A DNA stretch of 64,000 bases from Escherichia coli (GTDB lineage Bacteria; Pseudomonadota; Gammaproteobacteria; Enterobacterales; Enterobacteriaceae). The stretch lies in NCBI RefSeq assembly GCF_003790525.1, contig NZ_CP033636.1; one strand, 5' to 3'. The notes under the pieces were generated by a model, which had not been told where the DNA came from, ran no database searches, and worked only from the letters and a program-made list of their open reading frames with translations. The position numbers and the translations under genes were made by a program. Shown here piece by piece: positions 1-64,000 of this stretch; within the stretch, counting starts at the first letter, position 1, and each line of letters begins with the position of its first letter.

Positions 1-168
1 AATGCCGTTTTGCGCAAAATGGCATCTTTATCTTCAGATTCTGTTCATGCAATTCGACAGCGCTTGCAGCTTGCCGTAGAAGGCAAAGCTGAATTGTCCC
101 TCAAGGATGTGGGAGAGCTTCTGCTGGCAACAAAGTATCTGATGTTGTCCACTGAAGAGGGAGAGTAA
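1..168 (+). CDS. 3-prime end of a CDS that starts upstream of the window; hypothetical protein
   Basis: Open frame from window edge to TAA at 166-168; next gene starts 5 nt downstream (coupled arrangement). Confidence 0.35.
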   Translation, partial: NAVLRKMASLSSDSVHAIRQRLQLAVEGKAELSLKDVGELLLATKYLMLSTEEGE

Positions 169-172
169 GCCT

Positions 173-664
173 GTGACCACTCTCGTATTTGAAATGGCGG
201 ATATTAATAAACTGATCGAAGAAATTCGCACCGCAAAAACGTTTTCGGTCACCGCAGATCAGATCTATGACCCGGCATGCTATCCGGGGGGAGCCCTCCT
301 TAACGCTGAGGGACAGACTGAAGAAGAGGCGCGTAAAGCTGGTAGGGTTTTCTTTCCCTCATCCTCAAAAATTGCCAGCACACATCTGGTGCCAAAAGTG
401 CTTCTCGCGCACAGTCATGGTGTATACCTGATCACTAATGCTGAGCTTGAGGGCTCTCCCGCATCCCGCGATACTGTGGCTTACGCCCAGGGGATGAATC
501 CAAAACTGGATGAGGACTGGGATTACGCTTGTGATGCCGCTTTGGGTGGGTCTGATTGTAGCTATACCATTCCCGTTGAGTGGCTGGAGTTAGCGGTAGA
601 GCAGGGTTTTCAGGAGTTTCGACTTCGAATGAGTGAAACCAAGATCAAACTTGTCACTAAATAG
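173..664 (+). CDS. hypothetical protein (163 aa), GTG start
   Basis: ORF track; GAGGGAGAG purine-rich stretch just upstream; no recognisable family. Confidence 0.45.
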   Translation: MTTLVFEMADINKLIEEIRTAKTFSVTADQIYDPACYPGGALLNAEGQTEEEARKAGRVFFPSSSKIASTHLVPKVLLAHSHGVYLITNAELEGSPASRDTVAYAQGMNPKLDEDWDYACDAALGGSDCSYTIPVEWLELAVEQGFQEFRLRMSETKIKLVTK

Positions 665-743
665 TATGTCCTTGCTGTTGCCAGTCAAACATTGTCCGCC
701 AGTCGAGCTGCTGGCGGATTGTTTTATATAAGGAGGGGAAGGT

Positions 744-1037
744 ATGTCAGGTTTAAGCAGTTCCGCCCAGAAGCTTACAATGGCACAGATTTACGTGTTA
801 CGACGGATGGCATCCGGCACGGTCTATGATATCTCTGGCAATTTCAGACGGGCCAGAGAACGGCGTACGTTTATGGGGAATCCTGATGATGTGACGTGCA
901 GGAGCTCTCCGGTCCTGTTCCGGCTCGGCCTCGTGGAGTTATGCCAGCCAGCAAGCCATCTGGAGCCAGGTTTATACTATCGGCTCAAGTTGAGCTCCTC
1001 AGGGCATGAGGCTCTCAAGGCGAACGCACACCTCTAA
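744..1037 (+). CDS. hypothetical protein (97 aa)
   Basis: ORF track; strong RBS AAGGAGGGGAAGG immediately upstream of ATG. Confidence 0.5.
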   Translation: MSGLSSSAQKLTMAQIYVLRRMASGTVYDISGNFRRARERRTFMGNPDDVTCRSSPVLFRLGLVELCQPASHLEPGLYYRLKLSSSGHEALKANAHL

Positions 1038-1216
1038 CATTTGAGATAGTTCGTTCGCAGCCAGGAAAGTAACTTTCACCTCAAGTGTGACCCTTACTAC
1101 CTCATTTATGAGTAAACCCCCCCTCTGATATGTCGAAAATGCTCATTTATACGAAAATAGTTTCTCTTCAGGTGTGATGTAATTACTGAGAATTCTCCCT
1201 GAATGGAAGGCAACCG

Positions 1217-1420
1217 ATGAAAATGTTTTTTACCCCTTATGTTCGTATCGTTTTCTATTTTTGCGCATTGATTTTTATTGTTTACAGTTTCAGTGATTTT
1301 TTCCAGGGCGTCCCTGACAGCACCTTCTTCAGTGCGGTCATCATGCTACTTGTTATCGGAACCATTGTTGCCCGGCATCTGGATCGCAAAAAATCTCTCA
1401 AAAATACTTCACAGATTTAA
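1217..1420 (+). CDS. small hydrophobic membrane protein (67 aa)
   Basis: ORF track; two hydrophobic stretches; GGAAGG upstream of ATG. Confidence 0.4.
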   Translation: MKMFFTPYVRIVFYFCALIFIVYSFSDFFQGVPDSTFFSAVIMLLVIGTIVARHLDRKKSLKNTSQI

Positions 1421-1474
1421 GTTTCAACTCAGGCCACTCTCGGGTGGCTTTTATAATTTAATAAGGACCGGTTC

Positions 1475-1699
1475 ATGCATAACCACGAAATTCAGACCAT
1501 TGCTATATTTAGTGCCCAGTATAAAAACATCGAAGATGCTGAAAATGCAGGTGCTTTATATTCTGTAGATATTGAATATCCGATGACACTAAATGATTTA
1601 TCGCGGCTTTGCGACTCTATTGCCGAAGCAGTAGGTGTGCCTGGCGGCGTCAAATACCAGTTCGTGTCCCAGCCGGAAGCGCATGAAACCAGCTTCTGA
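1475..1699 (+). CDS. hypothetical protein (74 aa)
   Basis: ORF track; AAGGA upstream of ATG. Confidence 0.35.
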   Translation: MHNHEIQTIAIFSAQYKNIEDAENAGALYSVDIEYPMTLNDLSRLCDSIAEAVGVPGGVKYQFVSQPEAHETSF

Positions 1700-2161
1700 T
1701 AACCAGTAACCAAACTGCCTAAAAGCAGGTGCAAAGCCATGAAACAAACAAAGTCTTCTATGTCACGTATTGTGCAGCTGTACGACGGGAGCCGATACGG
1801 AAACTGCGAGCAGGCTGATAACGAAGGAGAGCTTTTTACGGTGGTGTTGAATAAGCCTTCGCAGATCGATGACATCCGTAAAATCGTAGACACAACCGCC
1901 GAAGTACTTGGCAAAGCTTTGCCAGTACTCCTCTTATAAAGCTTACATCCGTGAAGGATAATTACGGTCTTACTACTTTCAGTTTTTCATTCCAGTGCCG
2001 TCCATTTTAATTTATCGATTTTAAGCGGTCGGCGCTATTTCATCGTTTCTTTTCCGACTGTAATTCCTTATATATAGGAATATTTCAAAGAATTTTTCTC
2101 AGGTTATTTGTGGCGGGATGCCAGTTGTTATAATGATTCCACATAATCTGGAGAGTTAATC

Positions 2162-2473
2162 ATGATCACATCTCTAATGAATTTCCGCGATTTAACCGGA
2201 GAGGCAGTCATCCAGGCGCGGCAATGCGTTATTAATGCGGAGATCGAAGCGGCCCGGGAAAAGGTAATTCATGCTCGTTCGTTATTCGAAGCGGGTATAC
2301 ATAATGTTGTAAACGGTAGTTCTGGCATTAAGGCTGCGGCAGCACATTTTCTGGTGATAAAACGTTTACAGACTGACACTCGGTATCTGGATGCGGTTAT
2401 CACTGATAACCTTTGCATGTTTTCTCCTGAGGGTTATCTGTATCTGTTTATGCAACAGCGTTATATGCGATAA
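2162..2473 (+). CDS. hypothetical protein (103 aa)
   Basis: ORF track; GGAGAG RBS 7 nt upstream. Confidence 0.4.
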   Translation: MITSLMNFRDLTGEAVIQARQCVINAEIEAAREKVIHARSLFEAGIHNVVNGSSGIKAAAAHFLVIKRLQTDTRYLDAVITDNLCMFSPEGYLYLFMQQRYMR

Positions 2474-2847
2474 AACAATGTGTTAGGGAAGTATCTTGCC
2501 ATTAAAAATATTAAAAAGGTGACTTGATGAAACCATTTGGACTTGCCGGAAAACCCCGGCCCGAACCTTGCGGCTGCTGCTGGTATACCCGTGAGGACTG
2601 CCCTTACGTCAGCGCAAAATAGATCTATCGCCGCAGGCAGCGCAAGGCAGAACGCCAGCGTCAGCGCAGCACCATTGTGATGGCCGTTTCTGAATTTCGC
2701 TGACTTCTTCTGGAAATATCATTTTTTCTCCAGAAGAATTTTAAAATAAAGGGAAATCTCTTCACGGGTATCTGATGTTTATTGTTTATGGTAAATTGCG
2801 CCACATTAATTTTTGTGGCGCAGTTCGTGTTGGCTTAAGGATATAAT

Positions 2848-3129
2848 ATGAAAATCAGCCAGCTGGAATCCGGGATGCAGGTTTGGTCTGTAACCCGTAC
2901 CAAAATGGGAAATACCACCATTACAACGGTCATTGTCCACCCCGTTGTCATTATAGAAATTCATGATAATCATGTGATTGCTCGCTGGAACGGCAATGCA
3001 CCACGTCGTTTTGGAGAAACGGCTATCAGGGGCTGGAAGAAGGAGAAGCCCCTGCTTGTCCGTGAACCTTTCGGAAATGCTCGCCTGGCCACCCGGGCTG
3101 AAAAAGCCGCTATGCAGGAAAAAGAGTAA
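2848..3129 (+). CDS. hypothetical protein (93 aa)
   Basis: ORF track; AAGGA RBS; inverted repeat CTTCTGGA-N14-TCCAGAAG lies upstream at about 2706-2737. Confidence 0.4.
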   Translation: MKISQLESGMQVWSVTRTKMGNTTITTVIVHPVVIIEIHDNHVIARWNGNAPRRFGETAIRGWKKEKPLLVREPFGNARLATRAEKAAMQEKE

Positions 3130-3344
3130 TACCCCTTTTAGCATCCACAATTTCAACGTCCATCTGCCTTTAACCTTGCCTGTTAATAACGGAATCCTTT
3201 CTGACTGGCCGGATCCCACGCATAACCTGAACTGTTGGCTAACCGTCTTACAGCCAAATTCCCTCCTTTATCTGGCAGGAGTGCGTCCGTGAGCTCTGTA
3301 TGATCTACGTGTTTGTTCAGTAGAGCACATAACAGGAGTGGGGT

Positions 3345-3950
3345 ATGACTGAATTAAATAAAAGCCCGTCCGGTTTTTCCGGAGCTGATGTCAGTAAAGA
3401 ACAGGCTGCCATAAGGGCACTTGTAGAAAGAGTAGTGACCAACTATCGCAGCCGGACAGCACCTGATCGGGTTCAAAAGGCTTCGGTAGCGTTTAATGGG
3501 GGATTAATCCTGACCCTGATGCTGGCCTTGTCGCTATTGGGCTACCTTGTGGCGGAATTGTTCAGGGGGTATGTTGCGGATAGTTCACCCTATGTGCCTG
3601 GTCTAAGTTATTCGCAATTTTCGATGCTGATGATCGTTGAGCTGTGTCTATGCTTTCTCGCATGGTTTTTGGTTGTCACAGGGGACTATCCCCGGCCGTG
3701 GATATTTCAGGTAGTCCCGATGGAGCAGTACTGGTTCTTTGACGAAGTGGATGACGACGATCTTGCCCGGCTTTCCTGTAACCCTTACATCAAGCGCTGG
3801 CTACTTGATGAAATGTCCGGTATTCATCGACTGACCTACACGAGGCTGCATGATCGACTGGAGCGCATCTGTAATATTCCATCCCATCTCGAATACAGCC
3901 GTATTCAGGCACATAAGCTTTCCCTAATCAACGGAACCAGTGCCTCCTGA
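3345..3950 (+). CDS. hypothetical membrane protein (201 aa)
   Basis: ORF track; AGGAG RBS; two long hydrophobic segments. Confidence 0.45.
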   Translation: MTELNKSPSGFSGADVSKEQAAIRALVERVVTNYRSRTAPDRVQKASVAFNGGLILTLMLALSLLGYLVAELFRGYVADSSPYVPGLSYSQFSMLMIVELCLCFLAWFLVVTGDYPRPWIFQVVPMEQYWFFDEVDDDDLARLSCNPYIKRWLLDEMSGIHRLTYTRLHDRLERICNIPSHLEYSRIQAHKLSLINGTSAS

Positions 3951-4282
3951 TCCTACCATTGCATCCGGAAATTAAACGGGCAGGAACTGCACTGTATGTT
4001 CCGACCAAGCAGCTGCCCGTTACCCTTTTCTTTAGTGTAAAAAGACTGTCTCCGACAACCGGAAGTGACTCATGTCAAATAAATTATAAATCAATGATTT
4101 ATGCAGGCAGGGTGTTTGGCTGATCAGGGCAGAGTGATATAATGACGCTGGTGCTGGAGGCTTTTGCCCCAGCCAGCGGTAACACTGTTTGACTGTGGTA
4201 AAAGCAGAAAGCCCCGAGTAATTTTTCAATTAACCTGTACTGCACCCATTTTGTTGGACGATGAAATGGAATAGCCCCTGAT

Positions 4283-4804
4283 ATGTCAAAGCCAAAATAC
4301 CCTTTTGAAAAGCGCCTTGAAGTCGTGAATCACTACTTCACTACTGATGATGGTTACAGGATCATCTCGGCACGTTTTGGTGTCCCCCGAACCCAGGTCA
4401 GGACATGGGTTGCCCTCTATGAAAAACATGGAGAAAAAGGTTTAATTCCCAAACCTAAAGGTGTTAGTGCTGATCCTGAGTTGCGTATTAAGGTCGTGAA
4501 AGCGGTGATCGAGCAGCACATGTCCCTTAATCAGGCTGCTGCTCACTTTATGCTTGCTGGTAGTGGTTCTGTAGCCAGGTGGCTGAAGGTTTATGAAGAG
4601 CGCGGAGAAGCTGGTTTACGCGCGCTCAAGATTGGCACCAAAAGAAACATTGCAATATCAGTTGATCCAGAAAAAGCGGCATCAGCATTGGAGCTGTCAA
4701 AAGACCGACGCATTGAGGATCTTGAAAGGCAAGTTCGATTTCTTGAAACGCGGCTTGTGTATCTAAAAAAGCTGAAAGCCTTAGCTCATCCCACGAAAAA
4801 GTGA
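4283..4804 (+). CDS. insJ: IS150 transposase OrfA (InsJ, 173 aa)
   Basis: Protein MSKPKYPFEKRLEVVNHYF... recognised as IS150 OrfA; A AAA AAG slippery motif at about 4765-4771. Confidence 0.85.
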   Translation: MSKPKYPFEKRLEVVNHYFTTDDGYRIISARFGVPRTQVRTWVALYEKHGEKGLIPKPKGVSADPELRIKVVKAVIEQHMSLNQAAAHFMLAGSGSVARWLKVYEERGEAGLRALKIGTKRNIAISVDPEKAASALELSKDRRIEDLERQVRFLETRLVYLKKLKALAHPTKK

Positions 4805-5652
4805 AAGTACTCAACGAGCTAAGGCAGTTTTATCCTCTTGATGAGCTTCTCAGGGCTGCGGAGATACCGCGCAGTACGTTTTATTACCATCTAAAGGCTC
4901 TCAGCAAGCCTGACAAGTATGCGGACGTTAAAAAGCGTATTGGTGAGATTTATCATGAGAATAGAGGCCGATACGGATACCGTAGGGTAACGCTGTCTCT
5001 TCATCGAGAAGGGAAACAGATTAACCATAAAGCTGTTCAGCGCCTGATGGGAATCCTCTCACTGAAGGCAGCGATTAAGGTCAAGCGATACCGCTCTTAC
5101 AGAGGAGAGGTAGGGCAAACCGCCCCCAATGTTCTCCAAAGAGATTTCAAGGCTACGCGGCCAAACGAGAAGTGGGTTACCGATGTTACTGAATTTGCAG
5201 TCAATGGGCGCAAGCTGTATTTGTCTCCAGTAATAGATCTCTTCAACAACGAAGTTATTTCTTACAGCCTTTCGGAAAGACCAGTGATGAACATGGTCGA
5301 GAATATGCTCGATCAGGCATTCAAAAAGCTTAATCCTCACGAGCATCCTGTTCTGCACTCTGACCAGGGATGGCAGTATCGTATGAGAAGATATCAAAAT
5401 ATCCTTAAAGAACATGGTATTAAACAAAGCATGTCCAGAAAAGGCAATTGTCTGGATAATGCTGTGGTGGAGTGTTTCTTTGGAACCTTAAAGTCGGAGT
5501 GTTTTTATCTTGATGAGTTCAGTAATATAAGCGAGCTGAAGGATGCTGTTACGGAATATATTGAATACTACAACAGCAGAAGAATTAGCCTGAAATTAAA
5601 AGGTCTGACTCCAATTGAATATCGGAATCAGACCTATATGCCTCGTGTTTAA
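4801..5652 (+). CDS. insK: IS150 transposase OrfB (InsK, 283 aa), expressed as OrfAB fusion by -1 frameshift
   Basis: Overlaps insJ stop by 4 nt; integrase-core sequence recognised as IS150 OrfB. Confidence 0.85.
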
Positions 5653-5693
5653 CTGTCCAACTTTCTGGGGTCAGTACAACCCGAGGCCCCTGT

Positions 5694-5909
5694 ATGCTAG
5701 TCACACACAGCGTAGCCTCTTGCCTGCTTAAATGCAAGGAGAAGAAGGCCATGAAAATGCCGAACCAACCCATTGTTTTGTGCATATTAATAGTTTGTTT
5801 AACGCTGTTGATATTCACCTGGCTCACACGAAACTCGCTTTGCGAGTTGCGGATGAAAGACGGAACAAGGGAGGTATTTGCTATCCTGGCCTACGAATCC
5901 GGTAAGTAG
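5694..5909 (+). CDS. mok: Mok (modulator of killing) frame, N-terminal in-frame extension of hok
   Basis: 71-aa ORF whose last 52 aa are the Hok peptide; KCKEKKAMK junction resembles R1 Mok/Hok arrangement. Confidence 0.6.
5751..5909 (+). CDS. hok: Hok/Gef-family type I toxin (52 aa)
   Basis: [52 protein letters not shown] matches Hok family signature (LTR..LCE....G..EV.....YE). Confidence 0.8.
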
Positions 5910-5916
5910 CTGACAA

Positions 5917-5941
5917 AGAGGGGGGCAACCCCCCTCTTTTC
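5917..5941 (+). terminator. rho-independent terminator hairpin after hok
   Basis: AGAGGGGGGC-AA-CCCCCCTCT followed by TTTT. Confidence 0.6.
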
Positions 5942-5977
5942 AGGGTGTGGATTAGTATGCCATCGGCACCTTTTGAA

Positions 5978-6014
5978 AGGGTTCCTCTAAAGCGGAGGAA
6001 CCCTTTTTTCTTTT
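5978..6014. terminator. second hairpin with U-tract (tandem or bidirectional terminator)
   Basis: AGGGTTCCTC-TAAAGCG-GAGGAACCCT followed by TTTTTTCTTTT. Confidence 0.5.
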
Positions 6015-6327
6015 AGTGAAAAGATTGTGGTTAGTAACGTTATGCAGGGTAAGCGTTCATATCAGCGGGCCACCAGCCATCTTTCATTCCCATCATGAAA
6101 TTGCGGTTCATTGTGCCCACAAACACTCAGCTGGGCACCGTTCCGCTTCATGCAGGTCCGGTGCATCTTCATTTTCAGACGCTAAGCTGATCGGGGTGCA
6201 TCGTGGAGCAGTGATGCCAGAGGGAGAAATTGCAACCGTGAAATCAAAACTTATCATTCGGCTACCGGGCAGTGGTACTCACCTGGCAGAGCATGTATTT
6301 ATATCCGGGCCTGGCTGATGCAGCCCT

Positions 6328-6546
6328 TCATACCTTCTGCTTCTCAAGGACACGGCGGAGTTTTTTTACCTGGGACGCAGTGGAAAGTGTGCCGGTTCTG
6401 GGATGGCATGCGCTTGCCTTTTCATCAGGTTTAAGCTCATAGGCTAATGCCAGATCGTTCAGAGCCGCCTCAGCTTTCAGCAGGGCCTCAATGGCCGTGT
6501 TCAGGTATACAGTTCGGCTCTCATGGTTCATCAGTATTGTCCTCAC
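6328..6546 (-). CDS. hypothetical protein (72 aa)
   Basis: ORF track; last gene of a leftward four-gene cluster. Confidence 0.35.
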   Translation of the reverse strand: MRTILMNHESRTVYLNTAIEALLKAEAALNDLALAYELKPDEKASACHPRTGTLSTASQVKKLRRVLEKQKV

Positions 6547-6576
6547 AAGGGTAAAATGACAGGCGATACCTGCCGT

Positions 6577-6933
6577 TTACCCTTTGTCTCCGTTAAGAAT
6601 GGCATTACGGCAGGCTTCCCAGATAACCTGGGCATTAGCATCACACTCCACGAACCCGCCGCACTGATCGTATATCACCTGGTATACCTCTGGGGGAATC
6701 TTCCCAGGCGCAACCGGAGTTGAGCGTTTGCCTTTATGAATCTCATCTGCGGTATCACAGACAGCGTCGAGATGCCGCGACATCCACTCAGATAATTTCA
6801 GACCCTCTCGATTTGCCTGTTTTACATAGCGAACCTTTCTGGAAACCGTAGATCGCATCTGAATCTGTGTCACAGCTGGCACATCTTCTTTCATGGCATT
6901 CTGTAATGCAGCTTTGGGCTTTTTCATGTTCAT
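6577..6933 (-). CDS. hypothetical protein (118 aa)
   Basis: ORF track. Confidence 0.4.
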   Translation of the reverse strand: MNMKKPKAALQNAMKEDVPAVTQIQMRSTVSRKVRYVKQANREGLKLSEWMSRHLDAVCDTADEIHKGKRSTPVAPGKIPPEVYQVIYDQCGGFVECDANAQVIWEACRNAILNGDKG

Positions 6934-6986
6934 GGTTGCTTTAAATTATTCTGGAGTTCGTCTGTTATAAATGCTGCCGTGATCTG

Positions 6987-7589
6987 TCAGCGTCGCTTAA
7001 ATAGTTTATCGCCTTCCGCCAGTTCGCCGTTGAGCTGTTCAATCACACTCCAGATGAGCCGATCATCCGGCGTTGAGCCTGCACACTCTTTCACGACCGC
7101 CACGGGTCTAAATTCTTCAGGGTCTGCCTGCCCGGAGGTGAAGAGCCTGCTCTCAACCCAGTGGGCCCCCTCTGTGCAGCAGTGGCAACTGGTTTCAGGT
7201 GGTTCATCCAGACCGTCCACTCCACAGGCTGAGCAGGTGAACAGTTTGCGAGACCCACCAGCCAGTGGCGTATCGCAAGCTGCTGGAAGTGCGCCAGCAT
7301 TGCGCCAGTAAAGCACATGATTTGAATCGTAGCAGTGTCCATGAAGCAGAAGCGAAACGCCGCAACTGCGAGTTTCAATGGCTTTGCCTGTGCCAAGGTA
7401 TTGCCCGATTTCGTCCCATACGTCCACTAAGGTGTCAGGCAGCGGACGCGTAACAGGGAACTTAGCGCAGTCGTCCGGGGTGCCTTTAATGCAGCAGAGG
7501 GCCGAATACGCAAGCTCCTGCATTTCGTAGGAGTACTGACCACATACCACGCGTTCCAGTTTGTCGATTAGTTGTTCTTTATTCATCAT
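6987..7589 (-). CDS. hypothetical Cys-rich protein (200 aa)
   Basis: ORF track; multiple Cys pairs (C..C, CHCC). Confidence 0.45.
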   Translation of the reverse strand: MMNKEQLIDKLERVVCGQYSYEMQELAYSALCCIKGTPDDCAKFPVTRPLPDTLVDVWDEIGQYLGTGKAIETRSCGVSLLLHGHCYDSNHVLYWRNAGALPAACDTPLAGGSRKLFTCSACGVDGLDEPPETSCHCCTEGAHWVESRLFTSGQADPEEFRPVAVVKECAGSTPDDRLIWSVIEQLNGELAEGDKLFKRR

Positions 7590-7685
7590 ACTTAGCCTTA
7601 TTAAACAAATTCATTACACCACTGGCACCATCTGGGCAGGAGCAGACTGCGGCCCGGTAGTAGAGCCGCAGGGGGTGTCGCTGGA

Positions 7686-8630
7686 CTAACAGGCGCTCAG
7701 TGAGTCCCGCACTTCCTCATGACTGGTCATATTCAGAAGAAGCTTTCCAGGGCAGCGTGGTTCCGCCTGTGAACGGGTGACGTCTTCATTGAGTGCCTGG
7801 ATATGAGCAGATTCAACGGTCCTACGCTGTACGACATGGTTGCTAAGGTTGAATTCGCACTGGAGCCTTCTGGCATCAGAATCCGCGTTCATTGCAATGC
7901 GTTCATCAAAGCGGCGGTTCATTCGCAGAGCCTCTTCGTGAGCTGCATCAACAAGGGTGCGTCTGGTGACATAGTCGTTACCAGCAAAAAACGATAGCTG
8001 AGCGTGTTCCGAAGAGTAGTCGGAGCTTCCCTTACAACGGGCAATCGCGGCTTCAGAGTGCAGGATTAATGAACTCAACCGTGAACAGACGTCATTGATG
8101 GTGCCTGTTTTCAGACAGTCGTGGATAAGTGTCCAGGCGGAAATGCTCAGCGGGCGGCTGGTGGTCACATAGGGATTGTAATGATCAACCGTTACGATTG
8201 TACGCAGTGAATGAAGCGATTCGGACTGCGTACGTAAGTCACGGCGAACAGTAGATGCCACCGAGGCAACATCTTTACATTCTTTGTCGGACATCGAGTC
8301 CAGTACGCGGATCTCCACCTCTGCCGCCTTTGAGGCGATATGCGCACTAATCTCCCCCTTAAGACGTTTGTAGTCAGCCTTGAAGCTTCCCACGCTGTCA
8401 ATATCGATCCAGTAACCACAGCTGTAACCAGCATTACCAAACTCGTCATCTTTCTCATAGTTCGGACAGCCGTCATTGCTCCAGCCAGCTTTTTCCAGCA
8501 GCTCGTCAATAGCGACCAGCTCAGCCATTGGTGCATGTTCGATAATGAAATAATGGACACGGCCCCAGGCATATGCGCGTGAACGGCCATCAACAGAAGT
8601 ATCAGAAGTCGTCTGACGGGAAAGTTTCAT
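7686..8630 (-). CDS. hypothetical protein (314 aa)
   Basis: ORF track; first gene of the leftward cluster. Confidence 0.45.
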   Translation of the reverse strand: MKLSRQTTSDTSVDGRSRAYAWGRVHYFIIEHAPMAELVAIDELLEKAGWSNDGCPNYEKDDEFGNAGYSCGYWIDIDSVGSFKADYKRLKGEISAHIASKAAEVEIRVLDSMSDKECKDVASVASTVRRDLRTQSESLHSLRTIVTVDHYNPYVTTSRPLSISAWTLIHDCLKTGTINDVCSRLSSLILHSEAAIARCKGSSDYSSEHAQLSFFAGNDYVTRRTLVDAAHEEALRMNRRFDERIAMNADSDARRLQCEFNLSNHVVQRRTVESAHIQALNEDVTRSQAEPRCPGKLLLNMTSHEEVRDSLSAC

Positions 8631-9139
8631 GAGGTACTCCAGTTCTGCCCGGTACCGCCGGGGCGGTGGTGCGAAAGCCGCACCATGAATGACACTATGA
8701 TCCTCCTGACTTCTATTGTCAATACAATTGAAGCGGCGTTTTATTTATTCATTATTTGGACCCGGCTCGTACGGAACGACCGTCGGGACTTGCCGATCTT
8801 TCTACGGTGAGCAGGGGAAGGGAACATCCCAACGCTTGTTTCCAGATGTGCAGCCTGGGAGGGCGCAGAATGCCTGACAGAATCATCGTGCAGCGGTGGC
8901 GAAAGACCCGACAAACGGGAAAAGCATCCTTTTATTCCAAATCCAACCTCAGCTTTTAATTACGCCAGTACGTTTCCTAAACATGCCAAATCGGTCTCTT
9001 ATACGCCCGGATGGGCCCGATGAAAACGATAAAATGAGAAAAAGAACCCGACACATCGCTGCTCTCTGGGAAAGCCGGTCAGCAGATGGAGCGCCAGAAA
9101 CTAAATCCGCTGGTTTTAATAATGATTGAGGAGAACAAG

Positions 9140-9316
9140 ATGAAAGATAACAAGACACGTCCTGTAGACTCGTATGCTCATGCTGATTTCATGGAGTCCG
9201 TCTTCAGCAACCTCAGGGCTTTCTGTGATGCGGAATGCCAGCGGCTAACTGCCGGTTATCCCCCAACTGTCAAACCAGAACAGCAAAGCACTGACGGCCA
9301 GCTGTCGGCGGCATAA
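9140..9316 (+). CDS. small hypothetical protein (58 aa)
   Basis: ATG preceded by GAGGAG RBS; longer track ORF 9086..9316 probably starts here. Confidence 0.3.
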   Translation: MKDNKTRPVDSYAHADFMESVFSNLRAFCDAECQRLTAGYPPTVKPEQQSTDGQLSAA

Positions 9317-9503
9317 AGCATTACCTGCCAGTTCGTTCAAATTTCTGCTTCCTTAAGCCCGGGCCAAAAGCCCGGCTCAATCCAAAAACTGAACGTACCA
9401 GTTTACCTCTATATCTCCTGAATCCCCTGCGACTTACAAGAGACCCGCACCGGTTTAGCCATTCCTGTCCTGCCACTCTCCCATCACTGGCCCAGACAAC
9501 CGG

Positions 9504-9516
9504 AAAAGTAACTTTT
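9504..9516. promoter_or_regulatory. palindromic motif AAAAGTAACTTTT (candidate operator) upstream of ParB-like gene
   Basis: One of 13 dispersed copies of AAAGTWACTTT; about 215 bp upstream of the ParB-like start. Confidence 0.4.
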
Positions 9517-9629
9517 CTCTCTGAGTCACCTTCTGAACCAGTTATTTTGCTTAAACGTAAAAACGGCCCACTGTTGTGAAGATTTAAAACGGACGGATCG
9601 AGTAGTATTGCCTCAGGAAAATTTTTAAA

Positions 9630-9642
9630 AAAAGTTACTTTT
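9630..9642. promoter_or_regulatory. palindromic motif AAAAGTTACTTTT (candidate operator) upstream of ParB-like gene
   Basis: Second copy, about 90 bp upstream of the ParB-like start. Confidence 0.4.
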
Positions 9643-9731
9643 TCTTCTCCGCAACCTATTAGGAAAAATGTCGAACCTGGTATTGTTGTGTTGTAGCGCA
9701 GTTAAACAACCAACCAAAAAAGAGAACAAAA

Positions 9732-19208: not shown

Positions 19209-20307
19209 TGCTTTCCCTCCATTCACGAAAAAGAGCTAGCCTCTGATCGTGATTGCAATAGTTGTTACGCCACATCGTCGGGATACCCAGGAGCCAGTGG
19301 TACTGTTTAGGTATGATTTGGTCGATGAGGCTTAACTCCGCCAGTTCTTTATGCTCTGCGCTTTTCCACTCGATCTGTCCCACATCAGGAACAAATACAG
19401 CGGTCCTTACTTTTGCGGCCTGGCGGGAAAATTCTATAAAGTTGATGCCCCACGGCGTCCAGTATCTGTACTGCTCGTTTAGGCCGATGTTAAACACCGG
19501 CAGAGAAAGAGTTGAGTCGGCAAAAGCCGAAATCACATTTTTGCAGACTCTTGGACTATCTATTTTTTCCTGTTCGGTTTTGAGATGAGTCAGCAGTGCA
19601 CGGTCAATAATGCTGTTAAAGGTGTTTGTATAAAGGCCATTAGGGTCAGGAAGCCGATCTATGGCAGTAATGATTTTAAATTTTAACCGAGAAAGAAAGG
19701 GAGAGTCCTCAATAGTAACTATATGACTATGTGTTGTTTCTGGATGAATCTGGGGTTTGATGCGCTGTACTTGTTTAAAAGAGACACTACCTGGCAAATT
19801 AATGAATGCGCCCACCGTGCGTGTCAAATCGACGAAATAAGGCAAAAGATAACAACCAAGCATACGGGCATTCTTCTTTACAAGATCACACCGTTCGTCA
19901 TTGTTATCGAAAGAAATACGGAAACTAACGAATTTACGTTCAGGACCTTCGCTGGTGGTCAGCGATTGAATCCATTCATGGCATGAACCTTGTGGTACCG
20001 ACCAGTAGCTGGTTTCACGGTCCCCAAAGGGATCAGTCGTGATCAACTCTCCCTTTAAAAGGAAAAGCTCAGACAGGGTATTTGCCATGGAGAATAGGGA
20101 ATCGATATCGTTGCTCTGACAAAATTTTCCCAAATGATGAAACGCGTTTTTTTCTATCTTAGTTAGCCGATCTCGAACTTCCTGAGAATCTGCGTACTTT
20201 AAACCCAAAGACTGAAAGCGCCTTTTTACGAGCGAGCGACATTTGCTGACTTTTAGTGCAGAGCTTAAAATTTGCTGGCGCGTCAGGACAATTTTTTCAT
20301 CCATCAA
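19195..20307 (-). CDS. hypothetical transfer-operon protein (370 aa)
   Basis: ORF track; overlaps traG stop by 4 nt, so cotranscribed with relaxase and coupling protein. Confidence 0.45.
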   Translation of the reverse strand: MMDEKIVLTRQQILSSALKVSKCRSLVKRRFQSLGLKYADSQEVRDRLTKIEKNAFHHLGKFCQSNDIDSLFSMANTLSELFLLKGELITTDPFGDRETSYWSVPQGSCHEWIQSLTTSEGPERKFVSFRISFDNNDERCDLVKKNARMLGCYLLPYFVDLTRTVGAFINLPGSVSFKQVQRIKPQIHPETTHSHIVTIEDSPFLSRLKFKIITAIDRLPDPNGLYTNTFNSIIDRALLTHLKTEQEKIDSPRVCKNVISAFADSTLSLPVFNIGLNEQYRYWTPWGINFIEFSRQAAKVRTAVFVPDVGQIEWKSAEHKELAELSLIDQIIPKQYHWLLGIPTMWRNNYCNHDQRLALFREWRESNGCG

Positions 20308-22388
20308 TGAAACTTCCTTAGAAATTTATTAAGATTTTTGATATCGAGATTTTGACGCAAAGTAACTTTTCCGGCCTTCTTGAAAAGCATTTCCGACAGA
20401 GTTGTGTTTGGCTTCATTTGTTTCTCAGCAACAGCAATAGGGATTTGGCCTACAACCTTCCTGCCATCTTGAAGCCTGGCAACTATGTGAAACATAGGGA
20501 CCTGACCCAAGAGATCCTTTGGAATACTCTCTTCTAAAGTTGTCTGCTTTCTTTCTGAGATTGAACCTGAGAAGTTATTATGCGGCAAAGATGTTTCTGA
20601 ACCGGTCGTATAAGTGACCATATTTGTGCTTATCGCACTCTTACCAAAGTTCTCTACAACAAGCGTCTGAGTAGGAGTATCGTTGACTCGCAAGCTTATA
20701 TAATTGTTGCAGAGCCCCGTAATTCGATTGGCAGTTTCAACACTTGCCGCAGCAATAAAGTCGGAGATGGTTTGGGTGCAAATAAACAGTGCAATTTTCG
20801 CTGCACGACCCTGCGCCAGAAGGTTAATCATAGGGTTGTTAATGGCTGAGTGTGCCTCATCAACAAAAATACTTATCCTGGAATTAGCTGACATATCACC
20901 ATCCTGAGCGTTGTAGCGACTACCGGCACAGGAGGTCAGATCTGACATTATTAATTGAGAAATAGCAGCTGCTGTATCGGGGTTTGAAAGGCCATCAAGC
21001 GAAATGTATAGCACCCCGCCAGTGCTGAACATCCCTTCGCTTGTTACAATTTCTCTTGATGATACTGAGTTCGGGTTAGGAGATAAAAGCTCATTTAAAG
21101 GTTTTTCAATGAGCATATCGAAAACAGGCATAATACCTGCGGTCATTTTAGCCATATGCTCTGGGTCGGACATTGAGTAATCAATAAGCTGGGAAACAGT
21201 ATCTAACCAGTCTATTTGTTCGGACCCCTCGTAATTCATGAAATGAGCCGTAAACCATTCAGCGAGACGCTTGAAACGTACCGGCAAGGTTTCGTTAGCG
21301 ACGTACTTAACTTTTTCGGTCCAGACATCGTAACCATAATATCTCGCGTAACATGACTCCATTACCTTGACTGTAAGATTCACAATAGACATGTGGCTTT
21401 TCATGTTCTTGTGAATCAGATAAATAGAAGGCTTTTTCTCTATGTAAGAAAGCCCGGAAATCACATTGGAAACGAGAGCCTTGGCATACTGAACGAATGG
21501 GTTAACCTCACCGGGAACTGTCACCAAGCTCAAAAGACGAGATGTTAGGTCAGAAACATTAGTATAGGTGTTGCAGACATCAATACAGACCGAAGATGCT
21601 GGCTGGCCAGGATGAAATTTATAGAAAGGAAGACCGAGGGTCTTAGCCTCTTCCATTAGAGATTCTCGCCACTCTGCATCGTTCTTTGGATCTATGACAA
21701 CAACAACATGACCAAGATGAAGCATGCTAATGCTTAGTAAACGCTGTAGCACCGTTTTCCCGGTACCCACGTTTCCGGTTATCAGAGTATGACCAAACCA
21801 ATTGTCTTCAGTTACAAATATGGGTTCCCTACGTTCCACAGCAAAAATTGCATTGCTGCCGCCCATCTTACGAGCCATTGCGTCAAAATGTCTCTTAATT
21901 GGGTTGAAGACGAATGGCAACTCGATCTCACGTTTATCACTGGAGAGGTTAGCTATTTGATATGCCCGATCCGCATGTTCCGGGCCCCACTCAAACCCAT
22001 CACAAAAATAGGACTTTCGCTCGGGTATATCCTTATTTTTATTTTGATAATCCTGAACCAGTTGACGATACTTTCGCTCATTGGAGAAAAAGTTACTTTT
22101 GTTAATTACACGCAGTGAATCAAGACTAACGAACATGAAATGTCGCTTGAATACACGCCAATGAGCCATCAAGAATGGCGCTGCTGTTTTGCAACGATAA
22201 AGGCACAGCAAAAAAAGCAATATTGAGGTGAACAGAACTATTGGGGCGATGTCCAGTCCGTCTGAAGAAAGTCCCATATAAAGCATAGAAACCGAACAAA
22301 TCAAAAGTATTGAGGCACTACGATACTCAAGAATAGGCCGATAAAAATTCTCTTGTGCATGGAGGTTAGTCCTCTTCGAATCTGACAT
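20304..22388 (-). CDS. traG: type IV coupling protein (TraG/TraD/VirD4 family), IncHI TraG-like (694 aa)
   Basis: Two N-terminal TM helices, Walker A ITGNVGTGKT, Walker B-like ISIFVDEAHS; directly downstream of relaxase. Confidence 0.65.
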   Translation of the reverse strand: MSDSKRTNLHAQENFYRPILEYRSASILLICSVSMLYMGLSSDGLDIAPIVLFTSILLFLLCLYRCKTAAPFLMAHWRVFKRHFMFVSLDSLRVINKSNFFSNERKYRQLVQDYQNKNKDIPERKSYFCDGFEWGPEHADRAYQIANLSSDKREIELPFVFNPIKRHFDAMARKMGGSNAIFAVERREPIFVTEDNWFGHTLITGNVGTGKTVLQRLLSISMLHLGHVVVVIDPKNDAEWRESLMEEAKTLGLPFYKFHPGQPASSVCIDVCNTYTNVSDLTSRLLSLVTVPGEVNPFVQYAKALVSNVISGLSYIEKKPSIYLIHKNMKSHMSIVNLTVKVMESCYARYYGYDVWTEKVKYVANETLPVRFKRLAEWFTAHFMNYEGSEQIDWLDTVSQLIDYSMSDPEHMAKMTAGIMPVFDMLIEKPLNELLSPNPNSVSSREIVTSEGMFSTGGVLYISLDGLSNPDTAAAISQLIMSDLTSCAGSRYNAQDGDMSANSRISIFVDEAHSAINNPMINLLAQGRAAKIALFICTQTISDFIAAASVETANRITGLCNNYISLRVNDTPTQTLVVENFGKSAISTNMVTYTTGSETSLPHNNFSGSISERKQTTLEESIPKDLLGQVPMFHIVARLQDGRKVVGQIPIAVAEKQMKPNTTLSEMLFKKAGKVTLRQNLDIKNLNKFLRKFH

Positions 22389-25300
22389 TATAGGTTCCCA
22401 GCCTCTTTCAGGTTATTGATAATTCGTTCAATGTCCACTTTCGCCCGGTCTGATGCGGCCAGCAAAGTAGGCATGTTAAATGCATGGCATTTTGTATTGA
22501 TCACAGCACCAGAATTAACGAGGTACTGAGGAAGCTTATTGAAAAGATCTTGAGCCTCTAACTGCGACCCAAATTTTTCCACGCAAGATTGGGTCAGATA
22601 GAGAGTATTAGGAGTACTTACCATAAATCTGTTTTTGCGCTTTCTTTTAAACGCCACCTCCATTTTGGACAGAATTTGATGCAGTACTGACGCAATTTCT
22701 ACAAATTCAAGCTCTGTAACGTCACCTTCGCTTATAAGCGAGAATTCACCATTTTGGTCTGATTCAGTAGTTGCAAAGACTTTACTGTTCAGATTGTGAC
22801 CAGAAACAGGTGATGCTGGTTTTTGTACTTCTGCTTTGTCCGATGATTTATTCCGGTTGCGCTTGGGATTTTGTTTTTCTACCGGTGCTGTTGGGGCGAA
22901 CAGTCTGGCCAGTGCTGGCGAAAGATGATGCCCCTTAGCGTCTGTGGGCGCATGCTCTCCATTTGATTCTTCAAGTACAGGAGGTAAGGCGGGCTCTTCA
23001 CTTGCCATCACACTGGTTGCGGCTGCTTCGGTCTGGGAATACACAACTTCAGCTGGTGGTGGGCAGTTACCCTCAGTATCTGGTTCTGAGTTTTCTTGTC
23101 CTACAGAAACATCCATAGAGCGTTCAATCGTACCCTGGGGATCAGCGTTCTGTTCTCGGTTAAGTTCTGGTAATTCTGACGGCTCGGGGAGAAGCTTTTC
23201 ATTATGGACCGAAGAGCTTGTTGCACAACTACCGACTTCTGGCCGAGAAACACTAAGCTGTGTGAAATCGGTATAATCAATGATCTCATGCTCTTCATCT
23301 TCTTCCTCAAAAAGATGTTGATAATGTTCATATTCCACAGCCTCAGTTTTCAGCGGACCAGTCGCGGATGCACTATCGGTTCCATGATATTCCACGTCGC
23401 CAGAATGTTCTTCGACTGCATTTACACGTGGGGGAGGCAGCTCAAGCGTTTGCTTTGGACGTGGGGCAGAGTTTTCAACAGAAGACTCATCATTAATCAC
23501 TAATGCCTGATACATAGAAGTATTGAAAAGTGACTTTAAAGTTGTTGGCCTTCTTGGCTCATGATAGGTGAGCTGGAACCCGGCGCAGTTATCGCCGAGC
23601 TGGACTAAACGCAGATCGTCAATGTCCCTTACTATCCACATTCCATCGAGAGAGCCTTCTCTGAATGTCAGTTGGAAATAGGGCTCTTCACTAAATGCTT
23701 TTTCATCTAATCCCGGCAGCAATGCCATAGTGGCATCTATGTTGAGGTAGGGGACAGCATCTACACACACTATATAGTCATTGGAAAGTGGAGCGCTTAA
23801 AAGGAGTTCATGAAGTTGGTTGACCAGGACATGGGATTCCGTGTCCTTTGCCGATTCATCTTCACTTTCTTCTATATCAGGAATGACAGGATCAGCTGCT
23901 TCCTCACCCTCAGATTTAACTATCTGCGTGTCATTATCAATTTCATTATCACTTTCGGCTTTCTTCTCAAAATCGTCGGATGAGCCTTCATTTTTCTTAG
24001 AATGTATATCAACATCAATAGAGGCAGTGGAGCGGCCTAAATCATTAACCTTAAGAACAGCCGTCTCAACAGTATCAGTAATTTTAGTTATAGCGTCCCG
24101 ACCGGGCACTGGTCTTCTGTATTCAGTAACTGTTTTTTGCTCGTCAATGTAAATAAAGTCTTTATTGGCATTAACGCTAAAAAGACCCGGCACTGAGTCA
24201 GGGATTTTATAGGAATCAAAGATTAAACCAATCCACCTTAGCTTAAGAAGGTTATAGAATTCTAGTTTCCCTATCCCATTTCTAAAGATGTTTGATATTT
24301 CGTTTTCCGAATAGATACCCGGAATGAAGTAGTGAACGACACGCTCATCATCATAGGGCTCGACGTAACCACGTTGAACTAGGGATTCTACCAATACCGT
24401 CTTACCAGCCTCTCCCTGAGGGAAGTTATATTTATGTAATTCGAAATCATTGAGAACAAAATCAAGGAATGCGTTCTCGTTAAGGTATACCTCACCATTT
24501 ACGATAATGATGTGCATAGGCTTAGCATTGTAATTGTTGATATTGATACTGGTAAAGTTGTGCTTGATGGTACTAATGGCCCTTGCTGCTGCATCATTAG
24601 AACGCAGACCCATGATAGGGTCACGTAAAACATTAAGGTCTGTACCAGTAGAATAGAAATCAGCGGTCCTCACGCATTTAGACAAAAAGTCATTCCCATC
24701 AGTATAAACGTTTAGGGCGGTGATCATTTTTGAATAAACACGTTCTTTATTTACCCGATCCAAAAATGCAAGACATACCGGGTTTAGGATTCGCTCAAGG
24801 AAAACGCTGGACCAGATATTATGTTGATTATGAATACGCTTTCGCCAGTGGATTTCGTATTCAACCACGTCATTTTCACGTGCCCAGTCAAGAAGACTTT
24901 GTGAGCTTGGCGTCCAAATGATCGGACTAGCTAAATTCAGGCTTACAATATCGAGATCGTAAACCTTTCCGGCATCATGGACTAAACCACAGATAAACGC
25001 AGCATAGAGATATACTTTTCTACGGACTACTTCTTCATCTTGATATCCGATTGGTCTCAGTTCTGAGTGATGCGCATTTTTTAAAGAGAGTATGGCCACT
25101 TCCAGGCTGTGAGAAAGTAACCCACCAATACCATTATGATGATGATTTTCGGAAGCTGGCAAAAGATGTATCCAGCGAACATATTCAACCAAGGGCTTTA
25201 ATACTAAATTAGTAAATGTATATGCATCGTCCCTGATGTCGCTATCGCTGATAGCTAACATCATTGAAATTGAGTGCAGCTTTTCCCGATACAGAGACAG

Positions 25301-25540
25301 GATTGACTGTTCATTAAATGTCTGTATGCCCGTCGGACGAGTTGGATACTCGATGAATTTCAGGACTTCTGGATTTGGATGATCAGGAACAGTGTACTTC
25401 TGATCTCCTAGAATCTGCGCAAAAGGAGAGAGGCTTGATATATCCTCAATCATTACAGAGGTTGCATCATTCTCCTGAGATGAGAATATCCCCAAAATCC
25501 GTTTAATACATAAATACAGCGCCCTGAAATTCATCATCAT
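22388..25540 (-). CDS. traI: MOBH-type conjugative relaxase, IncHI TraI-like (1050 aa)
   Basis: HD-hydrolase-like metal-binding motifs (HHHNGIGGLLSHSLEV, GLVHDAGKVYD) typical of MOBH relaxases; long acidic low-complexity C-terminal half. Confidence 0.6.
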   Translation of the reverse strand: MMMNFRALYLCIKRILGIFSSQENDATSVMIEDISSLSPFAQILGDQKYTVPDHPNPEVLKFIEYPTRPTGIQTFNEQSILSLYREKLHSISMMLAISDSDIRDDAYTFTNLVLKPLVEYVRWIHLLPASENHHHNGIGGLLSHSLEVAILSLKNAHHSELRPIGYQDEEVVRRKVYLYAAFICGLVHDAGKVYDLDIVSLNLASPIIWTPSSQSLLDWARENDVVEYEIHWRKRIHNQHNIWSSVFLERILNPVCLAFLDRVNKERVYSKMITALNVYTDGNDFLSKCVRTADFYSTGTDLNVLRDPIMGLRSNDAAARAISTIKHNFTSININNYNAKPMHIIIVNGEVYLNENAFLDFVLNDFELHKYNFPQGEAGKTVLVESLVQRGYVEPYDDERVVHYFIPGIYSENEISNIFRNGIGKLEFYNLLKLRWIGLIFDSYKIPDSVPGLFSVNANKDFIYIDEQKTVTEYRRPVPGRDAITKITDTVETAVLKVNDLGRSTASIDVDIHSKKNEGSSDDFEKKAESDNEIDNDTQIVKSEGEEAADPVIPDIEESEDESAKDTESHVLVNQLHELLLSAPLSNDYIVCVDAVPYLNIDATMALLPGLDEKAFSEEPYFQLTFREGSLDGMWIVRDIDDLRLVQLGDNCAGFQLTYHEPRRPTTLKSLFNTSMYQALVINDESSVENSAPRPKQTLELPPPRVNAVEEHSGDVEYHGTDSASATGPLKTEAVEYEHYQHLFEEEDEEHEIIDYTDFTQLSVSRPEVGSCATSSSVHNEKLLPEPSELPELNREQNADPQGTIERSMDVSVGQENSEPDTEGNCPPPAEVVYSQTEAAATSVMASEEPALPPVLEESNGEHAPTDAKGHHLSPALARLFAPTAPVEKQNPKRNRNKSSDKAEVQKPASPVSGHNLNSKVFATTESDQNGEFSLISEGDVTELEFVEIASVLHQILSKMEVAFKRKRKNRFMVSTPNTLYLTQSCVEKFGSQLEAQDLFNKLPQYLVNSGAVINTKCHAFNMPTLLAASDRAKVDIERIINNLKEAGNL

Positions 25541-25543
25541 ACC

Positions 25544-26281
25544 TTATCGACGTTTGCCTGACAGTTCGGCTGCAATGTATGCCTGCACACTTTTATATTG
25601 CATTACTTTGGTGATGAACTCTGCTGGACTGTATGGCCCATCCTTACGGCGAGAAACATTCAGAGTCTTTTTCACATTCTCAACATATAAATTAATACTC
25701 TTTATAATGTTGTGAGACATAACCGGATAGTCGCTTACAGCCAGTAAACCCAATGAGTTGTACTCATACATTGTGTTCATGAGCTGGTTCATCTCGAAGA
25801 TGTACTTGTAAAACCTCATGGTGTTGTGGTTATTGAAGTTGAGTTGTACTGGTTCAAAACTGAAAGGTACAAACTGAGTTGATGACATGAATGAGTCATT
25901 CTTGTCGAACTCAATTGACTTAATATAAGCAACAAGATTTTCTTTCATCTTATTGTTTTCTTCATGCAGCTCGTTGAACCAATCCTGAATAGCCTGAACA
26001 AGGTCAGGATGTTTAACTGCATCAACCGTTTTAAAGAGAGAGGAAATAGCGATACTCACATCATCAAAACCTCTGATGACTGCTCCATTTCTGGCAGTTA
26101 AAAACCGGTTAAAATCTGGGGTGCCGGGGTTAATAATAACTTTGGCCATACCCTGGTGCTCTGGTCTACGTTGAGTAGAAGTTTGAGCGTTTACGCCTTG
26201 CTTTTTATTTGAACCTTTTACCATTACATCTTTTGGTTCAATGTTAATACGCTCATTGTCCGTGATAATTGCGTCGGTCAT
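25544..26281 (-). CDS. hypothetical relaxosome-operon protein (245 aa)
   Basis: ORF track; GGTGG RBS; 4-nt gap to traI. Confidence 0.4.
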   Translation of the reverse strand: MTDAIITDNERINIEPKDVMVKGSNKKQGVNAQTSTQRRPEHQGMAKVIINPGTPDFNRFLTARNGAVIRGFDDVSIAISSLFKTVDAVKHPDLVQAIQDWFNELHEENNKMKENLVAYIKSIEFDKNDSFMSSTQFVPFSFEPVQLNFNNHNTMRFYKYIFEMNQLMNTMYEYNSLGLLAVSDYPVMSHNIIKSINLYVENVKKTLNVSRRKDGPYSPAEFITKVMQYKSVQAYIAAELSGKRR

Positions 26282-26763
26282 TGTGCCACCTTAGTTTTTG
26301 AGTATTGACGGATTTTTCGTCCAAGTTCGATATATGCTGAATGATAGAGCTCAAGCATTTCTCTGTAAGGCTCCAGCAATGCTTCCGTTTCAGAAATCAT
26401 TTCGTATTCCCAGCTGGCATGGTTTACAAAACAGTTCTTAGAATATTTTCCACTTTTCATTGGTTGCACCCGTTTTGACATGTGACTAGGCGCTCTTGTT
26501 TTATAAGGGCTGAACTGATGCCAAGTGATCGTTACTTTTCTGGCATTACCAATTAGCTCAACTTTTGGTGCGTAAGAACCCAGATACTCCCTCTTTGGAA
26601 CTTTGCTATGTCGGGTAAGGTTAATCTCTTGGTGGTTTCGTTCCTTCCACTTGATCCAGTATTTTGTAATGAGATCTTCAGCCTCAACACGCAAACCTTC
26701 AATCTGAGCACGTAAATTTTTACGTGTTAGCTCTATAGAACTTATAAGATTCGAATTACTCAT
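26278..26763 (-). CDS. hypothetical protein, possible relaxosome accessory factor (TraH-like), about 161 aa
   Basis: Start reassigned to ATG preceded by AGGAGG (track ORF extends to 26817); first gene leftward of the oriT-like region. Confidence 0.4.
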   Translation of the reverse strand: MSNSNLISSIELTRKNLRAQIEGLRVEAEDLITKYWIKWKERNHQEINLTRHSKVPKREYLGSYAPKVELIGNARKVTITWHQFSPYKTRAPSHMSKRVQPMKSGKYSKNCFVNHASWEYEMISETEALLEPYREMLELYHSAYIELGRKIRQYSKTKVAQ

Positions 26764-27030
26764 GACGCCTCCTGATGTGAAATTACTATACCGGAGGAAA
26801 TTTCCGTTTTTTTTCACGAACAGAAGATTTTTGAATGCTCTTTGATGAGGGAATTGAACAGATGTAATGCACTCGCTGTTTCCCCCATTCGGGAGGGGCC
26901 TTCAGAAACAGTAACAGCGAGTTTAGCCTCACTTCCATCGCTACCCTCTAAAGTTACTTTTGAGGGAATGACCATTGTGGATTATTGCTTTTGATAATGT
27001 GCATTGCTCTATTAAAGTTATACATATATC

Positions 27031-27194
27031 TAGTGCCACTTTTCCAAAAAAAATGACCCTATGGAACTTTGTCCATAGTGACACTTTTATAAAAAGTGAC
27101 CCTATGACGACATTACATAGGGTCACTTTTCAAACATAAGTGACCCTATGTGAGGTATTCATAGGGTCACTTTTCTTTGTTTAGTGATCCTATG
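27031..27194. promoter_or_regulatory. oriT-like region: array of three inverted-repeat pairs plus extra half-sites, consensus half-site CATAGGGTCACTTTT
   Basis: AATGACCCTATGG-N8-CCATAGTGACAC; AAAAGTGACCCTATG-N9-CATAGGGTCACTTTTC; ATAAGTGACCCTATG-N7-CATAGGGTCACTTTTC; lies between divergent transfer operons. Confidence 0.55.
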
Positions 27195-27521
27195 TAAGCA
27201 TGAGGTTGATGAAAAGTAAAAATGTCAGTTTATGACGGTCAGTGAAAGACGTCGTTATTCTAATCCAACGTTGGGAGGGGCTGGATTTAGGTTTTTTTTT
27301 AATCGCTTCACATTTCGTTAGCATGCGAAGAAATTTTGATAAAATTCTGGTCAGTTTGGTTAAAAAGTGTTACAAGTAAGCGGTGTGGTTGAAGGGATAG
27401 ATTTAAGGCTTATTCAAGCCTTAAGAAAATACTAAAAGTTACTTTTCACCCTACCGAACACCTAACAAAAAATCCATGTTGAAGATTTGAACAATTGTAA
27501 TGGCGCAAGGACAATCAGCAC

Positions 27522-28322
27522 ATGTCAGAATCTGATAATTTAACTCGTAGCTTACTCGGTAAACTTTTCCGCACTGAGATTTCGCTTATTCGTAGTTACC
27601 GTGCATTTTTAATGTTATTGCCTGTGCATGGATCTTCTGCATATCAAACTGGGACTCCTCTTCTCCAGCGTCGCCTATTTGGGAAAGGATTTAGTACAGC
27701 CGCTGATTTAGCTTTTGAAGTGGAAACACGTCCAGGTAGTTTTTTGGTTCCGCGTACACTCGGAAAGGAAATTACATGGGAGAGGTTTTTTTCTGCGGTC
27801 TTGGACGGTGATTCCAATGTAATTCGTGAATATGATACAAATGATATTGACTATGGTATTTACGATGCCGGTGAAAAAGTGACTTTTCTGAATGGTACAG
27901 TGGATATCTATAATCCCAAGAAGATTCATGAGTTGCGTTCTAAATGTGTTGATATACAGAATGACTACTTTATGCAGGTGTTCTTTATCTCAATGCTCGC
28001 ACCAGAGTTTGTAAGTGTTTTCTTTGGTTTAAAACCAACTACAGCTGATGCTATTAAAGACATTGGTTATTCATCGTTAAAAACAATTAACGATGTCGTT
28101 CTTTTCCCACGTACAATTGCTTTCTCACAAGGGCATATTGAAGAGAGTGTTTCACTTAAAACGAAAGTTTTTGCCTGGGCTTATGAATTGTCTGCTGACA
28201 TCCGGTTAGGAAAAGTTAGTGATGATTTGATGGAACTATTACGTTATGACACTATGTTCACCAGTCACCGTCAGGATGTGTTCAACACTTTAACAAATAA
28301 AGTTATGTTAAAGGATTATTAA
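27522..28322 (+). CDS. hypothetical protein (266 aa), possible transfer regulator (TrhR-like?)
   Basis: ORF track; first gene rightward of oriT-like region; identity not verifiable from sequence alone. Confidence 0.4.
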   Translation: MSESDNLTRSLLGKLFRTEISLIRSYRAFLMLLPVHGSSAYQTGTPLLQRRLFGKGFSTAADLAFEVETRPGSFLVPRTLGKEITWERFFSAVLDGDSNVIREYDTNDIDYGIYDAGEKVTFLNGTVDIYNPKKIHELRSKCVDIQNDYFMQVFFISMLAPEFVSVFFGLKPTTADAIKDIGYSSLKTINDVVLFPRTIAFSQGHIEESVSLKTKVFAWAYELSADIRLGKVSDDLMELLRYDTMFTSHRQDVFNTLTNKVMLKDY

Positions 28323-28323
28323 T

Positions 28324-28836
28324 ATGGCAAAGGTCGATCAAACAAAAGCTAATGCTCTATTGCGAGCAGCAAGGACTATGTCGCTTGGGGCAAATAAAAA
28401 TACAATACGAATTTTGTACGGTAATCATGTTGCTGAAAATATCGATTTTGAGCCTGGTGCAAAAACAAAACTCAAAAAAGGTATCCGGGGCTGGAGCAAA
28501 CGCACAGATAACCGCCGAGCTTTTTCTGCTGTTATTGATGTCGCAGTTAACTATTTTGGTTTTGATCCAATAAATCCGGAAGCGAGTTTTCGGCAAATTG
28601 ACTTCAACCGAATAATGAGTGTCCTTCATAATCTGGGATACTTTGTATGCGCACCGGAAGTTAATAAAATAATAGAAATCCTTACTTCTATGAAAGAAAT
28701 TGAAGAACTAGGTGCCTGCGAAAAATGTAAACGCCCATACATTGTGCCAGTGACAAATGATGCTTATTGTCCACGTTGCAGATTATCTTCAACTGCTTCA
28801 GCCATAGAGAGGTATTCTCAAGAAGAATTAGATTAA
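28324..28836 (+). CDS. hypothetical protein with C-terminal Cys4 zinc-ribbon-like motif (170 aa), possible TrhY-like
   Basis: CEKCKRPY...CPRCRL; start 2 nt after upstream stop. Confidence 0.4.
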   Translation: MAKVDQTKANALLRAARTMSLGANKNTIRILYGNHVAENIDFEPGAKTKLKKGIRGWSKRTDNRRAFSAVIDVAVNYFGFDPINPEASFRQIDFNRIMSVLHNLGYFVCAPEVNKIIEILTSMKEIEELGACEKCKRPYIVPVTNDAYCPRCRLSSTASAIERYSQEELD

Positions 28837-29429
28837 ATTTAAAAAAGATATCGCGAAACTTGCCTTGTCTGAATCTAAATATTGACTTAAGTCAAATTCT
28901 GTTGTTTGCTTTACAATCAAATATTAGTTACAACTTAAATATTAACTCTTGACAAGTAAAGATATAATTTGATTTTTCTTTATACAGTCTTTCTTCGTTC
29001 CAAAAAATGTTCACCTTTTTTTCTGTTGAAAACGTAAAACTACTTAGGTTCTCTAAAACCTTCTATGCATGACGACTTCTTAATCGCTTTCAATTAATAT
29101 ATTTTATATTCTTGCCTAAGTTCGCTTCTTTGATCCTTAGCTATTCCTTCTTTGAAATATAGAAACAGCGTTACTGGTGATGATTTTTTTCAGCTCTTAA
29201 TACACCTGTTTTCAAAGCAATATTTGCTTTTAGATATTCGATAAAACCATGTTTTTGTTACACCGGATTTTTCACAATGTGCAAGATGGATGATCTTTCC
29301 ATCACCGAGACTATCTTCTTAGTCAGCACTCCTTTTCCGTCCTTTTCAACATAAAAACGACCATGCTATACGAGCTCTAACCTTTTTTTTGTATGCCATC
29401 ATAACCGCATCAGAAAAGGAGAACGGTCT

Positions 29430-30476
29430 ATGACTCGTATTGCATTAGCGCCTTCAAAGATGGTTTTGCTTATGTCTTTGGTAATTACTGGTGCCCACGC
29501 CAGCCCTGAGCAACCCCTAATAAAAGATACGCCCTTTGTATCAGGCCAGGCTTATAAGAAGGGTTTCTTCTGGTATGACGATCCTGCTAAAAAAAGCGAA
29601 GCTGAAGAAGAAAAGGTTTTGCCACCAACCGGTGCTGCTAGCTCGCCTTCAAAAGAGGAAAAGGTAGATTTAAATTCAAAATGGCTAAAAGAGAATATGC
29701 CTCGACTGTTAACGCAGGCAATGGATAACCCTACCGCAGAAAATCTATCACGTTATTACACGGCGCAAAGGTTAATGCTGGATATCAGTACGCGTTTTTC
29801 TGACAAATCAAAAGATTATTTTCTTAAAAACCCGATGATGTCTGAAAAACGCAGGCAACCAGTGGAAAAGGTGGCACTGGATGCTCACCGCACTGTTGTT
29901 GAAAAAAATCAGCAAACGGTAATGAAAGATATCTTTACTAAGTCAGGTTTATTTTTCTTTTTCCAGAGTACTTGCCAGTTTTGCCACGAAGAGAGCCAAA
30001 TACTTCAATTTATGCAGAACTATTATTCGGTAGATATTCTTCCAATCAGTATGGATGGAAGGCCATTGCATAATGGCCTTTTTCAGGATTTTAACATCCC
30101 CAATGCACAAATTATTGATCAATTTAAAATTCGAGAGGTACCTACAATTTTCCTGGTTTCAAAGGATGGGACATCAGCTCAGCGCATTAGTGAAGGCATG
30201 ATCTCCGCTGATGAATTAAAGAACACTATTATACTTGCCGCGAAGGGCATGAATCTGATCGATGACGCTTCGTTTCAGTCAACTCTAGATATTAAAAGGC
30301 AATATACCATCGGTGATGATGGCGTTATTACCGTTAATAAATCCGAAATGGAATCAGACCCATTCTTACTTCAAAAAATAATGGACCAAAAACTCGAAGG
30401 CTATGACATGCCTACGGCCGATCCGGTCAATTATCTCAATGCTGGCGGCAGTTTTGGAGGCACTTATGCGCAGTAA
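29430..30476 (+). CDS. trhF: TraF/TrbB-family thioredoxin-like conjugal transfer protein with CxxC motif (TrhF-like, 348 aa)
   Basis: Signal peptide; GLFFFFQSTCQFCHEE...VPTIFLV resembles F-plasmid TraF/TrbB thioredoxin fold. Confidence 0.55.
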   Translation: MTRIALAPSKMVLLMSLVITGAHASPEQPLIKDTPFVSGQAYKKGFFWYDDPAKKSEAEEEKVLPPTGAASSPSKEEKVDLNSKWLKENMPRLLTQAMDNPTAENLSRYYTAQRLMLDISTRFSDKSKDYFLKNPMMSEKRRQPVEKVALDAHRTVVEKNQQTVMKDIFTKSGLFFFFQSTCQFCHEESQILQFMQNYYSVDILPISMDGRPLHNGLFQDFNIPNAQIIDQFKIREVPTIFLVSKDGTSAQRISEGMISADELKNTIILAAKGMNLIDDASFQSTLDIKRQYTIGDDGVITVNKSEMESDPFLLQKIMDQKLEGYDMPTADPVNYLNAGGSFGGTYAQ

Positions 30477-31881
30477 TGCCGTTTTCAACTTCAAAAAGTT
30501 ACTTTTGTCTCTTTCTGTTTGTGCTGCAATTTTAGCCCCGACTGCAAATGCAGACAACGCAATGCGTAACATTTTCAATGGCATGATGACGTCTACCAGC
30601 CCGGCCACCTTTTCCACAGCAACCCGTACAGGCATAGTTGGCGGGTCAATGTCTTACCGAACAACAAACGTTAATACCAACCTTGTTTCCATGTCGTTTC
30701 CAAAAGCTTCTGTCGGTTGTAATGGTATTGACGTTTTTCTTGGGTCCTTCAGCATGATCAACGGGGACCAGCTTGTGCAGGTGGCCCGTGGTATTGCCCA
30801 GGGTGCGGCTATCTATGCTTTTAACGTTGCTGTTTCAGCTATTTGTGCTGACTGTGCTGCAACGATTAATGACATCCAAAACAAACTGCAAGCGCTAAAT
30901 AAATTTGCGAAAGATTCATGCAATGCAACTTACTCTTTCCTTTCTGAAAACGTGGGTACGCCAAGCCAGTTCGCTAACTCAGTTAGCTCTGGACCAGCCT
31001 CAATTCTGGGATCGATTAATGGTCTCATTCCTGATTTTGGCTCATCGATGACAAAGTCACCTGAAGCTGTCACTTCTCAGGTTAAAGCAAAGGATCCCGA
31101 AGAGTTCGCTGAAAAATTCAGTGGTAACCTCTTCTATATGTCGTTCATGGATATTGATAAGGGAACAATGAACATCGGAGGGGTAACGGAGTTATCCGGT
31201 TATAAATTGGCAGAACAACTTATGTCTCTCGTGGGTACTGTCATTATCAACTGGGATAGCAAAGGCGAAAAAGCGGGAATGGAAGTCCGCCCGTCTACCA
31301 TGACTGTCACGGATTACATCATGGGGCCACCAGCTGGCGGATCAATTAAAATGCTCAAGTGTTCTCCGGCACCAGATCCATCATCCCCACGAAAGGCTCA
31401 GTGCCTTGTCATGTCAGAAGTTAATGACGGTGGTTTTAAGGGATTGAAGGATACCATTTCTGATCTTCTTTTAAACGTACAGAAAAAAATCATCAACGAC
31501 GTTCGTGTTTCAGATGATGAATTACGCATTATCTCCTATATCGGCATCCCGACCATTATCGACTCTTTGCAAACATTCGAAGCACCGGAAGGGTACGCAT
31601 ACATTCAGGACATAAGCACTATTGCTGCGACGAGCCTCGTAATCAACATGTTGCGCCAGGTTGAGGCCAAAATTTCAACCATGAGCATACCGAGTGAGTC
31701 GCTGTCGGGTAAAAGGGATGATCTCAACCGATTAACAGACAATCTCTCAAAACAGGTTAAAGCCGCCTATGAGCTATCGCACAGCCAGGTCGGTACCAGC
31801 TCGGACGTCATTTCAACCTGGGATAACCGTCGCCTGCAACGGAAGGCTTTCACTGAAAGTATTCGTGGCACACGTAACTGA
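30466..31881 (+). CDS. trhH: F-type TraH-like pilus assembly protein (TrhH-like, about 471 aa)
   Basis: Start reassigned to ATG at 30466 giving signal peptide MRSNAVFNFKKLLLSLSVCAAILAPTANA; overlaps trhF stop; stop TGA is the first 3 nt of the IS629-like element. Confidence 0.55.
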   Translation: MRSNAVFNFKKLLLSLSVCAAILAPTANADNAMRNIFNGMMTSTSPATFSTATRTGIVGGSMSYRTTNVNTNLVSMSFPKASVGCNGIDVFLGSFSMINGDQLVQVARGIAQGAAIYAFNVAVSAICADCAATINDIQNKLQALNKFAKDSCNATYSFLSENVGTPSQFANSVSSGPASILGSINGLIPDFGSSMTKSPEAVTSQVKAKDPEEFAEKFSGNLFYMSFMDIDKGTMNIGGVTELSGYKLAEQLMSLVGTVIINWDSKGEKAGMEVRPSTMTVTDYIMGPPAGGSIKMLKCSPAPDPSSPRKAQCLVMSEVNDGGFKGLKDTISDLLLNVQKKIINDVRVSDDELRIISYIGIPTIIDSLQTFEAPEGYAYIQDISTIAATSLVINMLRQVEAKISTMSIPSESLSGKRDDLNRLTDNLSKQVKAAYELSHSQVGTSSDVISTWDNRRLQRKAFTESIRGTRN

Positions 31882-31932
31882 ACCGCCCCGGGAATCCTGG
31901 AGACTAAACTTCCTGAGAAAGAGGTAAACAGG

Positions 31933-32259
31933 ATGACTAAAAATACTCGTTTTTCCCCCGAAGTCCGTCAACGGGCAGTCCGTATGGTTCTGGAAAGTCA
32001 GGATGAATATGACTCACAGTGGGCGGCAATTTGTTCCATTGCCCCAAAGATTGGCTGTACGCCGGAGACTCTGCGTGTCTGGGTTCGCCAGCATGAGCGG
32101 GATACCGGGGGCGGTGATGGTGGGCTCACCAGCGCTGAACGTCAGCGTCTGAAAGAGCTGGAACGTGAAAATCGTGAACTGCGCCGCAGTAACGATATCC
32201 TTCGCCAGGCTTCCGCTTATTTTGCGAAGGCGGAGTTCGACCGCCTCTGGAAAAAATGA
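31933..32259 (+). CDS. IS629-like transposase OrfA
   Basis: [23 protein letters not shown]... HTH/leucine-zipper OrfA of IS3 family. Confidence 0.8.
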
Positions 32260-33146
32260 TGCCACTGCTGGATAAGCTGCGTGAGCAGTACGGGGTCGGA
32301 CCGGTATGCAGCGAACTGCATATTGCCCCGTCAACGTATTACCATTGTCAGCAACAGCGACATCATCCGGATAAACGCAGTGCCCGTGCGCAGCACGATG
32401 ACTGGCTGAAGAGAGAGATACAGCGCGTATACGATGAAAATCATCAGGTGTACGGTGTGCGTAAAGTCTGGCGTCAGTTGTTACGGGAAGGAATCAGGGT
32501 GGCCAGATGTACAGTGGCGCGCCTCATGGCGGTTATGGGACTTGCCGGTGTTCTCCGGGGTAAAAAGGTCCGTACGACCATCAGCCGGAAAGCCGTTGCC
32601 GCAGGCGACCGCGTAAACCGTCAGTTCGTGGCAGAACGACCTGACCAGCTGTGGGTGGCTGATTTTACTTACGTCAGCACATGGCGGGGCTTCGTCTATG
32701 TGGCGTTCATCATTGATGTGTTTGCCGGATACATCGTGGGGTGGCGGGTCTCATCGTCCATGGAAACGACATTCGTGCTGGATGCACTGGAGCAGGCGTT
32801 ATGGGCCCGTCGACCGTCCGGCACGGTCCATCACAGTGATAAAGGTTCTCAGTATGTATCGCTGGCCTACACACAGCGGCTTAAGGAAGCCGGATTACTG
32901 GCATCAACAGGAAGTACAGGCGACTCGTATGACAACGCGATGGCGGAGAGCATCAATGGTCTTTACAAAGCGGAGGTAATACACCGTAAGAGCTGGAAAA
33001 ACCGTGCAGAAGTGGAACTGGCCACACTCACGTGGGTGGACTGGTATAACAATCGACGATTGCTGGAAAGGCTGGGCCATACTCCTCCGGCAGAAGCAGA
33101 AAAAGCTTATTATGCTTCCATCGGAAACGATGATCTGGCAGCCTGA
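32256..33146 (+). CDS. IS629-like transposase OrfB (DDE integrase core)
   Basis: Overlaps orfA by 4 nt; DDE-type catalytic core sequence. Confidence 0.8.
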
Positions 33147-33202
33147 GTTCACAGATAAAACACTCTCCAGGAAACCCGGGGCGGTTCAAACTGAGGTCTG
33201 AC

Positions 33203-36200
33203 ATGGATTACAACATATATACCCTGGGTGATATTGATTTTGTCTGGTCGGCTTTTACCGGTATTGCCCTAATCTTTTCTCAATATACTGGTGTAAAAGA
33301 GTTCCTGACCACGGCCGCCGTTGTAGCAGGTGTGAGCCTATTCTATAAAACGTGGCTATGGCTTCAGGCTCCGACCAAAAATGAATTACCGTTTTTCTCC
33401 TGGTTTTTGGGGTTGATCCTTTTCATGATGGCAATGGTTCGAGTGGATGTAACTATTGAATCTGTAAAGTCGGGAGAGGTCAGAAACGTCGACGGAATTC
33501 CAATTTTTATTGCTGCGATGGCCACCGTCACCACTAACTTAAGCCAGGGTTTGCTGAAGGATTATAAAACTGCGTTTGATCCGCTTTCTCCGGTGGACCT
33601 GTCTGCAACAACTCTGGACGATGACATCACCCTCGGTCCGATGATCCGATTCGTGAAGTTTTTGCAATGGGGCGGCGATAGCCAGGGCTACTGTTCTGCA
33701 TTTCCTGAACCGGCCAGCGGGCTAGGGCCAATGAACGTATGTGCTACCGTTCAGTCTCTTGCATACAACTGCCTGAAGGCTACCCAAAACTCAAGCGCAA
33801 ATATTGCCGGTAAAGAAACTATTTTTAACGATATTTTCTCAGCTAATCTGGCAGATAGCATGGACCGGATTAATCAGGCGATGAAAGGCGCACTGAAGAA
33901 TGCCTCTGCCAGTATTGTTGGCGCTAACGGTTCAAAATCTGGTACGTGTGATGAGGTCTGGTCAACTGTGAAACAGGTTACCAGTACAGCTGAAGCTCGC
34001 CAGACTATTTCCCTTATAGGACAGACAAACGGCATCCTTACTCCAGACGAAGCAAATGGTGCACCTACCGGCGCAAGTTTTACTGATGTTATGGCGTCAG
34101 CAAATGGTATGTACGGTAAGGCTATTGGTTCGTATGACGCCACCCTGAACCTGTTCATAATGAATGAGCTCAGAAATGGCGCAAGCAAATATAAGACCCC
34201 ACTCAGTCTGGCTTCCGATATGCAGTTGTTTGAGGCTTCTCTGAAGCGAACCAACACAATGGCTTCACAGGGCCAGTTGTGGTTACAACTGTCTGGAGCA
34301 GCAATCGCATTCCTTGAGATGTTTGCTTACATGGTTGCTCCATTTGCTTTGCTTATGCTGCTGGCGTTAGGTGGTAATGGTGTTGCCGCTGCGGCGAAAT
34401 ATTTGCAACTTATTCTCTTCGTGAATATGTGGCCGCTTACGGCAGTAATGGTCAACGCGTATGTGAAGAAAGTCGCGACGGCCGATCTGGATACCTGGAG
34501 CACCCTCAACAGCCAGAATAATGCCGTCACGTGGATGGGGCTCCCAGGGCTTGCGGAAACATACAGTTCATACCTGTCTGTTGCTTCCGCGCTTTATGCT
34601 CTGATTCCGGTACTCACATTATTCCTGATGACACAGTCGATTCACCCGATGATGAATGCGGTTAAGGGAGTGACCCCCGATGCGCCGGTGGATACTGGTC
34701 ATGTAACGCCCAAAGTATGGGATGGCCCTAACAGCGGTAAATCTTCATTTGGTGACGTGACACGAACCGCCTTGACCAGTACCGGTCAGGGATACAGCGA
34801 TGGCGGCGCAGTTGATTCAAGTAATTTCCGTCTTGGAATGTGGAATGCTGGTTCAAGTATCGCTAACAGCCAGGGGCAAGGATCAGCTGTAACCTCATCA
34901 GTTATGAGTGCGGCAAGTAATTCATTCCAGGCTGGTTACAGTCAGATGAGTGAAATTGGAAGGTCAGGACAGTCGAGCCAGCAGTTCTCAACCAACCTGC
35001 AAACAATGAAGCAGATCTCGGATAAGATTGGTGCCTCTGTAGCAGAAGGTATTGCAACGAAACATGGGGTGAGTGCGTCTCAGATGGCCAGCATTGCTTC
35101 AAATGTTATTCTAAACGCTGGGCTTAATGGAGGTGCTGGAACTGGCAACGGAGCCGGGCTGAAAGCAGCTGTAGCAGGGCAATTGAGTAGCGGCGCATCT
35201 AAGACCAATACAGGCAGTGACTCGCTTTCAAATGACCTTTCAAAAGCAATCACGAATCAGCTTAGCCAGGATTCTGCTTTGACTGACCAGTTCAGTAAAG
35301 CGGCGTCTCAGGTAAGCAGCGATCAGATATCCAATACTAATGCGTTTAAAGAAGCATCGTCGAAAATGAACCAGGCGACACAGACGATGGCGCAAAACAT
35401 TTCTACATCGGTATCGACTAACGCCAGCTCCAATAGTGGAATGAGCCTTGATTCTAAACAAAGCATTAACCTGGACAGGTTCTCCGATTCTATTCGCAAC
35501 AAAAACTTCAGTGATGATGATGTAAGGAATTTTGCTCGTAAGAATGGGCTGGATGAGAATGCGTTTATGGAGAAATTCAACTCCTATAACGATACCTTCA
35601 AGGCCAGTAATCAGCTTGGTTCGCAGCTTCAACGTACTGACGCGCTTGTGGCTGCAACACGAGATTTCAGTGAGCAAAAAATTGCGATTGATACCGCCCG
35701 GGGAGAGACGGCCGAAAGTAATAAACAGGATCTCCGTGAAACCTCCAGCCTGCTTAAAAGTCTGGTTTCCGACTTCGGTGGTAATGCACAGCAGCTGCTA
35801 CCTATCACCAATCAGCTCGACAGAATTTCAGGCGAAGGGTCAGGAATTAATACTATCACTCAGGCACAGGATAGAACTCCTGACAGCGTAAATACGTCTG
35901 GCGTGATGAGTGCGTCACGCGTAGGGGAACTGGGTGGAAGTGTTGATTCGCAGGCTAAACTCGGTCTTTCCTCCAACGCTCAGGACGCGACTCAGCGTGT
36001 CCCTGGAAAAAGTGAAGCTGGCTTTACTCCGTATAACCTTGATAACGCGGGCAAAGGCGATATTCAGGGAATACATAACAACAACGTGGGCCGCACTTAT
36101 TCTGATGAAGAAAGGAATGTGCTCAATTCTCTCAAAACGAATGGCCCTGTACTGAATAATCAGGGTGTAGAGAAAGTCGTCAATTCAGGTCAGGATGTCA

Positions 36201-37156
36201 GAAATGCAGAAGGCACATTTAACGATCTGGAAAAGGCTACCGGAGGTCGGGTGGTTGGTGATGGAATGGATCAACGAGCCACTGCTTTGAACAGTATGTA
36301 TCAGAGCGGTCAAGTTCGTGGCTTATCTAATAACACTGATAACTACTTTAGTCGTGTTGCCAACAACCCGAACTTAAGCCGGGACGATAAGCGAGCTGAA
36401 TTGGCACAGCAAGCTGTCTTTACCTATGGTGCCAGCACCATGGCTACCGGTGCCGAAAGAGAGCAGCTCAAAGCGGATACCCAGAAGATCCTTAATGAAC
36501 TGGGTAACTATAACGTTAACTGGAGTATGAATGACGTTCAGAGCATCCATAGCAGTTTCAACACTCATAACAGAGCTGATGGTTCACTTGAGTCAGTCGT
36601 ACGGGCAAACCTAGGAGAGGGTGGGTCGGGCGGTGGTCTCGTTGGTAACCGCACTCAGACCGTCACAGATCGCTTGGTTGGGGAAAAGATAGAGGCCAAC
36701 ACTGAGCGGGGCGCGATTTCTGGTGCGCTACTCGGGGGCCAGCAATTTGTTTCGGATACGCTAACCAGCGTTGGGGCGAAACCGGTAAATGAGATGCTTA
36801 CGGGAGCGGGCATCCTTCAAACCCAGACATCGATAGCAAATGATGCCTCTAACCCTGCAAATATGCCTGATTCTCTCCAGGGTAAAGTCCTTAATCACAT
36901 GCAGATGTCTGATGGCGTCGCAGCTGTAAGTGACCGGTATCAGAGTATTAGCAGCGACGGCGTTTCGACTTATGCGAATGCAGCGCAGAACTCTGAAAGG
37001 GCTATCCGGCAGCAATTGACGGATGACCCACGCTTTGGGCCTCAGAAAGCAGATGAATTCATTCAGTACATGAAGTCAGAGCTGAGCAACACAAATGAGC
37101 CTTACCAGTCACGTGTCGATAAAGCGGATCAGTGGCTTAATGAAAATAAAAGGTAG
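33203..37156 (+). CDS. trhG: F-type TraG-like mating-pair stabilisation protein (TrhG-like, 1317 aa)
   Basis: N-terminal polytopic membrane domain resembling F TraG, long Ser/Gly/Asn/Gln-rich periplasmic C-terminal region. Confidence 0.55.
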   Translation: MDYNIYTLGDIDFVWSAFTGIALIFSQYTGVKEFLTTAAVVAGVSLFYKTWLWLQAPTKNELPFFSWFLGLILFMMAMVRVDVTIESVKSGEVRNVDGIPIFIAAMATVTTNLSQGLLKDYKTAFDPLSPVDLSATTLDDDITLGPMIRFVKFLQWGGDSQGYCSAFPEPASGLGPMNVCATVQSLAYNCLKATQNSSANIAGKETIFNDIFSANLADSMDRINQAMKGALKNASASIVGANGSKSGTCDEVWSTVKQVTSTAEARQTISLIGQTNGILTPDEANGAPTGASFTDVMASANGMYGKAIGSYDATLNLFIMNELRNGASKYKTPLSLASDMQLFEASLKRTNTMASQGQLWLQLSGAAIAFLEMFAYMVAPFALLMLLALGGNGVAAAAKYLQLILFVNMWPLTAVMVNAYVKKVATADLDTWSTLNSQNNAVTWMGLPGLAETYSSYLSVASALYALIPVLTLFLMTQSIHPMMNAVKGVTPDAPVDTGHVTPKVWDGPNSGKSSFGDVTRTALTSTGQGYSDGGAVDSSNFRLGMWNAGSSIANSQGQGSAVTSSVMSAASNSFQAGYSQMSEIGRSGQSSQQFSTNLQTMKQISDKIGASVAEGIATKHGVSASQMASIASNVILNAGLNGGAGTGNGAGLKAAVAGQLSSGASKTNTGSDSLSNDLSKAITNQLSQDSALTDQFSKAASQVSSDQISNTNAFKEASSKMNQATQTMAQNISTSVSTNASSNSGMSLDSKQSINLDRFSDSIRNKNFSDDDVRNFARKNGLDENAFMEKFNSYNDTFKASNQLGSQLQRTDALVAATRDFSEQKIAIDTARGETAESNKQDLRETSSLLKSLVSDFGGNAQQLLPITNQLDRISGEGSGINTITQAQDRTPDSVNTSGVMSASRVGELGGSVDSQAKLGLSSNAQDATQRVPGKSEAGFTPYNLDNAGKGDIQGIHNNNVGRTYSDEERNVLNSLKTNGPVLNNQGVEKVVNSGQDVRNAEGTFNDLEKATGGRVVGDGMDQRATALNSMYQSGQVRGLSNNTDNYFSRVANNPNLSRDDKRAELAQQAVFTYGASTMATGAEREQLKADTQKILNELGNYNVNWSMNDVQSIHSSFNTHNRADGSLESVVRANLGEGGSGGGLVGNRTQTVTDRLVGEKIEANTERGAISGALLGGQQFVSDTLTSVGAKPVNEMLTGAGILQTQTSIANDASNPANMPDSLQGKVLNHMQMSDGVAAVSDRYQSISSDGVSTYANAAQNSERAIRQQLTDDPRFGPQKADEFIQYMKSELSNTNEPYQSRVDKADQWLNENKR

Positions 37157-37220
37157 GTGAGTTTCAAATATAACCTAATGAAAATTAAACGTATTTACTA
37201 AAATATGGTGTTAAACAGTG

Positions 37221-37254
37221 AAGGCCGCAAAGTATAAATTTGCGGCCTTTTTTA
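37221..37254 (+). terminator. rho-independent terminator after trhG
   Basis: AAGGCCGCAAA-GTATAAA-TTTGCGGCCTT followed by TTTTTATT. Confidence 0.65.
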
Positions 37255-37336
37255 TTCATAAACTTAGCTGATTTCTGTACAATCTCGTTCTTTATGTAGT
37301 AGATGTTCCGGCTGAATAGGCACTGAGACACAGGAC

Positions 37337-38626
37337 ATGGCAAACAAAGTAAAAGATATTAACCATCCATCTATTAATGATAGAGAACGTCGTGTCTTGG
37401 AAGAACTAGGTATATGTAATGGTGCACACTTTAATAATTTGCTTAAAATTGCCCGCTATCGTCTCAATGCTGGTTATTCCCATGCTGAAACTGTACTTTC
37501 TTTACGCTGCACAGGCTCATACATTGAGCGTACCGTAATGCATGCCCCCAAAAATACCCGTAAAAAACTACGTGAACACCTACAAAAATTTGCTCTAGAG
37601 ACAGAGCAGAATAGCGAAACCGTTTATTCTAATTACAATACTCAGCTCCGTGTAATTCGAGAAAAAAAACAAAAAGAACATTTGATGGCCAAGCGTAAGG
37701 AGTACATTCGCGTTCGGCTAGAATCTTGTAAAACAAGGGGGGAGCGGTTGATGGCGTTCGGTCTAATTGACACTATCGATCCCGAATATATACAGGAACT
37801 GGAAGACCATCTGGCTAAGGTTAGTCATCGTAAGATGTTGGAGGATAATGACCGAAAGGTAAAAGAACGCAATAGACTGTTGAGTGAAATGAAAAAAAAT
37901 TCAGCCCGTCTCACCGAACGAATAATCCTGTCGGAAAAAGAGGAACCAGATGAAGAAGCCTCTCTTCCAATACTGGTACGTAGATATATTCCCGGCGGAC
38001 GTGCCGCAGAGTTCGCTATTTATGCACGTTCAAACGCTACATTACCTCCACTAGAGATCATTGAGGGTTTTCTAGGGTATCCAGTTGGTGGCCGCGAAAG
38101 ATCGCAGGAAGATCAGCCTAAATCTCCACCGGCCGCGATTATGGTCGCTATGAAGACTGATGGTATAGAAGAAAAGGAGCTTCAGCCGAATATTCCTGAT
38201 GAAACTACTGTACCGGGTAAGCGTAAGGGTAGTAAGACAACTGTCGAGACACGACCAGATCAGGCCTCATTTGCAGAAGCCGTCCGCAACAACTGTTATG
38301 ACCAATGTGTGATTACAGGCTCTAGACTGCGCCAGCGCACTGAGGCTGCTCATCTGATGGAGCATCGTAACGGAGGAGTAGACCATTATACAAATGGGTT
38401 GCTCTTACGCCATGATATACACGATCTTTTCGACGCAAACATGATTGCCATTCATCCGGTGACGTTGGAGGTTAACATTCTCGCTGAAGCTTTGGCGGTA
38501 GATCATGATTTAGCGGCATATCAAGGAGAGTTTATTAAGCCGCTGCGTAAACCCATCAATACTGAATTCCTAAAGCACCGTTGGCAGGTTTTTCAGCACC
38601 GGAACCAAACTGAGCAGCAAGCTTAA
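37337..38626 (+). CDS. HNH endonuclease domain protein with coiled-coil-like N-terminal region (429 aa)
   Basis: C-terminal CYDQCVITG...AAHLMEHRNGGVDHYTNGLLLRHDIHDLFD HNH-like motif; monocistronic with own upstream TACAAT -10-like hexamer. Confidence 0.5.
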   Translation: MANKVKDINHPSINDRERRVLEELGICNGAHFNNLLKIARYRLNAGYSHAETVLSLRCTGSYIERTVMHAPKNTRKKLREHLQKFALETEQNSETVYSNYNTQLRVIREKKQKEHLMAKRKEYIRVRLESCKTRGERLMAFGLIDTIDPEYIQELEDHLAKVSHRKMLEDNDRKVKERNRLLSEMKKNSARLTERIILSEKEEPDEEASLPILVRRYIPGGRAAEFAIYARSNATLPPLEIIEGFLGYPVGGRERSQEDQPKSPPAAIMVAMKTDGIEEKELQPNIPDETTVPGKRKGSKTTVETRPDQASFAEAVRNNCYDQCVITGSRLRQRTEAAHLMEHRNGGVDHYTNGLLLRHDIHDLFDANMIAIHPVTLEVNILAEALAVDHDLAAYQGEFIKPLRKPINTEFLKHRWQVFQHRNQTEQQA

Positions 38627-38733
38627 GAGACCGGCATGTTTTCTTCCAACTGTGCAATGCTTTGACCCGGGGCAGAAATGGAGAAGCATAGAACTGATAA
38701 TGCGGGCATGCTCTCCGTAAAAGTTACTTTAAT

Positions 38734-39300
38734 TCAGGAAGCCCAACGTTTCATAAGCAGATGATACCTGGTGTTAAGAGCTGCAAGATCAGATTCGGTG
38801 AGGCCGGTGTAATAATTGGTTTTTTGCAAATGTGGATAACCGACCGGGAATAATGATTCGTCGTCATCAAGGCAGATAAATGCTTTAACTCGATGTGAAA
38901 ATACAAAGTCCTCACACTCAGCAGCCCGCACACCTGACTGATTAGGTTTTAAATATACCGAATCGGTAGCACCTATGACTTTGTCTCTATAAGGTAGCCG
39001 GAAAAGAGATTTCAGGTAAGTTATACTGGCACATTCACGCCACGAACTGGAGATGACAATCACCATGGAAGGGCATTTATCCAGTAATTTTTCCACCAAT
39101 GGCATTCGCTCAAAGGTTTCATTTTTGCACCTGTGACAAACCCCATCGAAATCTAAGAAAAGCACGACATGCGAATCAGGGAGAGGGCCCCATAAACCAG
39201 CTGTTGTTTCTTCAGGAACACATACTTCTTCATGAAGAGGGCTTTTCTGCATCAAGAAAGAAGAGAGAATCTTAAATATATTTCTTGCAGAAAAAGACAA
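38734..39300 (-). CDS. HAD-like hydrolase-fold protein (188 aa)
   Basis: VVLFLDFDGVCH matches HAD motif I (DxDG[TV]); downstream of transglycosylase gene. Confidence 0.4.
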   Translation of the reverse strand: MSFSARNIFKILSSFLMQKSPLHEEVCVPEETTAGLWGPLPDSHVVLFLDFDGVCHRCKNETFERMPLVEKLLDKCPSMVIVISSSWRECASITYLKSLFRLPYRDKVIGATDSVYLKPNQSGVRAAECEDFVFSHRVKAFICLDDDESLFPVGYPHLQKTNYYTGLTESDLAALNTRYHLLMKRWAS

Positions 39301-39382
39301 TTTATTACCCCTGAGTCTATGCGAATTTTTTGCGGGGGGGTACCCAAGCTACTCGATGATCTTCTGTAATATCAGGTTGAAT

Positions 39383-39922
39383 TTATTTAACAACAGGAGT
39401 CGGGTTTTGCTCCGGGACATTTTTAGCTATATGGCCATTGTATCGAGGAGGTTGTTGGGTCCATTGATAAAGCTCACCCATCCCGTTACGCTGCTGGATC
39501 CGGCGATTGTACTTTACCATGAAGTTAAATATGTACTTTGCACGTACCTTTGGGGTTTTGCTGTTGTAATCTGCAATCCCTTCAAACACATTGCCCTTGC
39601 GATCAACAATTTTTCTGTAGAGCCACCATGTTCCAACCCAGAAACTAGCGCAAGCATCGTAAGCCAGAACCCGCCACGTTACAGTCGGGAAATGCTTTTT
39701 TATTTCAGGCAGATTGGATGAGTTGATCTGCATCGGGCCAATATCATAAGTGCCGTTAGTATTCCTGCTGAAAGTACCAACCTTACCGCCTTCATTGTCA
39801 AACAACGTAAAAACCAGTTCGGCATCAATTCCGAAGAAGCGGGCGGCATCCGTAATGCACTGAGTGTAAATCTCATCAGGAACGGGAATAGGTTTCACAT
39901 CATCTGCTGGTGGTGTAAACAC
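39383..39922 (-). CDS. lytic transglycosylase (SLT domain), conjugation-associated peptidoglycan hydrolase
   Basis: YDIGPMQINSSN motif typical of SLT-domain proteins; GTG start with GGAG RBS. Confidence 0.6.
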   Translation of the reverse strand: MFTPPADDVKPIPVPDEIYTQCITDAARFFGIDAELVFTLFDNEGGKVGTFSRNTNGTYDIGPMQINSSNLPEIKKHFPTVTWRVLAYDACASFWVGTWWLYRKIVDRKGNVFEGIADYNSKTPKVRAKYIFNFMVKYNRRIQQRNGMGELYQWTQQPPRYNGHIAKNVPEQNPTPVVK

Positions 39923-40069
39923 AACGATTTCTCCACTGAATCTACGTTTTATCTATTCTCCCATATATCTATCGACTTTCTTTCGGCTTTACCCGTTGAT
40001 TTAAGCGTTTAAGCAAAATTCTGGAATTTTTGGGCGTGATAATATTAGTGCTCGATTCAAGGAGCATAA

Positions 40070-40819
40070 ATGAAAAAAATTATTAAGGCATCGGTATTAC
40101 TTCTTTCATTAAGTACCGCCTTCACGATGAATGCCGAGCCGGTTAATACAATGGTACTGCCAGATGCAGCCCGGGATAAGCTCAAAGCCATTGGGCTTTC
40201 AATCGAGCACGTCGAACCCTCGCCAGTAAAAGATATTTTTACGGTGATTTCCAGGGAGGGGGTAAGTTACGTGAGCAAAGACGGAGATTACATTTTTACC
40301 GGAAGCTTATTCCACGTGAAAGGTAAAGATGTGGTAAACACCACTGAGCAGGCCATTTTAATGGGCGTCCGGGAATTCGCATCCAAAACAAAATCCATCG
40401 ACTACAAATCACCAAACGAAAAATACCGGCTTGCTATCTTTACCGATATAACCTGTGGATACTGCCAAAAACTGCATCATGATCTGAAGTCTTATCTTGA
40501 TGCCGGTATTTCGATTAAGTTTCTTGCATTCCCACGTGCAGGACTGAACTCGGTAGTAGCCGGGAACATGGCCAAAATCTGGTGTTCAGCAAAGCCAAAC
40601 GAAGCTCTGGATGCAGCGATGAATCCGGTTTCAACTATCCCGGAAGGACGTCCTGATGAGGCTTGCTTAAACATTATCAAATCGCATTTCCAGGTGGCCT
40701 CAACAATCCCGCTGCAAGGTACTCCTACCATGGTGACACTAAGCGGCAAACCGCAGTTATTTACGGGGTGGCTGAGCCCGGAAAACCTGGTGACCCAAAT
40801 GGGCGCTGCGCAAAAGTAA
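40070..40819 (+). CDS. dsbC: DsbC-like periplasmic thiol:disulfide interchange protein (249 aa)
   Basis: Signal peptide; active site CGYC in thioredoxin-like context; stop codon embedded in AAAAGTAACTTTT motif. Confidence 0.65.
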   Translation: MKKIIKASVLLLSLSTAFTMNAEPVNTMVLPDAARDKLKAIGLSIEHVEPSPVKDIFTVISREGVSYVSKDGDYIFTGSLFHVKGKDVVNTTEQAILMGVREFASKTKSIDYKSPNEKYRLAIFTDITCGYCQKLHHDLKSYLDAGISIKFLAFPRAGLNSVVAGNMAKIWCSAKPNEALDAAMNPVSTIPEGRPDEACLNIIKSHFQVASTIPLQGTPTMVTLSGKPQLFTGWLSPENLVTQMGAAQK

Positions 40820-40843
40820 CTTTTCCGACTGTAAGAGGTGTGT

Positions 40844-41236
40844 ATGAAATCTACTTTACTGAGTACGTTAATGCTGGTTGCTGTAGGTGTACAGCCCGTT
40901 TTCGCTGCACAATGTCAGTACGGAGCCTGTGGAACGGAAAACGATCCAGGAATCGTATTTCTGATGTCATCGGTACAAATGGATCAAGGTGAACAACTAA
41001 AGGAACTCTCTGGTGTTGCGACCACAGGTGACACCATCTCTAAAAAGATGGAAAGCTACCTGGGAAATAAAAAGCTCAAGGTAAACACCGACAGTACCCG
41101 CAAGGGGCCGGGTAATACCACCATCAGGCCTACAGATGAGCTCGCCCCAACGAGGCAACTAAAAGTTATCCGGCCCGAACTGGTAAAAAATCCCGATTCG
41201 CAGCTCGTGGTAGCTTTCAATGAGCGCCTGGCCTGA
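40844..41236 (+). CDS. small secreted protein (about 130 aa)
   Basis: Start moved to ATG with AGAGGTG RBS; signal peptide MKSTLLSTLMLVAVGVQPVFA. Confidence 0.4.
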   Translation: MKSTLLSTLMLVAVGVQPVFAAQCQYGACGTENDPGIVFLMSSVQMDQGEQLKELSGVATTGDTISKKMESYLGNKKLKVNTDSTRKGPGNTTIRPTDELAPTRQLKVIRPELVKNPDSQLVVAFNERLA

Positions 41237-41269
41237 TTTATTGACTGAGAGCGTCCAGAAGGAAAAAAG

Positions 41270-41692
41270 ATGTCGATACTCAGTAACTTCGTCATCAGGG
41301 CAACGGGGATACCTGACAAAAAGTATCTCCGGGATCCCGTAATAAAACGTTGTTATGAACGTCTGAGTCGTAGGGTGCCTGCTCTAATGACGGGTTGGCT
41401 TCTGTGCATTCTGGGTTCAGGGTATGTCAGTATGGCACTGGAACAGCCTGATAGCACTGTGTTACTCAGTCTGCTGCTGTTGTATGTTATGTCAGGCATT
41501 TTACTGATGCAGTTCCAGTATATGTATTCAGAGCGAAGCATAGGCTACAAGTTCTACCTGGAAGTGCTTATGAATGCAGCCGCCAGTACTCAACATAAAG
41601 AACAGTTACAGTATCTAATCATTAATAAGCCCAATTCCATCACGATGGGCGATCTTTACCGACTTTATGATTTTAATGGGGGAGGGCGATAG
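41270..41692 (+). CDS. hypothetical membrane protein (140 aa)
   Basis: ORF track; two hydrophobic helices. Confidence 0.4.
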   Translation: MSILSNFVIRATGIPDKKYLRDPVIKRCYERLSRRVPALMTGWLLCILGSGYVSMALEQPDSTVLLSLLLLYVMSGILLMQFQYMYSERSIGYKFYLEVLMNAAASTQHKEQLQYLIINKPNSITMGDLYRLYDFNGGGR

Positions 41693-41751
41693 CCACGTTT
41701 ATGTGCGTGTCCAAAAGTCACTTTTGAACATTCTCTTCCCGCCGTCTGCTT

Positions 41752-42363
41752 TCAGTTCCAGGGGATCACTGCAACATAATTTCCGGAACGCAGCGGCGCA
41801 TCAAATTTATCAGTAAAGGCGTCGATCATTGCTGAATAAGCAATGCTGTCTGACGGCACAGGTGCATTGCTTTGCATACTCACTTTCAGAACCTGCTTTG
41901 CTCCTTTCGCTGACGGGTATACCTCGACATCCAGCTGTCGCATATAGTGCATCTGCGACATCGTCTCAGTGCCTATTACCCCATCGACCGGCCTGTAGTC
42001 ATAGTCAGTATGCGATTCGCCATGCTTGTCAGTTCTCGTTGTCTTTTTATCTACAACGTAGCCTGTCACCCCAGTAAGAAGCTGCTCGCTATACTGCATG
42101 TTCTCCTGTGAGCTGCTCATTCGGAACCTGAGCACATAATCTGGCTGGTGAGTGGAAATAATGACTCCTTTTTTTGCTAATCCATCAGCAAAACGGCCTG
42201 AAAACATTCTGGACTGAATACTTTCGTCCGGAGGGACTATCTGAAACCTTTTATTTGTAACAGGACGAGGCATTAGATCGTACGCATCTACCTGGTTTGC
42301 GAAATGATATCCACAACCACTCAAAAGCATTGCGGTTGTGAGTATAAAGCCCTGCCTAATCAT
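41752..42363 (-). CDS. lipoprotein (203 aa)
   Basis: Signal peptide with lipobox LLSGC. Confidence 0.45.
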   Translation of the reverse strand: MIRQGFILTTAMLLSGCGYHFANQVDAYDLMPRPVTNKRFQIVPPDESIQSRMFSGRFADGLAKKGVIISTHQPDYVLRFRMSSSQENMQYSEQLLTGVTGYVVDKKTTRTDKHGESHTDYDYRPVDGVIGTETMSQMHYMRQLDVEVYPSAKGAKQVLKVSMQSNAPVPSDSIAYSAMIDAFTDKFDAPLRSGNYVAVIPWN

Positions 42364-42469
42364 CCTTTAATCTCCAAAAAGCATTGTTTCACGAATAATT
42401 CCGATTTACCGGGCCAGTATAATCCATCGCAGGTTAATAACTAACAGGCTGAAAAGCATAAAGGTAGCT

Positions 42470-43279
42470 ATGTCTAAAGAATTTTATTTAAAACCGATGG
42501 CCACGATTTTAATTTCTGCGGTAATTGCTACCGCTGCCTCGGCGTTAATCGCGGCAACTTATTTTAAACCGAAGGTGCTCAGTGAGGAAGAAATTGGCAA
42601 AATTGCCGCTACTTACCTGGTAAAAAATCCCCATTATTTAGTGGAAGCAGGTAAGGCGCTGGAAAATCAGAACGTAAGTGCCTCAGTGGAACGAATAATT
42701 CCATATGCGCCAGCTCTGCTGGATACCAAGGAGACGCCAAACATCGGCCCGGATGACGCCGACGTCGCGGTAATCGAGTTCTTCGACTATCAGTGTATTT
42801 ACTGCATGCGGGTTACACCTGTTGTTGAATCGGTAATGAATCAGAGCAAAGATGTAAAATTCTTCTTTAAAGAATTCCCGATTTTTGCCGGTTCAAAACC
42901 TGTATCTGCCATGGGGGCCGCTACGGGTCTGCACGTCTATCAGAATTTCGGTGCTGAAGCCTATCGTAAATACCACAACAACCTGATGGCTGTGGCTCAT
43001 ACCTTCATGACCTCTCAACGCAAATTCGAACTCAGCGACTTTAATACTGTGGTGGATAAGTCAGGGTTTAACAGCACGTTTTCTGACAGGGAAAAAAACC
43101 GATATGAAAACGTGATCTCCGGCAACATGCAGCTGGGCGAAGCGCTTGGGATCACCGGCACACCCGGCTTCATCATTATGAATATGAAAAAGCCGAATGC
43201 GGCGACTACCACATTTATCCCCGGGGCTATGGACGCAGCAACTTTGCAGGGCGCAATCGAAAAAGCTCGCGGGGCCTAA
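42470..43279 (+). CDS. DsbA-like thioredoxin-fold oxidoreductase with CxxC (269 aa)
   Basis: N-terminal hydrophobic segment; FFDYQCIYCMRV active-site context; stop embedded in AAAGTTACTTT motif. Confidence 0.55.
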   Translation: MSKEFYLKPMATILISAVIATAASALIAATYFKPKVLSEEEIGKIAATYLVKNPHYLVEAGKALENQNVSASVERIIPYAPALLDTKETPNIGPDDADVAVIEFFDYQCIYCMRVTPVVESVMNQSKDVKFFFKEFPIFAGSKPVSAMGAATGLHVYQNFGAEAYRKYHNNLMAVAHTFMTSQRKFELSDFNTVVDKSGFNSTFSDREKNRYENVISGNMQLGEALGITGTPGFIIMNMKKPNAATTTFIPGAMDAATLQGAIEKARGA

Positions 43280-43324
43280 AGTTACTTTCACTTTTGATGA
43301 GTACGGCCATGCCGGTCATGGCCG

Positions 43325-44584
43325 CTACGCTTTTACAACGAGTAATTCATCCCAGCGGGTCGTATATCTCGGTGATAGCATGGCCTGTTTCATACGAAAA
43401 TCCTGTTGAATGCCTTCCCCCAGCAAAAACAGAGCTCCGCGCTTTTCTTTATTGAACCGGTCCATAACTTTCATCAGTGCCTGACTGCCAGGCCTGGCCG
43501 GGCGCTCATCAAACAGGCTGAGTTGCTCTGTGCCGTCAGTCATAGCGGAGAGCATTACCCCAGCTTTCGCATACGCTATCCCGGGTTTGTAAATGCGGTT
43601 CAGGATGGTCATGGCTGCATCAACCAGATCGCGGGTGTCCTGTGTAGCGGTAAGCGGCTCGATACCACAATTGCTGTAGCGGTTTTCACCTTGCGCATAA
43701 TTGCTGCTCTGAATGAAGACTGTGATTTGACGGGTCCACGAGCCATCCTTGCGCAGCTGCTCTGCCGCCCGGGCGGTAAAAAATGAAACTGCCTCATGTA
43801 GCTTGCCTATCTCATTAAGGCGCTGACCAAAACTTCTGGAAACGATAATCTGTTGCCGGACAGGAGGGGATTCATGCAGCCGGAAACATGGTTCGCCATG
43901 CAGTTCCCGCCAGGTACGCTCGATTTCAACGCCAAAGCTTTTACGTAAAAAGCGAACGTCGCTATTATAAAAATCACCGGCAGTGATGATCCCGAAAGCC
44001 GACAGGCGTTCACTGATCTTTTGACCAATACCCCATATTTCTCTGGTACTGATAAGGCCCAGGAGCTTCCTGATCCTGGCCTGATCAGTCAAAACTACAA
44101 CCCCGCCTGTAGCTGCCCATCGTTTGCTCGCATAGGTGCATAATTTAGCCAGGGTTTTGGTGCTTGAACACCCCACACCACAGGTAAGGGACAGATTATG
44201 AAGAAGTGTACTTCTGATCAACCGGCCGTAATCTTCATAATCTATTATCTTGTTCATGTTTTTCAATAACATGAAATTTTCATCTATGCTATATCGACTC
44301 GATTGAGGCGCGAAGCTTTCCAGCGTTTCATGGAAGCGATTTGAGTAGTCTTCATACAAAGTAAAGTTAGAGCTCCGGACTTCGATCTGGTGTTGCTGAA
44401 TCAAATCCCTGCACTTAAAAATTGGGGTCCCACGCTTAATACCAACGCTTTTAGCCAGTTTATTCATTGCAATGACGGACGAATCGTTATTGCTGGCTAT
44501 GATGAGCGGCTTTTTTGCCAGCTTGGGATCCATCGCACACTCAAATGCCGCATAGGCCCCGTTAATATCAACGTGCATGTACAT
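43325..44584 (-). CDS. umuC: Y-family DNA polymerase subunit (UmuC/MucB-like, 419 aa)
   Basis: N-terminal DINGAYAAFE and SIDENF motifs correspond to UmuC catalytic Asp/Glu region; overlaps umuD-like stop. Confidence 0.6.
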   Translation of the reverse strand: MYMHVDINGAYAAFECAMDPKLAKKPLIIASNNDSSVIAMNKLAKSVGIKRGTPIFKCRDLIQQHQIEVRSSNFTLYEDYSNRFHETLESFAPQSSRYSIDENFMLLKNMNKIIDYEDYGRLIRSTLLHNLSLTCGVGCSSTKTLAKLCTYASKRWAATGGVVVLTDQARIRKLLGLISTREIWGIGQKISERLSAFGIITAGDFYNSDVRFLRKSFGVEIERTWRELHGEPCFRLHESPPVRQQIIVSRSFGQRLNEIGKLHEAVSFFTARAAEQLRKDGSWTRQITVFIQSSNYAQGENRYSNCGIEPLTATQDTRDLVDAAMTILNRIYKPGIAYAKAGVMLSAMTDGTEQLSLFDERPARPGSQALMKVMDRFNKEKRGALFLLGEGIQQDFRMKQAMLSPRYTTRWDELLVVKA

Positions 44585-45002
44585 GGCTAAACTGATTCAG
44601 TGCAAAGGTGACGACGCCCCATATCTCAAGGGATTCGGGATTTACACGTATCGGCTTATAGGCTGGATTAGAAGGCATCAAAAGCAGCTCAGGATACGTG
44701 TGTAAGATCTTTACCGTGAACTCTCCATCCACCAGCGCAACGACGATAGAGCCGTGTCGTGCCGTTAAAGACCGATCCACAACCAGAATAGCGCCATCAT
44801 TGATACCGGCATTGATCATACTGAGGCCCGCCGCCCTGACAAAGAAGGTTGAGGGGCGGTTACGGACTACATATTCATGCAAATTTAATTCATTATCTTC
44901 ATGCCCGGCGCACGGACTCATCACTCCACAGCTCAGTAAATCACTGAAAAAAGGTGCCATTTCGTAAGGCTTGTTGCTAATGTGCTCAAGGATAACAGAC
45001 AT
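44568..45002 (-). CDS. umuD: UmuD/MucA-like S24 peptidase-fold mutagenesis protein (144 aa)
   Basis: AAGLSMINAGI (Ser nucleophile context) and later Lys; LexA box upstream. Confidence 0.6.
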   Translation of the reverse strand: MSVILEHISNKPYEMAPFFSDLLSCGVMSPCAGHEDNELNLHEYVVRNRPSTFFVRAAGLSMINAGINDGAILVVDRSLTARHGSIVVALVDGEFTVKILHTYPELLLMPSNPAYKPIRVNPESLEIWGVVTFALNQFSHVHAR

Positions 45003-45023
45003 AGCTACACTCGAATTCTCATA

Positions 45024-45039
45024 CTGTATGTATAAACAG
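45024..45039. promoter_or_regulatory. LexA (SOS) box CTGTATGTATAAACAG upstream of umuD-like gene
   Basis: Perfect CTGT-N8-ACAG, 22 bp upstream of the start codon. Confidence 0.7.
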
Positions 45040-45195
45040 TATTGCGAGTTACAGAGAAAAGATCAAATCTCTCCGGTAACGCTATCGAGCCTGACGAAAA
45101 ATTAAGCTTTGTCACAAACACCAAAAACCATCTTTTACCGATAATGGCGAGCTGGCCTACGAAGAAGGTATACAAGCTAGGATGAAAGGATTCTG

Positions 45196-45813
45196 ATGCC
45201 CCTCCCACCAAATTTTTTATCTCCTGAAGACCAGGCTGAGTACGATGCTTATATGTCAAGATTCAGCGAGATAAATCACTATTATGATTATCACACTGTC
45301 CCCGTGATTGACTGGTTCTTTAAACAAGCAACCGAGGCGTTGCATCACGAACTATGGATACCGGCCTGTACGAGCTTCCTGAACGGGATTGAAACATCAC
45401 TCATGGTTACGTTGAAGTCGCTGATGCTGAAACCAACAGTTAACGATCAGCATGCAGCTCCTGAGCTGGTGGACTTGGAGGGTATCTCCGTAATGAGTAA
45501 TGCCTTACTGAGAAAGGCCAAGCAGGAAGGGGTGCCGGTAGAATTACTTTCATTTCCAGCCGAGCAGGATATGTTGGTTAAGGTAGCAGCCGGGAGAACA
45601 CCTGAAGCAGAAATTGTCAGGCTGAGAAACAACCTATGCCATGGCAACATTCTGGAGTTTATCATGTCTGTTGATATCGGTACTTCAGGACCCATACGTA
45701 TTTTTACGCCTGAATGCTGTCGTGAACTGGCGCATGAACTTTCGTCCATTTCCAGGAATTGGGTGGTAGGTTTGCACAAGTACTGGGTCGACAACAATCT
45801 GATTTCCCCCTGA
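45196..45813 (+). CDS. hypothetical protein (205 aa)
   Basis: ORF track. Confidence 0.4.
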   Translation: MPLPPNFLSPEDQAEYDAYMSRFSEINHYYDYHTVPVIDWFFKQATEALHHELWIPACTSFLNGIETSLMVTLKSLMLKPTVNDQHAAPELVDLEGISVMSNALLRKAKQEGVPVELLSFPAEQDMLVKVAAGRTPEAEIVRLRNNLCHGNILEFIMSVDIGTSGPIRIFTPECCRELAHELSSISRNWVVGLHKYWVDNNLISP

Positions 45814-45962
45814 AGCTCCTTGAACCTTGCTTTCAGAAGCCAGGTGTATGAAACCCTATTGGATAATATTTAAAGCCAAAATATGGGGATCTCGTATTCG
45901 GTGACAGGCATGGTATAAATGATGTGTCTGAGCAACCATCATTGATAATCATGGAGTGAGTC

Positions 45963-46319
45963 ATGAAATTAAAATACCTTCTGTTATGTGCAACTCTGTC
46001 TGTCGCCTTTACCTCCTCTGCGGTCCTTGCATCTGAAAACGGGAAAAAACCGATCCCGGGCAAATCAGATGTGATGGTTGCCGATATTTGTTTAAAACCT
46101 GAAATCCAAAGTGAAACCGATTATAAAAAAACGAAAGAACTGGTAAGGACTGAGTTTGAAGAAAACTTGCCTGTTGGATCTAAAATCAAAGAAAAAGACT
46201 TGAATGCCGTAATTGAAGCATTTGCTACTCGTAAAAGGGACACGCCGGAGCGAGCGGACCATTGCCAAGAAAACGTACGTGAAAGATACTGGGAAATGAA
46301 CCCGGTGAAAGATAAATAA
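45963..46319 (+). CDS. small secreted protein (118 aa)
   Basis: Signal peptide MKLKYLLLCATLSVAFTSSAVLA; GGAG RBS. Confidence 0.45.
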   Translation: MKLKYLLLCATLSVAFTSSAVLASENGKKPIPGKSDVMVADICLKPEIQSETDYKKTKELVRTEFEENLPVGSKIKEKDLNAVIEAFATRKRDTPERADHCQENVRERYWEMNPVKDK

Positions 46320-46569
46320 AATACATTCACGTTGTATAATATAGAGGCTTCAATTCTGAAGCCTTTTTTATTTTCAGATTATTTTGATTCTGACAATAAT
46401 GAAATAAAATTGAGCATTATCGCTTAACACTGGATAAGAAAAAGAGCCATCTTTTATATTGGACAGGTTTGAATTTAAGGAATTTTGGATTCACAGTTTT
46501 CTGCGTTATTAGACGGCAAGGGCAATCTGGTATGATTCACCTAACACACGAATCTGGAAGGAAAAGTAT

Positions 46570-46713
46570 ATGGGTGACCTGGTCAGCAAAAATAGCATTG
46601 ACCGTTTAGAGCGATTTCATTCTTTGCTGGCGGGTCAGTACTGGACGTCCACTGACAGCATCCCTGAAGAGGGTATTGTGGCAGGGGATACACTGCTCAT
46701 TACGTCTTTGCGT
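46570..46713 (+). pseudogene. 5-prime fragment (48 codons) of a backbone gene truncated by IS26
   Basis: ATG with GGAAGGAAAAG RBS; frame runs straight into the IS26 left inverted repeat. Confidence 0.4.
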
Positions 46714-47533
46714 GGCACTGTTGCAAATAGTCGGTGGTGATAAACTTATCATCCCCTTTTGCTGATGGAGCTGCACATGAACCCATTCAAAGGCCGGCAT
46801 TTTCAGCGTGACATCATTCTGTGGGCCGTACGCTGGTACTGCAAATACGGCATCAGTTACCGTGAGCTGCAGGAGATGCTGGCTGAACGCGGAGTGAATG
46901 TCGATCACTCCACGATTTACCGCTGGGTTCAGCGTTATGCGCCTGAAATGGAAAAACGGCTGCGCTGGTACTGGCGTAACCCTTCCGATCTTTGCCCGTG
47001 GCACATGGATGAAACCTACGTGAAGGTCAATGGCCGCTGGGCGTATCTGTACCGGGCCGTCGACAGCCGGGGCCGCACTGTCGATTTTTATCTCTCCTCC
47101 CGTCGTAACAGCAAAGCTGCATACCGGTTTCTGGGTAAAATCCTCAACAACGTGAAGAAGTGGCAGATCCCACGATTCATCAACACGGATAAAGCGCCCG
47201 CCTATGGTCGCGCGCTTGCTCTGCTCAAACGCGAAGGCCGGTGCCCGTCTGACGTTGAACACCGACAGATTAAGTACCGGAACAACGTGATTGAATGCGA
47301 TCATGGCAAACTGAAACGGATAATCAACGCCACGCTGGGATTTAAATCCATGAAGACGGCTTACGCCACCATCAAAGGTATTGAGGTGATGCGTGCACTA
47401 CGCAAAGGCCAGGCCTCAGCATTTTATTATGGTGATCCCCTGGGCGAAATGCGCCTGGTAAGCAGAGTTTTTGAAATGTAAGGCCTTTGAATAAGACAAA
47501 AGGCTGCCTCATCGCTAACTTTGCAACAGTGCC
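46714..47533 (+). mobile_element. IS26 (820 bp), no flanking 8-bp target duplication
   Basis: 14-bp terminal repeats GGCACTGTTGCAAA / TTTGCAACAGTGCC; flanks CTTTGCGT versus GGCGAAGC differ. Confidence 0.95.
46777..47481 (+). CDS. tnpA: IS26 transposase Tnp26 (234 aa)
   Basis: MNPFKGRHFQRDIILWAVRWYCKYGISYRELQEM... recognised IS26 transposase. Confidence 0.95.
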   Translation: MNPFKGRHFQRDIILWAVRWYCKYGISYRELQEMLAERGVNVDHSTIYRWVQRYAPEMEKRLRWYWRNPSDLCPWHMDETYVKVNGRWAYLYRAVDSRGRTVDFYLSSRRNSKAAYRFLGKILNNVKKWQIPRFINTDKAPAYGRALALLKREGRCPSDVEHRQIKYRNNVIECDHGKLKRIINATLGFKSMKTAYATIKGIEVMRALRKGQASAFYYGDPLGEMRLVSRVFEM

Positions 47534-47689
47534 GGCGAAGCTTATCAGCGCTTCCAGTTGCGGACGCTTGACATCCTTGCCGGATGCCTTGTCGCTAAAA
47601 GCGCGATCAACCTTGACGCCTTCCAGTTGCCGTTCCGGGTTCTGGTCGAAGGTGCTGACCCTGATATACCCAATGCGCTGTCCAGTCAT
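47534..47689 (-). pseudogene. tnpR: Tn21-family resolvase tnpR, first 52 codons only, truncated by IS26
   Basis: MTGQRIGYIRVSTFDQNPERQLEGVKVDRAFSDKASGKDVKRPQLEALISFA then IS26 end. Confidence 0.85.
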
Positions 47690-47810
47690 GGAATTCCCTG
47701 CAAAATGTCAGGGAAGACTCTATGACCTTCAACGAGATATGTCAATAAATTCAAAATTCAATCCTATCCTGACGCAATTTACACATGGCATCTGACATCA
47801 GGTTAGGGTA
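47690..47810. promoter_or_regulatory. Tn21-type res site region (resolvase binding sites and tnpR promoter)
   Basis: Position between tnpR start and tnpM stop as in Tn21; boundaries approximate. Confidence 0.5.
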
Positions 47811-47814
47811 TGCC

Positions 47815-48165
47815 TCAACCTGACGGCGGCGAATCACAAGCGTCCGGTTTGACGCTGGTTTCGGTCGCAGTGCTGGCCCGCGCCTGGAAGCGCTGATAGC
47901 ACTCCAGCCCGCAGAAATGCTCCACGTACTCGGCCCCTTCCGGCGTGAAGGCGGCATCGAGCGGGATTTCCTTGCAGCACACGCAGCAACTGGTGCTCGG
48001 TTCATTGGCGTTCATGGTGGTGTTCCTCCATTGGTTGACGAAGCCGACGAAGGCCGCCGCCGGCATCGGCCTGGCGAACAGGAAACCCTGCACCGTGTCG
48101 CAACCCGCCTGCCGCAACCACGCAAGGCAGTCGGGTGTTTCCACACCCTCGGCTACCACCTCCAT
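47815..48165 (-). CDS. tnpM: TnpM (EAL-domain C-terminal remnant of urf2M, 116 aa)
   Basis: [33 protein letters not shown]...; start codon abuts integron IRi as in Tn21. Confidence 0.75.
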
Positions 48166-48190
48166 TGTCGTTTTCAGAAGACGGCTGCAC
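48166..48190. repeat. class 1 integron IRi (25-bp inverted repeat at the intI1 end)
   Basis: TGTCGTTTTCAGAAGACGGCTGCAC. Confidence 0.9.
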
Positions 48191-48367
48191 TGAACGTCAG
48201 AAGCCGACTGCACTATAGCAGCGGAGGGGTTGGATCCATCAGGCAACGACGGGCTGCTGCCGGCCATCAGCGGACGCAGGGAGGACTTTCCGCAACCGGC
48301 CGTTCGATGCGGCACCGATGGCCTTCGCGCAGGGGTAGTGAATCCGCCAGGATTGACTTGCGCTGCC

Positions 48368-49381
48368 CTACCTCTCACTAGTGAGGGGCGGCAGCGCATC
48401 AAGCGGTGAGCGCACTCCGGCACCGCCAACTTTCAGCACATGCGTGTAAATCATCGTCGTAGAGACGTCGGAATGGCCGAGCAGATCCTGCACGGTTCGA
48501 ATGTCGTAACCGCTGCGGAGCAAGGCCGTCGCGAACGAGTGGCGGAGGGTGTGCGGTGTGGCGGGCTTCGTGATGCCTGCTTGTTCTACGGCACGTTTGA
48601 AGGCGCGCTGAAAGGTCTGGTCATACATGTGATGGCGACGCACGACACCGCTCCGTGGATCGGTCGAATGCGTGTGCTGCGCAAAAACCCAGAACCACGG
48701 CCAGGAATGCCCGGCGCGCGGATACTTCCGCTCAAGGGCGTCGGGAAGCGCAACGCCGCTGCGGCCCTCGGCCTGGTCCTTCAGCCACCATGCCCGTGCA
48801 CGCGACAGCTGCTCGCGCAGGCTGGGTGCCAAGCTCTCGGGTAACATCAAGGCCCGATCCTTGGAGCCCTTGCCCTCCCGCACGATGATCGTGCCGTGAT
48901 CGAAATCCAGATCCTTGACCCGCAGTTGCAAACCCTCACTGATCCGCATGCCCGTTCCATACAGAAGCTGGGCGAACAAACGATGCTCGCCTTCCAGAAA
49001 ACCGAGGATGCGAACCACTTCATCCGGGGTCAGCACCACCGGCAAGCGCCGCGACGGCCGAGGTCTTCCGATCTCCTGAAGCCAGGGCAGATCCGTGCAC
49101 AGCACCTTGCCGTAGAAGAACAGCAAGGCCGCCAATGCCTGACGATGCGTGGAGACCGAAACCTTGCGCTCGTTCGCCAGCCAGGACAGAAATGCCTCGA
49201 CTTCGCTGCTGCCCAAGGTTGCCGGGTGACGCACACCGTGGAAACGGATGAAGGCACGAACCCAGTGGACATAAGCCTGTTCGGTTCGTAAACTGTAATG
49301 CAAGTAGCGTATGCGCTCACGCAACTGGTCCAGAACCTTGACCGAACGCAGCGGTGGTAACGGCGCAGTGGCGGTTTTCAT
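48368..49381 (-). CDS. intI1: class 1 integron integrase IntI1 (337 aa)
   Basis: [53 protein letters not shown]... recognised IntI1. Confidence 0.95.
49266..49294 (+). promoter_or_regulatory. integron cassette promoter Pc, variant with -35 TGGACA and -10 TAAACT (PcH1-type); P2 lacks GGG insertion
   Basis: TGGACA-N17-TAAACT inside the intI1 5-prime region; downstream TTGTTA-N14-TACAGT has the inactive 14-bp spacing. Confidence 0.7.
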
Positions 49382-49449
49382 GGCTTGTTATGACTGTTTT
49401 TTTGTACAGTCTATGCCTCGAGCATCCAAGCAGCAAGCGCGTTACGCCG

Positions 49450-49520
49450 TGGGTCGATGTTTGATGTTATGGAGCAGCAACGATGTTACGCAGCAGGGCA
49501 GTCGCCCTAAAACAAAGTTG
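49450..49520. other. attI1 recombination site
   Basis: 5-prime conserved segment end ...GCAGCAGGGCAGTCGCCCTAAAACAAAGTT followed by first cassette. Confidence 0.7.
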
Positions 49521-49547
49521 TACGTAGAACTCGAAGGCAATTTAAGT

Positions 49548-50390
49548 ATGAAAGAAAAGGTAGTTGTTGATAAAGCGATTTCACTCTATACCGAATCATT
49601 CGGCGACCCGGCCCATGAACCCATTATTCTGATCATGGGGGCAATGTCGTCTGCGGTGTGGTGGCCTGATGAGTTTTGTTCCCAACTTGCCAAAATGGGT
49701 CGCTATGTGATCCGGTACGACCACCGTGATACCGGGAAATCAACAAGCTATGAGCCAGGTCAGGCTCCATATTCCGTTGAAGAATTAGCAGATGATGTGG
49801 TTCGCGTCATTGATGGTTATGGTCTGGAAGCTGCTCATTTAGTCGGCATGTCTTTGGGGGGATTTCTTTCCCAGCTTGTAGCTCTCAAGTATCCGAAACG
49901 TGTGAAGAGCTTGACGCTGATTGCTTCAGAACGGCTTGCAGATGCAGATCCGGATATGCCCGCTTTTGATCCTGCCATCATTGAGTATCACCAACGGGCG
50001 GAATCGCTGGATTGGTCTGATAGAGATGCTGTCGTCGCGTATCAGGTCGGAGCGTGGCGAATCAACTCAGGTACTGCGCATGCTTTTGACGCTGAGAAGA
50101 TACAAAACATCGCTGAGTTAAATTTTGATCGCACTCCGAATATCCTGACAACATTCAACCACACTACTTTAGGTGGTGGCGAGAGATGGCTCGGGAGATT
50201 AAATGAGATAGCTGTACCAACTTTGATCATTCACGGCACGGAGGATCCTGTACTTCCTTATGTGCATGGGTTGGCACTGAAAGATGCGATTCGTGGTTCA
50301 AAAATGCTGACACTCGAAGGCACGGGACATGAGTTGCATCATGAAGACTGGCCGAGGATTATCCAGGCGATTAAGGGGCAAACGTCATAG
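49548..50390 (+). CDS. estX: EstX (alpha/beta hydrolase, putative esterase) gene cassette
   Basis: [35 protein letters not shown]...; GMSLGG nucleophile elbow; first cassette of sul3-type array. Confidence 0.8.
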
Positions 50391-50485
50391 CTATCGGTTG
50401 CACCGTACAACAAGTTGCTGCACCGGAAAAATTACTCGCTGCGCTCGCAATTTTCCGGTGAGCAAGGCGTTAGCGCCCACAACGC

Positions 50486-51094
50486 ATGTCTCTCGCACTC
50501 TTTGACTTCGATGGCACAATTACCACTCGCGAGACGATGCCGGATTTTGTGCGGCGGTCCGTGAGCCGACGTCGACTGCTTGTGGGACAACTGCTTCTGG
50601 CGCCGCTCGTGCTTGGGTATAAGATTGGGATCTTGTCTGGCACCCTGATCCGTCGCGTCATCGTTCGCTTCGCTTACAGCGGCATCCCGGCCTCGGTCCT
50701 GGAGGCCCAAGGTCGTGACTTCGCTCAGAGCTACCTGCCCAATACCCTCCGCGGCGAGGCAATGCAGCGCATCGCATGGCACAAAGCGCAGGGGCACAAG
50801 GTTGTCGTTGTTTCCGGCGGACTTGAGGCTTACTTGGAGCCGTGGTGCGACTCGCACGGCGTTGAGCTCATCTGTTCTTCCTTGCAACAGTCGGACGGAA
50901 TCCTAACGGGCCGCTATGAAGGGCGGCAGTGCGTCTTGACGGAGAAGGCTCGCTTGGTCCGTGAGCGCTACGACCTGGCGACATATCCGACCATCTACGC
51001 GTACGGAGACACGCCGGAGGACCTGGATATGCTGGCCATTGCTACTAAGCAGTACTATCAGTGGCAAGAGGTTGGCGTCGCAGGTGGGCGCTAA
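50486..51094 (+). CDS. psp: Psp (HAD-family putative phosphoserine phosphatase) gene cassette
   Basis: MSLALFDFDGTITTRE HAD motif I; second cassette. Confidence 0.8.
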   Translation: MSLALFDFDGTITTRETMPDFVRRSVSRRRLLVGQLLLAPLVLGYKIGILSGTLIRRVIVRFAYSGIPASVLEAQGRDFAQSYLPNTLRGEAMQRIAWHKAQGHKVVVVSGGLEAYLEPWCDSHGVELICSSLQQSDGILTGRYEGRQCVLTEKARLVRERYDLATYPTIYAYGDTPEDLDMLAIATKQYYQWQEVGVAGGR

Positions 51095-51151
51095 CAAGTC
51101 ATTCAAGCCGACGCCGCTTCGCGGCGCGGCTTAATTCTGGTGTTAGACATC

Positions 51152-51943
51152 ATGAGGGTAGCGGTGACCATCGAAATTTCGAACCAACTATCAGAGGTGC
51201 TAAGCGTCATTGAGCGCCATCTGGAATCAACGTTGCTGGCCGTGCATTTGTACGGCTCCGCAGTGGATGGCGGCCTGAAGCCATACAGCGATATTGATTT
51301 GTTGGTTACTGTGGCCGTAAAGCTTGATGAAACGACGCGGCGAGCATTGCTCAATGACCTTATGGAGGCTTCGGCTTTCCCTGGCGAGAGCGAGACGCTC
51401 CGCGCTATAGAAGTCACCCTTGTCGTGCATGACGACATCATCCCGTGGCGTTATCCGGCTAAGCGCGAGCTGCAATTTGGAGAATGGCAGCGCAATGACA
51501 TTCTTGCGGGTATCTTCGAGCCAGCCATGATCGACATTGATCTAGCTATCCTGCTTACAAAAGCAAGAGAACATAGCGTTGCCTTGGTAGGTCCGGCAGC
51601 GGAGGAATTCTTTGACCCGGTTCCTGAACAGGATCTATTCGAGGCGCTGAGGGAAACCTTGAAGCTATGGAACTCGCAGCCCGACTGGGCCGGCGATGAG
51701 CGAAATGTAGTGCTTACGTTGTCCCGCATTTGGTACAGCGCAATAACCGGCAAAATCGCGCCGAAGGATGTCGCTGCCGACTGGGCAATAAAACGCCTAC
51801 CTGCCCAGTATCAGCCCGTCTTACTTGAAGCTAAGCAAGCTTATCTGGGACAAAAAGAAGATCACTTGGCCTCACGCGCAGATCACTTGGAAGAATTTAT
51901 TCGCTTTGTGAAAGGCGAGATCATCAAGTCAGTTGGTAAATGA
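51152..51943 (+). CDS. aadA2: aminoglycoside 3''-adenylyltransferase AadA2 (streptomycin/spectinomycin)
   Basis: MRVAVTIEISNQLSEVLSVIERHLESTLLAVHLYGSAVDGGLKP...; followed by about 60-bp attC. Confidence 0.9.
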   Translation: MRVAVTIEISNQLSEVLSVIERHLESTLLAVHLYGSAVDGGLKPYSDIDLLVTVAVKLDETTRRALLNDLMEASAFPGESETLRAIEVTLVVHDDIIPWRYPAKRELQFGEWQRNDILAGIFEPAMIDIDLAILLTKAREHSVALVGPAAEEFFDPVPEQDLFEALRETLKLWNSQPDWAGDERNVVLTLSRIWYSAITGKIAPKDVAADWAIKRLPAQYQPVLLEAKQAYLGQKEDHLASRADHLEEFIRFVKGEIIKSVGK

Positions 51944-52076
51944 TGTCTAACAATTCGTTCAAGCCGACCGCGCTACGCGCGGCGGCTTAACTCCGGCGTT
52001 GGGCGCACAATAAGGCTCCTTGCAGAGTTGCTTGAAAGTTGTTACGATTCAAATTCAATCATGAGATAGTCAGCAG

Positions 52077-52106
52077 ATGAGCACTTCCAAGAACGCAGAC
52101 AAGTAA
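52077..52106 (+). CDS. cmlA leader peptide (MSTSKNADK) of translational attenuator
   Basis: 9-codon ORF about 100 bp upstream of cmlA1 start, as in inducible cmlA. Confidence 0.7.
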   Translation: MSTSKNADK

Positions 52107-52204
52107 GCCGCAGCAACCTTCATTTTTCGGTTGTTGCGGCGTTCTCATGAATCCTTTTGCTCTACGGGAGCGCCGCCAAATCCTTTGTTCAAGGAGATGG
52201 TTTC

Positions 52205-53464
52205 GTGAGCTCAAAAAACTTTAGTTGGCGGTACTCCCTTGCCGCCACGGTGTTGTTGTTATCACCGTTCGATTTATTGGCATCACTCGGCATGGACATG
52301 TACTTGCCAGCAGTGCCGTTTATGCCAAACGCGCTTGGTACGACAGCGAGCACAATTCAGCTTACGCTGACAACGTACTTGGTCATGATTGGTGCCGGTC
52401 AGCTCTTGTTTGGACCGCTATCGGACCGACTGGGGCGCCGCCCCGTTCTACTGGGAGGTGGCCTCGCCTACGTTGTGGCGTCAATGGGCCTCGCTCTTAC
52501 GTCATCGGCTGAAGTCTTTCTGGGGCTTCGGATTCTTCAGGCTTGTGGTGCCTCGGCGTGCCTTGTTTCCACATTTGCAACAGTACGTGACATTTACGCA
52601 GGTCGCGAGGAAAGTAATGTCATTTACGGCATACTCGGATCCATGCTGGCCATGGTCCCGGCGGTAGGCCCATTGCTCGGAGCGCTCGTCGACATGTGGC
52701 TTGGGTGGCGGGCTATCTTTGCGTTTCTAGGTTTGGGCATGATCGCTGCATCTGCAGCAGCGTGGCGATTCTGGCCTGAAACCCGGGTGCAACGAGTTGC
52801 GGGCTTGCAATGGTCGCAGCTGCTACTCCCCGTTAAGTGCCTGAACTTCTGGTTGTACACGTTGTGTTACGCCGCTGGAATGGGTAGCTTCTTCGTCTTT
52901 TTCTCCATTGCGCCCGGACTAATGATGGGCAGGCAAGGTGTGTCTCAGCTTGGCTTCAGCCTGCTGTTCGCCACAGTGGCAATTGCCATGGTGTTTACGG
53001 CTCGTTTTATGGGGCGTGTGATACCCAAGTGGGGCAGCCCAAGTGTCTTGCGAATGGGAATGGGATGCCTGATAGCTGGAGCAGTATTGCTTGCCATCAC
53101 CGAAATATGGGCTTTGCAGTCCGTGTTAGGCTTTATTGCTCCAATGTGGCTAGTGGGTATTGGTGTCGCCACAGCGGTATCTGTGGCGCCCAATGGCGCT
53201 CTTCGAGGATTCGACCATGTTGCTGGAACGGTCACGGCAGTCTACTTCTGCTTGGGCGGTGTACTGCTAGGAAGCATCGGAACGTTGATCATTTCGCTGT
53301 TGCCGCGCAACACGGCTTGGCCGGTTGTCGTGTACTGTTTGACCCTTGCAACAGTCGTGCTCGGTCTGTCTTGTGTTTCCCGAGTGAAGGGCTCTCGCGG
53401 CCAGGGGGAGCATGATGTGGTCGCGCTACAAAGTGCGGAAAGTACATCAAATCCCAATCGTTGA
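52205..53464 (+). CDS. cmlA1: chloramphenicol efflux MFS transporter CmlA1 (419 aa, GTG start)
   Basis: AAGGAG RBS then GTG; VSSKNFSWRYSLAATVLLLSPFDLLASLGMDMYLP... recognised CmlA. Confidence 0.9.
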   Translation: MSSKNFSWRYSLAATVLLLSPFDLLASLGMDMYLPAVPFMPNALGTTASTIQLTLTTYLVMIGAGQLLFGPLSDRLGRRPVLLGGGLAYVVASMGLALTSSAEVFLGLRILQACGASACLVSTFATVRDIYAGREESNVIYGILGSMLAMVPAVGPLLGALVDMWLGWRAIFAFLGLGMIAASAAAWRFWPETRVQRVAGLQWSQLLLPVKCLNFWLYTLCYAAGMGSFFVFFSIAPGLMMGRQGVSQLGFSLLFATVAIAMVFTARFMGRVIPKWGSPSVLRMGMGCLIAGAVLLAITEIWALQSVLGFIAPMWLVGIGVATAVSVAPNGALRGFDHVAGTVTAVYFCLGGVLLGSIGTLIISLLPRNTAWPVVVYCLTLATVVLGLSCVSRVKGSRGQGEHDVVALQSAESTSNPNR

Positions 53465-53556
53465 GAGAATGTGGCAAGCTATCGCCCAACAAATCGCTGC
53501 AGCCGACCCAAAACCGCTACGCGGTTTCGGTCGGCTGAGCTCAGGCGTTAAACATC

Positions 53557-54348
53557 ATGAGGGAAGCGGTGATCGCCGAAGTATCGACTCAACTATCAGA
53601 GGTAGTTGGCGTCATCGAGCGCCATCTCGAACCGACGTTGCTGGCCGTACATTTGTACGGCTCCGCAGTGGATGGCGGCCTGAAGCCACACAGTGATATT
53701 GATTTGCTGGTTACGGTGACCGTAAGGCTTGATGAAACAACGCGGCGAGCTTTGATCAACGACCTTTTGGAAACTTCGGCTTCCCCTGGAGAGAGCGAGA
53801 TTCTCCGCGCTGTAGAAGTCACCATTGTTGTGCACGACGACATCATTCCGTGGCGTTATCCAGCTAAGCGCGAACTGCAATTTGGAGAATGGCAGCGCAA
53901 TGACATTCTTGCAGGTATCTTCGAGCCAGCCACGATCGACATTGATCTGGCTATCTTGCTGACAAAAGCAAGAGAACATAGCGTTGCCTTGGTAGGTCCA
54001 GCGGCGGAGGAACTCTTTGATCCGGTTCCTGAACAGGATCTATTTGAGGCGCTAAATGAAACCTTAACGCTATGGAACTCGCCGCCCGACTGGGCTGGCG
54101 ATGAGCGAAATGTAGTGCTTACGTTGTCCCGCATTTGGTACAGCGCAGTAACCGGCAAAATCGCGCCGAAGGATGTCGCTGCCGACTGGGCAATGGAGCG
54201 CCTGCCGGCCCAGTATCAGCCCGTCATACTTGAAGCTAGACAGGCTTATCTTGGACAAGAAGAAGATCGCTTGGCCTCCCGCGCAGATCAGTTGGAAGAA
54301 TTTGTTCACTACGTGAAAGGCGAGATCACCAAGGTAGTCGGCAAATAA
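53557..54348 (+). CDS. aadA1: aminoglycoside 3''-adenylyltransferase AadA1
   Basis: MREAVIAEVSTQLSEVVGVIERHLEPTLLAVHLYGSAVDGGLKPHSDIDLL... recognised AadA1. Confidence 0.9.
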   Translation: MREAVIAEVSTQLSEVVGVIERHLEPTLLAVHLYGSAVDGGLKPHSDIDLLVTVTVRLDETTRRALINDLLETSASPGESEILRAVEVTIVVHDDIIPWRYPAKRELQFGEWQRNDILAGIFEPATIDIDLAILLTKAREHSVALVGPAAEELFDPVPEQDLFEALNETLTLWNSPPDWAGDERNVVLTLSRIWYSAVTGKIAPKDVAADWAMERLPAQYQPVILEARQAYLGQEEDRLASRADQLEEFVHYVKGEITKVVGK

Positions 54349-54517
54349 TGTCTAACAATTCGTTCAAGCCGACGCCGCTTCGCGGCGCGGCTTAACTCAA
54401 GCGTTAGATGCCAGATTTGGCGTTGCGTATGCTCACAGAAAATCGACAGCCGCAAGACTGTTTTTGGCAACTCATAGCCACCACTATTTATCCTTCATAC
54501 CGTAGAGGAGATTGCAC

Positions 54518-54850
54518 GTGAAGAACTGGCTCTTTCTGGCTATTGCAATATTTGGTGAGGTCGTCGCAACTTCCGCACTGAAGTCCAGCCATGGATTCAC
54601 CAAGTTAGTTCCTTCTGTTGTAGTTGTGGCTGGCTACGGGCTTGCGTTCTATTTCCTCTCTCTCGCACTCAAGTCCATCCCGGTCGGCATTGCTTATGCT
54701 GTTTGGGCTGGCCTCGGCATCGTACTTGTGGCAGCTATCGCTTGGATCTTCCATGGCCAGAAACTAGACTTGTGGGCGTTCGTTGGCATGGGACTTATCG
54801 TTAGTGGCGTCGCCGTTCTAAATCTGCTATCCAAGGTCAGCGCACATTGA
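54518..54850 (+). CDS. qacH: SMR-family quaternary ammonium compound efflux protein QacH (GTG start, about 110 aa)
   Basis: [27 protein letters not shown]...; followed by aadA-type attC; last cassette. Confidence 0.8.
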
Positions 54851-55096
54851 TCGGGCTGGCATCTAACAGTTCATTCAAGCCGACGCCGCTTCGCGGCGCG
54901 GCTTAATTCAGGTGTTAGTCGGACGCCTACGGCGCCGAGGAAAAAAGAAACCAAACCATTCTTGCTGCCAAAGAGAAAAACCCCTTACGGTGGCGTACTG
55001 GGAAAGTGCGTATCTACGACGCCTTGCCGGTCTCAATGTCATGCCGTCCTCTTTCGAAGGCTGCTTGATGCAAACCTCTCAAAAATCTGGCATAAA

Positions 55097-55783
55097 CTAT
55101 CTTGACATATTCCGATTGAACACCTTCCGAATATCAGCGGCTATCAGCGGGATCTCATCTTTTTTCGTGACGTAGGAGTGGGCATTCTGCTGCAGATGAA
55201 ACTGGCAGCGTTGCCACAGAATTCCAGGGAAGACAGCATCGATTGCCGCGCGCAGTCCTGAGTGGTCATCACTGGTGATCATTCGCAGGCCGTGCATCCC
55301 TCGTCGTACGAGACCCTCGAGAAAGGAACGCCAGTTTACCTCTGCCTCACTGTTCGCGACTTCGGCGTCAAGAATATGCCGATTCCCGCTGTAATCAACG
55401 CCAATAGCCACTAGAAGCGCCTGCTTGACCACATGGGAACCGACGCGAACCGATTCATAGGTCGCATCAAGTACCAAGTATTGAATCTGTCCGACAGGCT
55501 GCGCCTTCCAAGACGTAATCTCTTCATCGAGCTCCTTTGCCAGCCTGCTGACCTGGGACGAGCTGACTTCGGTGCCACAAAGAATTTCGACGATATCCGA
55601 GACCCTGCGGGTACTTACTCCTTTGACATACATTTCGGCGATGGCGAGCTTGAGAGCACGCTCACTGCGCATGCCTTTCTCGATGCAGCTGGGATAAAAC
55701 TCCATCCCGCGAACTTGTGGTACTTTCAAGAGGACTTTCCCGGTCGCAAGATTGAATATTGGATTATTTGGATTTACCAACAA
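55097..55783 (-). pseudogene. IS256-family (mutator-type) transposase fragment, IS440-like remnant
   Basis: ...ALKLAIAEMYVKGVSTRRV... mutator-family core; N-terminal region missing; abrupt drop in GC at about 55775. Confidence 0.6.
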
Positions 55784-56029
55784 ACACTACTATTTAGCTA
55801 CGAAAACTCAAGAGAAGTACACAAAACCTTTTGGAAGTGATGGAAGTTTAAGTCCTCTTGATTATAGTGTAGGTATTGGAACAGGTTTAGAATTAGGACA
55901 TTTCCAGTTTATGTTTGGCTATGATTACCCTCTTAGTAACAGTTCGAAAGATCCAGACCTAAGTCAAGTACGCCAACACAACTTCAGAGCAAGTATAGCA
56001 TATTCATTTAGAAAGCTAAAAAAATAAAA

Positions 56030-56821
56030 CTAACCTAGGGCTTTGGATATTTTCAAGGCATCTGATAAAGACTTAACATCATGGGTGCGGAGATAATCTG
56101 CACCTTTTTTGTATGCATACATTTCTGCTGCAAGAGTTGGTGCTAAACGAGATTTCACATCGGTTCCAGTTATTTTACCTAAGAATGATTTCCGTGACAC
56201 TGCAATCATTACTTGCAAATTAAAAGCTTCTTGAATTTCAGGGAAACGCTTCAAAACAAGAATAGATGTTTCTGGATTAGAGCCTAAAAAGAAGCCCATA
56301 CCCGGATCAAGAATAATTCGTTCACGCTTTACACCAGCCTCAACTAAAGCAGCAATTCTTTCTTTAAAAAATTCCATCATGGAAGTAAAAACCTCTTCCG
56401 GATTCGTTTCAACTTTAGTAGCTGCACCAATTCGCTGAACGGAGTGCATCAACACAAGTTTGCAATCTGACTTTGCCAAGCCTGAATAAATCTCAGGATA
56501 AGGAAAACCTTGAATATCATTAATAAAATCAACCTTTTGTTCTATGCAAAAACTCTGAACCTCAGGTTTAAATGTATCAACAGAAATAGAAATGCCTTTT
56601 TCTTTTAAAGCCTTAATGACAGGTTTGAGTCTTTTGATTTCTTCCACAACGCCCACTTCAGTTGTATCAGGATTACTGGAAGCGGCTCCCAAATCAATCA
56701 CATCTGCTCCATCTTCAACCAAATGCAGAGCATGCTCAATTGCCTTATCTGTATCTAAATAAAGTCCTCCATCGGAAAAACTATCGGTGGTTATATTTAC
56801 GATTCCAAAAATCTTGCTCAT
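56030..56821 (-). CDS. sul3: sulfonamide-resistant dihydropteroate synthase Sul3 (263 aa)
   Basis: MSKIFGIVNITTDSFSDGGLYLDTDKAIEHALHLVEDGADVIDLGAASSNPDTTEV... recognised Sul3; AT-rich segment. Confidence 0.9.
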   Translation of the reverse strand: MSKIFGIVNITTDSFSDGGLYLDTDKAIEHALHLVEDGADVIDLGAASSNPDTTEVGVVEEIKRLKPVIKALKEKGISISVDTFKPEVQSFCIEQKVDFINDIQGFPYPEIYSGLAKSDCKLVLMHSVQRIGAATKVETNPEEVFTSMMEFFKERIAALVEAGVKRERIILDPGMGFFLGSNPETSILVLKRFPEIQEAFNLQVMIAVSRKSFLGKITGTDVKSRLAPTLAAEMYAYKKGADYLRTHDVKSLSDALKISKALG

Positions 56822-57289
56822 ATCATTTTGCTTTGATTACAAAAGTAGCATTTATCTTAATTGACTAATTATCACTTACGCAAATTGACACATTTTCCCT
56901 ATCTTTGCAGCCTAATTTTTTTGTTTTAATTCATTATGAAAACTGATAGGAACTGTCATTTCGAGTTTTTCGCGGTTTTGGGTCAAAATTCGGTTTTTTC
57001 CCCGAACTACGACTGTTTTCGCACCCCGAACAACTAATCCAATCAGAATTTTCCGGCAACGCCGACTCCAAGAAGTGTAATTCCAGTCTATTTCTGCCGT
57101 CAACCCCTGATTCGCGTTAATGCGACAAAGCTCAAACACATAACTCCCCCACGAAGCCATATAAACTCCGATTTCGAGGTGTTATCCTGTTCCGCATAAA
57201 CTTCGTTTTTGGGTATTATACCTACACCAAAGCAAGAAGATTATGGGTCCAAACTTCATTTGTATATTTTGCAAACAAATATCTGCCTG

Positions 57290-57535
57290 TCATATCTGTC
57301 GGAGTGTGGTGATACTCCTTTGCATTAAAAATGCGCTGATAAAAGGTAGTTCAGCAAAAGGCGAAACGCCAATAAATATATCTATAACCGGTTTCGCCCG
57401 TTGATTGGGTATCGCCGTGCTTCCGATATGTTCAATGGCTACGGCATGAGAACCGAAAAAATGGAGCAATTTTATTTTCTCTTCTTCAAAATTCTTTGTC
57501 CAATCCGGGTTATATTCCATAATTTCAATTTTCAT
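57290..57535 (-). CDS. small hypothetical protein (81 aa), possibly a gene fragment
   Basis: ORF track only; AT-rich sul3-associated segment. Confidence 0.3.
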   Translation of the reverse strand: MKIEIMEYNPDWTKNFEEEKIKLLHFFGSHAVAIEHIGSTAIPNQRAKPVIDIFIGVSPFAELPFISAFLMQRSITTLRQI

Positions 57536-57572
57536 GATAGTTTCGTCCTTGCCTCAAAAACCATGTTTGGTA

Positions 57573-58436
57573 TTATACTCCATATCTCTCCGGTGCAGGA
57601 ATAGCCTTTTCTGATGCACGGCTAACAGCTTCCCATTCTTCCCAGGTAGCCATCCGTGCTTTTAAGGTATCCATCGCCAAATCGTATACCATGCTGCCAA
57701 GGATAAGCCTCAAAGGCGGATTATTGCTGGCTACTAATTTCATAAGGGCTTCCGCTGCCAAGGAAGGATCACTATCGACCGAATCTTCGGAATACTGTTT
57801 CGCCAGCTCATCGCGCAGTGTACCGTATGAATCTAATGGATTGCTGTAACTCATCGAAGTGTATAAATCTGTCCAATATCCTCCTGGTTCCACCATAGTG
57901 AGTTTCACTCCGAAATGTTCCGCTTCTTTTGCTAAGGCTTCACTCATTCCTTCCAGCGCAAATTTACTTGCACTGTAAATACCAGACATCGGACCCGAGA
58001 TAATAGCGCCAATGCTTGTAATCTGTATGATATGTCCAGAACGCTGCGACCTCAAATAGGGCATCACTGCCTGACAAACCCAAAGAGCTCCAAAAAAGTT
58101 TGTGTCCATTAGTTTCCGAGCATCGGATTCGTTTAGTTCTTCAATCATACCCATAGTCATGATACCCGCATTATTAACAACAATATCAAGCCTACCGAAA
58201 TGTTTAACTGCTGTTTCAACCGTAGAAAAAACAGCCTCCCTATCTGTAACATCGAGGTTTAATGGCAGTAAGCTCTCTTGATATGTTTCTTCTAGCTTCG
58301 CCAAATTATCGATAGTCCTTGCAACTGCAACAACTTTATCCCCGGCTTTCAAGGCGGCGCATGTAAAAGCATAGCCAAGCCCCTTGCTTGCTCCGGTAAT
58401 AAACCATACTCTTTTATTTTCGCTATTAGGTATCAT
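57573..58436 (-). CDS. short-chain dehydrogenase/reductase (SDR) family protein (287 aa)
   Basis: TGASKGLG cofactor motif, NNAG, and S-x(n)-YSASK catalytic motif. Confidence 0.7.
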   Translation of the reverse strand: MIPNSENKRVWFITGASKGLGYAFTCAALKAGDKVVAVARTIDNLAKLEETYQESLLPLNLDVTDREAVFSTVETAVKHFGRLDIVVNNAGIMTMGMIEELNESDARKLMDTNFFGALWVCQAVMPYLRSQRSGHIIQITSIGAIISGPMSGIYSASKFALEGMSEALAKEAEHFGVKLTMVEPGGYWTDLYTSMSYSNPLDSYGTLRDELAKQYSEDSVDSDPSLAAEALMKLVASNNPPLRLILGSMVYDLAMDTLKARMATWEEWEAVSRASEKAIPAPERYGV

Positions 58437-58581
58437 AGATATTCTCCTTTAGGCTATTATAGAAAGATTATTATAAGCGAAATTAATACCGTTAAACGCC
58501 ATGAGCCCGACAATTTTGAGCACTTTGTTTTGTACTCCCAGAAGCTCACCACTACAAATTATCATCAACCCGGTCCTTTTT

Positions 58582-58841
58582 TCAGTCCACTTGCGGTTTC
58601 ATTGTTACTTTGTCATAGCGTCGTGTCAGAATGCGGCAGAGAACAGCGTTTACTATCAACGCAACACCAGACCAGAAAAACCATGTATTAACACCTATAA
58701 CCTCAACAACCGGACCTGCAACAAGTAAGCCTATCGGCATAGAAAGAGTCATGGCGGTCATCAAAAGGGAAAACACCTTGCCCATCATTTCAGGGGCAAT
58801 GCTTTCTTGAACATAAGCCATAACAGGAACATTCATAAATG
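58582..58841 (-). pseudogene. mef(B): 3-prime fragment of macrolide efflux MFS gene mef(B), truncated by IS26
   Basis: MFS C-terminal helices ...AYVQESIAPEMMGKVFSLLMTAMTLSMPIGLLVAGPVVEVIG...; frame runs into IS26 end at 58842. Confidence 0.5.
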
Positions 58842-59661
58842 GGCACTGTTGCAAAGTTAGCGATGAGGCAGCCTTTTGTCTTATTCAAAGGCCTTACATT
58901 TCAAAAACTCTGCTTACCAGGCGCATTTCGCCCAGGGGATCACCATAATAAAATGCTGAGGCCTGGCCTTTGCGTAGTGCACGCATCACCTCAATACCTT
59001 TGATGGTGGCGTAAGCCGTCTTCATGGATTTAAATCCCAGCGTGGCGTTGATTATCCGTTTCAGTTTGCCATGATCGCATTCAATCACGTTGTTCCGGTA
59101 CTTAATCTGTCGGTGTTCAACGTCAGACGGGCACCGGCCTTCGCGTTTGAGCAGAGCAAGCGCGCGACCATAGGCGGGCGCTTTATCCGTGTTGATGAAT
59201 CGTGGGATCTGCCACTTCTTCACGTTGTTGAGGATTTTACCCAGAAACCGGTATGCAGCTTTGCTGTTACGACGGGAGGAGAGATAAAAATCGACAGTGC
59301 GGCCCCGGCTGTCGACGGCCCGGTACAGATACGCCCAGCGGCCATTGACCTTCACGTAGGTTTCATCCATGTGCCACGGGCAAAGATCGGAAGGGTTACG
59401 CCAGTACCAGCGCAGCCGTTTTTCCATTTCAGGCGCATAACGCTGAACCCAGCGGTAAATCGTGGAGTGATCGACATTCACTCCGCGTTCAGCCAGCATC
59501 TCCTGCAGCTCACGGTAACTGATGCCGTATTTGCAGTACCAGCGTACGGCCCACAGAATGATGTCACGCTGAAAATGCCGGCCTTTGAATGGGTTCATGT
59601 GCAGCTCCATCAGCAAAAGGGGATGATAAGTTTATCACCACCGACTATTTGCAACAGTGCC
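58842..59661 (-). mobile_element. IS26 (820 bp), second copy, inverted relative to the first
   Basis: Terminal repeats GGCACTGTTGCAAA / TTTGCAACAGTGCC; internal sequence identical to first copy. Confidence 0.95.
58894..59598 (-). CDS. tnpA: IS26 transposase Tnp26
   Basis: Identical protein to first IS26 copy. Confidence 0.95.
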   Translation of the reverse strand: MNPFKGRHFQRDIILWAVRWYCKYGISYRELQEMLAERGVNVDHSTIYRWVQRYAPEMEKRLRWYWRNPSDLCPWHMDETYVKVNGRWAYLYRAVDSRGRTVDFYLSSRRNSKAAYRFLGKILNNVKKWQIPRFINTDKAPAYGRALALLKREGRCPSDVEHRQIKYRNNVIECDHGKLKRIINATLGFKSMKTAYATIKGIEVMRALRKGQASAFYYGDPLGEMRLVSRVFEM

Positions 59662-60435
59662 CAATACGAATGGCGAAAAGCCGAGCTCATCGGTCAGCTT
59701 CTCAACCTTGGGGTTACCCCCGGCGGTGTGCTGCTGGTCCACAGCTCCTTCCGTAGCGTCCGGCCCCTCGAAGATGGGCCACTTGGACTGATCGAGGCCC
59801 TGCGTGCTGCGCTGGGTCCGGGAGGGACGCTCGTCATGCCCTCGTGGTCAGGTCTGGACGACGAGCCGTTCGATCCTGCCACGTCGCCCGTTACACCGGA
59901 CCTTGGAGTTGTCTCTGACACATTCTGGCGCCTGCCAAATGTAAAGCGCAGCGCCCATCCATTTGCCTTTGCGGCAGCGGGGCCACAGGCAGAGCAGATC
60001 ATCTCTGATCCATTGCCCCTGCCACCTCACTCGCCTGCAAGCCCGGTCGCCCGTGTCCATGAACTCGATGGGCAGGTACTTCTCCTCGGCGTGGGACACG
60101 ATGCCAACACGACGCTGCATCTTGCCGAGTTGATGGCAAAGGTTCCCTATGGGGTGCCGAGACACTGCACCATTCTTCAGGATGGCAAGTTGGTACGCGT
60201 CGATTATCTCGAGAATGACCACTGCTGTGAGCGCTTTGCCTTGGCGGACAGGTGGCTCAAGGAGAAGAGCCTTCAGAAGGAAGGTCCAGTCGGTCATGCC
60301 TTTGCTCGGTTGATCCGCTCCCGCGACATTGTGGCGACAGCCCTGGGTCAACTGGGCCGAGATCCGTTGATCTTCCTGCATCCGCCAGAGGCGGGATGCG
60401 AAGAATGCGATGCCGCTCGCCAGTCGATTGGCTGA
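59662..60435 (+). CDS. aac(3)-IV: aminoglycoside N-acetyltransferase AAC(3)-IV (apramycin/gentamicin); annotated ATG replaced by the IS26 end
   Basis: Begins QYEWRKAELIGQLLNLGVTPGGVLLVHSS... right after IS26 terminal repeat; ends ...CEECDAARQSIG. Confidence 0.85.
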   Translation, partial: QYEWRKAELIGQLLNLGVTPGGVLLVHSSFRSVRPLEDGPLGLIEALRAALGPGGTLVMPSWSGLDDEPFDPATSPVTPDLGVVSDTFWRLPNVKRSAHPFAFAAAGPQAEQIISDPLPLPPHSPASPVARVHELDGQVLLLGVGHDANTTLHLAELMAKVPYGVPRHCTILQDGKLVRVDYLENDHCCERFALADRWLKEKSLQKEGPVGHAFARLIRSRDIVATALGQLGRDPLIFLHPPEAGCEECDAARQSIG

Positions 60436-60663
60436 GCTCATGAGCGGAGAACGAGATGACGTTGGAGGGGCAAGGTCGCGCTGATTGCTGGGGCAACACG
60501 TGGAGCGGATCGGGGATTGTCTTTCTTCAGCTCGCTGATGATATGCTGACGCTCAATGCCGTTTGGCCTCCGACTAACGAAAATCCCGCATTTGGACGGC
60601 TGATCCGATTGGCACGGCGGACGGCGAATGGCGGAGCAGACGCTCGTCCGGGGGCAATGAGAT

Positions 60664-61689
60664 ATGAAAAAGCCTGAACTCACCGCGACGTCTGTCGAGA
60701 AGTTTCTGATCGAAAAGTTCGACAGCGTCTCCGACCTGATGCAGCTCTCGGAGGGCGAAGAATCTCGTGCTTTCAGCTTCGATGTAGGAGGGCGTGGATA
60801 TGTCCTGCGGGTAAATAGCTGCGCCGATGGTTTCTACAAAGATCGTTATGTTTATCGGCACTTTGCATCGGCCGCGCTCCCGATTCCGGAAGTGCTTGAC
60901 ATTGGGGAATTCAGCGAGAGCCTGACCTATTGCATCTCCCGCCGTGCACAGGGTGTCACGTTGCAAGACCTGCCTGAAACCGAACTGCCCGCTGTTCTGC
61001 AGCCGGTCGCGGAGGCCATGGATGCGATCGCTGCGGCCGATCTTAGCCAGACGAGCGGGTTCGGCCCATTCGGACCGCAAGGAATCGGTCAATACACTAC
61101 ATGGCGTGATTTCATATGCGCGATTGCTGATCCCCATGTGTATCACTGGCAAACTGTGATGGACGACACCGTCAGTGCGTCCGTCGCGCAGGCTCTCGAT
61201 GAGCTGATGCTTTGGGCCGAGGACTGCCCCGAAGTCCGGCACCTCGTGCACGCGGATTTCGGCTCCAACAATGTCCTGACGGACAATGGCCGCATAACAG
61301 CGGTCATTGACTGGAGCGAGGCGATGTTCGGGGATTCCCAATACGAGGTCGCCAACATCTTCTTCTGGAGGCCGTGGTTGGCTTGTATGGAGCAGCAGAC
61401 GCGCTACTTCGAGCGGAGGCATCCGGAGCTTGCAGGATCGCCGCGGCTCCGGGCGTATATGCTCCGCATTGGTCTTGACCAACTCTATCAGAGCTTGGTT
61501 GACGGCAATTTCGATGATGCAGCTTGGGCGCAGGGTCGATGCGACGCAATCGTCCGATCCGGAGCCGGGACTGTCGGGCGTACACAAATCGCCCGCAGAA
61601 GCGCGGCCGTCTGGACCGATGGCTGTGTAGAAGTACTCGCCGATAGTGGAAACCGACGCCCCAGCACTCGTCCGAGGGCAAAGGAATAG
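60664..61689 (+). CDS. aph(4)-Ia: hygromycin B phosphotransferase Hph / APH(4)-Ia (341 aa)
   Basis: MKKPELTATSVEKFLIEKFDSVSDLMQLSEGEESRAFSFDVGGRGYVLRVNSCADGFYKDRYVYRHF... recognised Hph. Confidence 0.95.
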   Translation: MKKPELTATSVEKFLIEKFDSVSDLMQLSEGEESRAFSFDVGGRGYVLRVNSCADGFYKDRYVYRHFASAALPIPEVLDIGEFSESLTYCISRRAQGVTLQDLPETELPAVLQPVAEAMDAIAAADLSQTSGFGPFGPQGIGQYTTWRDFICAIADPHVYHWQTVMDDTVSASVAQALDELMLWAEDCPEVRHLVHADFGSNNVLTDNGRITAVIDWSEAMFGDSQYEVANIFFWRPWLACMEQQTRYFERRHPELAGSPRLRAYMLRIGLDQLYQSLVDGNFDDAAWAQGRCDAIVRSGAGTVGRTQIARRSAAVWTDGCVEVLADSGNRRPSTRPRAKE

Positions 61690-61694
61690 AGTAG

Positions 61695-62057
61695 ATGCCG
61701 ACCGAACAAGAGCTGATTTCGAGAACGCCTCAGCCAGCAACTCGCGCGAGCCTAGCAAGGCAAATGCGAGAGAACGGCCTTACGCTTGGTGGCACAGTTC
61801 TCGTCCACAGTTCGCTAAGCTCGCTCGGCTGGGTCGCGGGAGGGCCGGTCGCAGTGATTCAGGCCCTTCTGGATTGTGTTGGTCCCCAGGGCACGATTGT
61901 CATGCCCACGCACTCGGGTGATCTGACTGATCCCGCAGATTGGAGATCGCCGCCCGTGCCTGCCGATTGGGTGCAGATCTTGCGCAACGAGATGCCGGCA
62001 TACGATCCGCAAACCACACCAACTCGGAACATGGGTGCAGTGGCTGAATTGTTCCGG
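61695..62057 (+). pseudogene. 5-prime fragment of an AAC(3)-family acetyltransferase paralogue, truncated by IS6-family element
   Basis: TVLVHSSLSSLGWVAGGPVAVIQALLDCVGPQGTIVMPTHSGDL parallels AAC(3)-IV GVLLVHSSFRSV...GGTLVMPSWSGL; homology ends near the IS inverted repeat. Confidence 0.5.
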
Positions 62058-62946
62058 GCGTGTCGCAAACACTTTTGGAGGCAGCTATCACCCAGCCAAG
62101 GCCGGTATTTTCATGCTTTGTTAACCTTTTGCAGTCCGAAGAGGCGCGCAAGCAAATCATTCTGGTCATTGACGGTCCAGCCGCCTGAAAAGCCAAAGCC
62201 CTTCCGCAGCCACAGCATCGCCTCGAAACCCGCGATGGTTCGCCGCGCCGTGTTAAAGGATTGGAAACCGCCGATCTTCGGCATGTTCTTCTTCACCCGG
62301 AAATGGTCGCTCTCAATCCCCTGCTGGAGATGTTTGGTCACATAATGCACGGGATCGGGATGGAGAAGCCCATCATCAACCGACGTTTTGATCGTTGACG
62401 GGAAGGTGTTGGCCCCGTCCGTCCCAATCCTGTTCGGCGACAACAAGGGTTCATCTTTAAGCATCTTTCGGAAGAACCGCTTGGCAGCGTCGAGATCGCG
62501 CTTAGCGGTCAGCAGGAAATCCACCGGATTGCCATGCTTATCGATGGCTCGGTACAGATAGCGCCATTTGCCGCGGATCTTGACATAGGTCTCATCAATC
62601 CGGACCGAGCCGCAATGGGGTCGACGAAACTGCCGCAGCCGTTTCTCGATGACAGGTGCATAAGCCAATACCCAGCGGTTGATCGTGCTATGATCGACCT
62701 CGAAGCCCCGCTCGCGAAACATCTCTTCCAAGTCACGATAGCTGAGCGGGTAGCGCAAGTACCAGGCAACCGCCTGTACAATCAGCCAGGCCTCGAAATG
62801 CCTGCCCTTGAAATCATCCTTCGACTGGCGCTTCAGCTTTTCGGCAATGGTATTCAAAATCATCGGCTCGCTCCGCAATATCAGGAGCGGCAACTTCTCT
62901 CCCCATGGTCAACATCGAGTTAACCTGAAGAATTTGCGACAAGGCC
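62057..62946 (-). mobile_element. IS6-family insertion sequence distinct from IS26 (possibly ISEc59-like); ends approximate
   Basis: Imperfect terminal inverted repeats GGCGTGTCGCAAAC / ATTTGCGACAAGGCC; internal IS6-type transposase. Confidence 0.6.
62111..62893 (-). CDS. IS6-family transposase (true start probably the internal Met, about 250 aa)
   Basis: FKGRHFEAWLIVQAVAWYLRYPLSYRDLEEMFRERGFEVDHSTINRWV parallels the IS26 Tnp N-terminus; DDE core. Confidence 0.75.
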   Translation of the reverse strand: MPLLILRSEPMILNTIAEKLKRQSKDDFKGRHFEAWLIVQAVAWYLRYPLSYRDLEEMFRERGFEVDHSTINRWVLAYAPVIEKRLRQFRRPHCGSVRIDETYVKIRGKWRYLYRAIDKHGNPVDFLLTAKRDLDAAKRFFRKMLKDEPLLSPNRIGTDGANTFPSTIKTSVDDGLLHPDPVHYVTKHLQQGIESDHFRVKKNMPKIGGFQSFNTARRTIAGFEAMLWLRKGFGFSGGWTVNDQNDLLARLFGLQKVNKA

Positions 62947-64000
62947 ATGCGTTCCGCTCCGGAGATGTCTGGCTTACTAGGTCCCGGCGCTATGGCGATC
63001 TGAAACACGCACTCGTTCCGGCACAATCCATCGCGGAAGGCGGTCGTCTCGCTGTGCCATTGCGGCCGGAGGAATGGCTGGCAGACCGGCAAGCTCGCCT
63101 CGACATGCGGTTGCGCGAGCTTGGCCGTGCCGCTCGCGCAGGCACGATCCCGGGCGGGTCGATTGAAAACGGCGTTCTGCATATCGAGAAACTCGAAGCC
63201 GCCGCGCCGACAGGCGCCGAAGATCTGGTGCTCGATCTCTACAAGCAGATCCCGCCCACGCGCATCACCGATCTCCTGCTGGAGGTGGATGCGGCGACCG
63301 GCTTCACCGAAGCGTTCACCCATCTGCGCACAGGAGCACCCTGCGCTGACCGGATCGGGCTAATGAACGTTATCTTGGCGGAAGGGATCAACCTCGGCTT
63401 GCGCAAAATGGCGGATGCGACAAACACCCACACCTTCTGGGAATTGATCCGCATTGGACGGTGGCATGTCGAGGGCGAAGCCTATGACCGGGCGCTGGCC
63501 ATGGTGGTCGAGGCACAGGCAGCGTTACCCATGGCCCGGTTCTGGGGCATGGGCACGTCGGCTTCGAGCGACGGACAGTTCTTCGTCGCTACAGAGCAAG
63601 GTGAGGCCATGAACCTGGTCAACGCGAAATATGGCAATACCCCGGGCCTGAAAGCCTATAGCCACGTCTCCGACCAATATGCGCCGTTCGCAACCCAGGT
63701 GATTCCTGCAACGGCAAGCGAAGCGCCTTACATCCTCGATGGCCTGCTGATGAACGATGCTGGACGCCATATCCGCGAGCAGTTCACCGACACGGGCGGC
63801 TTCACCGATCACGTCTTTGCCGCATGTGCCATTCTCGGCTACCGGTTCGCTCCGCGCATCCGCGACCTGCCATCCAAACGGCTCTACGCGTTCAATCCGT
63901 CGGCCGCCCCGGCGCACCTGCGAGCGTTGATCGGCGGAAAGGTCAACCAAGCCATGATCGAGCGCAATTGGCCCGACATCCTGCGCATCGCCGCCACCAT
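62947..64000 (+). pseudogene. tnpA: Tn3-family transposase TnpA, internal to C-proximal fragment; 5-prime end removed by IS6-family element, 3-prime end beyond window
   Basis: Frame open to window end; ...WELIRIGRWHVEGEAYDRALAMVVEAQAALPMARFWGMGTSASSDGQFF...FTDTGGFTDHVFAACAILGYRFAPRIRDL... typical Tn3-family TnpA C-terminal region. Confidence 0.7.

Follow-up and report, generated by a model that had tools for sequence, protein, structure and literature searches.

The window, as we call the whole stretch of 64,000 nucleotides analysed here (Escherichia coli, NCBI RefSeq assembly GCF_003790525.1, contig NZ_CP033636.1), corresponds to Tra1, a transfer region, on an IncHI2 plasmid, and it contains a complete gene encoding a protein of 429 amino acids, whose product is named 'HNH endonuclease signature motif containing protein' in RefSeq. 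A prediction made earlier from the letters of this DNA (hereafter the original prediction) had described a stand-alone gene lying between the terminator of trhG and a set of convergent genes, and the open reading frame, its start codon and length and its placement are all as described there: a G+C-rich hairpin followed by a T-run, which resembles an intrinsic terminator and ends the trhG (F operon) transcript, lies on the 5' side of the gene, and two genes of the opposite strand, encoding a HAD-domain protein and a lytic transglycosylase, lie on its 3' side (Table 1). The gene had also been credited with promoter-like elements of its own. One candidate of the sigma-70 type is indeed present, and its -10 region is in part kept at the locus of a 57%-identical allele, P0003 (see below); however, a scan for such sites returned only two as against 5.1 in shuffled sequences, so that the candidate does not stand out by enrichment, and its role as a promoter is putative.

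Table 1. Features of the HNH gene, its protein product and its immediate neighbours (positions in the window).
Feature	Position	Strand	Remarks
trhG	33203..37156		stop at 37156; 1317 aa, TraG_N
Intrinsic-terminator-like hairpin and T-run	37220..37250	+	12 pairs, 6 G-C; ends trhG (F operon) transcript
Candidate sigma-70-like promoter, TTCATA-17-TACAAT	37255..37283	+	~50 nt 5' of the ATG; 9/12 match
HNH gene (429 aa)	37337..38626	+	ATG start, complete; RefSeq WP_001284752.1
Compact helical domain, aa 5-70	37349..37546	+	predicted helices 15-23, 32-44, 49-57, 60-68
Two long helices, aa 72-130 and 149-193	37550..37915	+	AlphaFold2 prediction
Conserved mini-domain, aa 205-247	37949..38077	+	DEEAxLxxLVRRYIPGGxAAEF...PLxIIEGFLG; from alignment
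Pro/Glu-rich linker, aa 250-300	38084..38236	+	low confidence, pLDDT 43-55
HNH_2 (His-Me finger) nuclease domain, aa 301-429	38237..38623	+	from Pfam, profile and fold
Catalytic residue H339	38351-38353	+	triad
Catalytic residue N353	38393-38395	+	triad
Catalytic residue H362	38420-38422	+	triad
Spacer, HNH gene to HAD gene	38627..38733		107 bp; right edge of variable slot
HAD-domain gene	38734..39300	-	convergent with HNH gene
Lytic transglycosylase gene	39383..39922	-	convergent with HNH gene

The surroundings of the gene were searched for further signals and for possible partners. No convincing terminator was found in the spacer between the HNH and HAD genes, whose folding is no better than that of shuffled sequences (z-score +1.19); the only antisense ORF of at least 50 aa reaches no further than the first seven bases of the HNH gene; and no Rfam family matched the HNH-gene region below E=0.6. 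There is no co-directional small ORF in the slot that the gene occupies in the window, and neither a methyltransferase nor an immunity gene adjoins it, its flanks being trhG and the genes for the HAD protein and the lytic transglycosylase; the nearest annotated C5-methyltransferase lies ~25 kb off on a plasmid with an identical backbone. Furthermore, the window holds no second copy or paralogue of the 429-aa protein.

The C-terminal part of the protein carries a genuine HNH fold, as had been predicted, and the profile searches that might have contradicted this assignment upheld it. The Pfam family HNH_2 (PF13391) matches aa 324-373 over the full length of the model (E=3.6e-10), and the same HMM is matched by 142 of the 144 relatives that we aligned. 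When the profile of these relatives was compared with the PDB, one solved protein was matched, the Type IV restriction enzyme VcaM4I (6yex; 3.8e-10). An AlphaFold2 model built on the alignment, with a mean pLDDT of 86.4, is highly confident over aa 310-429 (95-98) and depicts the N-terminal half as entirely helical; Foldseek searches with the model retrieved the same enzymes and ScoMcrA, all of them of Type IV and thus modification-dependent, and the ββα-metal fold of the HNH_2 family was recovered. In the alignment of 144 sequences H339 is invariant and both N353 and H362 are conserved in at least 90%, and all three residues align with the motif of VcaM4I, in which the corresponding His activates water, the Asn is structural and the second His is a metal ligand (PMC7897488). 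Judged by its sequence, the nuclease domain is of the TagI/VcaM4I type with its catalytic residues intact, and the 429-aa protein probably has nuclease activity. Two details of the original prediction need amendment. The protein does not end with the motif, since 67 residues follow it that are still part of the nuclease domain. The Cys pair that was noticed, C320 and C324, does exist, but only C324 is invariant in the wider family, and the aligned stretch of VcaM4I has a Cys opposite C324 only; because of this pattern of conservation, the pair probably does not form a CxxC zinc site. PADLOC and NCBIfam recognised the nuclease domain alone, and weakly so: the 'HNH' match in PADLOC (1.7e-5) falls far under the family cut-off, and NCBIfam NF045808 ('phosphorothioated DNA-binding restriction endonuclease') scored 16.5 bits against a cut-off of 180.

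The N-terminal 300 residues had been characterized as Lys/Glu/Arg-rich, heptad-like and devoid of any recognisable domain, a description that holds in part. They are charged, yet the enrichment is moderate (K+R 18%, D+E 15%); two long helices are predicted, but a crude test of a/d positions gave a maximum of 0.47, not above that of shuffled sequences (0.51±0.10). No match to aa 1-300 was found in Pfam, NCBIfam, PADLOC, PHROGs or the PDB by phmmer and profile searches, and sequence and fold searches for PUA/SRA/EVE, winged-helix, SBD and NEco domains were likewise negative; the structural model, however, predicts a compact helical domain and a conserved mini-domain in this region. The compact domain at the very N-terminus is modelled with high confidence (pLDDT 96-98), and its residues 49-68, with the conserved Y62 and R65, possibly form a helix-turn-helix in the model. 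The two long helices that follow, between which an R137/F141/G142/I144 motif is conserved, presumably pack as a hairpin stalk, and the mini-domain, predicted as three helices (aa 210-246), is the best-conserved segment of the family outside the nuclease, being 70% identical to P0003 where the other N-terminal parts are 39-52% identical. A MerR-like fold (a wHTH with a long dimerisation helix) was matched by a model built on a shallow alignment, but did not come up again in searches with the better one. In a profile search with this half of the protein, aa 123-207 also showed a sub-threshold similarity (E=0.29) to 3-methyladenine DNA glycosylase I (TAG; 2jg6, 4ai4), which is probably due to chance. 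The possible helix-turn-helix raises the question of whether the protein is a sequence-specific binder, either a regulator or an orphan enzyme resembling the Type IIS group, in which the N-terminal HTH reads a site and the nuclease nicks or cuts nearby in the service of recombination or regulation; we consider this unlikely.

The two halves of the protein differ greatly in their distribution. The C-terminal module was found in 4184 cluster representatives at E<=0.001, joined to many different N-termini, and only ~10 of these have the N-terminus seen here. When 5.8 billion proteins were searched with a profile of residues 1-255, the sequences retrieved all belonged to the family itself and were always fused to HNH_2, and this helical module of ~250 residues is confined to ~10 enterobacterial lineages. 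A variable reader joined to a constant HNH domain is described as the modular pattern typical of MDREs in a study of these enzymes (PMC6765204). As far as comparison of sequences can tell, the 429-aa protein combines the known catalytic domain of Type IV HNH enzymes with a previously undescribed N-terminal module. It shares the type of its catalytic domain with TagI (SRA-HNH, 6ghs), VcaM4I (EVE-HNH, 6yex) and other single-chain Type IV HNH enzymes; the sensor of TagI and VcaM4I, however, is a β-barrel of the PUA superfamily of ~150 residues, whereas the module found here is all-helical and some 100 residues longer. Like the Type IV enzymes, which work as a single chain independently of NTP and have no cognate methyltransferase, the protein consists of one chain in which no NTPase domain was found, but it lacks a recognised modification-sensing domain such as they possess, and the SBD, SRA and NEco domains of ScoMcrA, EcoKMcrA (both Type IV HNH enzymes) and NF045808 are absent from it. 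The Type IIS enzymes HphI, BbrI and AlwI (His-Me finger group 6, PMC5714182) likewise join HNH_2 to a separate, poorly understood N-terminal recognition domain; these enzymes have methyltransferases, whereas none adjoins the gene of the 429-aa protein. The 6mA-dependent Type IV enzymes HhiV4I and SruGXI (PMC11037411) offer a similar concept, with a helical or winged-helix reader and HNH cutting at a distance, but their targets are Dam sites, and a Dam+ E. coli host suffers from their toxicity; the gene studied here, by contrast, is stably carried in E. coli, and its product has no winged-helix match.

The gene is widespread on plasmids of this type. Hundreds of IncHI2 plasmids (MOBH relaxase, MPF_F mating-pair system), whose hosts are Salmonella, E. 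coli, Enterobacter and Klebsiella, share with 100% identity a region of 1.65 kb containing it, and ~520 plasmid records carry a gene that is at least 99% identical. Among 5426 complete E. coli genomes it was found in 222, with 222 of its places on plasmids and 4 on chromosomes. Nevertheless, it is no fixed part of the IncHI backbone, in the sense of genes that keep their position in both IncHI1 and IncHI2: in IncHI1 the HAD gene follows trhG directly and the slot is empty, while in ~426 IncHI2 plasmids of another lineage (lineage B, whose flanks are 95% identical) the slot is filled by an unrelated cassette on the opposite strand. This cassette (L011:2777-4354 of NZ_CP053645.1, equivalent to 37251-38733 of the window) encodes a 353-aa HNH protein of the PF01844 type, followed by a 168-aa protein of the YrhA/YPO0640 family (NF038335, 2.1e-36); no similarity was found between it and the gene of the 429-aa protein, and it may be a nuclease-partner pair. 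The hairpin of the trhG terminator is common to both IncHI2 lineages, whose sequences part directly past the T-run and re-join ~20 bp past the stop codon of the HAD gene. No direct or inverted repeats flank the slot, so that there is no sign of a transposable cassette. In yet another IncHI2-like plasmid, in which TrhG, the lytic transglycosylase and DsbC are 94-96% identical to those of the window, the slot holds P0003, whose nuclease domain is 80% identical to that of the 429-aa protein, in contrast to 39-52% in the N-terminal half. The HAD protein, for its part, is only 85% identical between these two plasmids, as against the 94-96% of the other backbone proteins, and the 3' end of its gene differs between the IncHI2 lineages, a divergence that is consistent with recombination tracts running out of the slot.

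The gene is also found broken. At least 13 plasmids carry a copy into which IS5, ISKpn26 or an IS3-family element has inserted, and such alleles occur on plasmids that are still typed as conjugative from their gene content. The two disrupted alleles that we inspected (NZ_MW264512.1 and NZ_OU015329.1, with IS5 and an IS3-family element) are both split in the linker, at the equivalent of ~38100-38140, so that the N-terminal part remains as one CDS of 258-264 aa and the C-terminal part as another of 161-180 aa, and such splits could reflect either a hotspot of insertion or selection for inactivation. Since these natural isolates carry interrupted copies, selection for the gene cannot be strict, nor does the gene behave as one essential to the plasmid. 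Because the slot is empty in IncHI1, replaced in lineage B, occupied by IS-broken copies elsewhere and filled by a 57%-identical allele in one plasmid, the sequences indicate that the gene is dispensable, exchangeable cargo, the putative recognition half of which evolves fastest.

Such a slot invites the view that the protein is a homing-like selfish endonuclease, which would cut the empty trhG-HAD junction, or alleles without the gene, and spread by recombinational repair. The polymorphism at one precise intergenic site (empty, the present allele, the 57% allele or an unrelated HNH cassette), the sharp left boundary directly past the trhG terminator and the raised divergence of the HAD gene, which is consistent with co-conversion, all agree with it, and an 'HNH endonuclease' beside an mcr-1 transposon has been remarked upon where an IncHI2 plasmid is variable (PMC5748712), although it may not be the gene considered here. 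The domain, however, is of the HNH_2/TagI type and not the PF01844/HNH_3 type which homing enzymes combine with NUMOD or AP2 domains, homologues lie in unrelated loci with no flanks in common, the slot lacks flanking repeats, and identity of at least 99% in ~520 plasmids speaks for clonal inheritance together with the backbone; on this evidence homing appears improbable.

The position of the gene inside Tra1, directly after trhG, suggests in turn a nuclease of plasmid competition or transfer, co-expressed with the tra genes, which would degrade competing or incoming plasmids or the DNA of the recipient, or would aid the processing of conjugative DNA. That the second IncHI2 lineage has a nuclease cassette at the same place, and that two further small HNH_2 paralogues occur on IncHI2 backbones, is in keeping with this idea, to which we nonetheless give a low probability: IncHI1 has the same transfer system without the gene, a strong terminator-like hairpin parts the gene from trhG, plasmids with IS-broken alleles are still typed conjugative by gene content, homologues reside in chromosomal islands and on a phage-plasmid without T4SS genes, and the relaxase function of the plasmid is already performed by MobH. 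The original prediction had left open whether the protein acts in defence, anti-defence or nicking; defence is now clearly favoured, and nothing that we found supports anti-defence or nicking in transfer. Nor does the gene correspond to any known gene of transfer or regulation. With TrhR, TrhY, HtdA and the Mpf genes of Tra1 it has its location alone in common, and identity with a tra or regulatory gene such as trhR or trhY was ruled out by gene order, by the literature and by the empty slot of IncHI1. The known regulators of Tra1, TrhY and TrhR, the latter described as a membrane protein, are encoded by the R operon (PMC7366339, PMC9598596), which probably corresponds to a pair of unnamed ORFs annotated on the 5' side of the trhF-like gene.

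Full-length homologues bear on the question of defence. Those inspected are 36-42% identical to the 429-aa protein, and three of eight loci contain recognised defence genes. In Salmonella bongori the homologue is divergently oriented from a Type I R-M system and adjoins the MkoC gene of a Mokosh type II system (E=0) as well as another HNH_2 gene; in S. enterica it lies within an integrative island and is transcribed divergently from another Type I R-M system; and in Enterobacter hormaechei PifA (2e-238) is encoded two genes downstream of it, in a neighbourhood that also includes Gabija (GajB, 1.8e-122) and Septu (PtuA, 3.4e-138, and PtuB). The other homologues were found in a small Pectobacterium island, on a phage-plasmid and in accessory regions resembling plasmids or islands, with no recognised defence genes around them. 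Deposited phage genomes yielded no full-length relatives, and matches to the C-terminal domain alone in 8 records. In one clade of homologues an ORF of 90-91 aa lies directly upstream (L002:9725-9997, L004:9716-9991, L015:9723-9998); the three copies are 41-80% identical to one another, neither Pfam nor PADLOC matched them, and tblastn of these 90-aa sequences against the window found nothing. At L004 an ORF of 86 aa lies between the HNH gene and PifA downstream of it. That the protein is a toxin or an anti-defence effector, damaging the DNA of the host or a competitor, or a defence component of the host, under the control of its own N-terminal half or of an unlinked factor, is very unlikely, for although the lineage-B cassette in the same slot resembles a nuclease with a small partner, one clade of homologues has the conserved upstream gene, and the isolated HNH domain of VcaM4I is toxic and auto-inhibited by its linker helix (PMC7897488), the window has no adjacent small partner or immunity gene such as accompanies polymorphic-toxin-type nucleases, no toxin-domain or secretion-signal features were found, and 222 complete E. 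coli genomes carry the gene stably.

The explanation that we prefer, with an even balance of confidence and doubt, is that the 429-aa protein is a solitary restriction-like defence nuclease equipped with a new targeting module. It would be a single-chain, NTP-independent DNA endonuclease acting alone, without a methyltransferase or an immunity gene, in which the ββα-metal module of the HNH_2 type (aa ~301-429) would do the cutting and a flexible linker of ~50 residues would tie it to the helical N-terminus. The N-terminal module most likely would supply recognition of the substrate and/or oligomerisation, and would thereby keep the nuclease off the DNA of the host and the plasmid, so that foreign DNA entering the cell, whether of phages or of rival mobile elements, would be cut if it bears a feature that the resident DNA does not have. 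Both the targeting role of this module and the defence phenotype are suggested by the constancy of the nuclease beside its changing N-termini and by the company of the homologues. The feature could be a base modification, a sequence or a structure; dependence on modification is a matter of pure analogy, because the N-terminal module matches no known modification sensor. E. coli is normally Dam+ and Dcm+, and since the gene is stably carried in such cells, we infer that its target can be neither the Dam nor the Dcm mark. In view of the TagI/VcaM4I-type domain, the variable slot and the defence islands, the earlier judgement that the function is not deducible from the sequence seems too pessimistic. 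Our literature search found no report on the 429-aa protein, experiments on full-length homologues included.

A bolder version of this explanation, which we hold only tentatively and think somewhat doubtful, is that the N-terminal ~250 aa represent a new class of sensor for foreign DNA, reading either a modification or a phage component, and define a new single-chain family akin to Type IV, and that the trhG-HAD slot is a dedicated hotspot for the exchange of nuclease cassettes that give different lineages of these resistance plasmids, which have spread worldwide, their own phenotypes of defence or competition. IncHI2 plasmids rank among the main carriers of multidrug resistance, including mcr-1, and exactly this gene occurs in ~4% of the complete E. 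coli genomes. If the protein is an active restriction-type nuclease, it would sway which phages and incoming plasmids succeed in hosts of IncHI2 plasmids, it would provide a new targeting domain for modification- or sequence-directed HNH nucleases, and its slot would stand out as a hotspot at which plasmids take up nuclease cargo; if it is inactive or merely selfish, it would be an ordinary accessory gene. Its chief interest lies in the novel putative reader module and in the occupation of one Tra1 slot by unrelated nuclease cassettes in two IncHI2 lineages.

Several other features of the plasmid and its relatives were observed. On the IncHI2 backbone of pEB247 (NZ_LN830952.1; L019:2182-2997 and 4548-5405) two proteins with the HNH_2 signature, of 271 and 285 aa, are encoded near hipA and a gene of the hns family, and one of them has a C-terminal domain that shares ~44% identity with its counterpart in the 429-aa protein. 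Past the umuDC/DsbA backbone of the window, at ~47500-59700, lies the resistance region of the plasmid, with IS26 and segments related to class 1 integrons in an arrangement unlike that of pSTM6-275; its BLAST matches are fragmented, at 89-99% identity. Finally, an IS3-family element of 1310 bp (31879-33188), with 25-nt terminal inverted repeats (TGAACCGCCCCGGGAATCCTGGAGA) and the reading frames orfA (31933-32259) and orfB (32256-33146), is inserted exactly between the stop codon of trhH and the start codon of trhG, which are only 8 bp apart in pSTM6-275; it parts trhG from the promoter of the F operon, and could affect the conjugation of this particular plasmid.

Follow-up and report, generated by a model that had tools for sequence, protein, structure and literature searches.

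The block of genes at 40070-43279 raises the question of what two periplasmic disulfide enzymes, encoded on either side of three small envelope genes, are doing on a plasmid, and whether they serve its transfer. The window, i.e. the whole 64,000-nucleotide stretch that was analysed, is IncHI2 plasmid backbone, identical (100%) to pSTM6-275 and approximately 930 other plasmids; a 5.8-kb query (39300-45100) matched IncHI2 plasmids at 100% identity, and 927 plasmid records covered at least 80% of it. Plasmids of this type are important vehicles for mcr, carbapenemase, and metal-resistance genes. The block adjoins Tra1 and lies beside a gene for a TrbN/BfpH-like lytic transglycosylase (39383..39922, - strand; Pfam SLT, NCBIfam TrbN 7e-23), the R0130 orthologue and divergent neighbour of dsbC, which is 90% identical to the IncHI1 protein and provides the context for an envelope-remodelling block. 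We consider it probable (about 0.72) that these genes form a conserved block of the IncHI backbone whose products act as envelope-folding helpers of the conjugative type IV secretion system.

The first gene (40070..40819, + strand) encodes a DsbC-type periplasmic disulfide isomerase of 249 aa, the orthologue of R27 dsbC (R0131), with CGYC at residues 129-132. Pfam searches recovered DsbC_N (PF10411) at residues 32-89 (E 7.4e-14, 51.6 bits against a cut-off of 25) as well as Thioredoxin_2 (4e-16). Against the PDB, the protein matched 4npb (1e-43) and E. coli DsbC 1eej (8e-37) with both cysteine pairs aligned: CGYC falls on the active site of 4npb and 4i5q, LQGTP on their GTP loop, and the second, structural pair C172/C199 on the corresponding cysteines of these two structures. 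On inspection, the N-terminus MKKIIKASVLLLSLSTAFTMNA/EP looks like a Sec signal peptide. Among the DsbC sequence features tested, only the cut-off of the NCBIfam DsbC equivalog (NF008129) was missed, with 178.3 bits against 215, and judged by these features the protein is a member of the family and not an orthologue of the housekeeping DsbC. It shares 84% identity with the IncHI1 protein. By eye, a TG-n-TAATAT sequence is seen upstream of the gene.

The last gene (42470..43279, + strand; R0135 orthologue) encodes a 269-aa thiol-disulfide oxidoreductase of the 'DsbA family' and BcfH/ScsC type, with CIYC at residues 109-112; a TATAAT was noticed by eye 45 nt upstream of its start codon. The initial annotation had described the two outer genes as paralogues, DsbC-like with CGYC and DsbA-like with CIYC. 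Both genes were recovered in their places with Pfam domains, and the DsbA-like label is correct with regard to the domain (DSBA, PF01323, 6.5e-20, 72.2 bits against a cut-off of 25.6; also Thioredoxin_4) but not with regard to classical DsbA, the closest relatives being BcfH and ScsC. The claim of paralogy had to be abandoned, as BLASTP between the two gave E 0.03 and 24-26% identity over approximately 60 residues, and only the thioredoxin fold is common to both.

The 269-aa enzyme has a hydrophobic N-terminus, serving as signal or anchor, followed by two long helices and then a DsbA-like catalytic domain, whose loop G230-T231-P232 is invariant in 29 relatives. Structure prediction, which had been proposed as a check together with the initial annotation, agreed with this layout: in the AF2 model (monomer, pLDDT 88), helices 7-31, 39-52, and 54-83 precede the DsbA-like domain, and helices 144-225, between the beta-alpha-beta and beta-beta-alpha halves, form the DSBA-type helical insertion. 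In Foldseek, ranks 1-19 were BcfH and ScsC entries with BcfH at the top, and the top fold matches included no classical DsbA structures; full-length BcfH chains aligned over 261-268 columns with TM values of 0.60-0.72, depending on chain and normalisation. BcfH (7jve) was also the best PDB match in phmmer (1.5e-35), while the ScsC-type entries 4xvw, 6mhh, 7rgv, 6nen, and 4gxz followed at 1.9e-14 to 4.4e-10, alongside Francisella DsbA1 (9edl), Wolbachia DsbA2 (6eez), and 3gyk. ScsC_N is recorded for many relatives of the enzyme, and in the enzyme itself it is sub-threshold (residues 40-67, E 0.011, 15.8 bits against a cut-off of 25.8). A classical monomeric DsbA was considered and rejected on account of helices 39-52/54-83 ahead of the catalytic domain, the CIYC motif, and the G-T-P loop. 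By sequence and model, the enzyme groups with the BcfH/ScsC type, whose members are oligomeric, rather than with the monomeric DsbA oxidases. Homologues were found on 3232 PLSDB plasmids, 2463 of which are typed as conjugative.

The three genes in between had been annotated as secreted, membrane, and lipoprotein genes, and a signal peptide, a hydrophobic segment, and an LLSGC lipobox were indeed seen, whereas Pfam and NCBIfam searches of the three returned no family even at E 10. The secreted protein (40844..41236, + strand; R0132 orthologue) has 130 aa from ATG, or 132 aa from the GTG at 40838, and its signal peptide is followed by AQCQYGAC, with a C-x4-C pair directly after the predicted cleavage site. 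The stretches AAQCQ[YF]G[AS]C, KVNTDSTRKGP, and RPELV show little or no variation among IncHI-type homologues, and pN/pS against IncHI1 is approximately 0.4. The small inner-membrane protein (41270..41692, + strand, 140 aa; R0133 orthologue) contains a single hydrophobic segment over the hydropathy cut-off (residues 64-82) and a conserved C-terminal GDLYRLYDFN(G/R)GGR; reading of the sequence suggests a second segment at about residues 41-57. It is 45% identical to its IncHI1 counterpart across the full 140 aa; PGAP calls the gene at 140 aa in IncHI1 but at just 86 aa in IncHI2 records. A DsbB/DsbD-like redox partner was considered for this protein and dismissed, as only one Cys is kept between IncHI1 and IncHI2 and there is no conserved Cys pair. 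The lipoprotein (41752..42363, - strand, 203 aa; R0134 orthologue), whose lipobox Cys is invariant in 14 homologues, is predicted to adopt a PelC/TraT/LptE/DUF4136-like fold with a very long beta-hairpin.

The block as a whole corresponds to R0131-R0135 of R27 (IncHI1), and the gene order adjoining trhG in IncHI1 is the same (HAD-SLT-DsbC-small-small-lipoprotein-DsbA-mucBA). Since the IncHI1 orthologues are 45-90% identical, with pN of 0.06-0.37 against pS saturated at 0.68-0.78, the comparison indicates that all genes of the block are real and under purifying selection; these features, like the gene structure, synteny, and family and fold assignments, belong to the IncHI2 block itself. A sigma-70 consensus scan of 38600-43500 found no promoter, compared with 7.9 expected in shuffles.

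At least three thioredoxin-fold periplasmic proteins had been counted for this plasmid by including a CxxC-containing TrhF-like protein. TrhF (29430..30476, + strand) is indeed a TraF-like thioredoxin-fold protein with CQFC at residues 182-185 (Pfam TraF 2.6e-51; TIGR02740 TraF-like, 328.7 bits, over the cut-off of 232), yet the number of CxxC thioredoxin-fold proteins of the plasmid type is four, i.e. TrhF, HtdT, DsbC, and the 269-aa enzyme. HtdT, a CxxC disulfide isomerase of Tra2, is 24% identical to the DsbC-type protein.

The expression and deletion data on this block come from the literature on its IncHI1 orthologues and would hold for IncHI2 by analogy. In an R27 htdA mutant at 25 °C, R0129-R0135 are derepressed 6-21-fold, while the adjacent mucAB genes are not derepressed (mucB only 1.5-fold); bfpH (R0130) and dsbA (R0135) are induced under all conjugation-promoting conditions, including 25 °C. 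Because loss of htdA derepresses 139 of the 181 expressed R27 genes, i.e. most of them, the co-derepression of the block is weaker, non-specific evidence. R27 DsbC is described in passages of PMC10838148, referring to Elton et al. (2005, J Bacteriol 187:8267), as a disulfide isomerase acting for R27 transfer, and its deletion is said there to lower transfer approximately 10^4-fold in dsbC-null hosts. As the phenotype is, in the same passages, confined to dsbC-null hosts, R27 dsbC is redundant in wild-type E. coli. These passages also report a phenotype for the dsbC homologue of SXT, and mention Orf206 of Rts1, a relative of R0135, as needed for efficient Rts1 transfer (PMC10838148). The core of the earlier proposal, disulfide management dedicated to transfer, is supported by the Tra1 neighbourhood, the R27 co-derepression, the induction of bfpH and dsbA, and the R27 dsbC phenotype.

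Could the two enzymes instead mainly serve the host or the plasmid's cargo, such as copper tolerance, disulfide-dependent resistance proteins, or surface adhesins like the Ig-like proteins? ScsC relatives act in copper tolerance, ScsC-family structures are second to BcfH as matches of the 269-aa enzyme, and IncHI2 plasmids carry pco/sil copper and silver islands; these metal islands, however, lie approximately 30 kb away from the block, which belongs to the conserved backbone, adjoins Tra1, and occurs in IncHI1 as well. BcfH is encoded in a fimbrial (bcf) operon rather than a transfer operon, and IncHI2 plasmids carry three Ig-like-domain genes and RSP, but the Ig-like proteins have just 2-3 Cys each, and lone homologues of the 269-aa enzyme are found within F-type tra operons, at their distal end. 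Although R27 transfer does not need dsbC in wild-type hosts, transfer phenotypes are reported for R27 dsbC as well as for the R0135-like gene of Rts1. We regard a role mainly for host or cargo as unlikely.

It is also conceivable that DsbC, the C-x4-C protein (as a dedicated substrate, cofactor, or specificity adaptor), the membrane protein, and the BcfH-like enzyme make up one self-contained unit. The short intergenic gaps suggest a dsbC-orf130-orf140 operon, and a linked DsbC/DsbA-like pair (47% and 43% identity) with two small genes in between recurs in the same order on K. pneumoniae IncFIB/FII plasmids, which have a different, MOBF transfer system. In pKP9, the positional counterpart of the 130-aa protein has SVCGPVAC at the same place, so that the mature N-terminus retains C-x4-C although overall similarity is close to zero. 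Against this, the membrane proteins of the two plasmid types have no detectable similarity, that of the block lacks a conserved Cys pair, the Klebsiella version is without the lipoprotein gene, and the BcfH-like gene occurs alone in many plasmids, which leaves us inclined to give such a unit little credence. We retain a supply of envelope-folding helpers for conjugation as the preferred reading.

Under this preferred reading, the DsbC-type protein would be exported, dimerise via its N-terminal domain, and, presumably kept reduced by host DsbD, reshuffle wrong disulfides in cysteine-rich exported transfer proteins. Candidates among the Cys-rich exported Tra proteins of this plasmid type are TrhN (32 Cys), TrhU (16 Cys), and TrhH (7 Cys). 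The 269-aa enzyme may be exported or tethered by its hydrophobic N-terminus; its helical stalk probably makes it a trimer, and the CIYC/Thr-Pro site is likely to catalyse both the formation and the isomerisation of disulfides, on these substrates or on related ones. We infer the redox partners, the substrates, and the trimer state, as well as any part that the three middle genes play in such a pathway. Together with TrhF and HtdT, the two enzymes could lessen the dependence of transfer on the Dsb capacity of the host.

Both dsb-like genes had furthermore been noted to end in copies of a short motif, AAAGTWACTTT, which proved correct, although the motif is better written as AAAGTNACTTT, a palindrome with a free central base. 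Fifteen copies lie in the window and 49 on the plasmid as a whole, and each transcription unit of the dsb block has one at its end. The first of the four block copies (given here without strand), AAAGTTACTTT at 38720..38730, lies 4 nt past the stop codon of the HAD-domain gene and occupies the same position in IncHI1 (L002 2274) between unrelated flanks. In the second, AAAGTAACTTT at 40813..40823, the central TAA (40817-40819) is the dsbC stop codon, approximately 10 nt upstream of the ribosome-binding site of the next gene; its IncHI1 counterpart is AAAGTGACTTT, with a TGA stop. The third, AAAGTCACTTT at 41714..41724, is found between the convergent stop codons of the 140-aa and lipoprotein genes, where IncHI1 has the degenerate AAAGTTAATTT. 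The fourth, AAAGTTACTTT at 43278..43288, overlaps the stop TAA of the dsbA-like gene (43277-43279) with its first two bases and faces the convergent umuC on its other side; in IncHI1 it is identical and in the same place (L002 6809), with a diverged downstream flank.

About half of the copies lie inside ORFs, where the motif can encode K-V-T-F/L or K-L-L, as might be expected of a functionless by-product of composition or codon usage. Yet the window contains 12 exact copies where shuffles predict 0.01, the runner-up among the 5-N-5 palindromes of the plasmid has 11 copies against 49, and 20 of the 49 copies are outside ORFs compared with 7.1 expected (P ~9e-6). Acquired resistance and metal-tolerance DNA is nearly devoid of the motif, and the four block copies have kept their places in IncHI1, three with both half-sites intact and the fourth with a single mismatch in a half-site, whereas flanks and synonymous sites have been randomised. 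A mere by-product is therefore very improbable. The motif also travels with an IncHI-like segment in Klebsiella plasmids. An intrinsic terminator was rejected, since a terminator scan at the motif sites gave nothing over background and a hairpin of the motif would have a loop of 1 nt, too short to form. A Tus/Ter site was likewise dismissed, with just GTAACT in common and AAAGTNACTTT being palindromic, and a literature search for the motif strings returned unrelated papers only. Copies are found upstream of the H, R, AC, and probably Z operons; a TrhR/TrhY site is unsupported, as the 594-bp region upstream of trhF contains no copy though that operon is TrhR/TrhY-dependent. We tentatively propose, at less than even odds, that AAAGTNACTTT is the operator of an undescribed plasmid-wide DNA-binding regulator, and this regulator might be the component of the HtdA/TrhR/TrhY circuit that contacts DNA, a circuit with known effects on the majority of R27 genes.

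With Dsb enzymes of their own, IncHI2 plasmids could transfer robustly where the host disulfide machinery is limiting, which is of relevance to proposals to block DsbA or DsbC against resistance or conjugation. The block finding is correct but largely ordinary: the disulfide-bond interpretation has essentially been published already for the DsbC of IncHI1, where this part is established; the BcfH/ScsC-type enzyme, a candidate helper, is widespread and often encoded at the end of tra operons. The part that is out of the ordinary is the dispersed palindrome capping the genes, which, if it is an operator, would give access to the little-understood global regulation of IncHI plasmids.

Compared with known systems, the IncHI2 DsbC is nearest to that of R27, as the IncHI1 protein at the R0131 position (pZ1323SSL0010-2) has the same length, position, and neighbours, with CGFC in the IncHI1 copy and CGYC in the IncHI2 copy. 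With the chromosomal DsbC of E. coli (1EEJ, E 8e-37) it shares the two-domain architecture, CGYC, the Thr-Pro loop, and the structural disulfide, but it differs in being plasmid-borne and in having an R27 orthologue that is derepressed with the plasmid transfer genes. TrbB/TraF of F, HtdT/TrhF of R27, DsbP of IncA/C (4ML1), and Orf206 of Rts1 are likewise thioredoxin-fold proteins from conjugative elements with MPF_F-type systems, and isomerase activity is reported for the R27 DsbC orthologue and F TrbB. None of these is a close homologue, and DsbP matches the DsbC-like protein at E 3.7e-12; F TrbB, without a dimerisation domain, and the domain-swapped DsbP represent other sub-architectures. 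Salmonella BcfH (7JVE), a trimeric bifunctional oxidase/isomerase (PMC11653150), and the ScsC proteins of Proteus, Caulobacter, and Salmonella have in common with the 269-aa enzyme, as modelled, a helical N-terminal extension before the DsbA-like domain, and also the G-T-P loop. BcfH is approximately 30% identical to the enzyme and carries CSWC in place of CIYC; the 269-aa enzyme has a longer N-terminal hydrophobic segment, which may be a membrane anchor, and is encoded beside a transfer region and not in a fimbrial or copper-tolerance operon. Classical E. coli DsbA shares the Pfam DSBA domain and the thioredoxin fold with helical insertion, whereas the 269-aa enzyme adds a helical N-terminal extension of approximately 60 residues and has CIYC and Thr instead of CPHC and Val before the loop proline. 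The proposed regulator of AAAGTNACTTT, if true, would link the transfer programme with the Dsb module and a large part of the backbone, much like the KorB operator network of IncP plasmids.

The two dsb-like reading frames are present exactly as the initial annotation had placed them, bracketing genes for secreted, membrane and lipoprotein products, as confirmed by an ORF check. The sequence around them (39300-45100 of the window) recurs with 100% identity in many IncHI2 plasmids from Salmonella, E. coli, Klebsiella and Enterobacter, e.g. pSTM6-275 (NZ_CP019647), which carries a MOBH relaxase and an MPF_F mating-pair system; 1011 plasmid records match this stretch, and 927 of them cover at least 80% of it. 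In pSTM6-275, the dsb block lies directly downstream of the transfer genes trhF-trhH-trhG of the Tra1 region. A 1.3-kb IS1203-like element of the IS3 family was observed at 31878-33188 (97.6% identity to copies in pSTM6-275), inserted into the 8 nt that separate trhH from trhG, where pSTM6-275 is devoid of the element; a polar effect on trhG, and hence on transfer of this particular plasmid, is possible. In IncHI2, a gene for a 429-aa HNH-motif protein (37337-38626, plus strand) is located between trhG and the HAD gene, while IncHI1 lacks it at the corresponding place. Scanning 38600-43500 for the sigma-70 consensus returned 0 promoter-like sites against 7.9 expected in shuffles, which would fit activator-dependent or H-NS-silenced promoters.

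Between the two enzymes, the gene calls of the initial annotation proved better than those in the databases. A 130-aa protein with a signal peptide is encoded at 40844-41236 (plus strand; ATG at 40844, preceded by AAGAGG), followed by a 140-aa protein, in which residues 64-82 form one hydrophobic segment and, by reading, residues ~41-57 a second, and by a 203-aa lipoprotein on the minus strand (41752-42363; lipobox LLSGC), the orthologue of R0134 of the IncHI1 plasmid R27. In the IncHI2 RefSeq records, PGAP shortened the 140-aa gene to 86 aa and the lipoprotein to 115 aa, whereas the full 140 and 203 aa were called in IncHI1, the latter labelled 'lipoprotein'. The 203-aa length is retained, and the lipobox cysteine invariant, in lipoprotein homologues with as little as 38% identity. 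Protein identities between IncHI1 and IncHI2 amount to 90% for the SLT protein, 84% for DsbC, 58% and 45% for the 130-aa and 140-aa proteins, 69% for the lipoprotein and 75% for the DsbA-like protein. With pN at 0.06-0.37 against saturation at synonymous sites (pS 0.68-0.78), all genes of the block are protein-coding and under purifying selection. The predicted fold of the lipoprotein resembles the outer-membrane lipoproteins PelC, TraT and LptE, with an unusually long beta-hairpin; a role in surface exclusion or outer-membrane docking is conceivable.

The first enzyme, a 249-aa protein with a Sec-type N-terminus (40070-40819, plus strand), is a complete DsbC-type enzyme. Its dimerisation domain is matched by DsbC_N at E 7e-14 and its thioredoxin domain at E 4e-16, with CGYC at residues 129-132 and an additional cysteine pair at 172/199. 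In alignments to solved DsbC structures (4npb, E 1e-43; E. coli 1eej, E 8e-37), its active site, its GTP loop and each of the two extra cysteines have counterparts. It scores 178 bits, below the NCBI cut-off of 215 for housekeeping DsbC.

The second enzyme (269 aa; 42470-43279, plus strand) had been described as DsbA-like with a CIYC motif. CIYC is indeed found at residues 109-112, and Pfam DSBA (72 bits) as well as Thioredoxin_4 match, but the protein is not a classical DsbA. Among solved structures, Salmonella BcfH (7jve) is closest in sequence (E 1.5e-35), and most of the next matches are ScsC proteins. The AlphaFold model (pLDDT 88) places a hydrophobic helix (7-31) and two long helices (39-52, 54-83) ahead of the catalytic domain; in Foldseek, BcfH came top (E 5e-19, 261-268 columns aligned) and ScsC second, with no classical DsbA structure among the top matches. 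Pfam ScsC_N, which is carried by many relatives, matches below threshold (E 0.011). Across 29 relatives, E-F-F-D-Y-x-C-x-x-C and G-T-P show little or no variation, while the residues inside CxxC vary, being IY here and HF in IncHI1 and Klebsiella. The N-terminal segment may be an anchor or a signal that is cleaved off; in both cases the catalytic domain is periplasmic. For BcfH, a trimer joined through its N-terminal helices is described, which acts both as thiol oxidase and as isomerase (PMC11653150, citing Subedi et al. 2021). Within the BcfH/ScsC class, the second enzyme is a widespread but uncharacterised member. The two proteins are not meaningfully paralogous, contrary to the initial annotation: BLASTP between them gave E 0.03 with 24-26% identity over ~60 residues.

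Homologues of the BcfH-like protein were found on 3232 plasmids of PLSDB (2463 are typed as conjugative), and those of the DsbC-like protein on 2910. On IncF-type plasmids (Yersinia pestis, Enterobacter, Klebsiella oxytoca), the tra operon carries a lone BcfH-like copy at its distal end, behind traI, traX or finO. The K. pneumoniae plasmid pKP9 (IncFIB/FII, MOBF) encodes, in this order, a DsbC-like protein (47% identity), proteins of 103 and 113 aa and a DsbA-like protein (43% identity), with a HAD gene nearby. BLAST detected no similarity between the pKP9 103-aa protein (retrieved stretch L003, 5056-5367, next to the dsbC-like gene) and the IncHI 130-aa protein. Both nevertheless have a signal peptide followed immediately by C-x4-C (SVCGPVAC vs AQCQYGAC), and share a KVxTD motif as well as a C-terminal motif flanked by proline. 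The agreement of gene orders and CX4C features indicates that the two enzymes form a linked pair travelling with a small CX4C protein, which may be a client, may be a cofactor or may have no connection with them. The pKP9 module is part of an IncHI-like segment on this F-type plasmid (NZ_MZ690484, 189-204 kb and 1-6 kb; L013/L014), which also contains DUF1173, thermonuclease, PLD, H-NS and HAD genes.

The dispersed palindrome AAAGTNACTTT, usually extended to AAAAGTNACTTTT, is a more unusual feature than the dsb block, whose own interest is low to moderate. Both dsb-like genes end at copies of it, as claimed in the initial annotation, at 40813, where the central TNA is the dsbC stop codon, and at 43278. 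The window contains 15 copies (1066, 9505, 9631, 15457, 20359, 22089, 23527, 26950, 27435, 27876, 30495, 38720, 40813, 41714 and 43278); the central base is free, and all 3 one-mismatch copies differ only there. Every copy precedes 43288, and the 20-kb resistance region of the window has 0. The whole of pSTM6-275 (L007-L012) carries 49 copies vs 11 of the next commonest 5-N-5 palindrome, with very few in acquired resistance and metal-tolerance DNA; 20 site centres fall outside ORFs vs 7.1 expected (P ~9e-6), using a deliberately generous ORF set. The motif is also enriched at gene junctions. Its central TNA serves as the stop codon of one htdA-operon ORF as well; htdO, trhU and a thermonuclease gene each have a copy within their first codons, another lies 100 nt upstream of htdT, and a pair occupies the mobI/trhR divergent region. 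In the dsb block, one copy marks the 3' end of each transcription unit (38720, 40813, 41714, 43278). At the same four places in IncHI1, the copies are exact, TGA-centred, one degenerate, and exact, with flanks unrelated to those in IncHI2 and synonymous sites saturated.

No hairpin can form from the motif, so that a dimeric DNA-binding protein is its natural reader. That trhF has no upstream copy argues against simply equating the motif with the TrhR/TrhY site. In pKP9, 6 copies, mostly intergenic, occur in the ~21-kb IncHI-like segment vs 2 in the other 73 kb examined, so the motif travels with the genes of this segment rather than with the IncHI transfer system. No description of the motif sequence was found in the open-access literature. 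Our best guess is that it would be a plasmid-wide operator, a candidate site of a global plasmid regulator.

The TrhF-like protein (29430-30476) has the motif CQFC, and its score exceeds the TraF-like cut-off by a wide margin, in line with the initial annotation, which had counted at least three thioredoxin-fold periplasmic proteins. As htdT of the Tra2 region, outside the window (NZ_CP019647 7234-7986, L007; annotated 'protein-disulfide isomerase HtdT', CDGC), is also present in IncHI2, the plasmid type has four exported CxxC proteins of this fold. The gene labelled trhF at NZ_CP019647 28558-29070 (170 aa) does not encode the TraF-like protein and is suspected to be a mislabelled TrhP. In 2005, Elton and co-workers reportedly studied trhF, dsbC and htdT of R27 as three thioredoxin-fold genes, and are said to have seen isomerase behaviour for DsbC and HtdT, not TrhF. 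Cysteine counts of IncHI2 proteins (TrhN 32, TrhU 16, TrhH 7, RSP 8) make these four plausible candidate clients of the plasmid disulfide enzymes.

The block corresponds gene for gene to R0129-R0137 of R27, i.e. HAD, bfpH/trbN-like SLT, dsbC, two small genes, lipoprotein, 'dsbA, outer membrane protein', mucB and mucA. In R27 microarrays of a transfer-derepressed htdA mutant at 25 C, R0129 was up 19.5-fold, R0130 20.6-fold, dsbC 13-fold, R0132 8.1-fold, R0133 10.3-fold, R0134 and dsbA 6-fold each, and mucB 1.5-fold, with the caveat that htdA loss derepressed 139 of 181 expressed genes. bfpH and dsbA were singled out as up in every conjugation-promoting condition. According to a 2024 summary of earlier work (PMC10838148), deletion of R27 dsbC lowers transfer ~10^4-fold and that of F trbB ~10-fold, in both cases in dsbC-null hosts only, whereas Rts1 needs Orf206, a distant relative of R0135, to transfer efficiently in wild-type hosts as well; the same summary lists R0135 itself as being of unknown function. 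Dedicated disulfide management for transfer, as initially proposed, is right in substance; where the DsbC-like gene is concerned, the same interpretation has already appeared in print for its IncHI1 orthologue.

Follow-up and report, generated by a model that had tools for sequence, protein, structure and literature searches.

A probable SOS-controlled DNA polymerase V operon of the IncHI2 plasmid backbone, with an atypical N-terminal motif in its UmuC-like polymerase

A preliminary description of a 64-kb stretch of Escherichia coli plasmid DNA (the whole of which we refer to as the window) pointed to an SOS-controlled, umuDC-like mutagenesis operon whose polymerase departs from the usual UmuC sequence near its N-terminus. 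This raises the question of whether the locus encodes a complete DNA polymerase V under damage control and, if so, whether the unusual motif sets its product apart from other enzymes of this type. We consider it likely, with a probability of roughly 0.85, that the locus is the umuDC (DNA polymerase V) operon of the IncHI2 plasmid backbone and that it works by the SOS mechanism proposed below. Its span, 43325-45039, is bounded exactly by the umuC stop codon on one side and by the last base of the LexA operator core on the other, and the features referred to in the text are as follows.

44568..45002, minus strand: umuD-like gene, 144 aa, with a Peptidase_S24 match and alignment with UmuD and MucA
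43325..44584, minus strand: umuC-like gene, 419 aa, Y-family polymerase with a DUF4113 C-terminal domain
44568..44584, minus strand: overlap of the umuD stop and the umuC start, 17 nt
45022..45041: LexA operator (SOS box) TACTGTATGTATAAACAGTA, from a 20-mer consensus match and footprint; binding is predicted
45061..45066, minus strand: putative -35 element TTGATC, from the comparative footprint
45038..45043, minus strand: putative -10 element AATACT, 17 nt after the -35 element and overlapping the LexA operator
43304..43324: hairpin CGGCCATG-CCGGT-CATGGCCG, with a perfect 8-bp GC-rich stem

The initial claim of a UmuD-like gene overlapping a Y-family polymerase gene holds up, as the genes share 17 nt and the Pfam and NCBIfam models agree on their identities; an overlap of this kind may well couple their translation. 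The product of the first gene, listed in RefSeq as WP_000111290.1 and named umuD, matches Peptidase_S24 in Pfam (PF00717, 2e-24) and scores 129.8 bits against NCBIfam model PRK10276, for which the cut-off is 110. Membership of the HumD family (NCBIfam NF051876) was considered and rejected, the protein reaching 69.3 bits there, under the cut-off of 120. Its Cys25-Gly26, Ser61 and Lys98 align with C24-G25, S60 and K97 of UmuD, and the cleavage site, serine and lysine align with those of MucA as well. The second product (WP_042634445.1, named umuC in RefSeq) begins with MYMHVDINGAYAAFE and contains the Pfam domains IMS, IMS_C and DUF4113 (3.9e-31, 3.2e-20 and 1.8e-17, respectively, all above the gathering scores), and it scores 464.7 bits against NCBIfam PRK03609 with a cut-off of 431. 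Judged by these comparisons, the protein is to be placed in the UmuC subfamily of Y-family polymerases, as a putative pol V catalytic subunit. We rejected a pol IV (DinB) identity: all pol IV models give 68-121 bits against cut-offs of 256-399 (120.7 versus 399 for the best of them), identity to E. coli DinB is only 22%, and a UmuD-like partner gene is present here. An AF2 model of the protein (pLDDT 87.8) finds its best solved-fold matches among folds of the DinB/Dpo4/pol kappa type, i.e. within the Y-family; the sequence-search matches comprised DinB, Dpo4, iota and kappa homologues only, with no solved UmuC structure among them.

The preliminary description had raised the possibility that the catalytic acidic residues might be missing, and they are all retained: D6, D101 and E102 occupy alignment columns that do not vary among 146-150 diverse relatives. 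The protein also has a steric gate residue, Y11, at a position occupied by tyrosine in 119 of 146 relatives and by phenylalanine in 27, and a clamp motif, QLSLF, at residues 354-358, aligned with QLNLF of UmuC. The likeness to E. coli umuDC extends to the whole operon, which has the same gene order (the S24 autoproteolytic subunit first, then a Y-family polymerase with a DUF4113 tail), the same Cys-Gly cleavage site and Ser/Lys dyad, the D6/D101/E102, Y11 and QLxLF residues in common, and a TTGATC -35 element, a LexA operator lying over the -10 element and 19 nt from operator to ATG, as here. The two nevertheless differ in that the polymerases share 47.8% identity, the IncHI2 enzyme has A10/A13/F14 and R70 where E. 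coli UmuC has F10/S13/C14 and F70, the genes overlap by 17 nt rather than 1 nt, and the IncHI2 operon is plasmid-borne and adjoins dsbA/dsbC-like backbone genes while E. coli umuDC is chromosomal.

Two other related systems are, like this one, carried on plasmids. The mucAB operon of R46/pKM101 (IncN, pol RI) is LexA-boxed, has a -10 element, GATACT, fused to its operator (GATACTG), shows an overlap of 13 nt between mucA and mucB compared to 17 nt here, and encodes a polymerase that likewise lacks phenylalanine at position 10 (M10). However, MucB falls together with P0024 and the IncL/M protein in the tree (100% bootstrap) and the IncH clade stands separately (also 100%), so that orthology with MucAB was rejected. 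The label 'mucAB' for the IncHI2 operon is one of functional analogy rather than orthology, because identity to MucB is 45.3%, the clades are separate and the UmuD-like protein has a Cys-Gly cleavage site, as in UmuD, where MucA has Ala-Gly. Operons of the impCAB type (IncK2/Z pNVI1292, I-complex) also encode a UmuD/UmuC-type pair, with 43.7% identity to the IncHI2 protein at the polymerase, but they possess an extra DinI-like first gene that has no counterpart upstream of the IncHI2 operon.

The suggestion that the polymerase belongs to a divergent subgroup is borne out by the tree of UmuC-like proteins, in which an IncH clade with 67-100% internal identity and 100% bootstrap lies outside the UmuC, MucB and ImpB-type proteins, to which it has 44-48% identity. 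Within this clade are the umuD/polymerase pair of IncHI1 (pHCM1), at 84% identity, and three more distant IncH-type homologues recovered from assemblies (L005-L007), at 67-72%. All four share synteny with dsbA, lipoprotein and dsbC-like genes, the promoter and operator layout and the A10/F14 signature seen here. In IncHI1, by contrast, the operator is a symmetric CTGG...CCAG variant, and in L005-L007 the two genes do not overlap, umuD stopping immediately short of umuC. The IncH enzyme forms a branch of its own and seems never to have been characterised.

Control by LexA was predicted from what was called a perfect LexA box 22 bp upstream of the UmuD-like gene. We graded the operator by counting its mismatches, both to the consensus and to the operator of E. 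coli umuDC. The CTGT-N8-ACAG core (45024-45039) is perfect, as claimed, whereas the full 20-mer carries two mismatches to TACTG(TA)5CAGTA, both in the central spacer, and agrees with the E. coli umuDC operator at 18 of 20 positions, differing at 2/20. Its upstream location is likewise correct, with the distance off by one: 21 nt separate the core, and 19 nt the 20-mer, from the ATG (45002). With up to 3 mismatches allowed, no other site in the 64-kb window matches the 20-mer consensus, and 100 shuffles gave an expectation of 0; weaker evidence comes from the bare CTGT-N8-ACAG pattern, which is present four times where 0.81 would be expected.

Further evidence for SOS control, as first proposed, comes from a footprint of five IncH-type upstream regions (IncHI2, IncHI1 and the three more distant homologues). 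The conserved blocks upstream of umuD are limited to TTTGATCTTT, GATACTG and CAGT, with variable spacers between them; the -35 block TTTGATCTTT is invariant in 5/5 regions, and TACTG-N10-CAGT occupies the same position in all five loci, the upstream DNA being otherwise unalignable. The operator and the -35/-10 elements are in other words the sole conserved upstream blocks, in a layout that matches umuDC and mucAB, and this comparison supports LexA control of the operon. The -10 hexamer reads AATACT here and GATACT in the relatives. Since a simple consensus promoter scan did not report the umuDC promoter, its assignment rests on the comparative footprint. At the other end of the operon, the same type of scan for promoters and terminators found no convincing terminator for umuC. 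The hairpin at 43304..43324 (-18.3 kcal/mol, z -2.9 on the minus strand) lies directly 3' of the umuC stop codon, between umuC and a convergent dsbA-like gene, and could possibly serve as a terminator shared by both; termination of umuDC there is uncertain because a U-run follows the hairpin on the plus strand only.

It could be supposed that the genes are a decaying remnant and that the LexA-like palindrome is a chance match. The surplus of the bare core pattern in the window would fit such a reading, as would the truncated umuC found in some IncHI2 plasmids (H85, 40% coverage). We nonetheless hold it to be very improbable and rejected both the pseudogene and the chance-palindrome parts of it. 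Both open reading frames are full length, hundreds of plasmids carry them in identical form, no catalytic or processing residue has been lost, and the unique 20-mer keeps its position in five homologues. Moreover, pN is far below pS: between IncHI2 and IncHI1 umuC, pN is 0.097 and pS is 0.765, these being raw values, as saturation of the synonymous sites (pS 0.77-0.85) makes the Jukes-Cantor dS uncomputable for most umuC pairs. For umuD, dN/dS is 0.06. Both genes are under strong purifying selection across IncHI1, IncHI2 and the more distant relatives.

Taking E. coli umuDC and R46 mucAB as homologous models, we propose the following mechanism for the IncHI2 operon. Host LexA would bind the operator at 45022-45041 and, because this overlaps the -10 element, would block the TTGATC-17-AATACT promoter. 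DNA damage or incoming single-stranded DNA would give rise to RecA filaments and hence to self-cleavage of LexA, upon which the two translationally coupled genes would be expressed. The 144-aa UmuD-like protein would cut itself at Cys25-Gly26 by means of Ser61/Lys98, and the dimer of its shortened form would bind the 419-aa UmuC-like polymerase. Together with a RecA-ATP subunit and the beta clamp (through QLSLF), this complex is predicted to copy across lesions with low fidelity, and such bypass may increase both survival and mutation supply in plasmid-carrying cells. That LexA binds, that cleavage depends on RecA and that the IncHI2 pol V has translesion or mutagenic activity is what we infer from these two systems.

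An intact operon might still be effectively cryptic in its native plasmid, with repression so tight or translation so poor that its contribution to host mutagenesis, on top of that of chromosomal umuDC, is small or nil; the 250-kb plasmid might then keep it for occasional damage tolerance of its own, e.g. after conjugative entry. We regard this as unlikely. Operons of this type can be kept almost silent by the mobile elements on which they naturally reside: rumAB of R391 is suppressed by CroS and is a potent mutator only when taken out of its native context (PMC8460599). The operator here is near consensus, as is that of E. coli umuDC, which is tightly repressed; read from the sequence, the Shine-Dalgarno sequences of the umuD-like and umuC-like genes are both weak, which would favour poor translation; and umuDC is already present in hosts such as E. 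coli and Salmonella. Against these points stand the strong purifying selection on both genes throughout the IncHI1, IncHI2 and more distant loci and the conserved promoter, which speaks for expression being important. Nor did the neighbouring genes include an identifiable extra plasmid-borne repressor adjoining the operon; the divergent 205-aa open reading frame upstream has no Pfam match.

The feature that first drew attention to the polymerase, its atypical N-terminal motif, is real. DINGAYAAFE, with A10, A13 and F14, departs from the typical D-[VC]-N-x-F-Y-A-S-C-E, in which F10, S13 and C14 are usual UmuC features rather than catalytic residues. Position 10 is phenylalanine in 134/146 relatives (92%), position 13 serine in 137/146 and position 14 cysteine in 135/146 (92%). 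The residues at positions 10 and 14 change together: among 146 diverse relatives, all five representatives with A10 have F, M or W at position 14, compared to 0/141 of the others, and none of the five A10 proteins has another A10 protein as its nearest neighbour, F10/C14 or M10/C14 proteins being closer in each case. Within the IncH clade, all full-length members examined have both A10 and F14 (P0003 lacks its N-terminal residues and is therefore outside this tally). The alignment points to DINGAYAAFE being a lineage-specific, size-compensated swap, F10 to A with C14 to F, beside the steric gate Y11. The case for pairing residues 10 and 14 is one of covariation, to which a helix predicted by the AF2 model at residues 12-18 lends support. 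The motif does not indicate loss of function, and apart from this seemingly size-compensated swap the operon is ordinary.

Could the swap nonetheless alter the enzyme? A10 could change its behaviour because position 10 matters for pol V: UmuC F10L shows higher fidelity, lower mutagenesis in vivo and markedly altered sugar selectivity (PMC3401427). If A10 and F14 reshaped the pocket behind Y11, the IncH-clade polymerase would be a functionally altered pol V whose sugar discrimination or base-substitution fidelity is shifted relative to the E. coli enzyme, and both the prevalence of F10 among diverse relatives and the fixation of A10/F14 in the clade would agree with this. Yet the perfect coupling of A10 to a bulky residue 14 in apparently separate lineages is what is expected if packing and function are preserved, and MucB, a very active mutagenic polymerase, has M10, so that F10 is not obligatory. 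On balance, functional alteration seems rather improbable to us, and it is equally doubtful that IncH pol V is a natural variant of the steric-gate neighbourhood with selectivity or fidelity measurably unlike that of E. coli pol V. If it were, IncHI2 plasmids, the leading carriers of mcr-1, ESBL and oqxAB, and IncHI1 plasmids, those of typhoid multidrug resistance, would bring a distinct SOS mutator of their own to every host, and the A10/F14 swap, in at least three lineages, would represent a recurrent evolutionary solution.

Returning to the more probable reading of the locus as the ordinary pol V operon of the IncHI2 backbone, its location on a plasmid, already stated in the preliminary description, is confirmed and can be specified as conjugative and IncHI2. 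The operon DNA is 100% identical to that of IncHI2 plasmids and is found in 945 plasmid records, with the genes annotated as umuD and umuC in RefSeq; it occurs in 229 of 5426 complete E. coli genomes (about 4%), where plasmids account for 228 of the 232 matching places. Because the operon is already annotated and papers list an IncHI2 'mucAB/umuCD' system, it is already known and is not a discovery. These papers name it 'mucAB' or 'umuCD' from sequence, some calling it a stabilisation function, and in the searchable literature we found sequence-based mentions of the IncH enzyme only, with no UV-protection or mutagenesis phenotype or experiment. What is worth keeping is the separate IncH branch and the coupled A10/F14 change at a position that tunes pol V fidelity. 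Multidrug resistance is spread to a large extent by IncHI2 and IncHI1 plasmids, and a class 1 integron integrase under SOS control lies in the same 64-kb window. A single plasmid could thus respond to antibiotic-induced DNA damage with both cassette shuffling and error-prone synthesis, an idea that is established for mucAB, rumAB and intI1 and to which the IncHI2 locus adds no new concept.

The feature in this window is an operon, already annotated, from the backbone of a very common plasmid family; it resembles the textbook system, and only two points about it are mildly new, namely the distinct branch formed by the IncH proteins and a coupled swap at residues 10 and 14 (A10/F14) of the UmuC-like protein. 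The operon and two neighbouring genes are laid out as follows:

42470-43279, convergent with umuC: dsbA-like gene
43325..44584, minus strand: UmuC-like ORF, 419 aa, N-terminus MYMHVDINGAYAAFE
44568..45002, minus strand: UmuD-like ORF, 144 aa
45022-45041, upstream of the UmuD-like ORF: LexA operator TACTGTATGTATAAACAGTA, a consensus match
48368-49381, minus strand: intI1, class 1 integron integrase gene

Both minus-strand ORFs were found and share 17 nt, in line with the preliminary description, which had read the locus as a UmuD-like gene overlapping a Y-family polymerase gene. The 419-aa protein carries IMS, IMS_C and DUF4113 domains and scores 464.7 bits against the NCBIfam UmuC subfamily model (cut-off 431); a pol IV identity was rejected, as all pol IV models fell far under their cut-offs. 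AlphaFold, given a 56-sequence alignment, yielded a confident model (pLDDT 87.8) whose best-matching solved structures are DinB, Dpo4, pol kappa and pol iota, and a PDB sequence search returned only DinB-, Dpo4-, iota- and kappa-type chains and no UmuC chain. All three catalytic acids, D6, D101 and E102, whose absence was named beforehand as refuting the reading, are there, and 146-150 diverse relatives show no variation at these positions. The steric gate at position 11 is Y (Y or F across all relatives), and a clamp-binding motif, QLSLF, lies at residues 354-358. The 144-aa protein is a Peptidase_S24 member (UmuD subfamily model, 129.8 against a cut-off of 110) which, aligned with UmuD and MucA, keeps the Cys25-Gly26 cleavage site, the nucleophile Ser61 and the general base Lys98.

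The LexA box reported earlier is present, although it is perfect only in its CTGT-N8-ACAG core; the 20-mer differs from TACTG(TA)5CAGTA at two positions, both central. The distance to the ATG is 19 nt from the 20-mer and 21 nt from the core, one less than the 22 bp first given. It is the sole site with three or fewer mismatches to the 20-mer consensus in the 64-kb window, and shuffles gave 0. The bare CTGT-N8-ACAG pattern is less specific, with 4 sites in the window against 0.81 expected; further matches at 22888-22903 and 41846-41861, the latter inside a 203-aa ORF (41752-42363), have GC-rich spacers and more than three mismatches to the 20-mer, and were set aside as probably chance matches.

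We compared four homologous loci, that of the IncHI1 plasmid pHCM1 (L004) and three from assemblies (L005-L007) with polymerases 67-72% identical and the same dsbA/lipoprotein/dsbC synteny. Their umuD-upstream regions are unalignable apart from a footprint found in all, consisting of TTTGATCTTT, a variable 17-nt spacer, (G/A)ATACTG, an AT-rich 10 nt and CAGT, which clearly reads as the -35 and -10 elements of a promoter plus a LexA operator that overlaps the latter. The same arrangement recurs in E. coli umuDC (TTGATC-17-TACTGT, with the operator placed alike and likewise 19 nt from the ATG), its operator differing from that of the window at 2 of 20 positions, and R46 mucAB has GATACTGTATAAATAAACAGT at the corresponding promoter/operator. 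Because the footprint is conserved and these two layouts are alike, control of the operon by LexA, which would bind at this operator, is strongly supported by sequence. The pHCM1 operator (L004 3545-3564) is TACTGGTTAAATATCCAGTA, a symmetric CTGG...CCAG variant; since its half-sites carry mirror-image changes (CTGT to CTGG and ACAG to CCAG), the palindrome appears to have been kept under selection.

Comparison of IncHI2 with IncHI1 umuC gave pN 0.097 and pS 0.765, dN/dS was 0.06 for umuD and, between L005 and L007, 0.054 for umuC, and these values point to strong purifying selection on both genes, which argues against a decaying remnant. Truncated copies do exist on a few plasmids, and at least one IncHI2 plasmid (NZ_MW509820.1, our match H85) has lost all but the first 40% of umuC, beside an intact umuD, consistent with resistance-region insertions eroding umuC in some lineages. 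As an account of the operon in this window, a pseudogene with a chance-match box is contradicted.

Many conjugative plasmids of 210-300 kb from Salmonella, E. coli, Enterobacter and Klebsiella carry the 2-kb region at 100% identity, and there are 945 matching plasmid records in total (512 at ≥99% identity). The operon is carried by 229 of 5426 complete E. coli genomes, where 228 of 232 matching places are on plasmids. On the best match, pSTM6-275 (IncHI2A/MOBH/MPF_F), RefSeq names the genes umuD (WP_000111290.1) and umuC (WP_042634445.1); they are flanked by a DsbA-family gene and a hypothetical gene, with an IS26/class 1 integron resistance region about 1.7 kb away. In the IncHI2 literature umuC serves as a map landmark at which the MDR region is described as beginning (PMC9599605), 'mucAB' is listed as a PCR-detected backbone module for 'mutagenesis induction' or 'stabilisation' (PMC4855149; PMC6206278), and 'ultraviolet light protection' is among the genes common to IncHI1, IncHI2 and IncHI3 (preprint 10.1101/334409). 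Given this annotation and these mentions, the locus is already known; the literature searched yielded no experimental study of the IncH enzyme.

The gene identity, the intact residues, the conservation of operator and promoter, the purifying selection and the location on a plasmid that we observed are best explained by the standard pol V circuit, all of whose biochemistry we infer. LexA would repress the operon until RecA filaments led to LexA cleavage and induction; the UmuD-like protein would then cleave itself at Cys25-Gly26 and enter a UmuD'2C-type complex that, with RecA-ATP as its activator and the beta clamp as its tether, would perform error-prone lesion bypass. It is plausible, and not exclusive of this circuit, that the operon is hardly expressed in its native setting, in the manner of rumAB in R391 (PMC8460599).

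Database homologues of the UmuC-like protein form a tight series at 100, 84, 78, 72, 71 and 67% identity; beyond it, identity drops straight to ≤51%. Plasmid records number 933 at ≥95% identity (IncHI2) and 212 at 80-90%, two of which were examined and are IncHI1-type, pHCM1-like; the remainder are all below 60%. The preliminary description had proposed a phylogeny against MucB, ImpB, RulB and SamB; our neighbour-joining tree, rooted on DinB, covers MucB and an ImpB-type protein from that list. The IncH proteins form one clade with 100% bootstrap, outside a grouping of E. coli UmuC, MucB, ImpB-type, IncL/M and other proteins that is weak (47% bootstrap). Identity between the window protein and the members of that grouping is 44-48%, against 51-59% among those members themselves, and clustering at 50% reduces the entire clade to 1 representative among 2117 relatives (E <1e-30). 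Judged by sequence, the IncH proteins are thus the divergent subgroup proposed earlier, and the preliminary description, its observation confirmed, was essentially correct in observation and interpretation alike. Orthology with MucAB is unsupported by identity and tree, so the literature label 'mucAB' denotes functional analogy only.

Within the motif DINGAYAAFE, positions 10 and 14 were tallied over 146 diverse representatives:

Position 10: A in the UmuC-like protein; relatives F 134, A 5, C 4, M 3
Position 14: F in the UmuC-like protein; relatives C 135, A 4, F 2, V 2, M 2, W 1

Position 14 is F, M or W in all five A10 proteins and in none of the 141 others (naive Fisher p ~2e-9, hand-computed with phylogeny ignored). 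The five are only 32-39% identical pairwise, the nearest neighbours of each are F10/C14 or M10/C14 proteins, and they occupy at least three separate places in a rough tree. In the AlphaFold model a helix is predicted at 12-18, with residue 14 in its first turn and residue 10 just ahead of the helix; the bulky residue 14 may fill the space left by F10 behind the steric gate Y11, preserving the pocket. Since the F10L substitution in UmuC increases both sugar selectivity and fidelity and reduces mutagenesis (PMC3401427), and MucB naturally has M10, it is possible that A10/F14 gives the IncH enzyme altered fidelity or sugar selectivity.

Around the operon, an IS26 transposase gene (46759-47481) about 1.7 kb upstream of umuD opens a resistance region, noted here as far as ~48400, which on the matching plasmid comprises sul1/qacEdelta1/aadA2/dfrA12/intI1. 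A second LexA-type site, CTGTTTTTTTGTACAG, lies at 49394-49409, 13 nt upstream of intI1, and we take it to be the published SOS control of that gene; because of this site the window holds two SOS-controlled functions, polymerase and integrase, ~4.4 kb apart. In the 45-nt gap between umuC and the convergent dsbA-like gene, a perfect 8-bp GC-rich hairpin (43304-43324; -18.3 kcal/mol, z -2.9) looks like the dsbA terminator, as the U-run is on the plus strand only, and may be shared with umuC. Divergent from umuD is a 205-aa ORF (45196-45813, plus strand) with no Pfam match; pHCM1 has a hypothetical gene of nearly equal length in the corresponding position, and another gene takes this place in the more distant IncH-type loci. 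In L006, the most distant clade member, the full-length 139-aa umuD frame is present from 3580 (the gene caller's late start gave 77 aa), and immediately upstream lies an SRAP gene (SOS-response-associated peptidase, YedK-like; 2763-3431), which would add a second function tied to DNA damage at this site.

Follow-up and report, generated by a model that had tools for sequence, protein, structure and literature searches.

An IS26 copy with unmatched flanks between an IncHI2 backbone gene and Tn21 tnpR: a probable member of an inverse pair with exchanged flanks

The IS26 element and the architecture of the locus

The window, i.e., the whole stretch of 64,000 nucleotides of Escherichia coli DNA analyzed here, contains a complete IS26 of 820 bp (46714-47533) between the first codons of a plasmid backbone gene and a truncated Tn21 tnpR (Table 1). 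The 14-bp terminal inverted repeats of the element, GGCACTGTTGCAAA, are perfect and located at 46714-46727 (+) and 47520-47533 (-). This repeat sequence has four matches in the window, compared to 0.04 expected by chance. The sole transposase gene, tnp26 (46777-47481, +), encodes a protein of 234 aa with Asn184, and at least 5000 plasmid records contain an annotated IS26 that matches the 820 bp at 100% identity. In length, repeats, transposase size and near-identity to the references, the element thus has the features of IS26. Both IS26 copies of the window represent a variant differing at 3 nt, with the Asn184 transposase (PGAP WP_001067858.1) and not that of canonical IS26 (WP_001067855.1). 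The G184N variant of IS26 has been reported as more active.

The 8-bp flanks of the element are CTTTGCGT on the left (46706-46713) and GGCGAAGC on the right (47534-47541). They are unlike each other, also when reverse complements are considered, and mismatch at most positions, so that no 8-bp target duplication surrounds this copy. The lack of a duplication is common for IS26 and leaves the identity of the element unaffected. A sequence-only reading of the same DNA had placed the element at 46714..47533, abutting codon 48 of a backbone ORF on the left and codon 52 of tnpR on the right, with flanks that differ, and all of this holds.

Only two IS26 copies are present in the window, and these are inversely oriented. 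The second copy is flanked by CATAAATG on the side of a truncated mef(B) and by CAATACGA on the side of aac(3)-IVa. These flanks are unrelated to those of the first copy, and the second copy is not its partner. Neither of the 8-mers CTTTGCGT and GGCGAAGC lies beside any other IS26 end within the window. The two copies were also considered as the ends of one composite transposon, which was rejected, as the outer flanks CTTTGCGT and CAATACGA differ and the copies are inverted. An 8-bp duplication around such a composite, named beforehand as the observation that would overturn the sequence-only reading, was accordingly not found for the IS26 copies inside the window, past the end of which the resistance region runs on. 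The second copy adjoins codon 2 of aac(3)-IVa at 59662. The gene is devoid of its GTG start codon and of 53 bp upstream, both of which are present in pS54 and pNDM33-1, and an in-frame ATG located 13 codons inside the second IS26 could yield a predicted aac(3)-IVa fusion protein.

Table 1. Position, strand and basis of assignment of the features at the IS26 locus
Feature	Position	Strand	Basis
Backbone ORF remnant, first 48 codons	46570..46713	+	ORF list; intact homologue in pIMP-20710
Left flank CTTTGCGT	46706..46713	.	uninterrupted sibling site reads CTTTGCGT followed by TACGTTGA
IS26	46714..47533	+	inverted repeats, database identity, Asn184; identical to second copy in the window
Right flank GGCGAAGC	47534..47541	.	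complement of tnpR nt 149-156
Truncated Tn21 tnpR, codons 1-52 of 186	47534..47689	-	156/156 nt identical to full-length tnpR
Tn21 res region, between tnpR and tnpM (presumed)	47690..47814	.	99.75% alignment to R100 Tn21
tnpM (urf2 remnant, DUF3330 protein) of Tn21	47815..48165	-	annotation from pNDM33-1; R100 identity
25-bp inverted repeat, intI1 end of class 1 integron, TGTCGTTTTCAGAAGACGGCTGCAC	48166..48190	.	read directly
intI1, intact, 337 aa	48368..49381	-	ORF list and annotation transfer (pNDM33-1, pSE08-00436-1)
Second IS26	58842..59661	-	inverted relative to first; sequence identical to first

Insertion sequences are also found in other parts of the window. An IS3-family element of ~1.3 kb (~31882-33188; orfA 31933-32259, orfB 32256-33146; ends TGAACCGCCCCGGG) is inserted immediately behind the stop codon of trhH, ahead of a gene for a 1317-aa TraG-like transfer protein. 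Direct alignment shows pS54 to be without the element, and in the annotations of pNDM33-1 and pS304_1 trhH is separated from the traG-like gene by 9 bp. The insertion might affect transfer-gene expression. Furthermore, a copy of IS1 at 12031-12798, in the transfer-region part of the window, matches the IS1 of pIMP-20710 at 100% identity over 768 bp.

The backbone gene and the left junction

The ORF starting at 46570 runs for 144 nt (48 codons) ahead of IS26. The intact gene, which had been proposed for identification by alignment to related IncHI2 plasmids, was indeed found in R478-type IncHI2 plasmids, where it comprises 3336 bp and encodes a hypothetical protein of 1111 aa (WP_000502666.1 in pIMP-20710) without a match to a Pfam or NCBIfam family over its full length. 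The start codons of the window-lineage gene and the intact pIMP-20710 gene coincide, with 97% identity over nt 1-719. The remainder of the gene is absent from the window. The DNA to the left of the truncated gene is IncHI2 backbone and includes umuDC as well as two small ORFs. This flanking DNA is common to IncHI2/IncHI2A plasmids (MOBH, trh transfer genes): window positions 45900-46713 match 769 records, and all related plasmids examined were typed IncHI2A, which bears out the earlier assumption of an IncHI2 backbone.

The junction between backbone and IS26 was found in 317 PLSDB records using a 400-bp junction probe at a coverage of at least 80%; at least four of the matches are near-misses aligned in two pieces, which leaves about 310 plasmids. 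The right-hand neighbors of this junction vary between plasmids and include a truncated sul1 (pSTM6-275), tnpR at nt 291 (pS54) and, in another record, aph(3')-Ia. The left junction is a lineage-wide scar that is fixed in a large IncHI2 branch. The reciprocal left junction, IS26-CTTTGCGT-TACGTTGA, was searched for with a synthetic probe consisting of the IS26 right end, CTTTGCGT and the gene remainder, and is present in 0 records, the gene remainder being contiguous only with the uninterrupted gene. The lineage of the window keeps at most nt 145-719 of this remainder, and only in plasmids without this IS26. A junction IS26-CTTTGCGT-TACGTTGAAG, if found, would indicate that IS26 first inserted at codon 48 in the simple manner and that a deletion between directly oriented copies came later.

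The older boundary of the resistance region

The plasmid pSE08-00436-1 belongs to the backbone lineage of the window, with 100% identity up to 46713, but is without IS26 at the codon-48 site. The sequence there reads CTTTGCGT directly followed by TACGTTGA, and the gene runs on to nt 719. Beyond this point follow 27 bp, a 38-bp inverted repeat that we take to be of the Tn1721 type, and mcp, a gene for a methyl-accepting chemotaxis protein. Next is the segment IS1-catA1-ybjA-tnpA-tnpR, which is 100% identical to R100 except for a 1070-bp ISApl1 insertion in catA1. Window positions 45565-46713 and 47529-47936 match pSE08-00436-1 at 100% and 99.8%, respectively, with 9038 bp between the two matches in that plasmid.

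The IS26 junction is not the entry point of the resistance region, since the gene extends for another 575 bases in siblings that are devoid of this IS26. The claim of the sequence-only reading that the junction marks where the multiresistance region entered the backbone is therefore abandoned, as siblings keep the gene to nt 719 before foreign DNA begins. Instead, the IS26 junction is, as judged from the aligned siblings, a later erosion, by which a further 575 bases of backbone were lost.

A simple matching far boundary was also sought in relatives, as had been proposed, and was rejected: in pNDM33-1 the corresponding block is inverted and located beyond a resistance region of ~52 kb, and no simple reciprocal boundary exists in this plasmid. 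This backbone block, which comes after the 1111-aa gene in R478-type plasmids such as pIMP-20710, is turned around in pNDM33-1 with respect to the 5' remnant of the gene; it encodes a thermonuclease, a cytosine methyltransferase, DUF1173 and DUF4942 proteins, and has tet(A) on its other side. This arrangement suggests an older large inversion, which may involve parts of Tn1721.

An IS26-bounded insertion of another kind is found close by in pSE08-00436-1. The 8 bp at 47929-47936 of the window, GGGCCGAG, are the unoccupied target of an insertion of ~19 kb in that plasmid, carrying blaTEM-1, aac(3)-IIe, strAB, sul2 and others, and flanked by direct 8-bp duplications. This is a clean composite-transposon signature, whereas the window's IS26 at 46714-47533 has no such signature.

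The Tn21 remnant and the right junction

The tnpR remnant is identical to the full-length tnpR of pSE08-00436-1 at 156/156 nt, and the latter gene has a protein accession in common with R100 tnpR. Over 1970 bp, window positions 47534-49500 are colinear with, and 99.75% identical to, Tn21 of R100, and the order tnpR, res, tnpM (urf2), IRi and intI1 is that of Tn21. The assignment of tnpM was transferred from pNDM33-1, in which the coordinates of the locus are offset by 25098 from those of the window. The segment between tnpR and tnpM is presumed to function as res on account of its position and what is established for Tn21, and the 25-bp repeat is taken to be IRi from the general structure of class 1 integrons. 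After intI1 follow estX-psp-aadA2-cmlA1-aadA1-qacL-IS440-sul3 and a truncated mef(B) up to 58841, where the second IS26 begins. The complete transposition module and the mer operon of Tn21 are not part of this arrangement, in which tnpR is cut at codon 52; neither tnpA nor the tnpR 3' half of Tn21 is present in the window. With tnpR reduced to 52 residues and tnpA absent from the window, the remnant of Tn21 is incapable of moving on its own. An intact integron is retained, and the IS26 stays a site for further rearrangement.

The exact junction of IS26 with codon 52 of tnpR occurs in 10 records. Its reciprocal, in which tnpR nt 270-149 end in GGCGAAGC and are followed by the IS26 left end, was searched for with a synthetic probe under a strict E-value limit that separated single-piece junctions from two-piece near-misses. 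It is present in 59 records at an identity of at least 99%, and is exact in at least 30 plasmids (242/242 in a single piece, for 30/30 among the matches listed). The survival of this reciprocal junction shows that the tnpR side goes back to an ordinary IS26 event with duplication of 8 bp, and that the two halves became separated later. The absence of a target duplication noted earlier is consequently correct for the IS26 copy as it now stands, but not for the tnpR side. The partner of GGCGAAGC, for which the IS26 ends of the window had been searched in vain, exists in relatives, as a direct repeat in pf77-65 and as an inverted repeat in pS304_1.

Sibling plasmids and inversion isomers

In five IncHI2 plasmids, the two junctions are found on the same IS26, and the alignment runs in one piece up to window position 47815. 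One of these, pS304_1, is 99.97% identical to window positions 44000-47815, including both junctions. Its first IS26 (+) is flanked by CTTTGCGT and GGCGAAGC, and its second IS26 (-) by GTCGCGGC and GCTTCGCC, after which follow the tnpR 3' half, tnpA and IS5075. As GCTTCGCC is the reverse complement of GGCGAAGC, the 8 bp of tnpR recur on the second IS26 as an inverted duplication. In pf77-65, an IS26 lies inside tnpR with a perfect direct duplication (GGCGAAGC on both sides), and the other IS26, next to the backbone gene, has the flanks GTCGCGGC and ACGCAAAG. The sole difference between pf77-65 and pS304_1 is the inversion of the IS26-bounded segment, which is 100% identical. The two plasmids are inversion isomers, and the inversion swaps the flanks of the IS26 copies. 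The flank combination of the window is that of the pS304_1 isomer.

The same tnpR breakpoints and inverted 8-bp repeats are found in the IncF plasmid NZ_CP116481.1, in an R100-type IS1-catA1-ybjA-Tn21 context. This plasmid combines the tnpR breakpoint of the window with canonical IS26.

According to He et al. 2015 (PMC4471558), inverted IS26 copies accompanied by the same 8 bp in inverted orientation are the signature of intramolecular transposition in trans. An insertion with subsequent recombination between inverted copies can produce this pattern just as well.

Past 47815, the window (tnpM, intI1 and the sul3 integron) is unlike pS304_1 and pf77-65, which both have a segment with blaCTX-M-65 there. 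The full arrangement of the window is found in no PLSDB record and in no complete E. coli genome; the best coverage of window positions 44000-64000 at a single place is at most 86% among the PLSDB records and at most 85% among the complete E. coli genomes.

Proposed origin of the two junctions

Taken together, these observations favor a reading, to which we give a probability of roughly 65%, in which the IS26 of the window is a member of an inverse IS26 pair with exchanged flanks, and in which its two junctions come from two separate events. The "missing" duplication would then be explained by the exchange of flanks between IS26 copies. This modifies the earlier proposal of a cointegrate or deletion event rather than a simple insertion: a rearrangement by IS26 is upheld, as the two sides are never contiguous in relatives, while the siblings favor an exchange of flanks by inversion over a cointegrate or deletion.

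In the first event, IS26 would have come to lie at codon 48 of the 1111-aa gene, with loss of the DNA beyond. The scar is shared among plasmids, and its mechanism is a conjecture; the left junction appears to be old and was probably formed with a deletion. The second event, an ordinary transposition of IS26 into nt 149-156 of Tn21 tnpR that duplicated GGCGAAGC, is documented by the sequences. In the third event, the DNA between two inverted IS26 copies would have been inverted, which is seen in the siblings and presumably applies to the window by shared descent. The segment from the tnpR 5' half through res and tnpM to intI1 would thereby have been placed to the right of the backbone-side IS26, and the other IS26 would have received the tnpR 3' half together with tnpA. 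The second and third events possibly took place in one step, in which the resident IS26 moved into tnpR by intramolecular replicative transposition, in the orientation that leads to an inversion. They may also have been separate, an insertion being followed by homologous recombination between the copies, which would yield the same product.

The partner IS26 predicted by this sequence of events, with GCTTCGCC as a flank and the tnpR 3' half next to it, is not present in the window, which ends inside the resistance region, and would sit beyond base 64000. As the window differs from pS304_1 beyond 47815, later events must be assumed as well. Furthermore, no record contains the full arrangement, and we therefore infer the descent rather than observe it. 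The element and its arrangement are of a known kind, and the locus is a routine rearrangement scar that involves no new mechanism.

Alternative explanations

The main competitor, which we regard as unlikely, is an adjacent deletion, in which an ancestor resembling pSE08-00436-1 lost ~8-9 kb, from nt 145 of the backbone gene to nt 157 of tnpR, and was left with one IS26. This could be achieved by intramolecular IS26 transposition in the deleting orientation or by recombination of two direct IS26 copies. It agrees with the colinearity of the window with pSE08-00436-1, which has the same orientation on both sides and 9038 bp between the matches. The missing block would consist of the gene remainder, the Tn1721-type inverted repeat with mcp, and IS1-catA1-ybjA-tnpA-tnpR 3', and from IS1 on it is 100% identical to R100 apart from the 1070-bp ISApl1 in catA1. 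In addition, the tnpR remnants at the IS26 site, which end at nt 557 in pNDM33-1, nt 291 in pS54 and nt 156 in the window, look nested, and unmatched IS26 flanks have been reported to come commonly from deletions (He et al. 2015; PMC4471558). However, plasmids with the same two junctions retain the tnpR 3' half and tnpA on an inverted IS26 located 5.7 kb away, and an inversion isomer of these plasmids exists (pf77-65). An independent deletion ending at the same two nucleotide positions is very unlikely. The version with two direct copies moreover requires a junction of IS26 with CTTTGCGT and the gene remainder that occurs in no plasmid.

At the backbone junction of pNDM33-1 (20601-22032), another IS26, which is inverted and adjoins tnpR nt 557, truncates the resident IS26 at 612 bp. 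This plasmid has a separate junction of the tnpR 3' half, GGCGAAGC and IS26 elsewhere, so that at least two copies of Tn21 tnpR must have been present in its lineage.

Rather improbable, in our estimate, is an intermolecular exchange by which a module of IS26, tnpR 5', res, tnpM, intI1 and cassettes from another replicon was joined to the resident backbone IS26, through either IS26-targeted conservative cointegration or homologous recombination within IS26. The exact junction of IS26 with tnpR codon 52 does occur with another left flank, CGGAACAA, in pWW012, and the same IS26/tnpR junction is found in an IncF plasmid; IS26-ΔtnpR-tnpM-intI1 modules with other cassette arrays have also been reported (PMC6206278). 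However, a translocatable unit needs a direct IS26 at its far end, and the next IS26 in the window is inverted. The plasmid pWW012 is itself an IncHI2 deletion derivative, the left flank of which is more simply explained by a later backbone deletion, and the isomer pair accounts for the junction within a single replicon.

An assembly artefact, in which two contigs were misjoined across a collapsed repeat, would be conceivable for IS26 as a multicopy repeat of 820 bp with two identical copies in the window. It is nevertheless highly improbable, as five independently assembled complete plasmids contain the double junction as a single alignment piece and each junction alone occurs in many more plasmids. 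A simple insertion of which the 8-bp duplication has since mutated is virtually untenable: nothing beyond the presence of a complete IS26 speaks for it, the two sides belong to different genes that lie 9 kb apart in the uninterrupted sibling, and the flanks differ at most positions.

A related and rather doubtful possibility is that codons 50-53 of Tn21 tnpR are a preferred target of IS26 that has been hit repeatedly. Two clearly independent insertions into tnpR lie 2 bp apart, one with GGCGAAGC (nt 149-156) and one with CGGGCGAA (nt 151-158), and the nt 149-156 breakpoint is shared by the two IS26 sequence variants and by plasmids of the IncF and IncHI2 groups. Under such a preference, some of the identical junctions would have arisen by convergence rather than by inheritance. 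The insertion with CGGGCGAA is that of p2HS-C-2 (NZ_CP038182.1; 2281-3100), a simple IS26 insertion in tnpR with a direct duplication, upstream of intI1-dfrA17-aadA5; its distance of 2 bp from the breakpoint of the window may reflect a local target preference.

Comparison with known systems

The IS26 pseudo-compound transposon, or translocatable unit, follows the model of Harmer and Hall. As in the units described (PMC6206278), resistance genes lie between two IS26 in the window, but the copies are inverted instead of direct, and the outer flanks show no duplication. Of the patterns attributed to IS26 inversion and to recombination of IS26 by IS26 (He et al. 2015; PMC4471558), the siblings pS304_1 and NZ_CP116481.1 show the inverted 8 bp on a split gene. 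The single copies with unmatched flanks in the same catalogue likewise resemble the copy in the window, for which the isomer bearing the target duplication is found in pf77-65. Unlike the pairs described there, the window shows one member only, and the other flank of this member comes from an older, unrelated junction.

The combination of IS26-tnpR-tnpM-intI1 with this cassette array and sul3 is known from pWW012, pHNSHP45-2 and pHNLDF400 (PMC5934421). The tnpR breakpoint of pWW012 is identical to that of the window, and the plasmid has the same estX-psp-aadA2-cmlA1-aadA1 array with sul3 downstream (PMC5934421). Its left flank differs, as a further backbone deletion replaced the junction with the IncHI2 backbone gene that is seen in the window. 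IS26-ΔtnpR-tnpM-intI1 modules (KY399741) are similar in that IS26 truncates Tn21 tnpR upstream of an intact intI1, and 8-bp duplications are usually absent around IS26 in IncHI2 plasmids (PMC6206278). Compared to Tn21 within Tn2670 of R100 (NR1), to which the part from tnpR 5' to intI1 is 99.75% identical over 1970 bp, the remnant in the window is without tnpA, the tnpR 3' half and the mer genes, and its integron is of the sul3 type and not In2.

Implications for IncHI2 plasmids

When such plasmids are annotated, an IS26 with unmatched flanks should not be taken for the place where a resistance region entered; in the present case the older boundary, 575 bp deeper in the backbone gene, has been erased. 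The left junction between codon 48 and IS26 provides a stable marker for a large branch of IncHI2 plasmids, with ~310 PLSDB records, and the right junction marks a smaller subgroup, which gives the two junctions practical value for plasmid epidemiology.

Follow-up and report, generated by a model that had tools for sequence, protein, structure and literature searches.

A sul3-associated class 1 integron with an attached Tn21 fragment, enclosed by inverted IS26 copies in an IncHI2 plasmid resistance region of Escherichia coli

The segment considered here occupies 11,308 bp (47534..58841) of the window, the whole 64-kb stretch of Escherichia coli DNA that was analyzed, and is precisely what two identical inverted copies of IS26 enclose: position 47534 is the first base past the left copy, IS26-L, and 58841 the final base ahead of the right copy, IS26-R. 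An IncHI2 backbone lies to its left. The segment comprises a Tn21 fragment, the 5'-conserved segment of a class 1 integron, six complete gene cassettes, a fragment of an IS256-family element and a sul3 module, as listed in the table.

Features of the segment and of the IS26 copies that bound it (window positions)
Feature	Position	Strand	Description
IS26-L	46714..47533	+	820 bp; transposase 46777..47481 (+), IS6-family, 278 bits; left boundary, just outside segment
tnpR remnant	47534..47689	-	156-bp 5' stub, first 52 codons of Tn21-type resolvase, cut by IS26-L
Tn21 res region	47690..47814	-	tnpM-tnpR intergenic stretch, within tnpM-res block matching R100 Tn21
tnpM	47815..48165	-	C-terminal remnant of EAL-domain gene urf2M, split at integron insertion; 100% identical to Tn21
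IRi	48166..48190	+	25-bp inner terminal repeat of class 1 integron, TGTCGTTTTCAGAAGACGGCTGCAC; adjoins tnpM as in Tn21, junction identical to R100
intI1	48368..49381	-	Intact, 337 aa, variant R32_H39; NF011946 799.5 bits (cutoff 435), positions 1-337/337
Pc (PcH1)	49266..49294	+	TGGACA-N17-TAAACT, inside intI1; variant definitions PMC4129628
P2	49388..49413	+	TTGTTA-N14-TACAGT, inactive 14-bp-spacer form
attI1	49471..49517	+	Crossover G49517/TT49518; sequence read
estX cassette	49518..50469	+	952 bp; CDS 49548..50390; NF033124 660 bits (cutoff 600); attC hairpin
psp cassette	50470..51142	+	673 bp; CDS 50486..51094; HAD-IB family hydrolase; TIGR01490 112.8 bits (cutoff 98.3); attC hairpin z = -6.3
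aadA2 cassette	51143..51998	+	856 bp; CDS 51152..51943; streptomycin/spectinomycin adenylyltransferase; AadA-family equivalog 503 bits (cutoff 375); attC fold
cmlA1 cassette	51999..53547	+	1549 bp, fourth; CDS GTG 52205 to 53464; CmlA model 949 bits (cutoff 875)
cmlA1 candidate own promoter	52020..52048	+	TTGCAG-N17-TACGAT
cmlA1 leader ORF	52077..52106	+	MSTSKNADK, 9 codons, KNAD motif
cmlA1 inverted repeats	52107..52118 / 52129..52140	+	12-bp hairpin
cmlA1 SD	52192..52198	+	AAGGAGA
aadA1 cassette	53548..54403	+	856 bp; CDS 53557..54348; AadA1 model 597.6 bits (cutoff 587); attC fold
qacH (NCBI name qacL) cassette	54404..54914	+	511 bp; CDS 54518..54850; complete attC, hairpin z = -5.6; last cassette
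Spacer	54915..55114		200 bp between last attC and IS256-family fragment
IS440 (tnp440)	55115..55755	-	Internal 641-bp fragment of IS256-family element, neither terminal repeat
orf91 (orphan ORF)	55752..56027	+	
AT-rich sul3 module	55756..58841	-	GC 0.398
sul3	56030..56821	-	Sul3 model 613.6 bits (cutoff 475)
GrpB-like ORF	57290..57535	-	
SDR oxidoreductase	57573..58436	-	SDR model
mef(B) 3' remnant	58582..58841	-	Last 260 bp, residues 325-409/409, cut by IS26
IS26-R	58842..59661	-	820 bp; transposase 58894..59598 (-); right boundary, inverted relative to IS26-L; ends read from sequence

Cassette genes were identified with curated models, of which those for EstX, CmlA, AadA1, QacL and Sul3 each scored above their own cutoff, as did those for IntI1, HAD-IB (psp), the AadA family and SDR; cassette lengths were read from the core sites, and all six attC sites fold as bottom-strand hairpins. 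Two of the names call for comment. The model for aadA2 reaches the level of the AadA family, and the name aadA2 comes from identical records, in which AMRFinder gives a 100% match. The quaternary ammonium compound gene matches the QacL model at 227 bits, above the cutoff of 205, but scores only 74.5 against the staphylococcal QacH model (cutoff 205); 'qacH' is the literature name for the gene that NCBI now calls qacL. To our knowledge, no resistance role has been ascribed to the HAD-IB family hydrolase psp. EstX carries its Ser102/Asp233/His261 triad and is a proven esterase of the 16-membered macrolides tylosin and tilmicosin (PMC11214618); estX counts as a resistance gene in its own right, a point the earlier note had missed.

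Upstream of the array, the 5'-conserved segment is intact with a PcH1-type Pc, as had been claimed: intI1 is full length, with residues 32 and 39 of IntI1 checked for the R32_H39 assignment, the Pc motif could be read directly, and the Rfam model RF02912 ('putative aminoglycoside riboswitch / attI site') matches at full length over 49471..49546 (61.8 bits against a gathering score of 56). P2 overlaps a LexA-type box, CTGTTTTTTTGTACAG, at 49394..49409. From established knowledge of these promoters, the weak-to-intermediate PcH1 inside intI1 would transcribe the array and P2 would be inactive. With IntI1, attI1 and six complete attC sites in place, the cassettes could in principle still be excised and reshuffled.

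The cmlA1 cassette appears to carry a further layer of control. The cmlA promoter and translation attenuation have been described (PMC8876359), as has KNAD as a chloramphenicol-dependent arrest motif (PMC10192921), and because the parts found here match the published arrangement, cmlA1 expression should be chloramphenicol-inducible. In the proposed mechanism, chloramphenicol would arrest a ribosome at KNAD in the leader, ahead of the inverted repeats, and so relieve attenuation. Consistent with the earlier prediction of inducible attenuation, the leader MSTSKNADK, its KNAD motif and a sequestered ribosome-binding site are all present, the Shine–Dalgarno sequence (SD) being base-paired in the free fold (probability of being unpaired 0.00-0.01 at four of its seven bases). 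Its release, however, was not reproduced by folding. When a ribosome footprint was placed on the leader in equilibrium folding, the SD was not freed and the cost of opening it was not lowered (9.1 kcal/mol free versus 8.8-12.2 stalled), and after loss of the outer helix a 5-bp core helix alone holds the SD. Both observations would suit a cmlA1 that is constitutive here, through Pc read-through and its own promoter, with a leader that has no regulatory effect in this context. We nonetheless consider constitutive expression improbable, as equilibrium folding is a weak test for a kinetic, ribosome-driven switch, and inducibility of the same 1549-bp cassette with the same leader, together with KNAD-dependent arrest, is published (PMC8876359, citing Stokes and Hall 1991, and PMC10192921). 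Inducible attenuation thus remains the favored reading, with the stall-dependent SD switch itself resting on the published experiments with this cassette.

Beyond the last cassette, the usual 3'-conserved segment is missing, as previously stated: qacEdelta1-sul1-orf5, tni and IRt were all absent from the window. In its place, a spacer with no coding similarity in any frame and no similarity to a full-length IS relative, which persists in a relative without the qac cassette, leads into 'IS440'. The earlier view of this IS256-family piece as a remnant is upheld by profile, protein and DNA alignments, which agree that both ends are lost: the family model matches over positions 31-244 of 338 (231.7 bits against 150), the protein aligns to residues 69-281 of the 375-aa relative P0017 and the DNA to nt 322-962 of the 1325-bp contig L006, and PGAP labels it 'missing N-terminus and C-terminus' in identical records. 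Having neither end, IS440 cannot move. The sharp fall in GC content previously placed at about 55775 is evident, with the largest step at 55751 (from 0.527 to 0.34 in 300-nt flanks). sul3 reads in the opposite direction to the cassettes, a point not brought out in the earlier note, and so do the two ORFs that follow and the mef(B) remnant. Lying beyond the cassettes, in foreign AT-rich DNA and with this reversed orientation, sul3 would have to depend on a putative promoter of its own. The truncated mef(B) that the earlier note had placed at the second IS26 is indeed there; it scores below its model cutoff and matches C-terminal residues alone, as expected of a fragment.

The two IS26 copies invite the idea that the segment moves with them as an active compound or pseudo-compound transposon, for example via a translocatable unit. 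They bound it precisely, are identical at 820 of 820 positions (terminal repeats of IS26-L, read from the sequence, GGCACTGTTGCAAA / TTTGCAACAGTGCC), and the same segment is present on many replicon types; the literature also credits IS26 with moving sul3 integrons (PMC6206278). Yet the copies are inverted, which the earlier note did not bring out, with their transposase genes facing inward, and matching 8-bp target duplications were not found around either copy or the pair (flanks CTTTGCGT / GGCGAAGC and CATAAATG / CAATACGA). From what is established for IS26, translocatable units arise where two copies share the same orientation, so with inverted copies and no target duplications such a unit is not expected. 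Both junctions are common, the left in at least 121 plasmids and that between the mef(B) remnant and IS26 in at least 596. The left junction differs among close IncHI2 relatives (L002 and L004), in which tnpR is intact and lies behind a different IS26 pair, while here IS26-L cuts it at codon 52; this shows that the boundaries arose through separate IS26 events. Movement of the segment and its IS26 copies as one unit is accordingly judged unlikely.

Database comparison places the segment as a whole. Many plasmids, from E. coli, Salmonella, Klebsiella and E. fergusonii, carry all 11,308 bp with 100% identity and 100% coverage, so that a chance match is no concern, and at least 404 records among the 5000 best hold at least 80% of the segment. 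Gene-by-gene annotation in the identical records is the same as our reading, no cassette identity or boundary differed, and every element listed in the earlier note was found in its place, with corrections of detail only; all seven of its specific claims held up. The records do raise one question, because the PGAP annotation of pHNAH212872 and pNDM33-1 treats aadA2 and aadA1 alike as frameshifted, which would make parts of the array dead genes. This is very unlikely: aadA2 and aadA1 are both uninterrupted 263-codon ORFs here that match the AadA models end to end, AMRFinder reports 100% identity to each in the identical records, and the PGAP spans extend 47 bp beyond the stop codon into attC, which points to an annotation artefact.

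The Tn21 context proposed for the left end also stands: the IRi/tnpM junction is the same, and 47534..49519 (1,986 bp) is 99.75% identical to Tn21 of R100, with 476 of 476 positions identical in the tnpM-res block. What had been missed is that tnpR is just a stub, whose 52 residues all match the start of the complete 191-aa resolvase found in L002 and which corresponds to nt 1-156 of Tn21 tnpR. tnpM itself yields weak matches to the C-termini of EAL phosphodiesterases and is labeled 'DUF3330, missing N-terminus' by PGAP in identical records; IRi is the sole IRi/IRt-like site in the window. That a complete, self-mobile Tn21- or Tn402-family transposon carries the integron can be practically dismissed despite the Tn21-identical tnpR-res-tnpM-IRi junction, given the 156-bp tnpR and the absence from the window of Tn21 tnpA, mer, a Tn21 terminal repeat, the tni genes and IRt. 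On its sequence, self-transposition of the 11.3-kb segment is predicted to be impossible, because IRt, tni, Tn21 tnpA and the Tn21 IRs are lacking, the IS256 piece is internal to its element and the IS26 pair is inverted and shows no target-site duplications. Its spread should therefore depend on the plasmid and on recombination, whether mediated by IS26 or homologous, and between its inverted IS26 copies the segment may also flip orientation.

We are thus highly confident that the segment reproduces a sul3-associated ('atypical') class 1 integron already in the literature, estX-psp-aadA2-cmlA1-aadA1-qacH(qacL)-IS440 fragment-sul3-orfA-orfB-mef(B) remnant, with its 5'-conserved segment still attached to a Tn21 fragment, and that it is located between two inverted IS26 where an IncHI2 conjugative plasmid has its resistance region. 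The cassette order given in the earlier note, followed by IS440-sul3, agrees with the annotation of identical records, curated protein models and the published structure (PMC4129628, PMC6206278, PMC5761274), and we found no evidence against the integron identification. By this comparison, the array is already known and ordinary rather than new, with exact copies on hundreds of plasmids of farm-animal and human origin. Earlier publications cover the array, its PcH1 promoter and the 260-bp mef(B) remnant: the same array, mostly with PcH1, is described in PMC4129628, the sul3 module with tnp440, orfA, orfB and 260 bp of mefB in PMC5761274, and sul3 integrons in IncHI2/IS26 contexts in PMC6206278 and PMC5923156. 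Predicted resistance covers streptomycin/spectinomycin, chloramphenicol, sulfonamides and quaternary ammonium compounds, as well as tylosin and tilmicosin among the 16-membered macrolides; no contribution is expected from the truncated mef(B).

Four known systems frame this reading. Tn21/In2 of R100 (NC_002134) shares the tnpR start, res, tnpM, the IRi junction, intI1 and attI1, the only differences over the 1,986 bp being the Pc -10 (TAAGCT in Tn21/In2, differing at 49292 from PcH1 here), the P2 GGG insertion, present there and absent here, and one SNP. Its aadA1 cassette is 99.8% identical, whereas the rest of its array and its 3' end differ, and its qacEdelta1-sul1-orf5, IS1326/IS1353, tni, IRt, mer and tnpA are missing here. 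IS26-bounded pseudo-compound transposons and translocatable units likewise have two identical IS26 flanking a resistance segment, but in direct orientation; the inverted arrangement here, without target-site duplications, would be expected to flip the segment instead of releasing it as a unit. In4 of Tn1696, from which the characterized cmlA1 cassette and attenuation model come (Stokes and Hall 1991 and Bissonnette et al. 1991, as described in PMC8876359), has by that description several features that recur here: a promoter belonging to the cassette, about 145 bp ahead of the start codon, then a leader of 9 codons, inverted repeats and an SD that is sequestered. The integron, the cassette position (fourth here) and the 3' end are different. 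Closest is the published sul3 integron of the Antunes et al. 2007 and Curiao et al. 2011 types, which, as relayed in PMC4129628, PMC6206278 and PMC5761274, has the same cassette order, PcH1, qacH-tnp440-sul3 module, mef(B) remnant and terminal IS26, with no internal difference from the segment and with the outer context alone varying between carriers.

The 11,308-bp element is real and an exact copy of very common DNA, since a megablast search of 72,556 plasmids returned full-length matches at 100.0% identity in Escherichia coli, E. fergusonii, Salmonella, Klebsiella pneumoniae and K. oxytoca. Among the 5000 best megablast records, at least 404 hold at least 80% of the segment in one place. 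The integron itself is already known and brings no new biology: its array, together with the PcH1 promoter, has been recorded repeatedly (PMC4129628), and it is discussed in PMC6206278 with reference to Antunes et al. 2007 and Curiao et al. 2011. The earlier note had proposed the identities and boundaries of the six cassettes and an overall reading as a sul3-type class 1 integron; database comparison, through the full-length plasmid matches and curated models, agrees with the former, and the features of sul3 integrons, all of which are present, support the latter.

Features of the element and its flanks, in window coordinates
Feature	Position	Strand	Size and remarks
IS26-L	46714..47533	+ (transposase)	820 bp; 47534 is the next base
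tnpR remnant	47689..47534	-	156 bp
res and tnpM	47690..48165		476/476 identical to Tn21 of R100
IRi	48166..48190		25 bp
Pc	49266..49294		TGGACA-N17-TAAACT, inside intI1, toward the cassettes
LexA-type box	49394..49409
RF02912 match	49471..49546		full-length, 61.8 bits vs 56
estX cassette	49518..50469	+	952 bp
psp cassette	50470..51142	+	673 bp
aadA2 cassette	51143..51998	+	856 bp
cmlA1 cassette	51999..53547	+	1549 bp
cmlA1 candidate promoter	52020..52048		TTGCAG-N17-TACGAT
cmlA1 leader ORF	52077..52106		MSTSKNADK
Hairpin after leader stop	52107..52118 / 52129..52140		perfect, 12 bp
aadA1 cassette	53548..54403	+	856 bp
qacH / qacL cassette	54404..54914	+	511 bp
Segment after last attC	54915..55114		200 bp
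IS440 (tnp440) fragment	55115..55755		641 bp
Orphan ORF	55752..56027	+	91 codons; starts exactly at the GC/homology break; GC 0.337, lowest in the region
AT-rich sul3 module	55756..58841		GC 0.398
sul3		-	Sul3 model 613.6 bits vs cutoff 475
GrpB-like ORF and SDR oxidoreductase			within the AT-rich module
mef(B) remnant	last 260 bp		residues 325-409 of 409
IS26-R	58842..59661	- (transposase)	58841 is the preceding base
IS26-aac(3)-IVa fusion	59623..60435		270 aa
aph(4)-Ia	60664..61689
IS6-family element other than IS26	about 62111..62863	-

At its left end the element opens inside a resolvase gene. IS26-L cuts tnpR and leaves residues 1-52 of a Tn21-type resolvase, identical at 52/52 positions to the intact protein of L002, a close IncHI2 relative plasmid. 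The tnpM junction with IRi (TGTCGTTTTCAGAAGACGGCTGCAC) has the same sequence as in R100 (NC_002134), the plasmid carrying Tn21/In2 that served as our reference. Of the Tn21 tnpR-res-tnpM-IRi context described earlier, res, tnpM and IRi stand, joined as in Tn21, whereas tnpR persists only as a remnant. Over 47534..49519 the identity to Tn21 is 99.75%, with three differences in all, and the same 5'-conserved segment extends to 49518. One difference, A rather than G at 49292, changes the Pc -10 hexamer to TAAACT from TAAGCT; one more SNP lies at 49421. The window copy lacks the P2-activating GGG of In2, and its P2 is in the inactive form with a 14-bp spacer. By the definitions of PMC4129628, the hexamers and spacing of Pc identify it as PcH1. 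The integrase gene is intact (337 aa; 799.5 bits to NF011946, cutoff 435, with positions 1-337/337 matched) and keeps residues R32 and H39, and attI1 is joined to the first cassette at G/TT (AAACAAAG/TTGTAC). With IRi, full-length intI1, a PcH1-type Pc and attI1 all found, the 5'-conserved segment is as intact as had been claimed.

The attI1 region coincides with a match to Rfam RF02912, a model described as a ‘putative aminoglycoside riboswitch / attI site’. The gene that follows it here is estX rather than an aac or aad gene, in line with PMC8876359, where the aminoglycoside ‘riboswitch’ is reported to be viewed as simply attI1, and the match is consistent with attI1 rather than a drug-specific riboswitch. 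Across 46000..60000, Rfam returned nothing beyond this attI-site model, and there is no Rfam family for the cmlA leader.

Cassette boundaries were taken from G/TTRRRY-type core sites. Every cassette begins with bases that can pair with the inverse core of the attC at its end, as in cmlA1 (TTGGGC with GCCCAAC) and the qac cassette (TTAGAT with ATCTAAC). In folding, the bottom strand of each of the six attC sites forms an imperfect hairpin that has a bulged base, with z between -2.0 and -6.3. All of the cassette genes, and sul3, are uninterrupted ORFs. Curated models exceed their cutoffs for EstX (660 bits vs 600), the HAD-IB hydrolase encoded by psp (113 vs 98), CmlA (949 vs 875) and AadA1 (598 vs 587); aadA2 lies above the AadA-family cutoff, and AMRFinder gives it that name at 100% identity in identical records. 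For the last cassette, the name qacH used in the earlier note is that of the sul3-integron literature, but NCBI models assign the gene to QacL (227 bits vs 205), the staphylococcal QacH model reaching only 74.5 vs 205. RefSeq/PGAP annotates aadA2 (51152..51943) and aadA1 (53557..54348) as ‘frameshifted’ pseudogenes in L002 and in L004, a second close IncHI2 relative, both identical to the window here; the PGAP spans reach 47 bp beyond the stop codon. In the window the two genes are intact 263-codon ORFs matching the AadA models end to end, and the ‘frameshifted’ calls are probably an artefact of the RefSeq annotation.

The first cassette extends the expected phenotype. EstX keeps its Ser102/Asp233/His261 triad, and the enzyme hydrolyses tylosin, tilmicosin, tildipirosin and leucomycin A5 (PMC11214618); resistance to the veterinary macrolides tylosin and tilmicosin was shown only in 2024. 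Macrolides therefore need to be added to the MIC panel that the earlier note had suggested.

At the other end of the array, a deletion in K. pneumoniae NZ_CP138816.1 (L005; 11205-11495 compared with window 54330..55130) removes the qac cassette at its exact length of 511 bp. The hybrid attC left behind changes from aadA1-type to qac-type inside a shared TCA immediately upstream of the core instead of at G/TT, which suggests recombination between near-identical attC sites rather than canonical excision by the integrase. As proof of integrase-mediated excision the deletion fails, the crossover lying in the shared stem region and not at G/TT.

Beyond the last attC, the 200 bp at 54915..55114 have no detectable coding potential, nor do they resemble a full-length IS relative. 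We considered the 182-200 bp following the last attC as the missing end of IS440 and rejected this, as neither three-frame translations nor the full-length relative revealed similarity. The segment is still present in L005, which has lost the qac cassette. The ‘IS440’ piece matches positions 31-244/338 of the IS256-family profile, residues 69-281 of the 375-aa relative P0017, and nt 322-962 of L006, the 1325-bp contig that carries this full-length relative. Because none of these partial profile, protein and DNA alignments includes either end, ‘IS440’ is an immobile internal fragment with both ends missing. A full-length DDE transposase and terminal inverted repeats are absent from it, the PGAP remark on the piece (‘missing N-terminus and C-terminus’) agrees, and the earlier description of an IS256-family remnant is borne out and sharpened to truncation at both ends.

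The largest GC step in the region (0.527 to 0.34) falls at 55751, where it coincides with the break in homology; the sharp drop had been placed at about 55775. The orphan ORF that begins there has no NCBIfam family match and could be what is left of the C-terminus of a gene in the sul3 donor context. Together with the 200-bp segment, it might be informative on the sul3 donor. Both are found in every copy of the element, not in the window alone. At the far end of the AT-rich module, mef(B) is truncated by the second IS26, as proposed, in a junction present in at least 596 plasmids; the junction between IS26 and the tnpR remnant at the opposite end occurs in at least 121.

BLAST of every Tn21/In2 part of R100 found no match in the window to qacEdelta1-sul1-orf5, tni (tniA/tniB), IS1326/IS1353, mer or tnpA. 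The usual 3'-conserved segment has indeed been replaced, its R100 version having no BLAST match in the whole window, and the element is therefore classed as a sul3-type variant. Because only 156 bp of tnpR are left and neither tnpA nor mer has a match in the window, the element carries a fragment of Tn21, not a Tn21. With up to 3 mismatches allowed, a search of the whole window for IRt recovered only IRi itself. The two IS26 copies are identical (820/820) and inverted relative to each other, with no direct orientation, and no 8-bp target-site duplication surrounds them: of the flanks CTTTGCGT, GGCGAAGC, CATAAATG and CAATACGA, no two match, either directly or as reverse complements. Given the absence of IRt, tni and tnpA, the inverted IS26 copies and the lack of matching 8-bp duplications, the segment is predicted not to be a self-mobile transposon of any kind that it resembles. 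It would instead spread with its host plasmid and by recombination, either homologous or mediated by IS26. The stretch between the two IS26 copies could invert as well; for a related structure, an inversion through IS26 has been proposed (PMC5923156).

The integrase is intact, attI1 and six attC sites are in place, and on established knowledge the cassettes would be transcribed from PcH1. The cmlA1 cassette has a candidate promoter of its own, whose position agrees with that published (PMC8876359), ~145 bp ahead of the start codon. The leader peptide noted earlier is present, and it contains KNAD, the chloramphenicol-dependent arrest motif of the CmlA leader (PMC10192921). A hairpin follows directly after the leader stop, and the Shine-Dalgarno sequence AAGGAGA (52192..52198) is paired in both the minimum free energy and centroid folds, AAGGA with UCCUU: the probability of being unpaired is 0.00-0.01 at 4/7 bases (52192-52195), 52196-52197 sit in an internal loop, and 52198 is paired. 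Taken as a whole, the leader fold has a z-score of only -2.4. Ribosome stalling was modelled by equilibrium folding, with four ribosome footprints on the leader and opening energies calculated for the translation-initiation region. With the footprint masked, the right arm of the first hairpin pairs with GGGAGCGCCGC and the outer part of the helix that holds the Shine-Dalgarno sequence is lost. In these stalled models (52060..52230) the 5-bp UCCUU/AAGGA core stays, and the predicted cost of opening is not lowered (8.8-12.2 kcal/mol, vs 9.1 kcal/mol for the free leader). Release of the Shine-Dalgarno sequence appears neither in the folds nor in the opening energies, which would mean either that the switch is kinetic or that the textbook two-hairpin picture is incomplete for the cmlA1 leader. 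We retain the published mechanism, in which a ribosome stalled on the leader would refold the mRNA and expose the Shine-Dalgarno sequence. The claim that cmlA1 is inducible rests on published work with the same cassette, in which sub-inhibitory chloramphenicol induced resistance (PMC8876359).

The plasmid surrounding the element presents a mosaic of familiar parts. An IncHI2-type conjugative backbone occupies 1..46713 (trh/tra, including trhH, traG and traD; mobH; umuDC; an HNH endonuclease), is 99.8-100% identical to many plasmids, and carries an IS150-family insertion in its first 21.7 kb. At 46714..47689 one intact IS26 cuts tnpR at codon 52, at a backbone position that in L002 (3778-5705) and L004 (1234-3161) is occupied by two IS26 copies, the first truncated and the second inverted, with a tnpR that is intact. 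Elsewhere, in some plasmids, the IS26/tnpR-remnant junction adjoins other integrons, for instance in NZ_CP061127.1.

On the right, IS26-R adjoins codon 2 of aac(3)-IVa in frame (junction 59661/59662), and 53 bp found upstream in relatives, namely 50 bp and the GTG start, are missing. A 50-nt query centred on the junction found this form in 2 of 72,556 plasmids, both from K. pneumoniae, and in 0 of 5,426 complete E. coli genomes. The usual form of aac(3)-IVa occurs in at least 641 records. An in-frame ATG at 59623, inside IS26, gives a 270-aa fusion (MISLSPPTICNSA followed by QYEWRK...), which we take to correspond to the original IS140-aacC4 description. In one of the two junction plasmids, the 100% match to the CARD AAC(3)-IVa reference starts at the equivalent of this ATG, and the fused form is therefore a recognised version of aac(3)-IVa. 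To its right, 60664..64000 holds aph(4)-Ia, then a truncated AAC(3)-family gene, as well as an IS6-family element other than IS26 and, with no relation to the tnpA of Tn21, a truncated transposase of the Tn3 family; feature coordinates in this stretch were carried over from L004 with a 53-bp offset. No record examined here combined the IS26-cut tnpR, the six-cassette sul3 integron and the IS26-aac(3)-IVa fusion. That the source plasmid is a previously undeposited arrangement of known modules, with its novelty in the local mosaic and not in the integron, is a tentative proposal that we consider rather unlikely.

The practical value of these results lies in annotation and surveillance, for which clean coordinates are now available for every cassette and junction. 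The source is an IncHI2-type conjugative plasmid bearing a very widespread, livestock-associated multiresistance integron, which is predicted to confer resistance to streptomycin/spectinomycin, chloramphenicol, sulfonamides, quaternary ammonium disinfectants and, via EstX, tylosin and tilmicosin. Erythromycin resistance is not expected, the mef(B) remnant being non-functional. The element is not a classical 3'-CS integron, a Tn402-like transposon, a Tn21 or an IS26 translocatable unit; by every tested feature it is a sul3-associated class 1 integron. The order qacH cassette, tnp440, sul3, two ORFs and mef(B) remnant up to IS26 is complete in the window, and the same module is described in PMC5761274 as tnp440, sul3, orfA, orfB and 260 bp of mefB cut by IS26.
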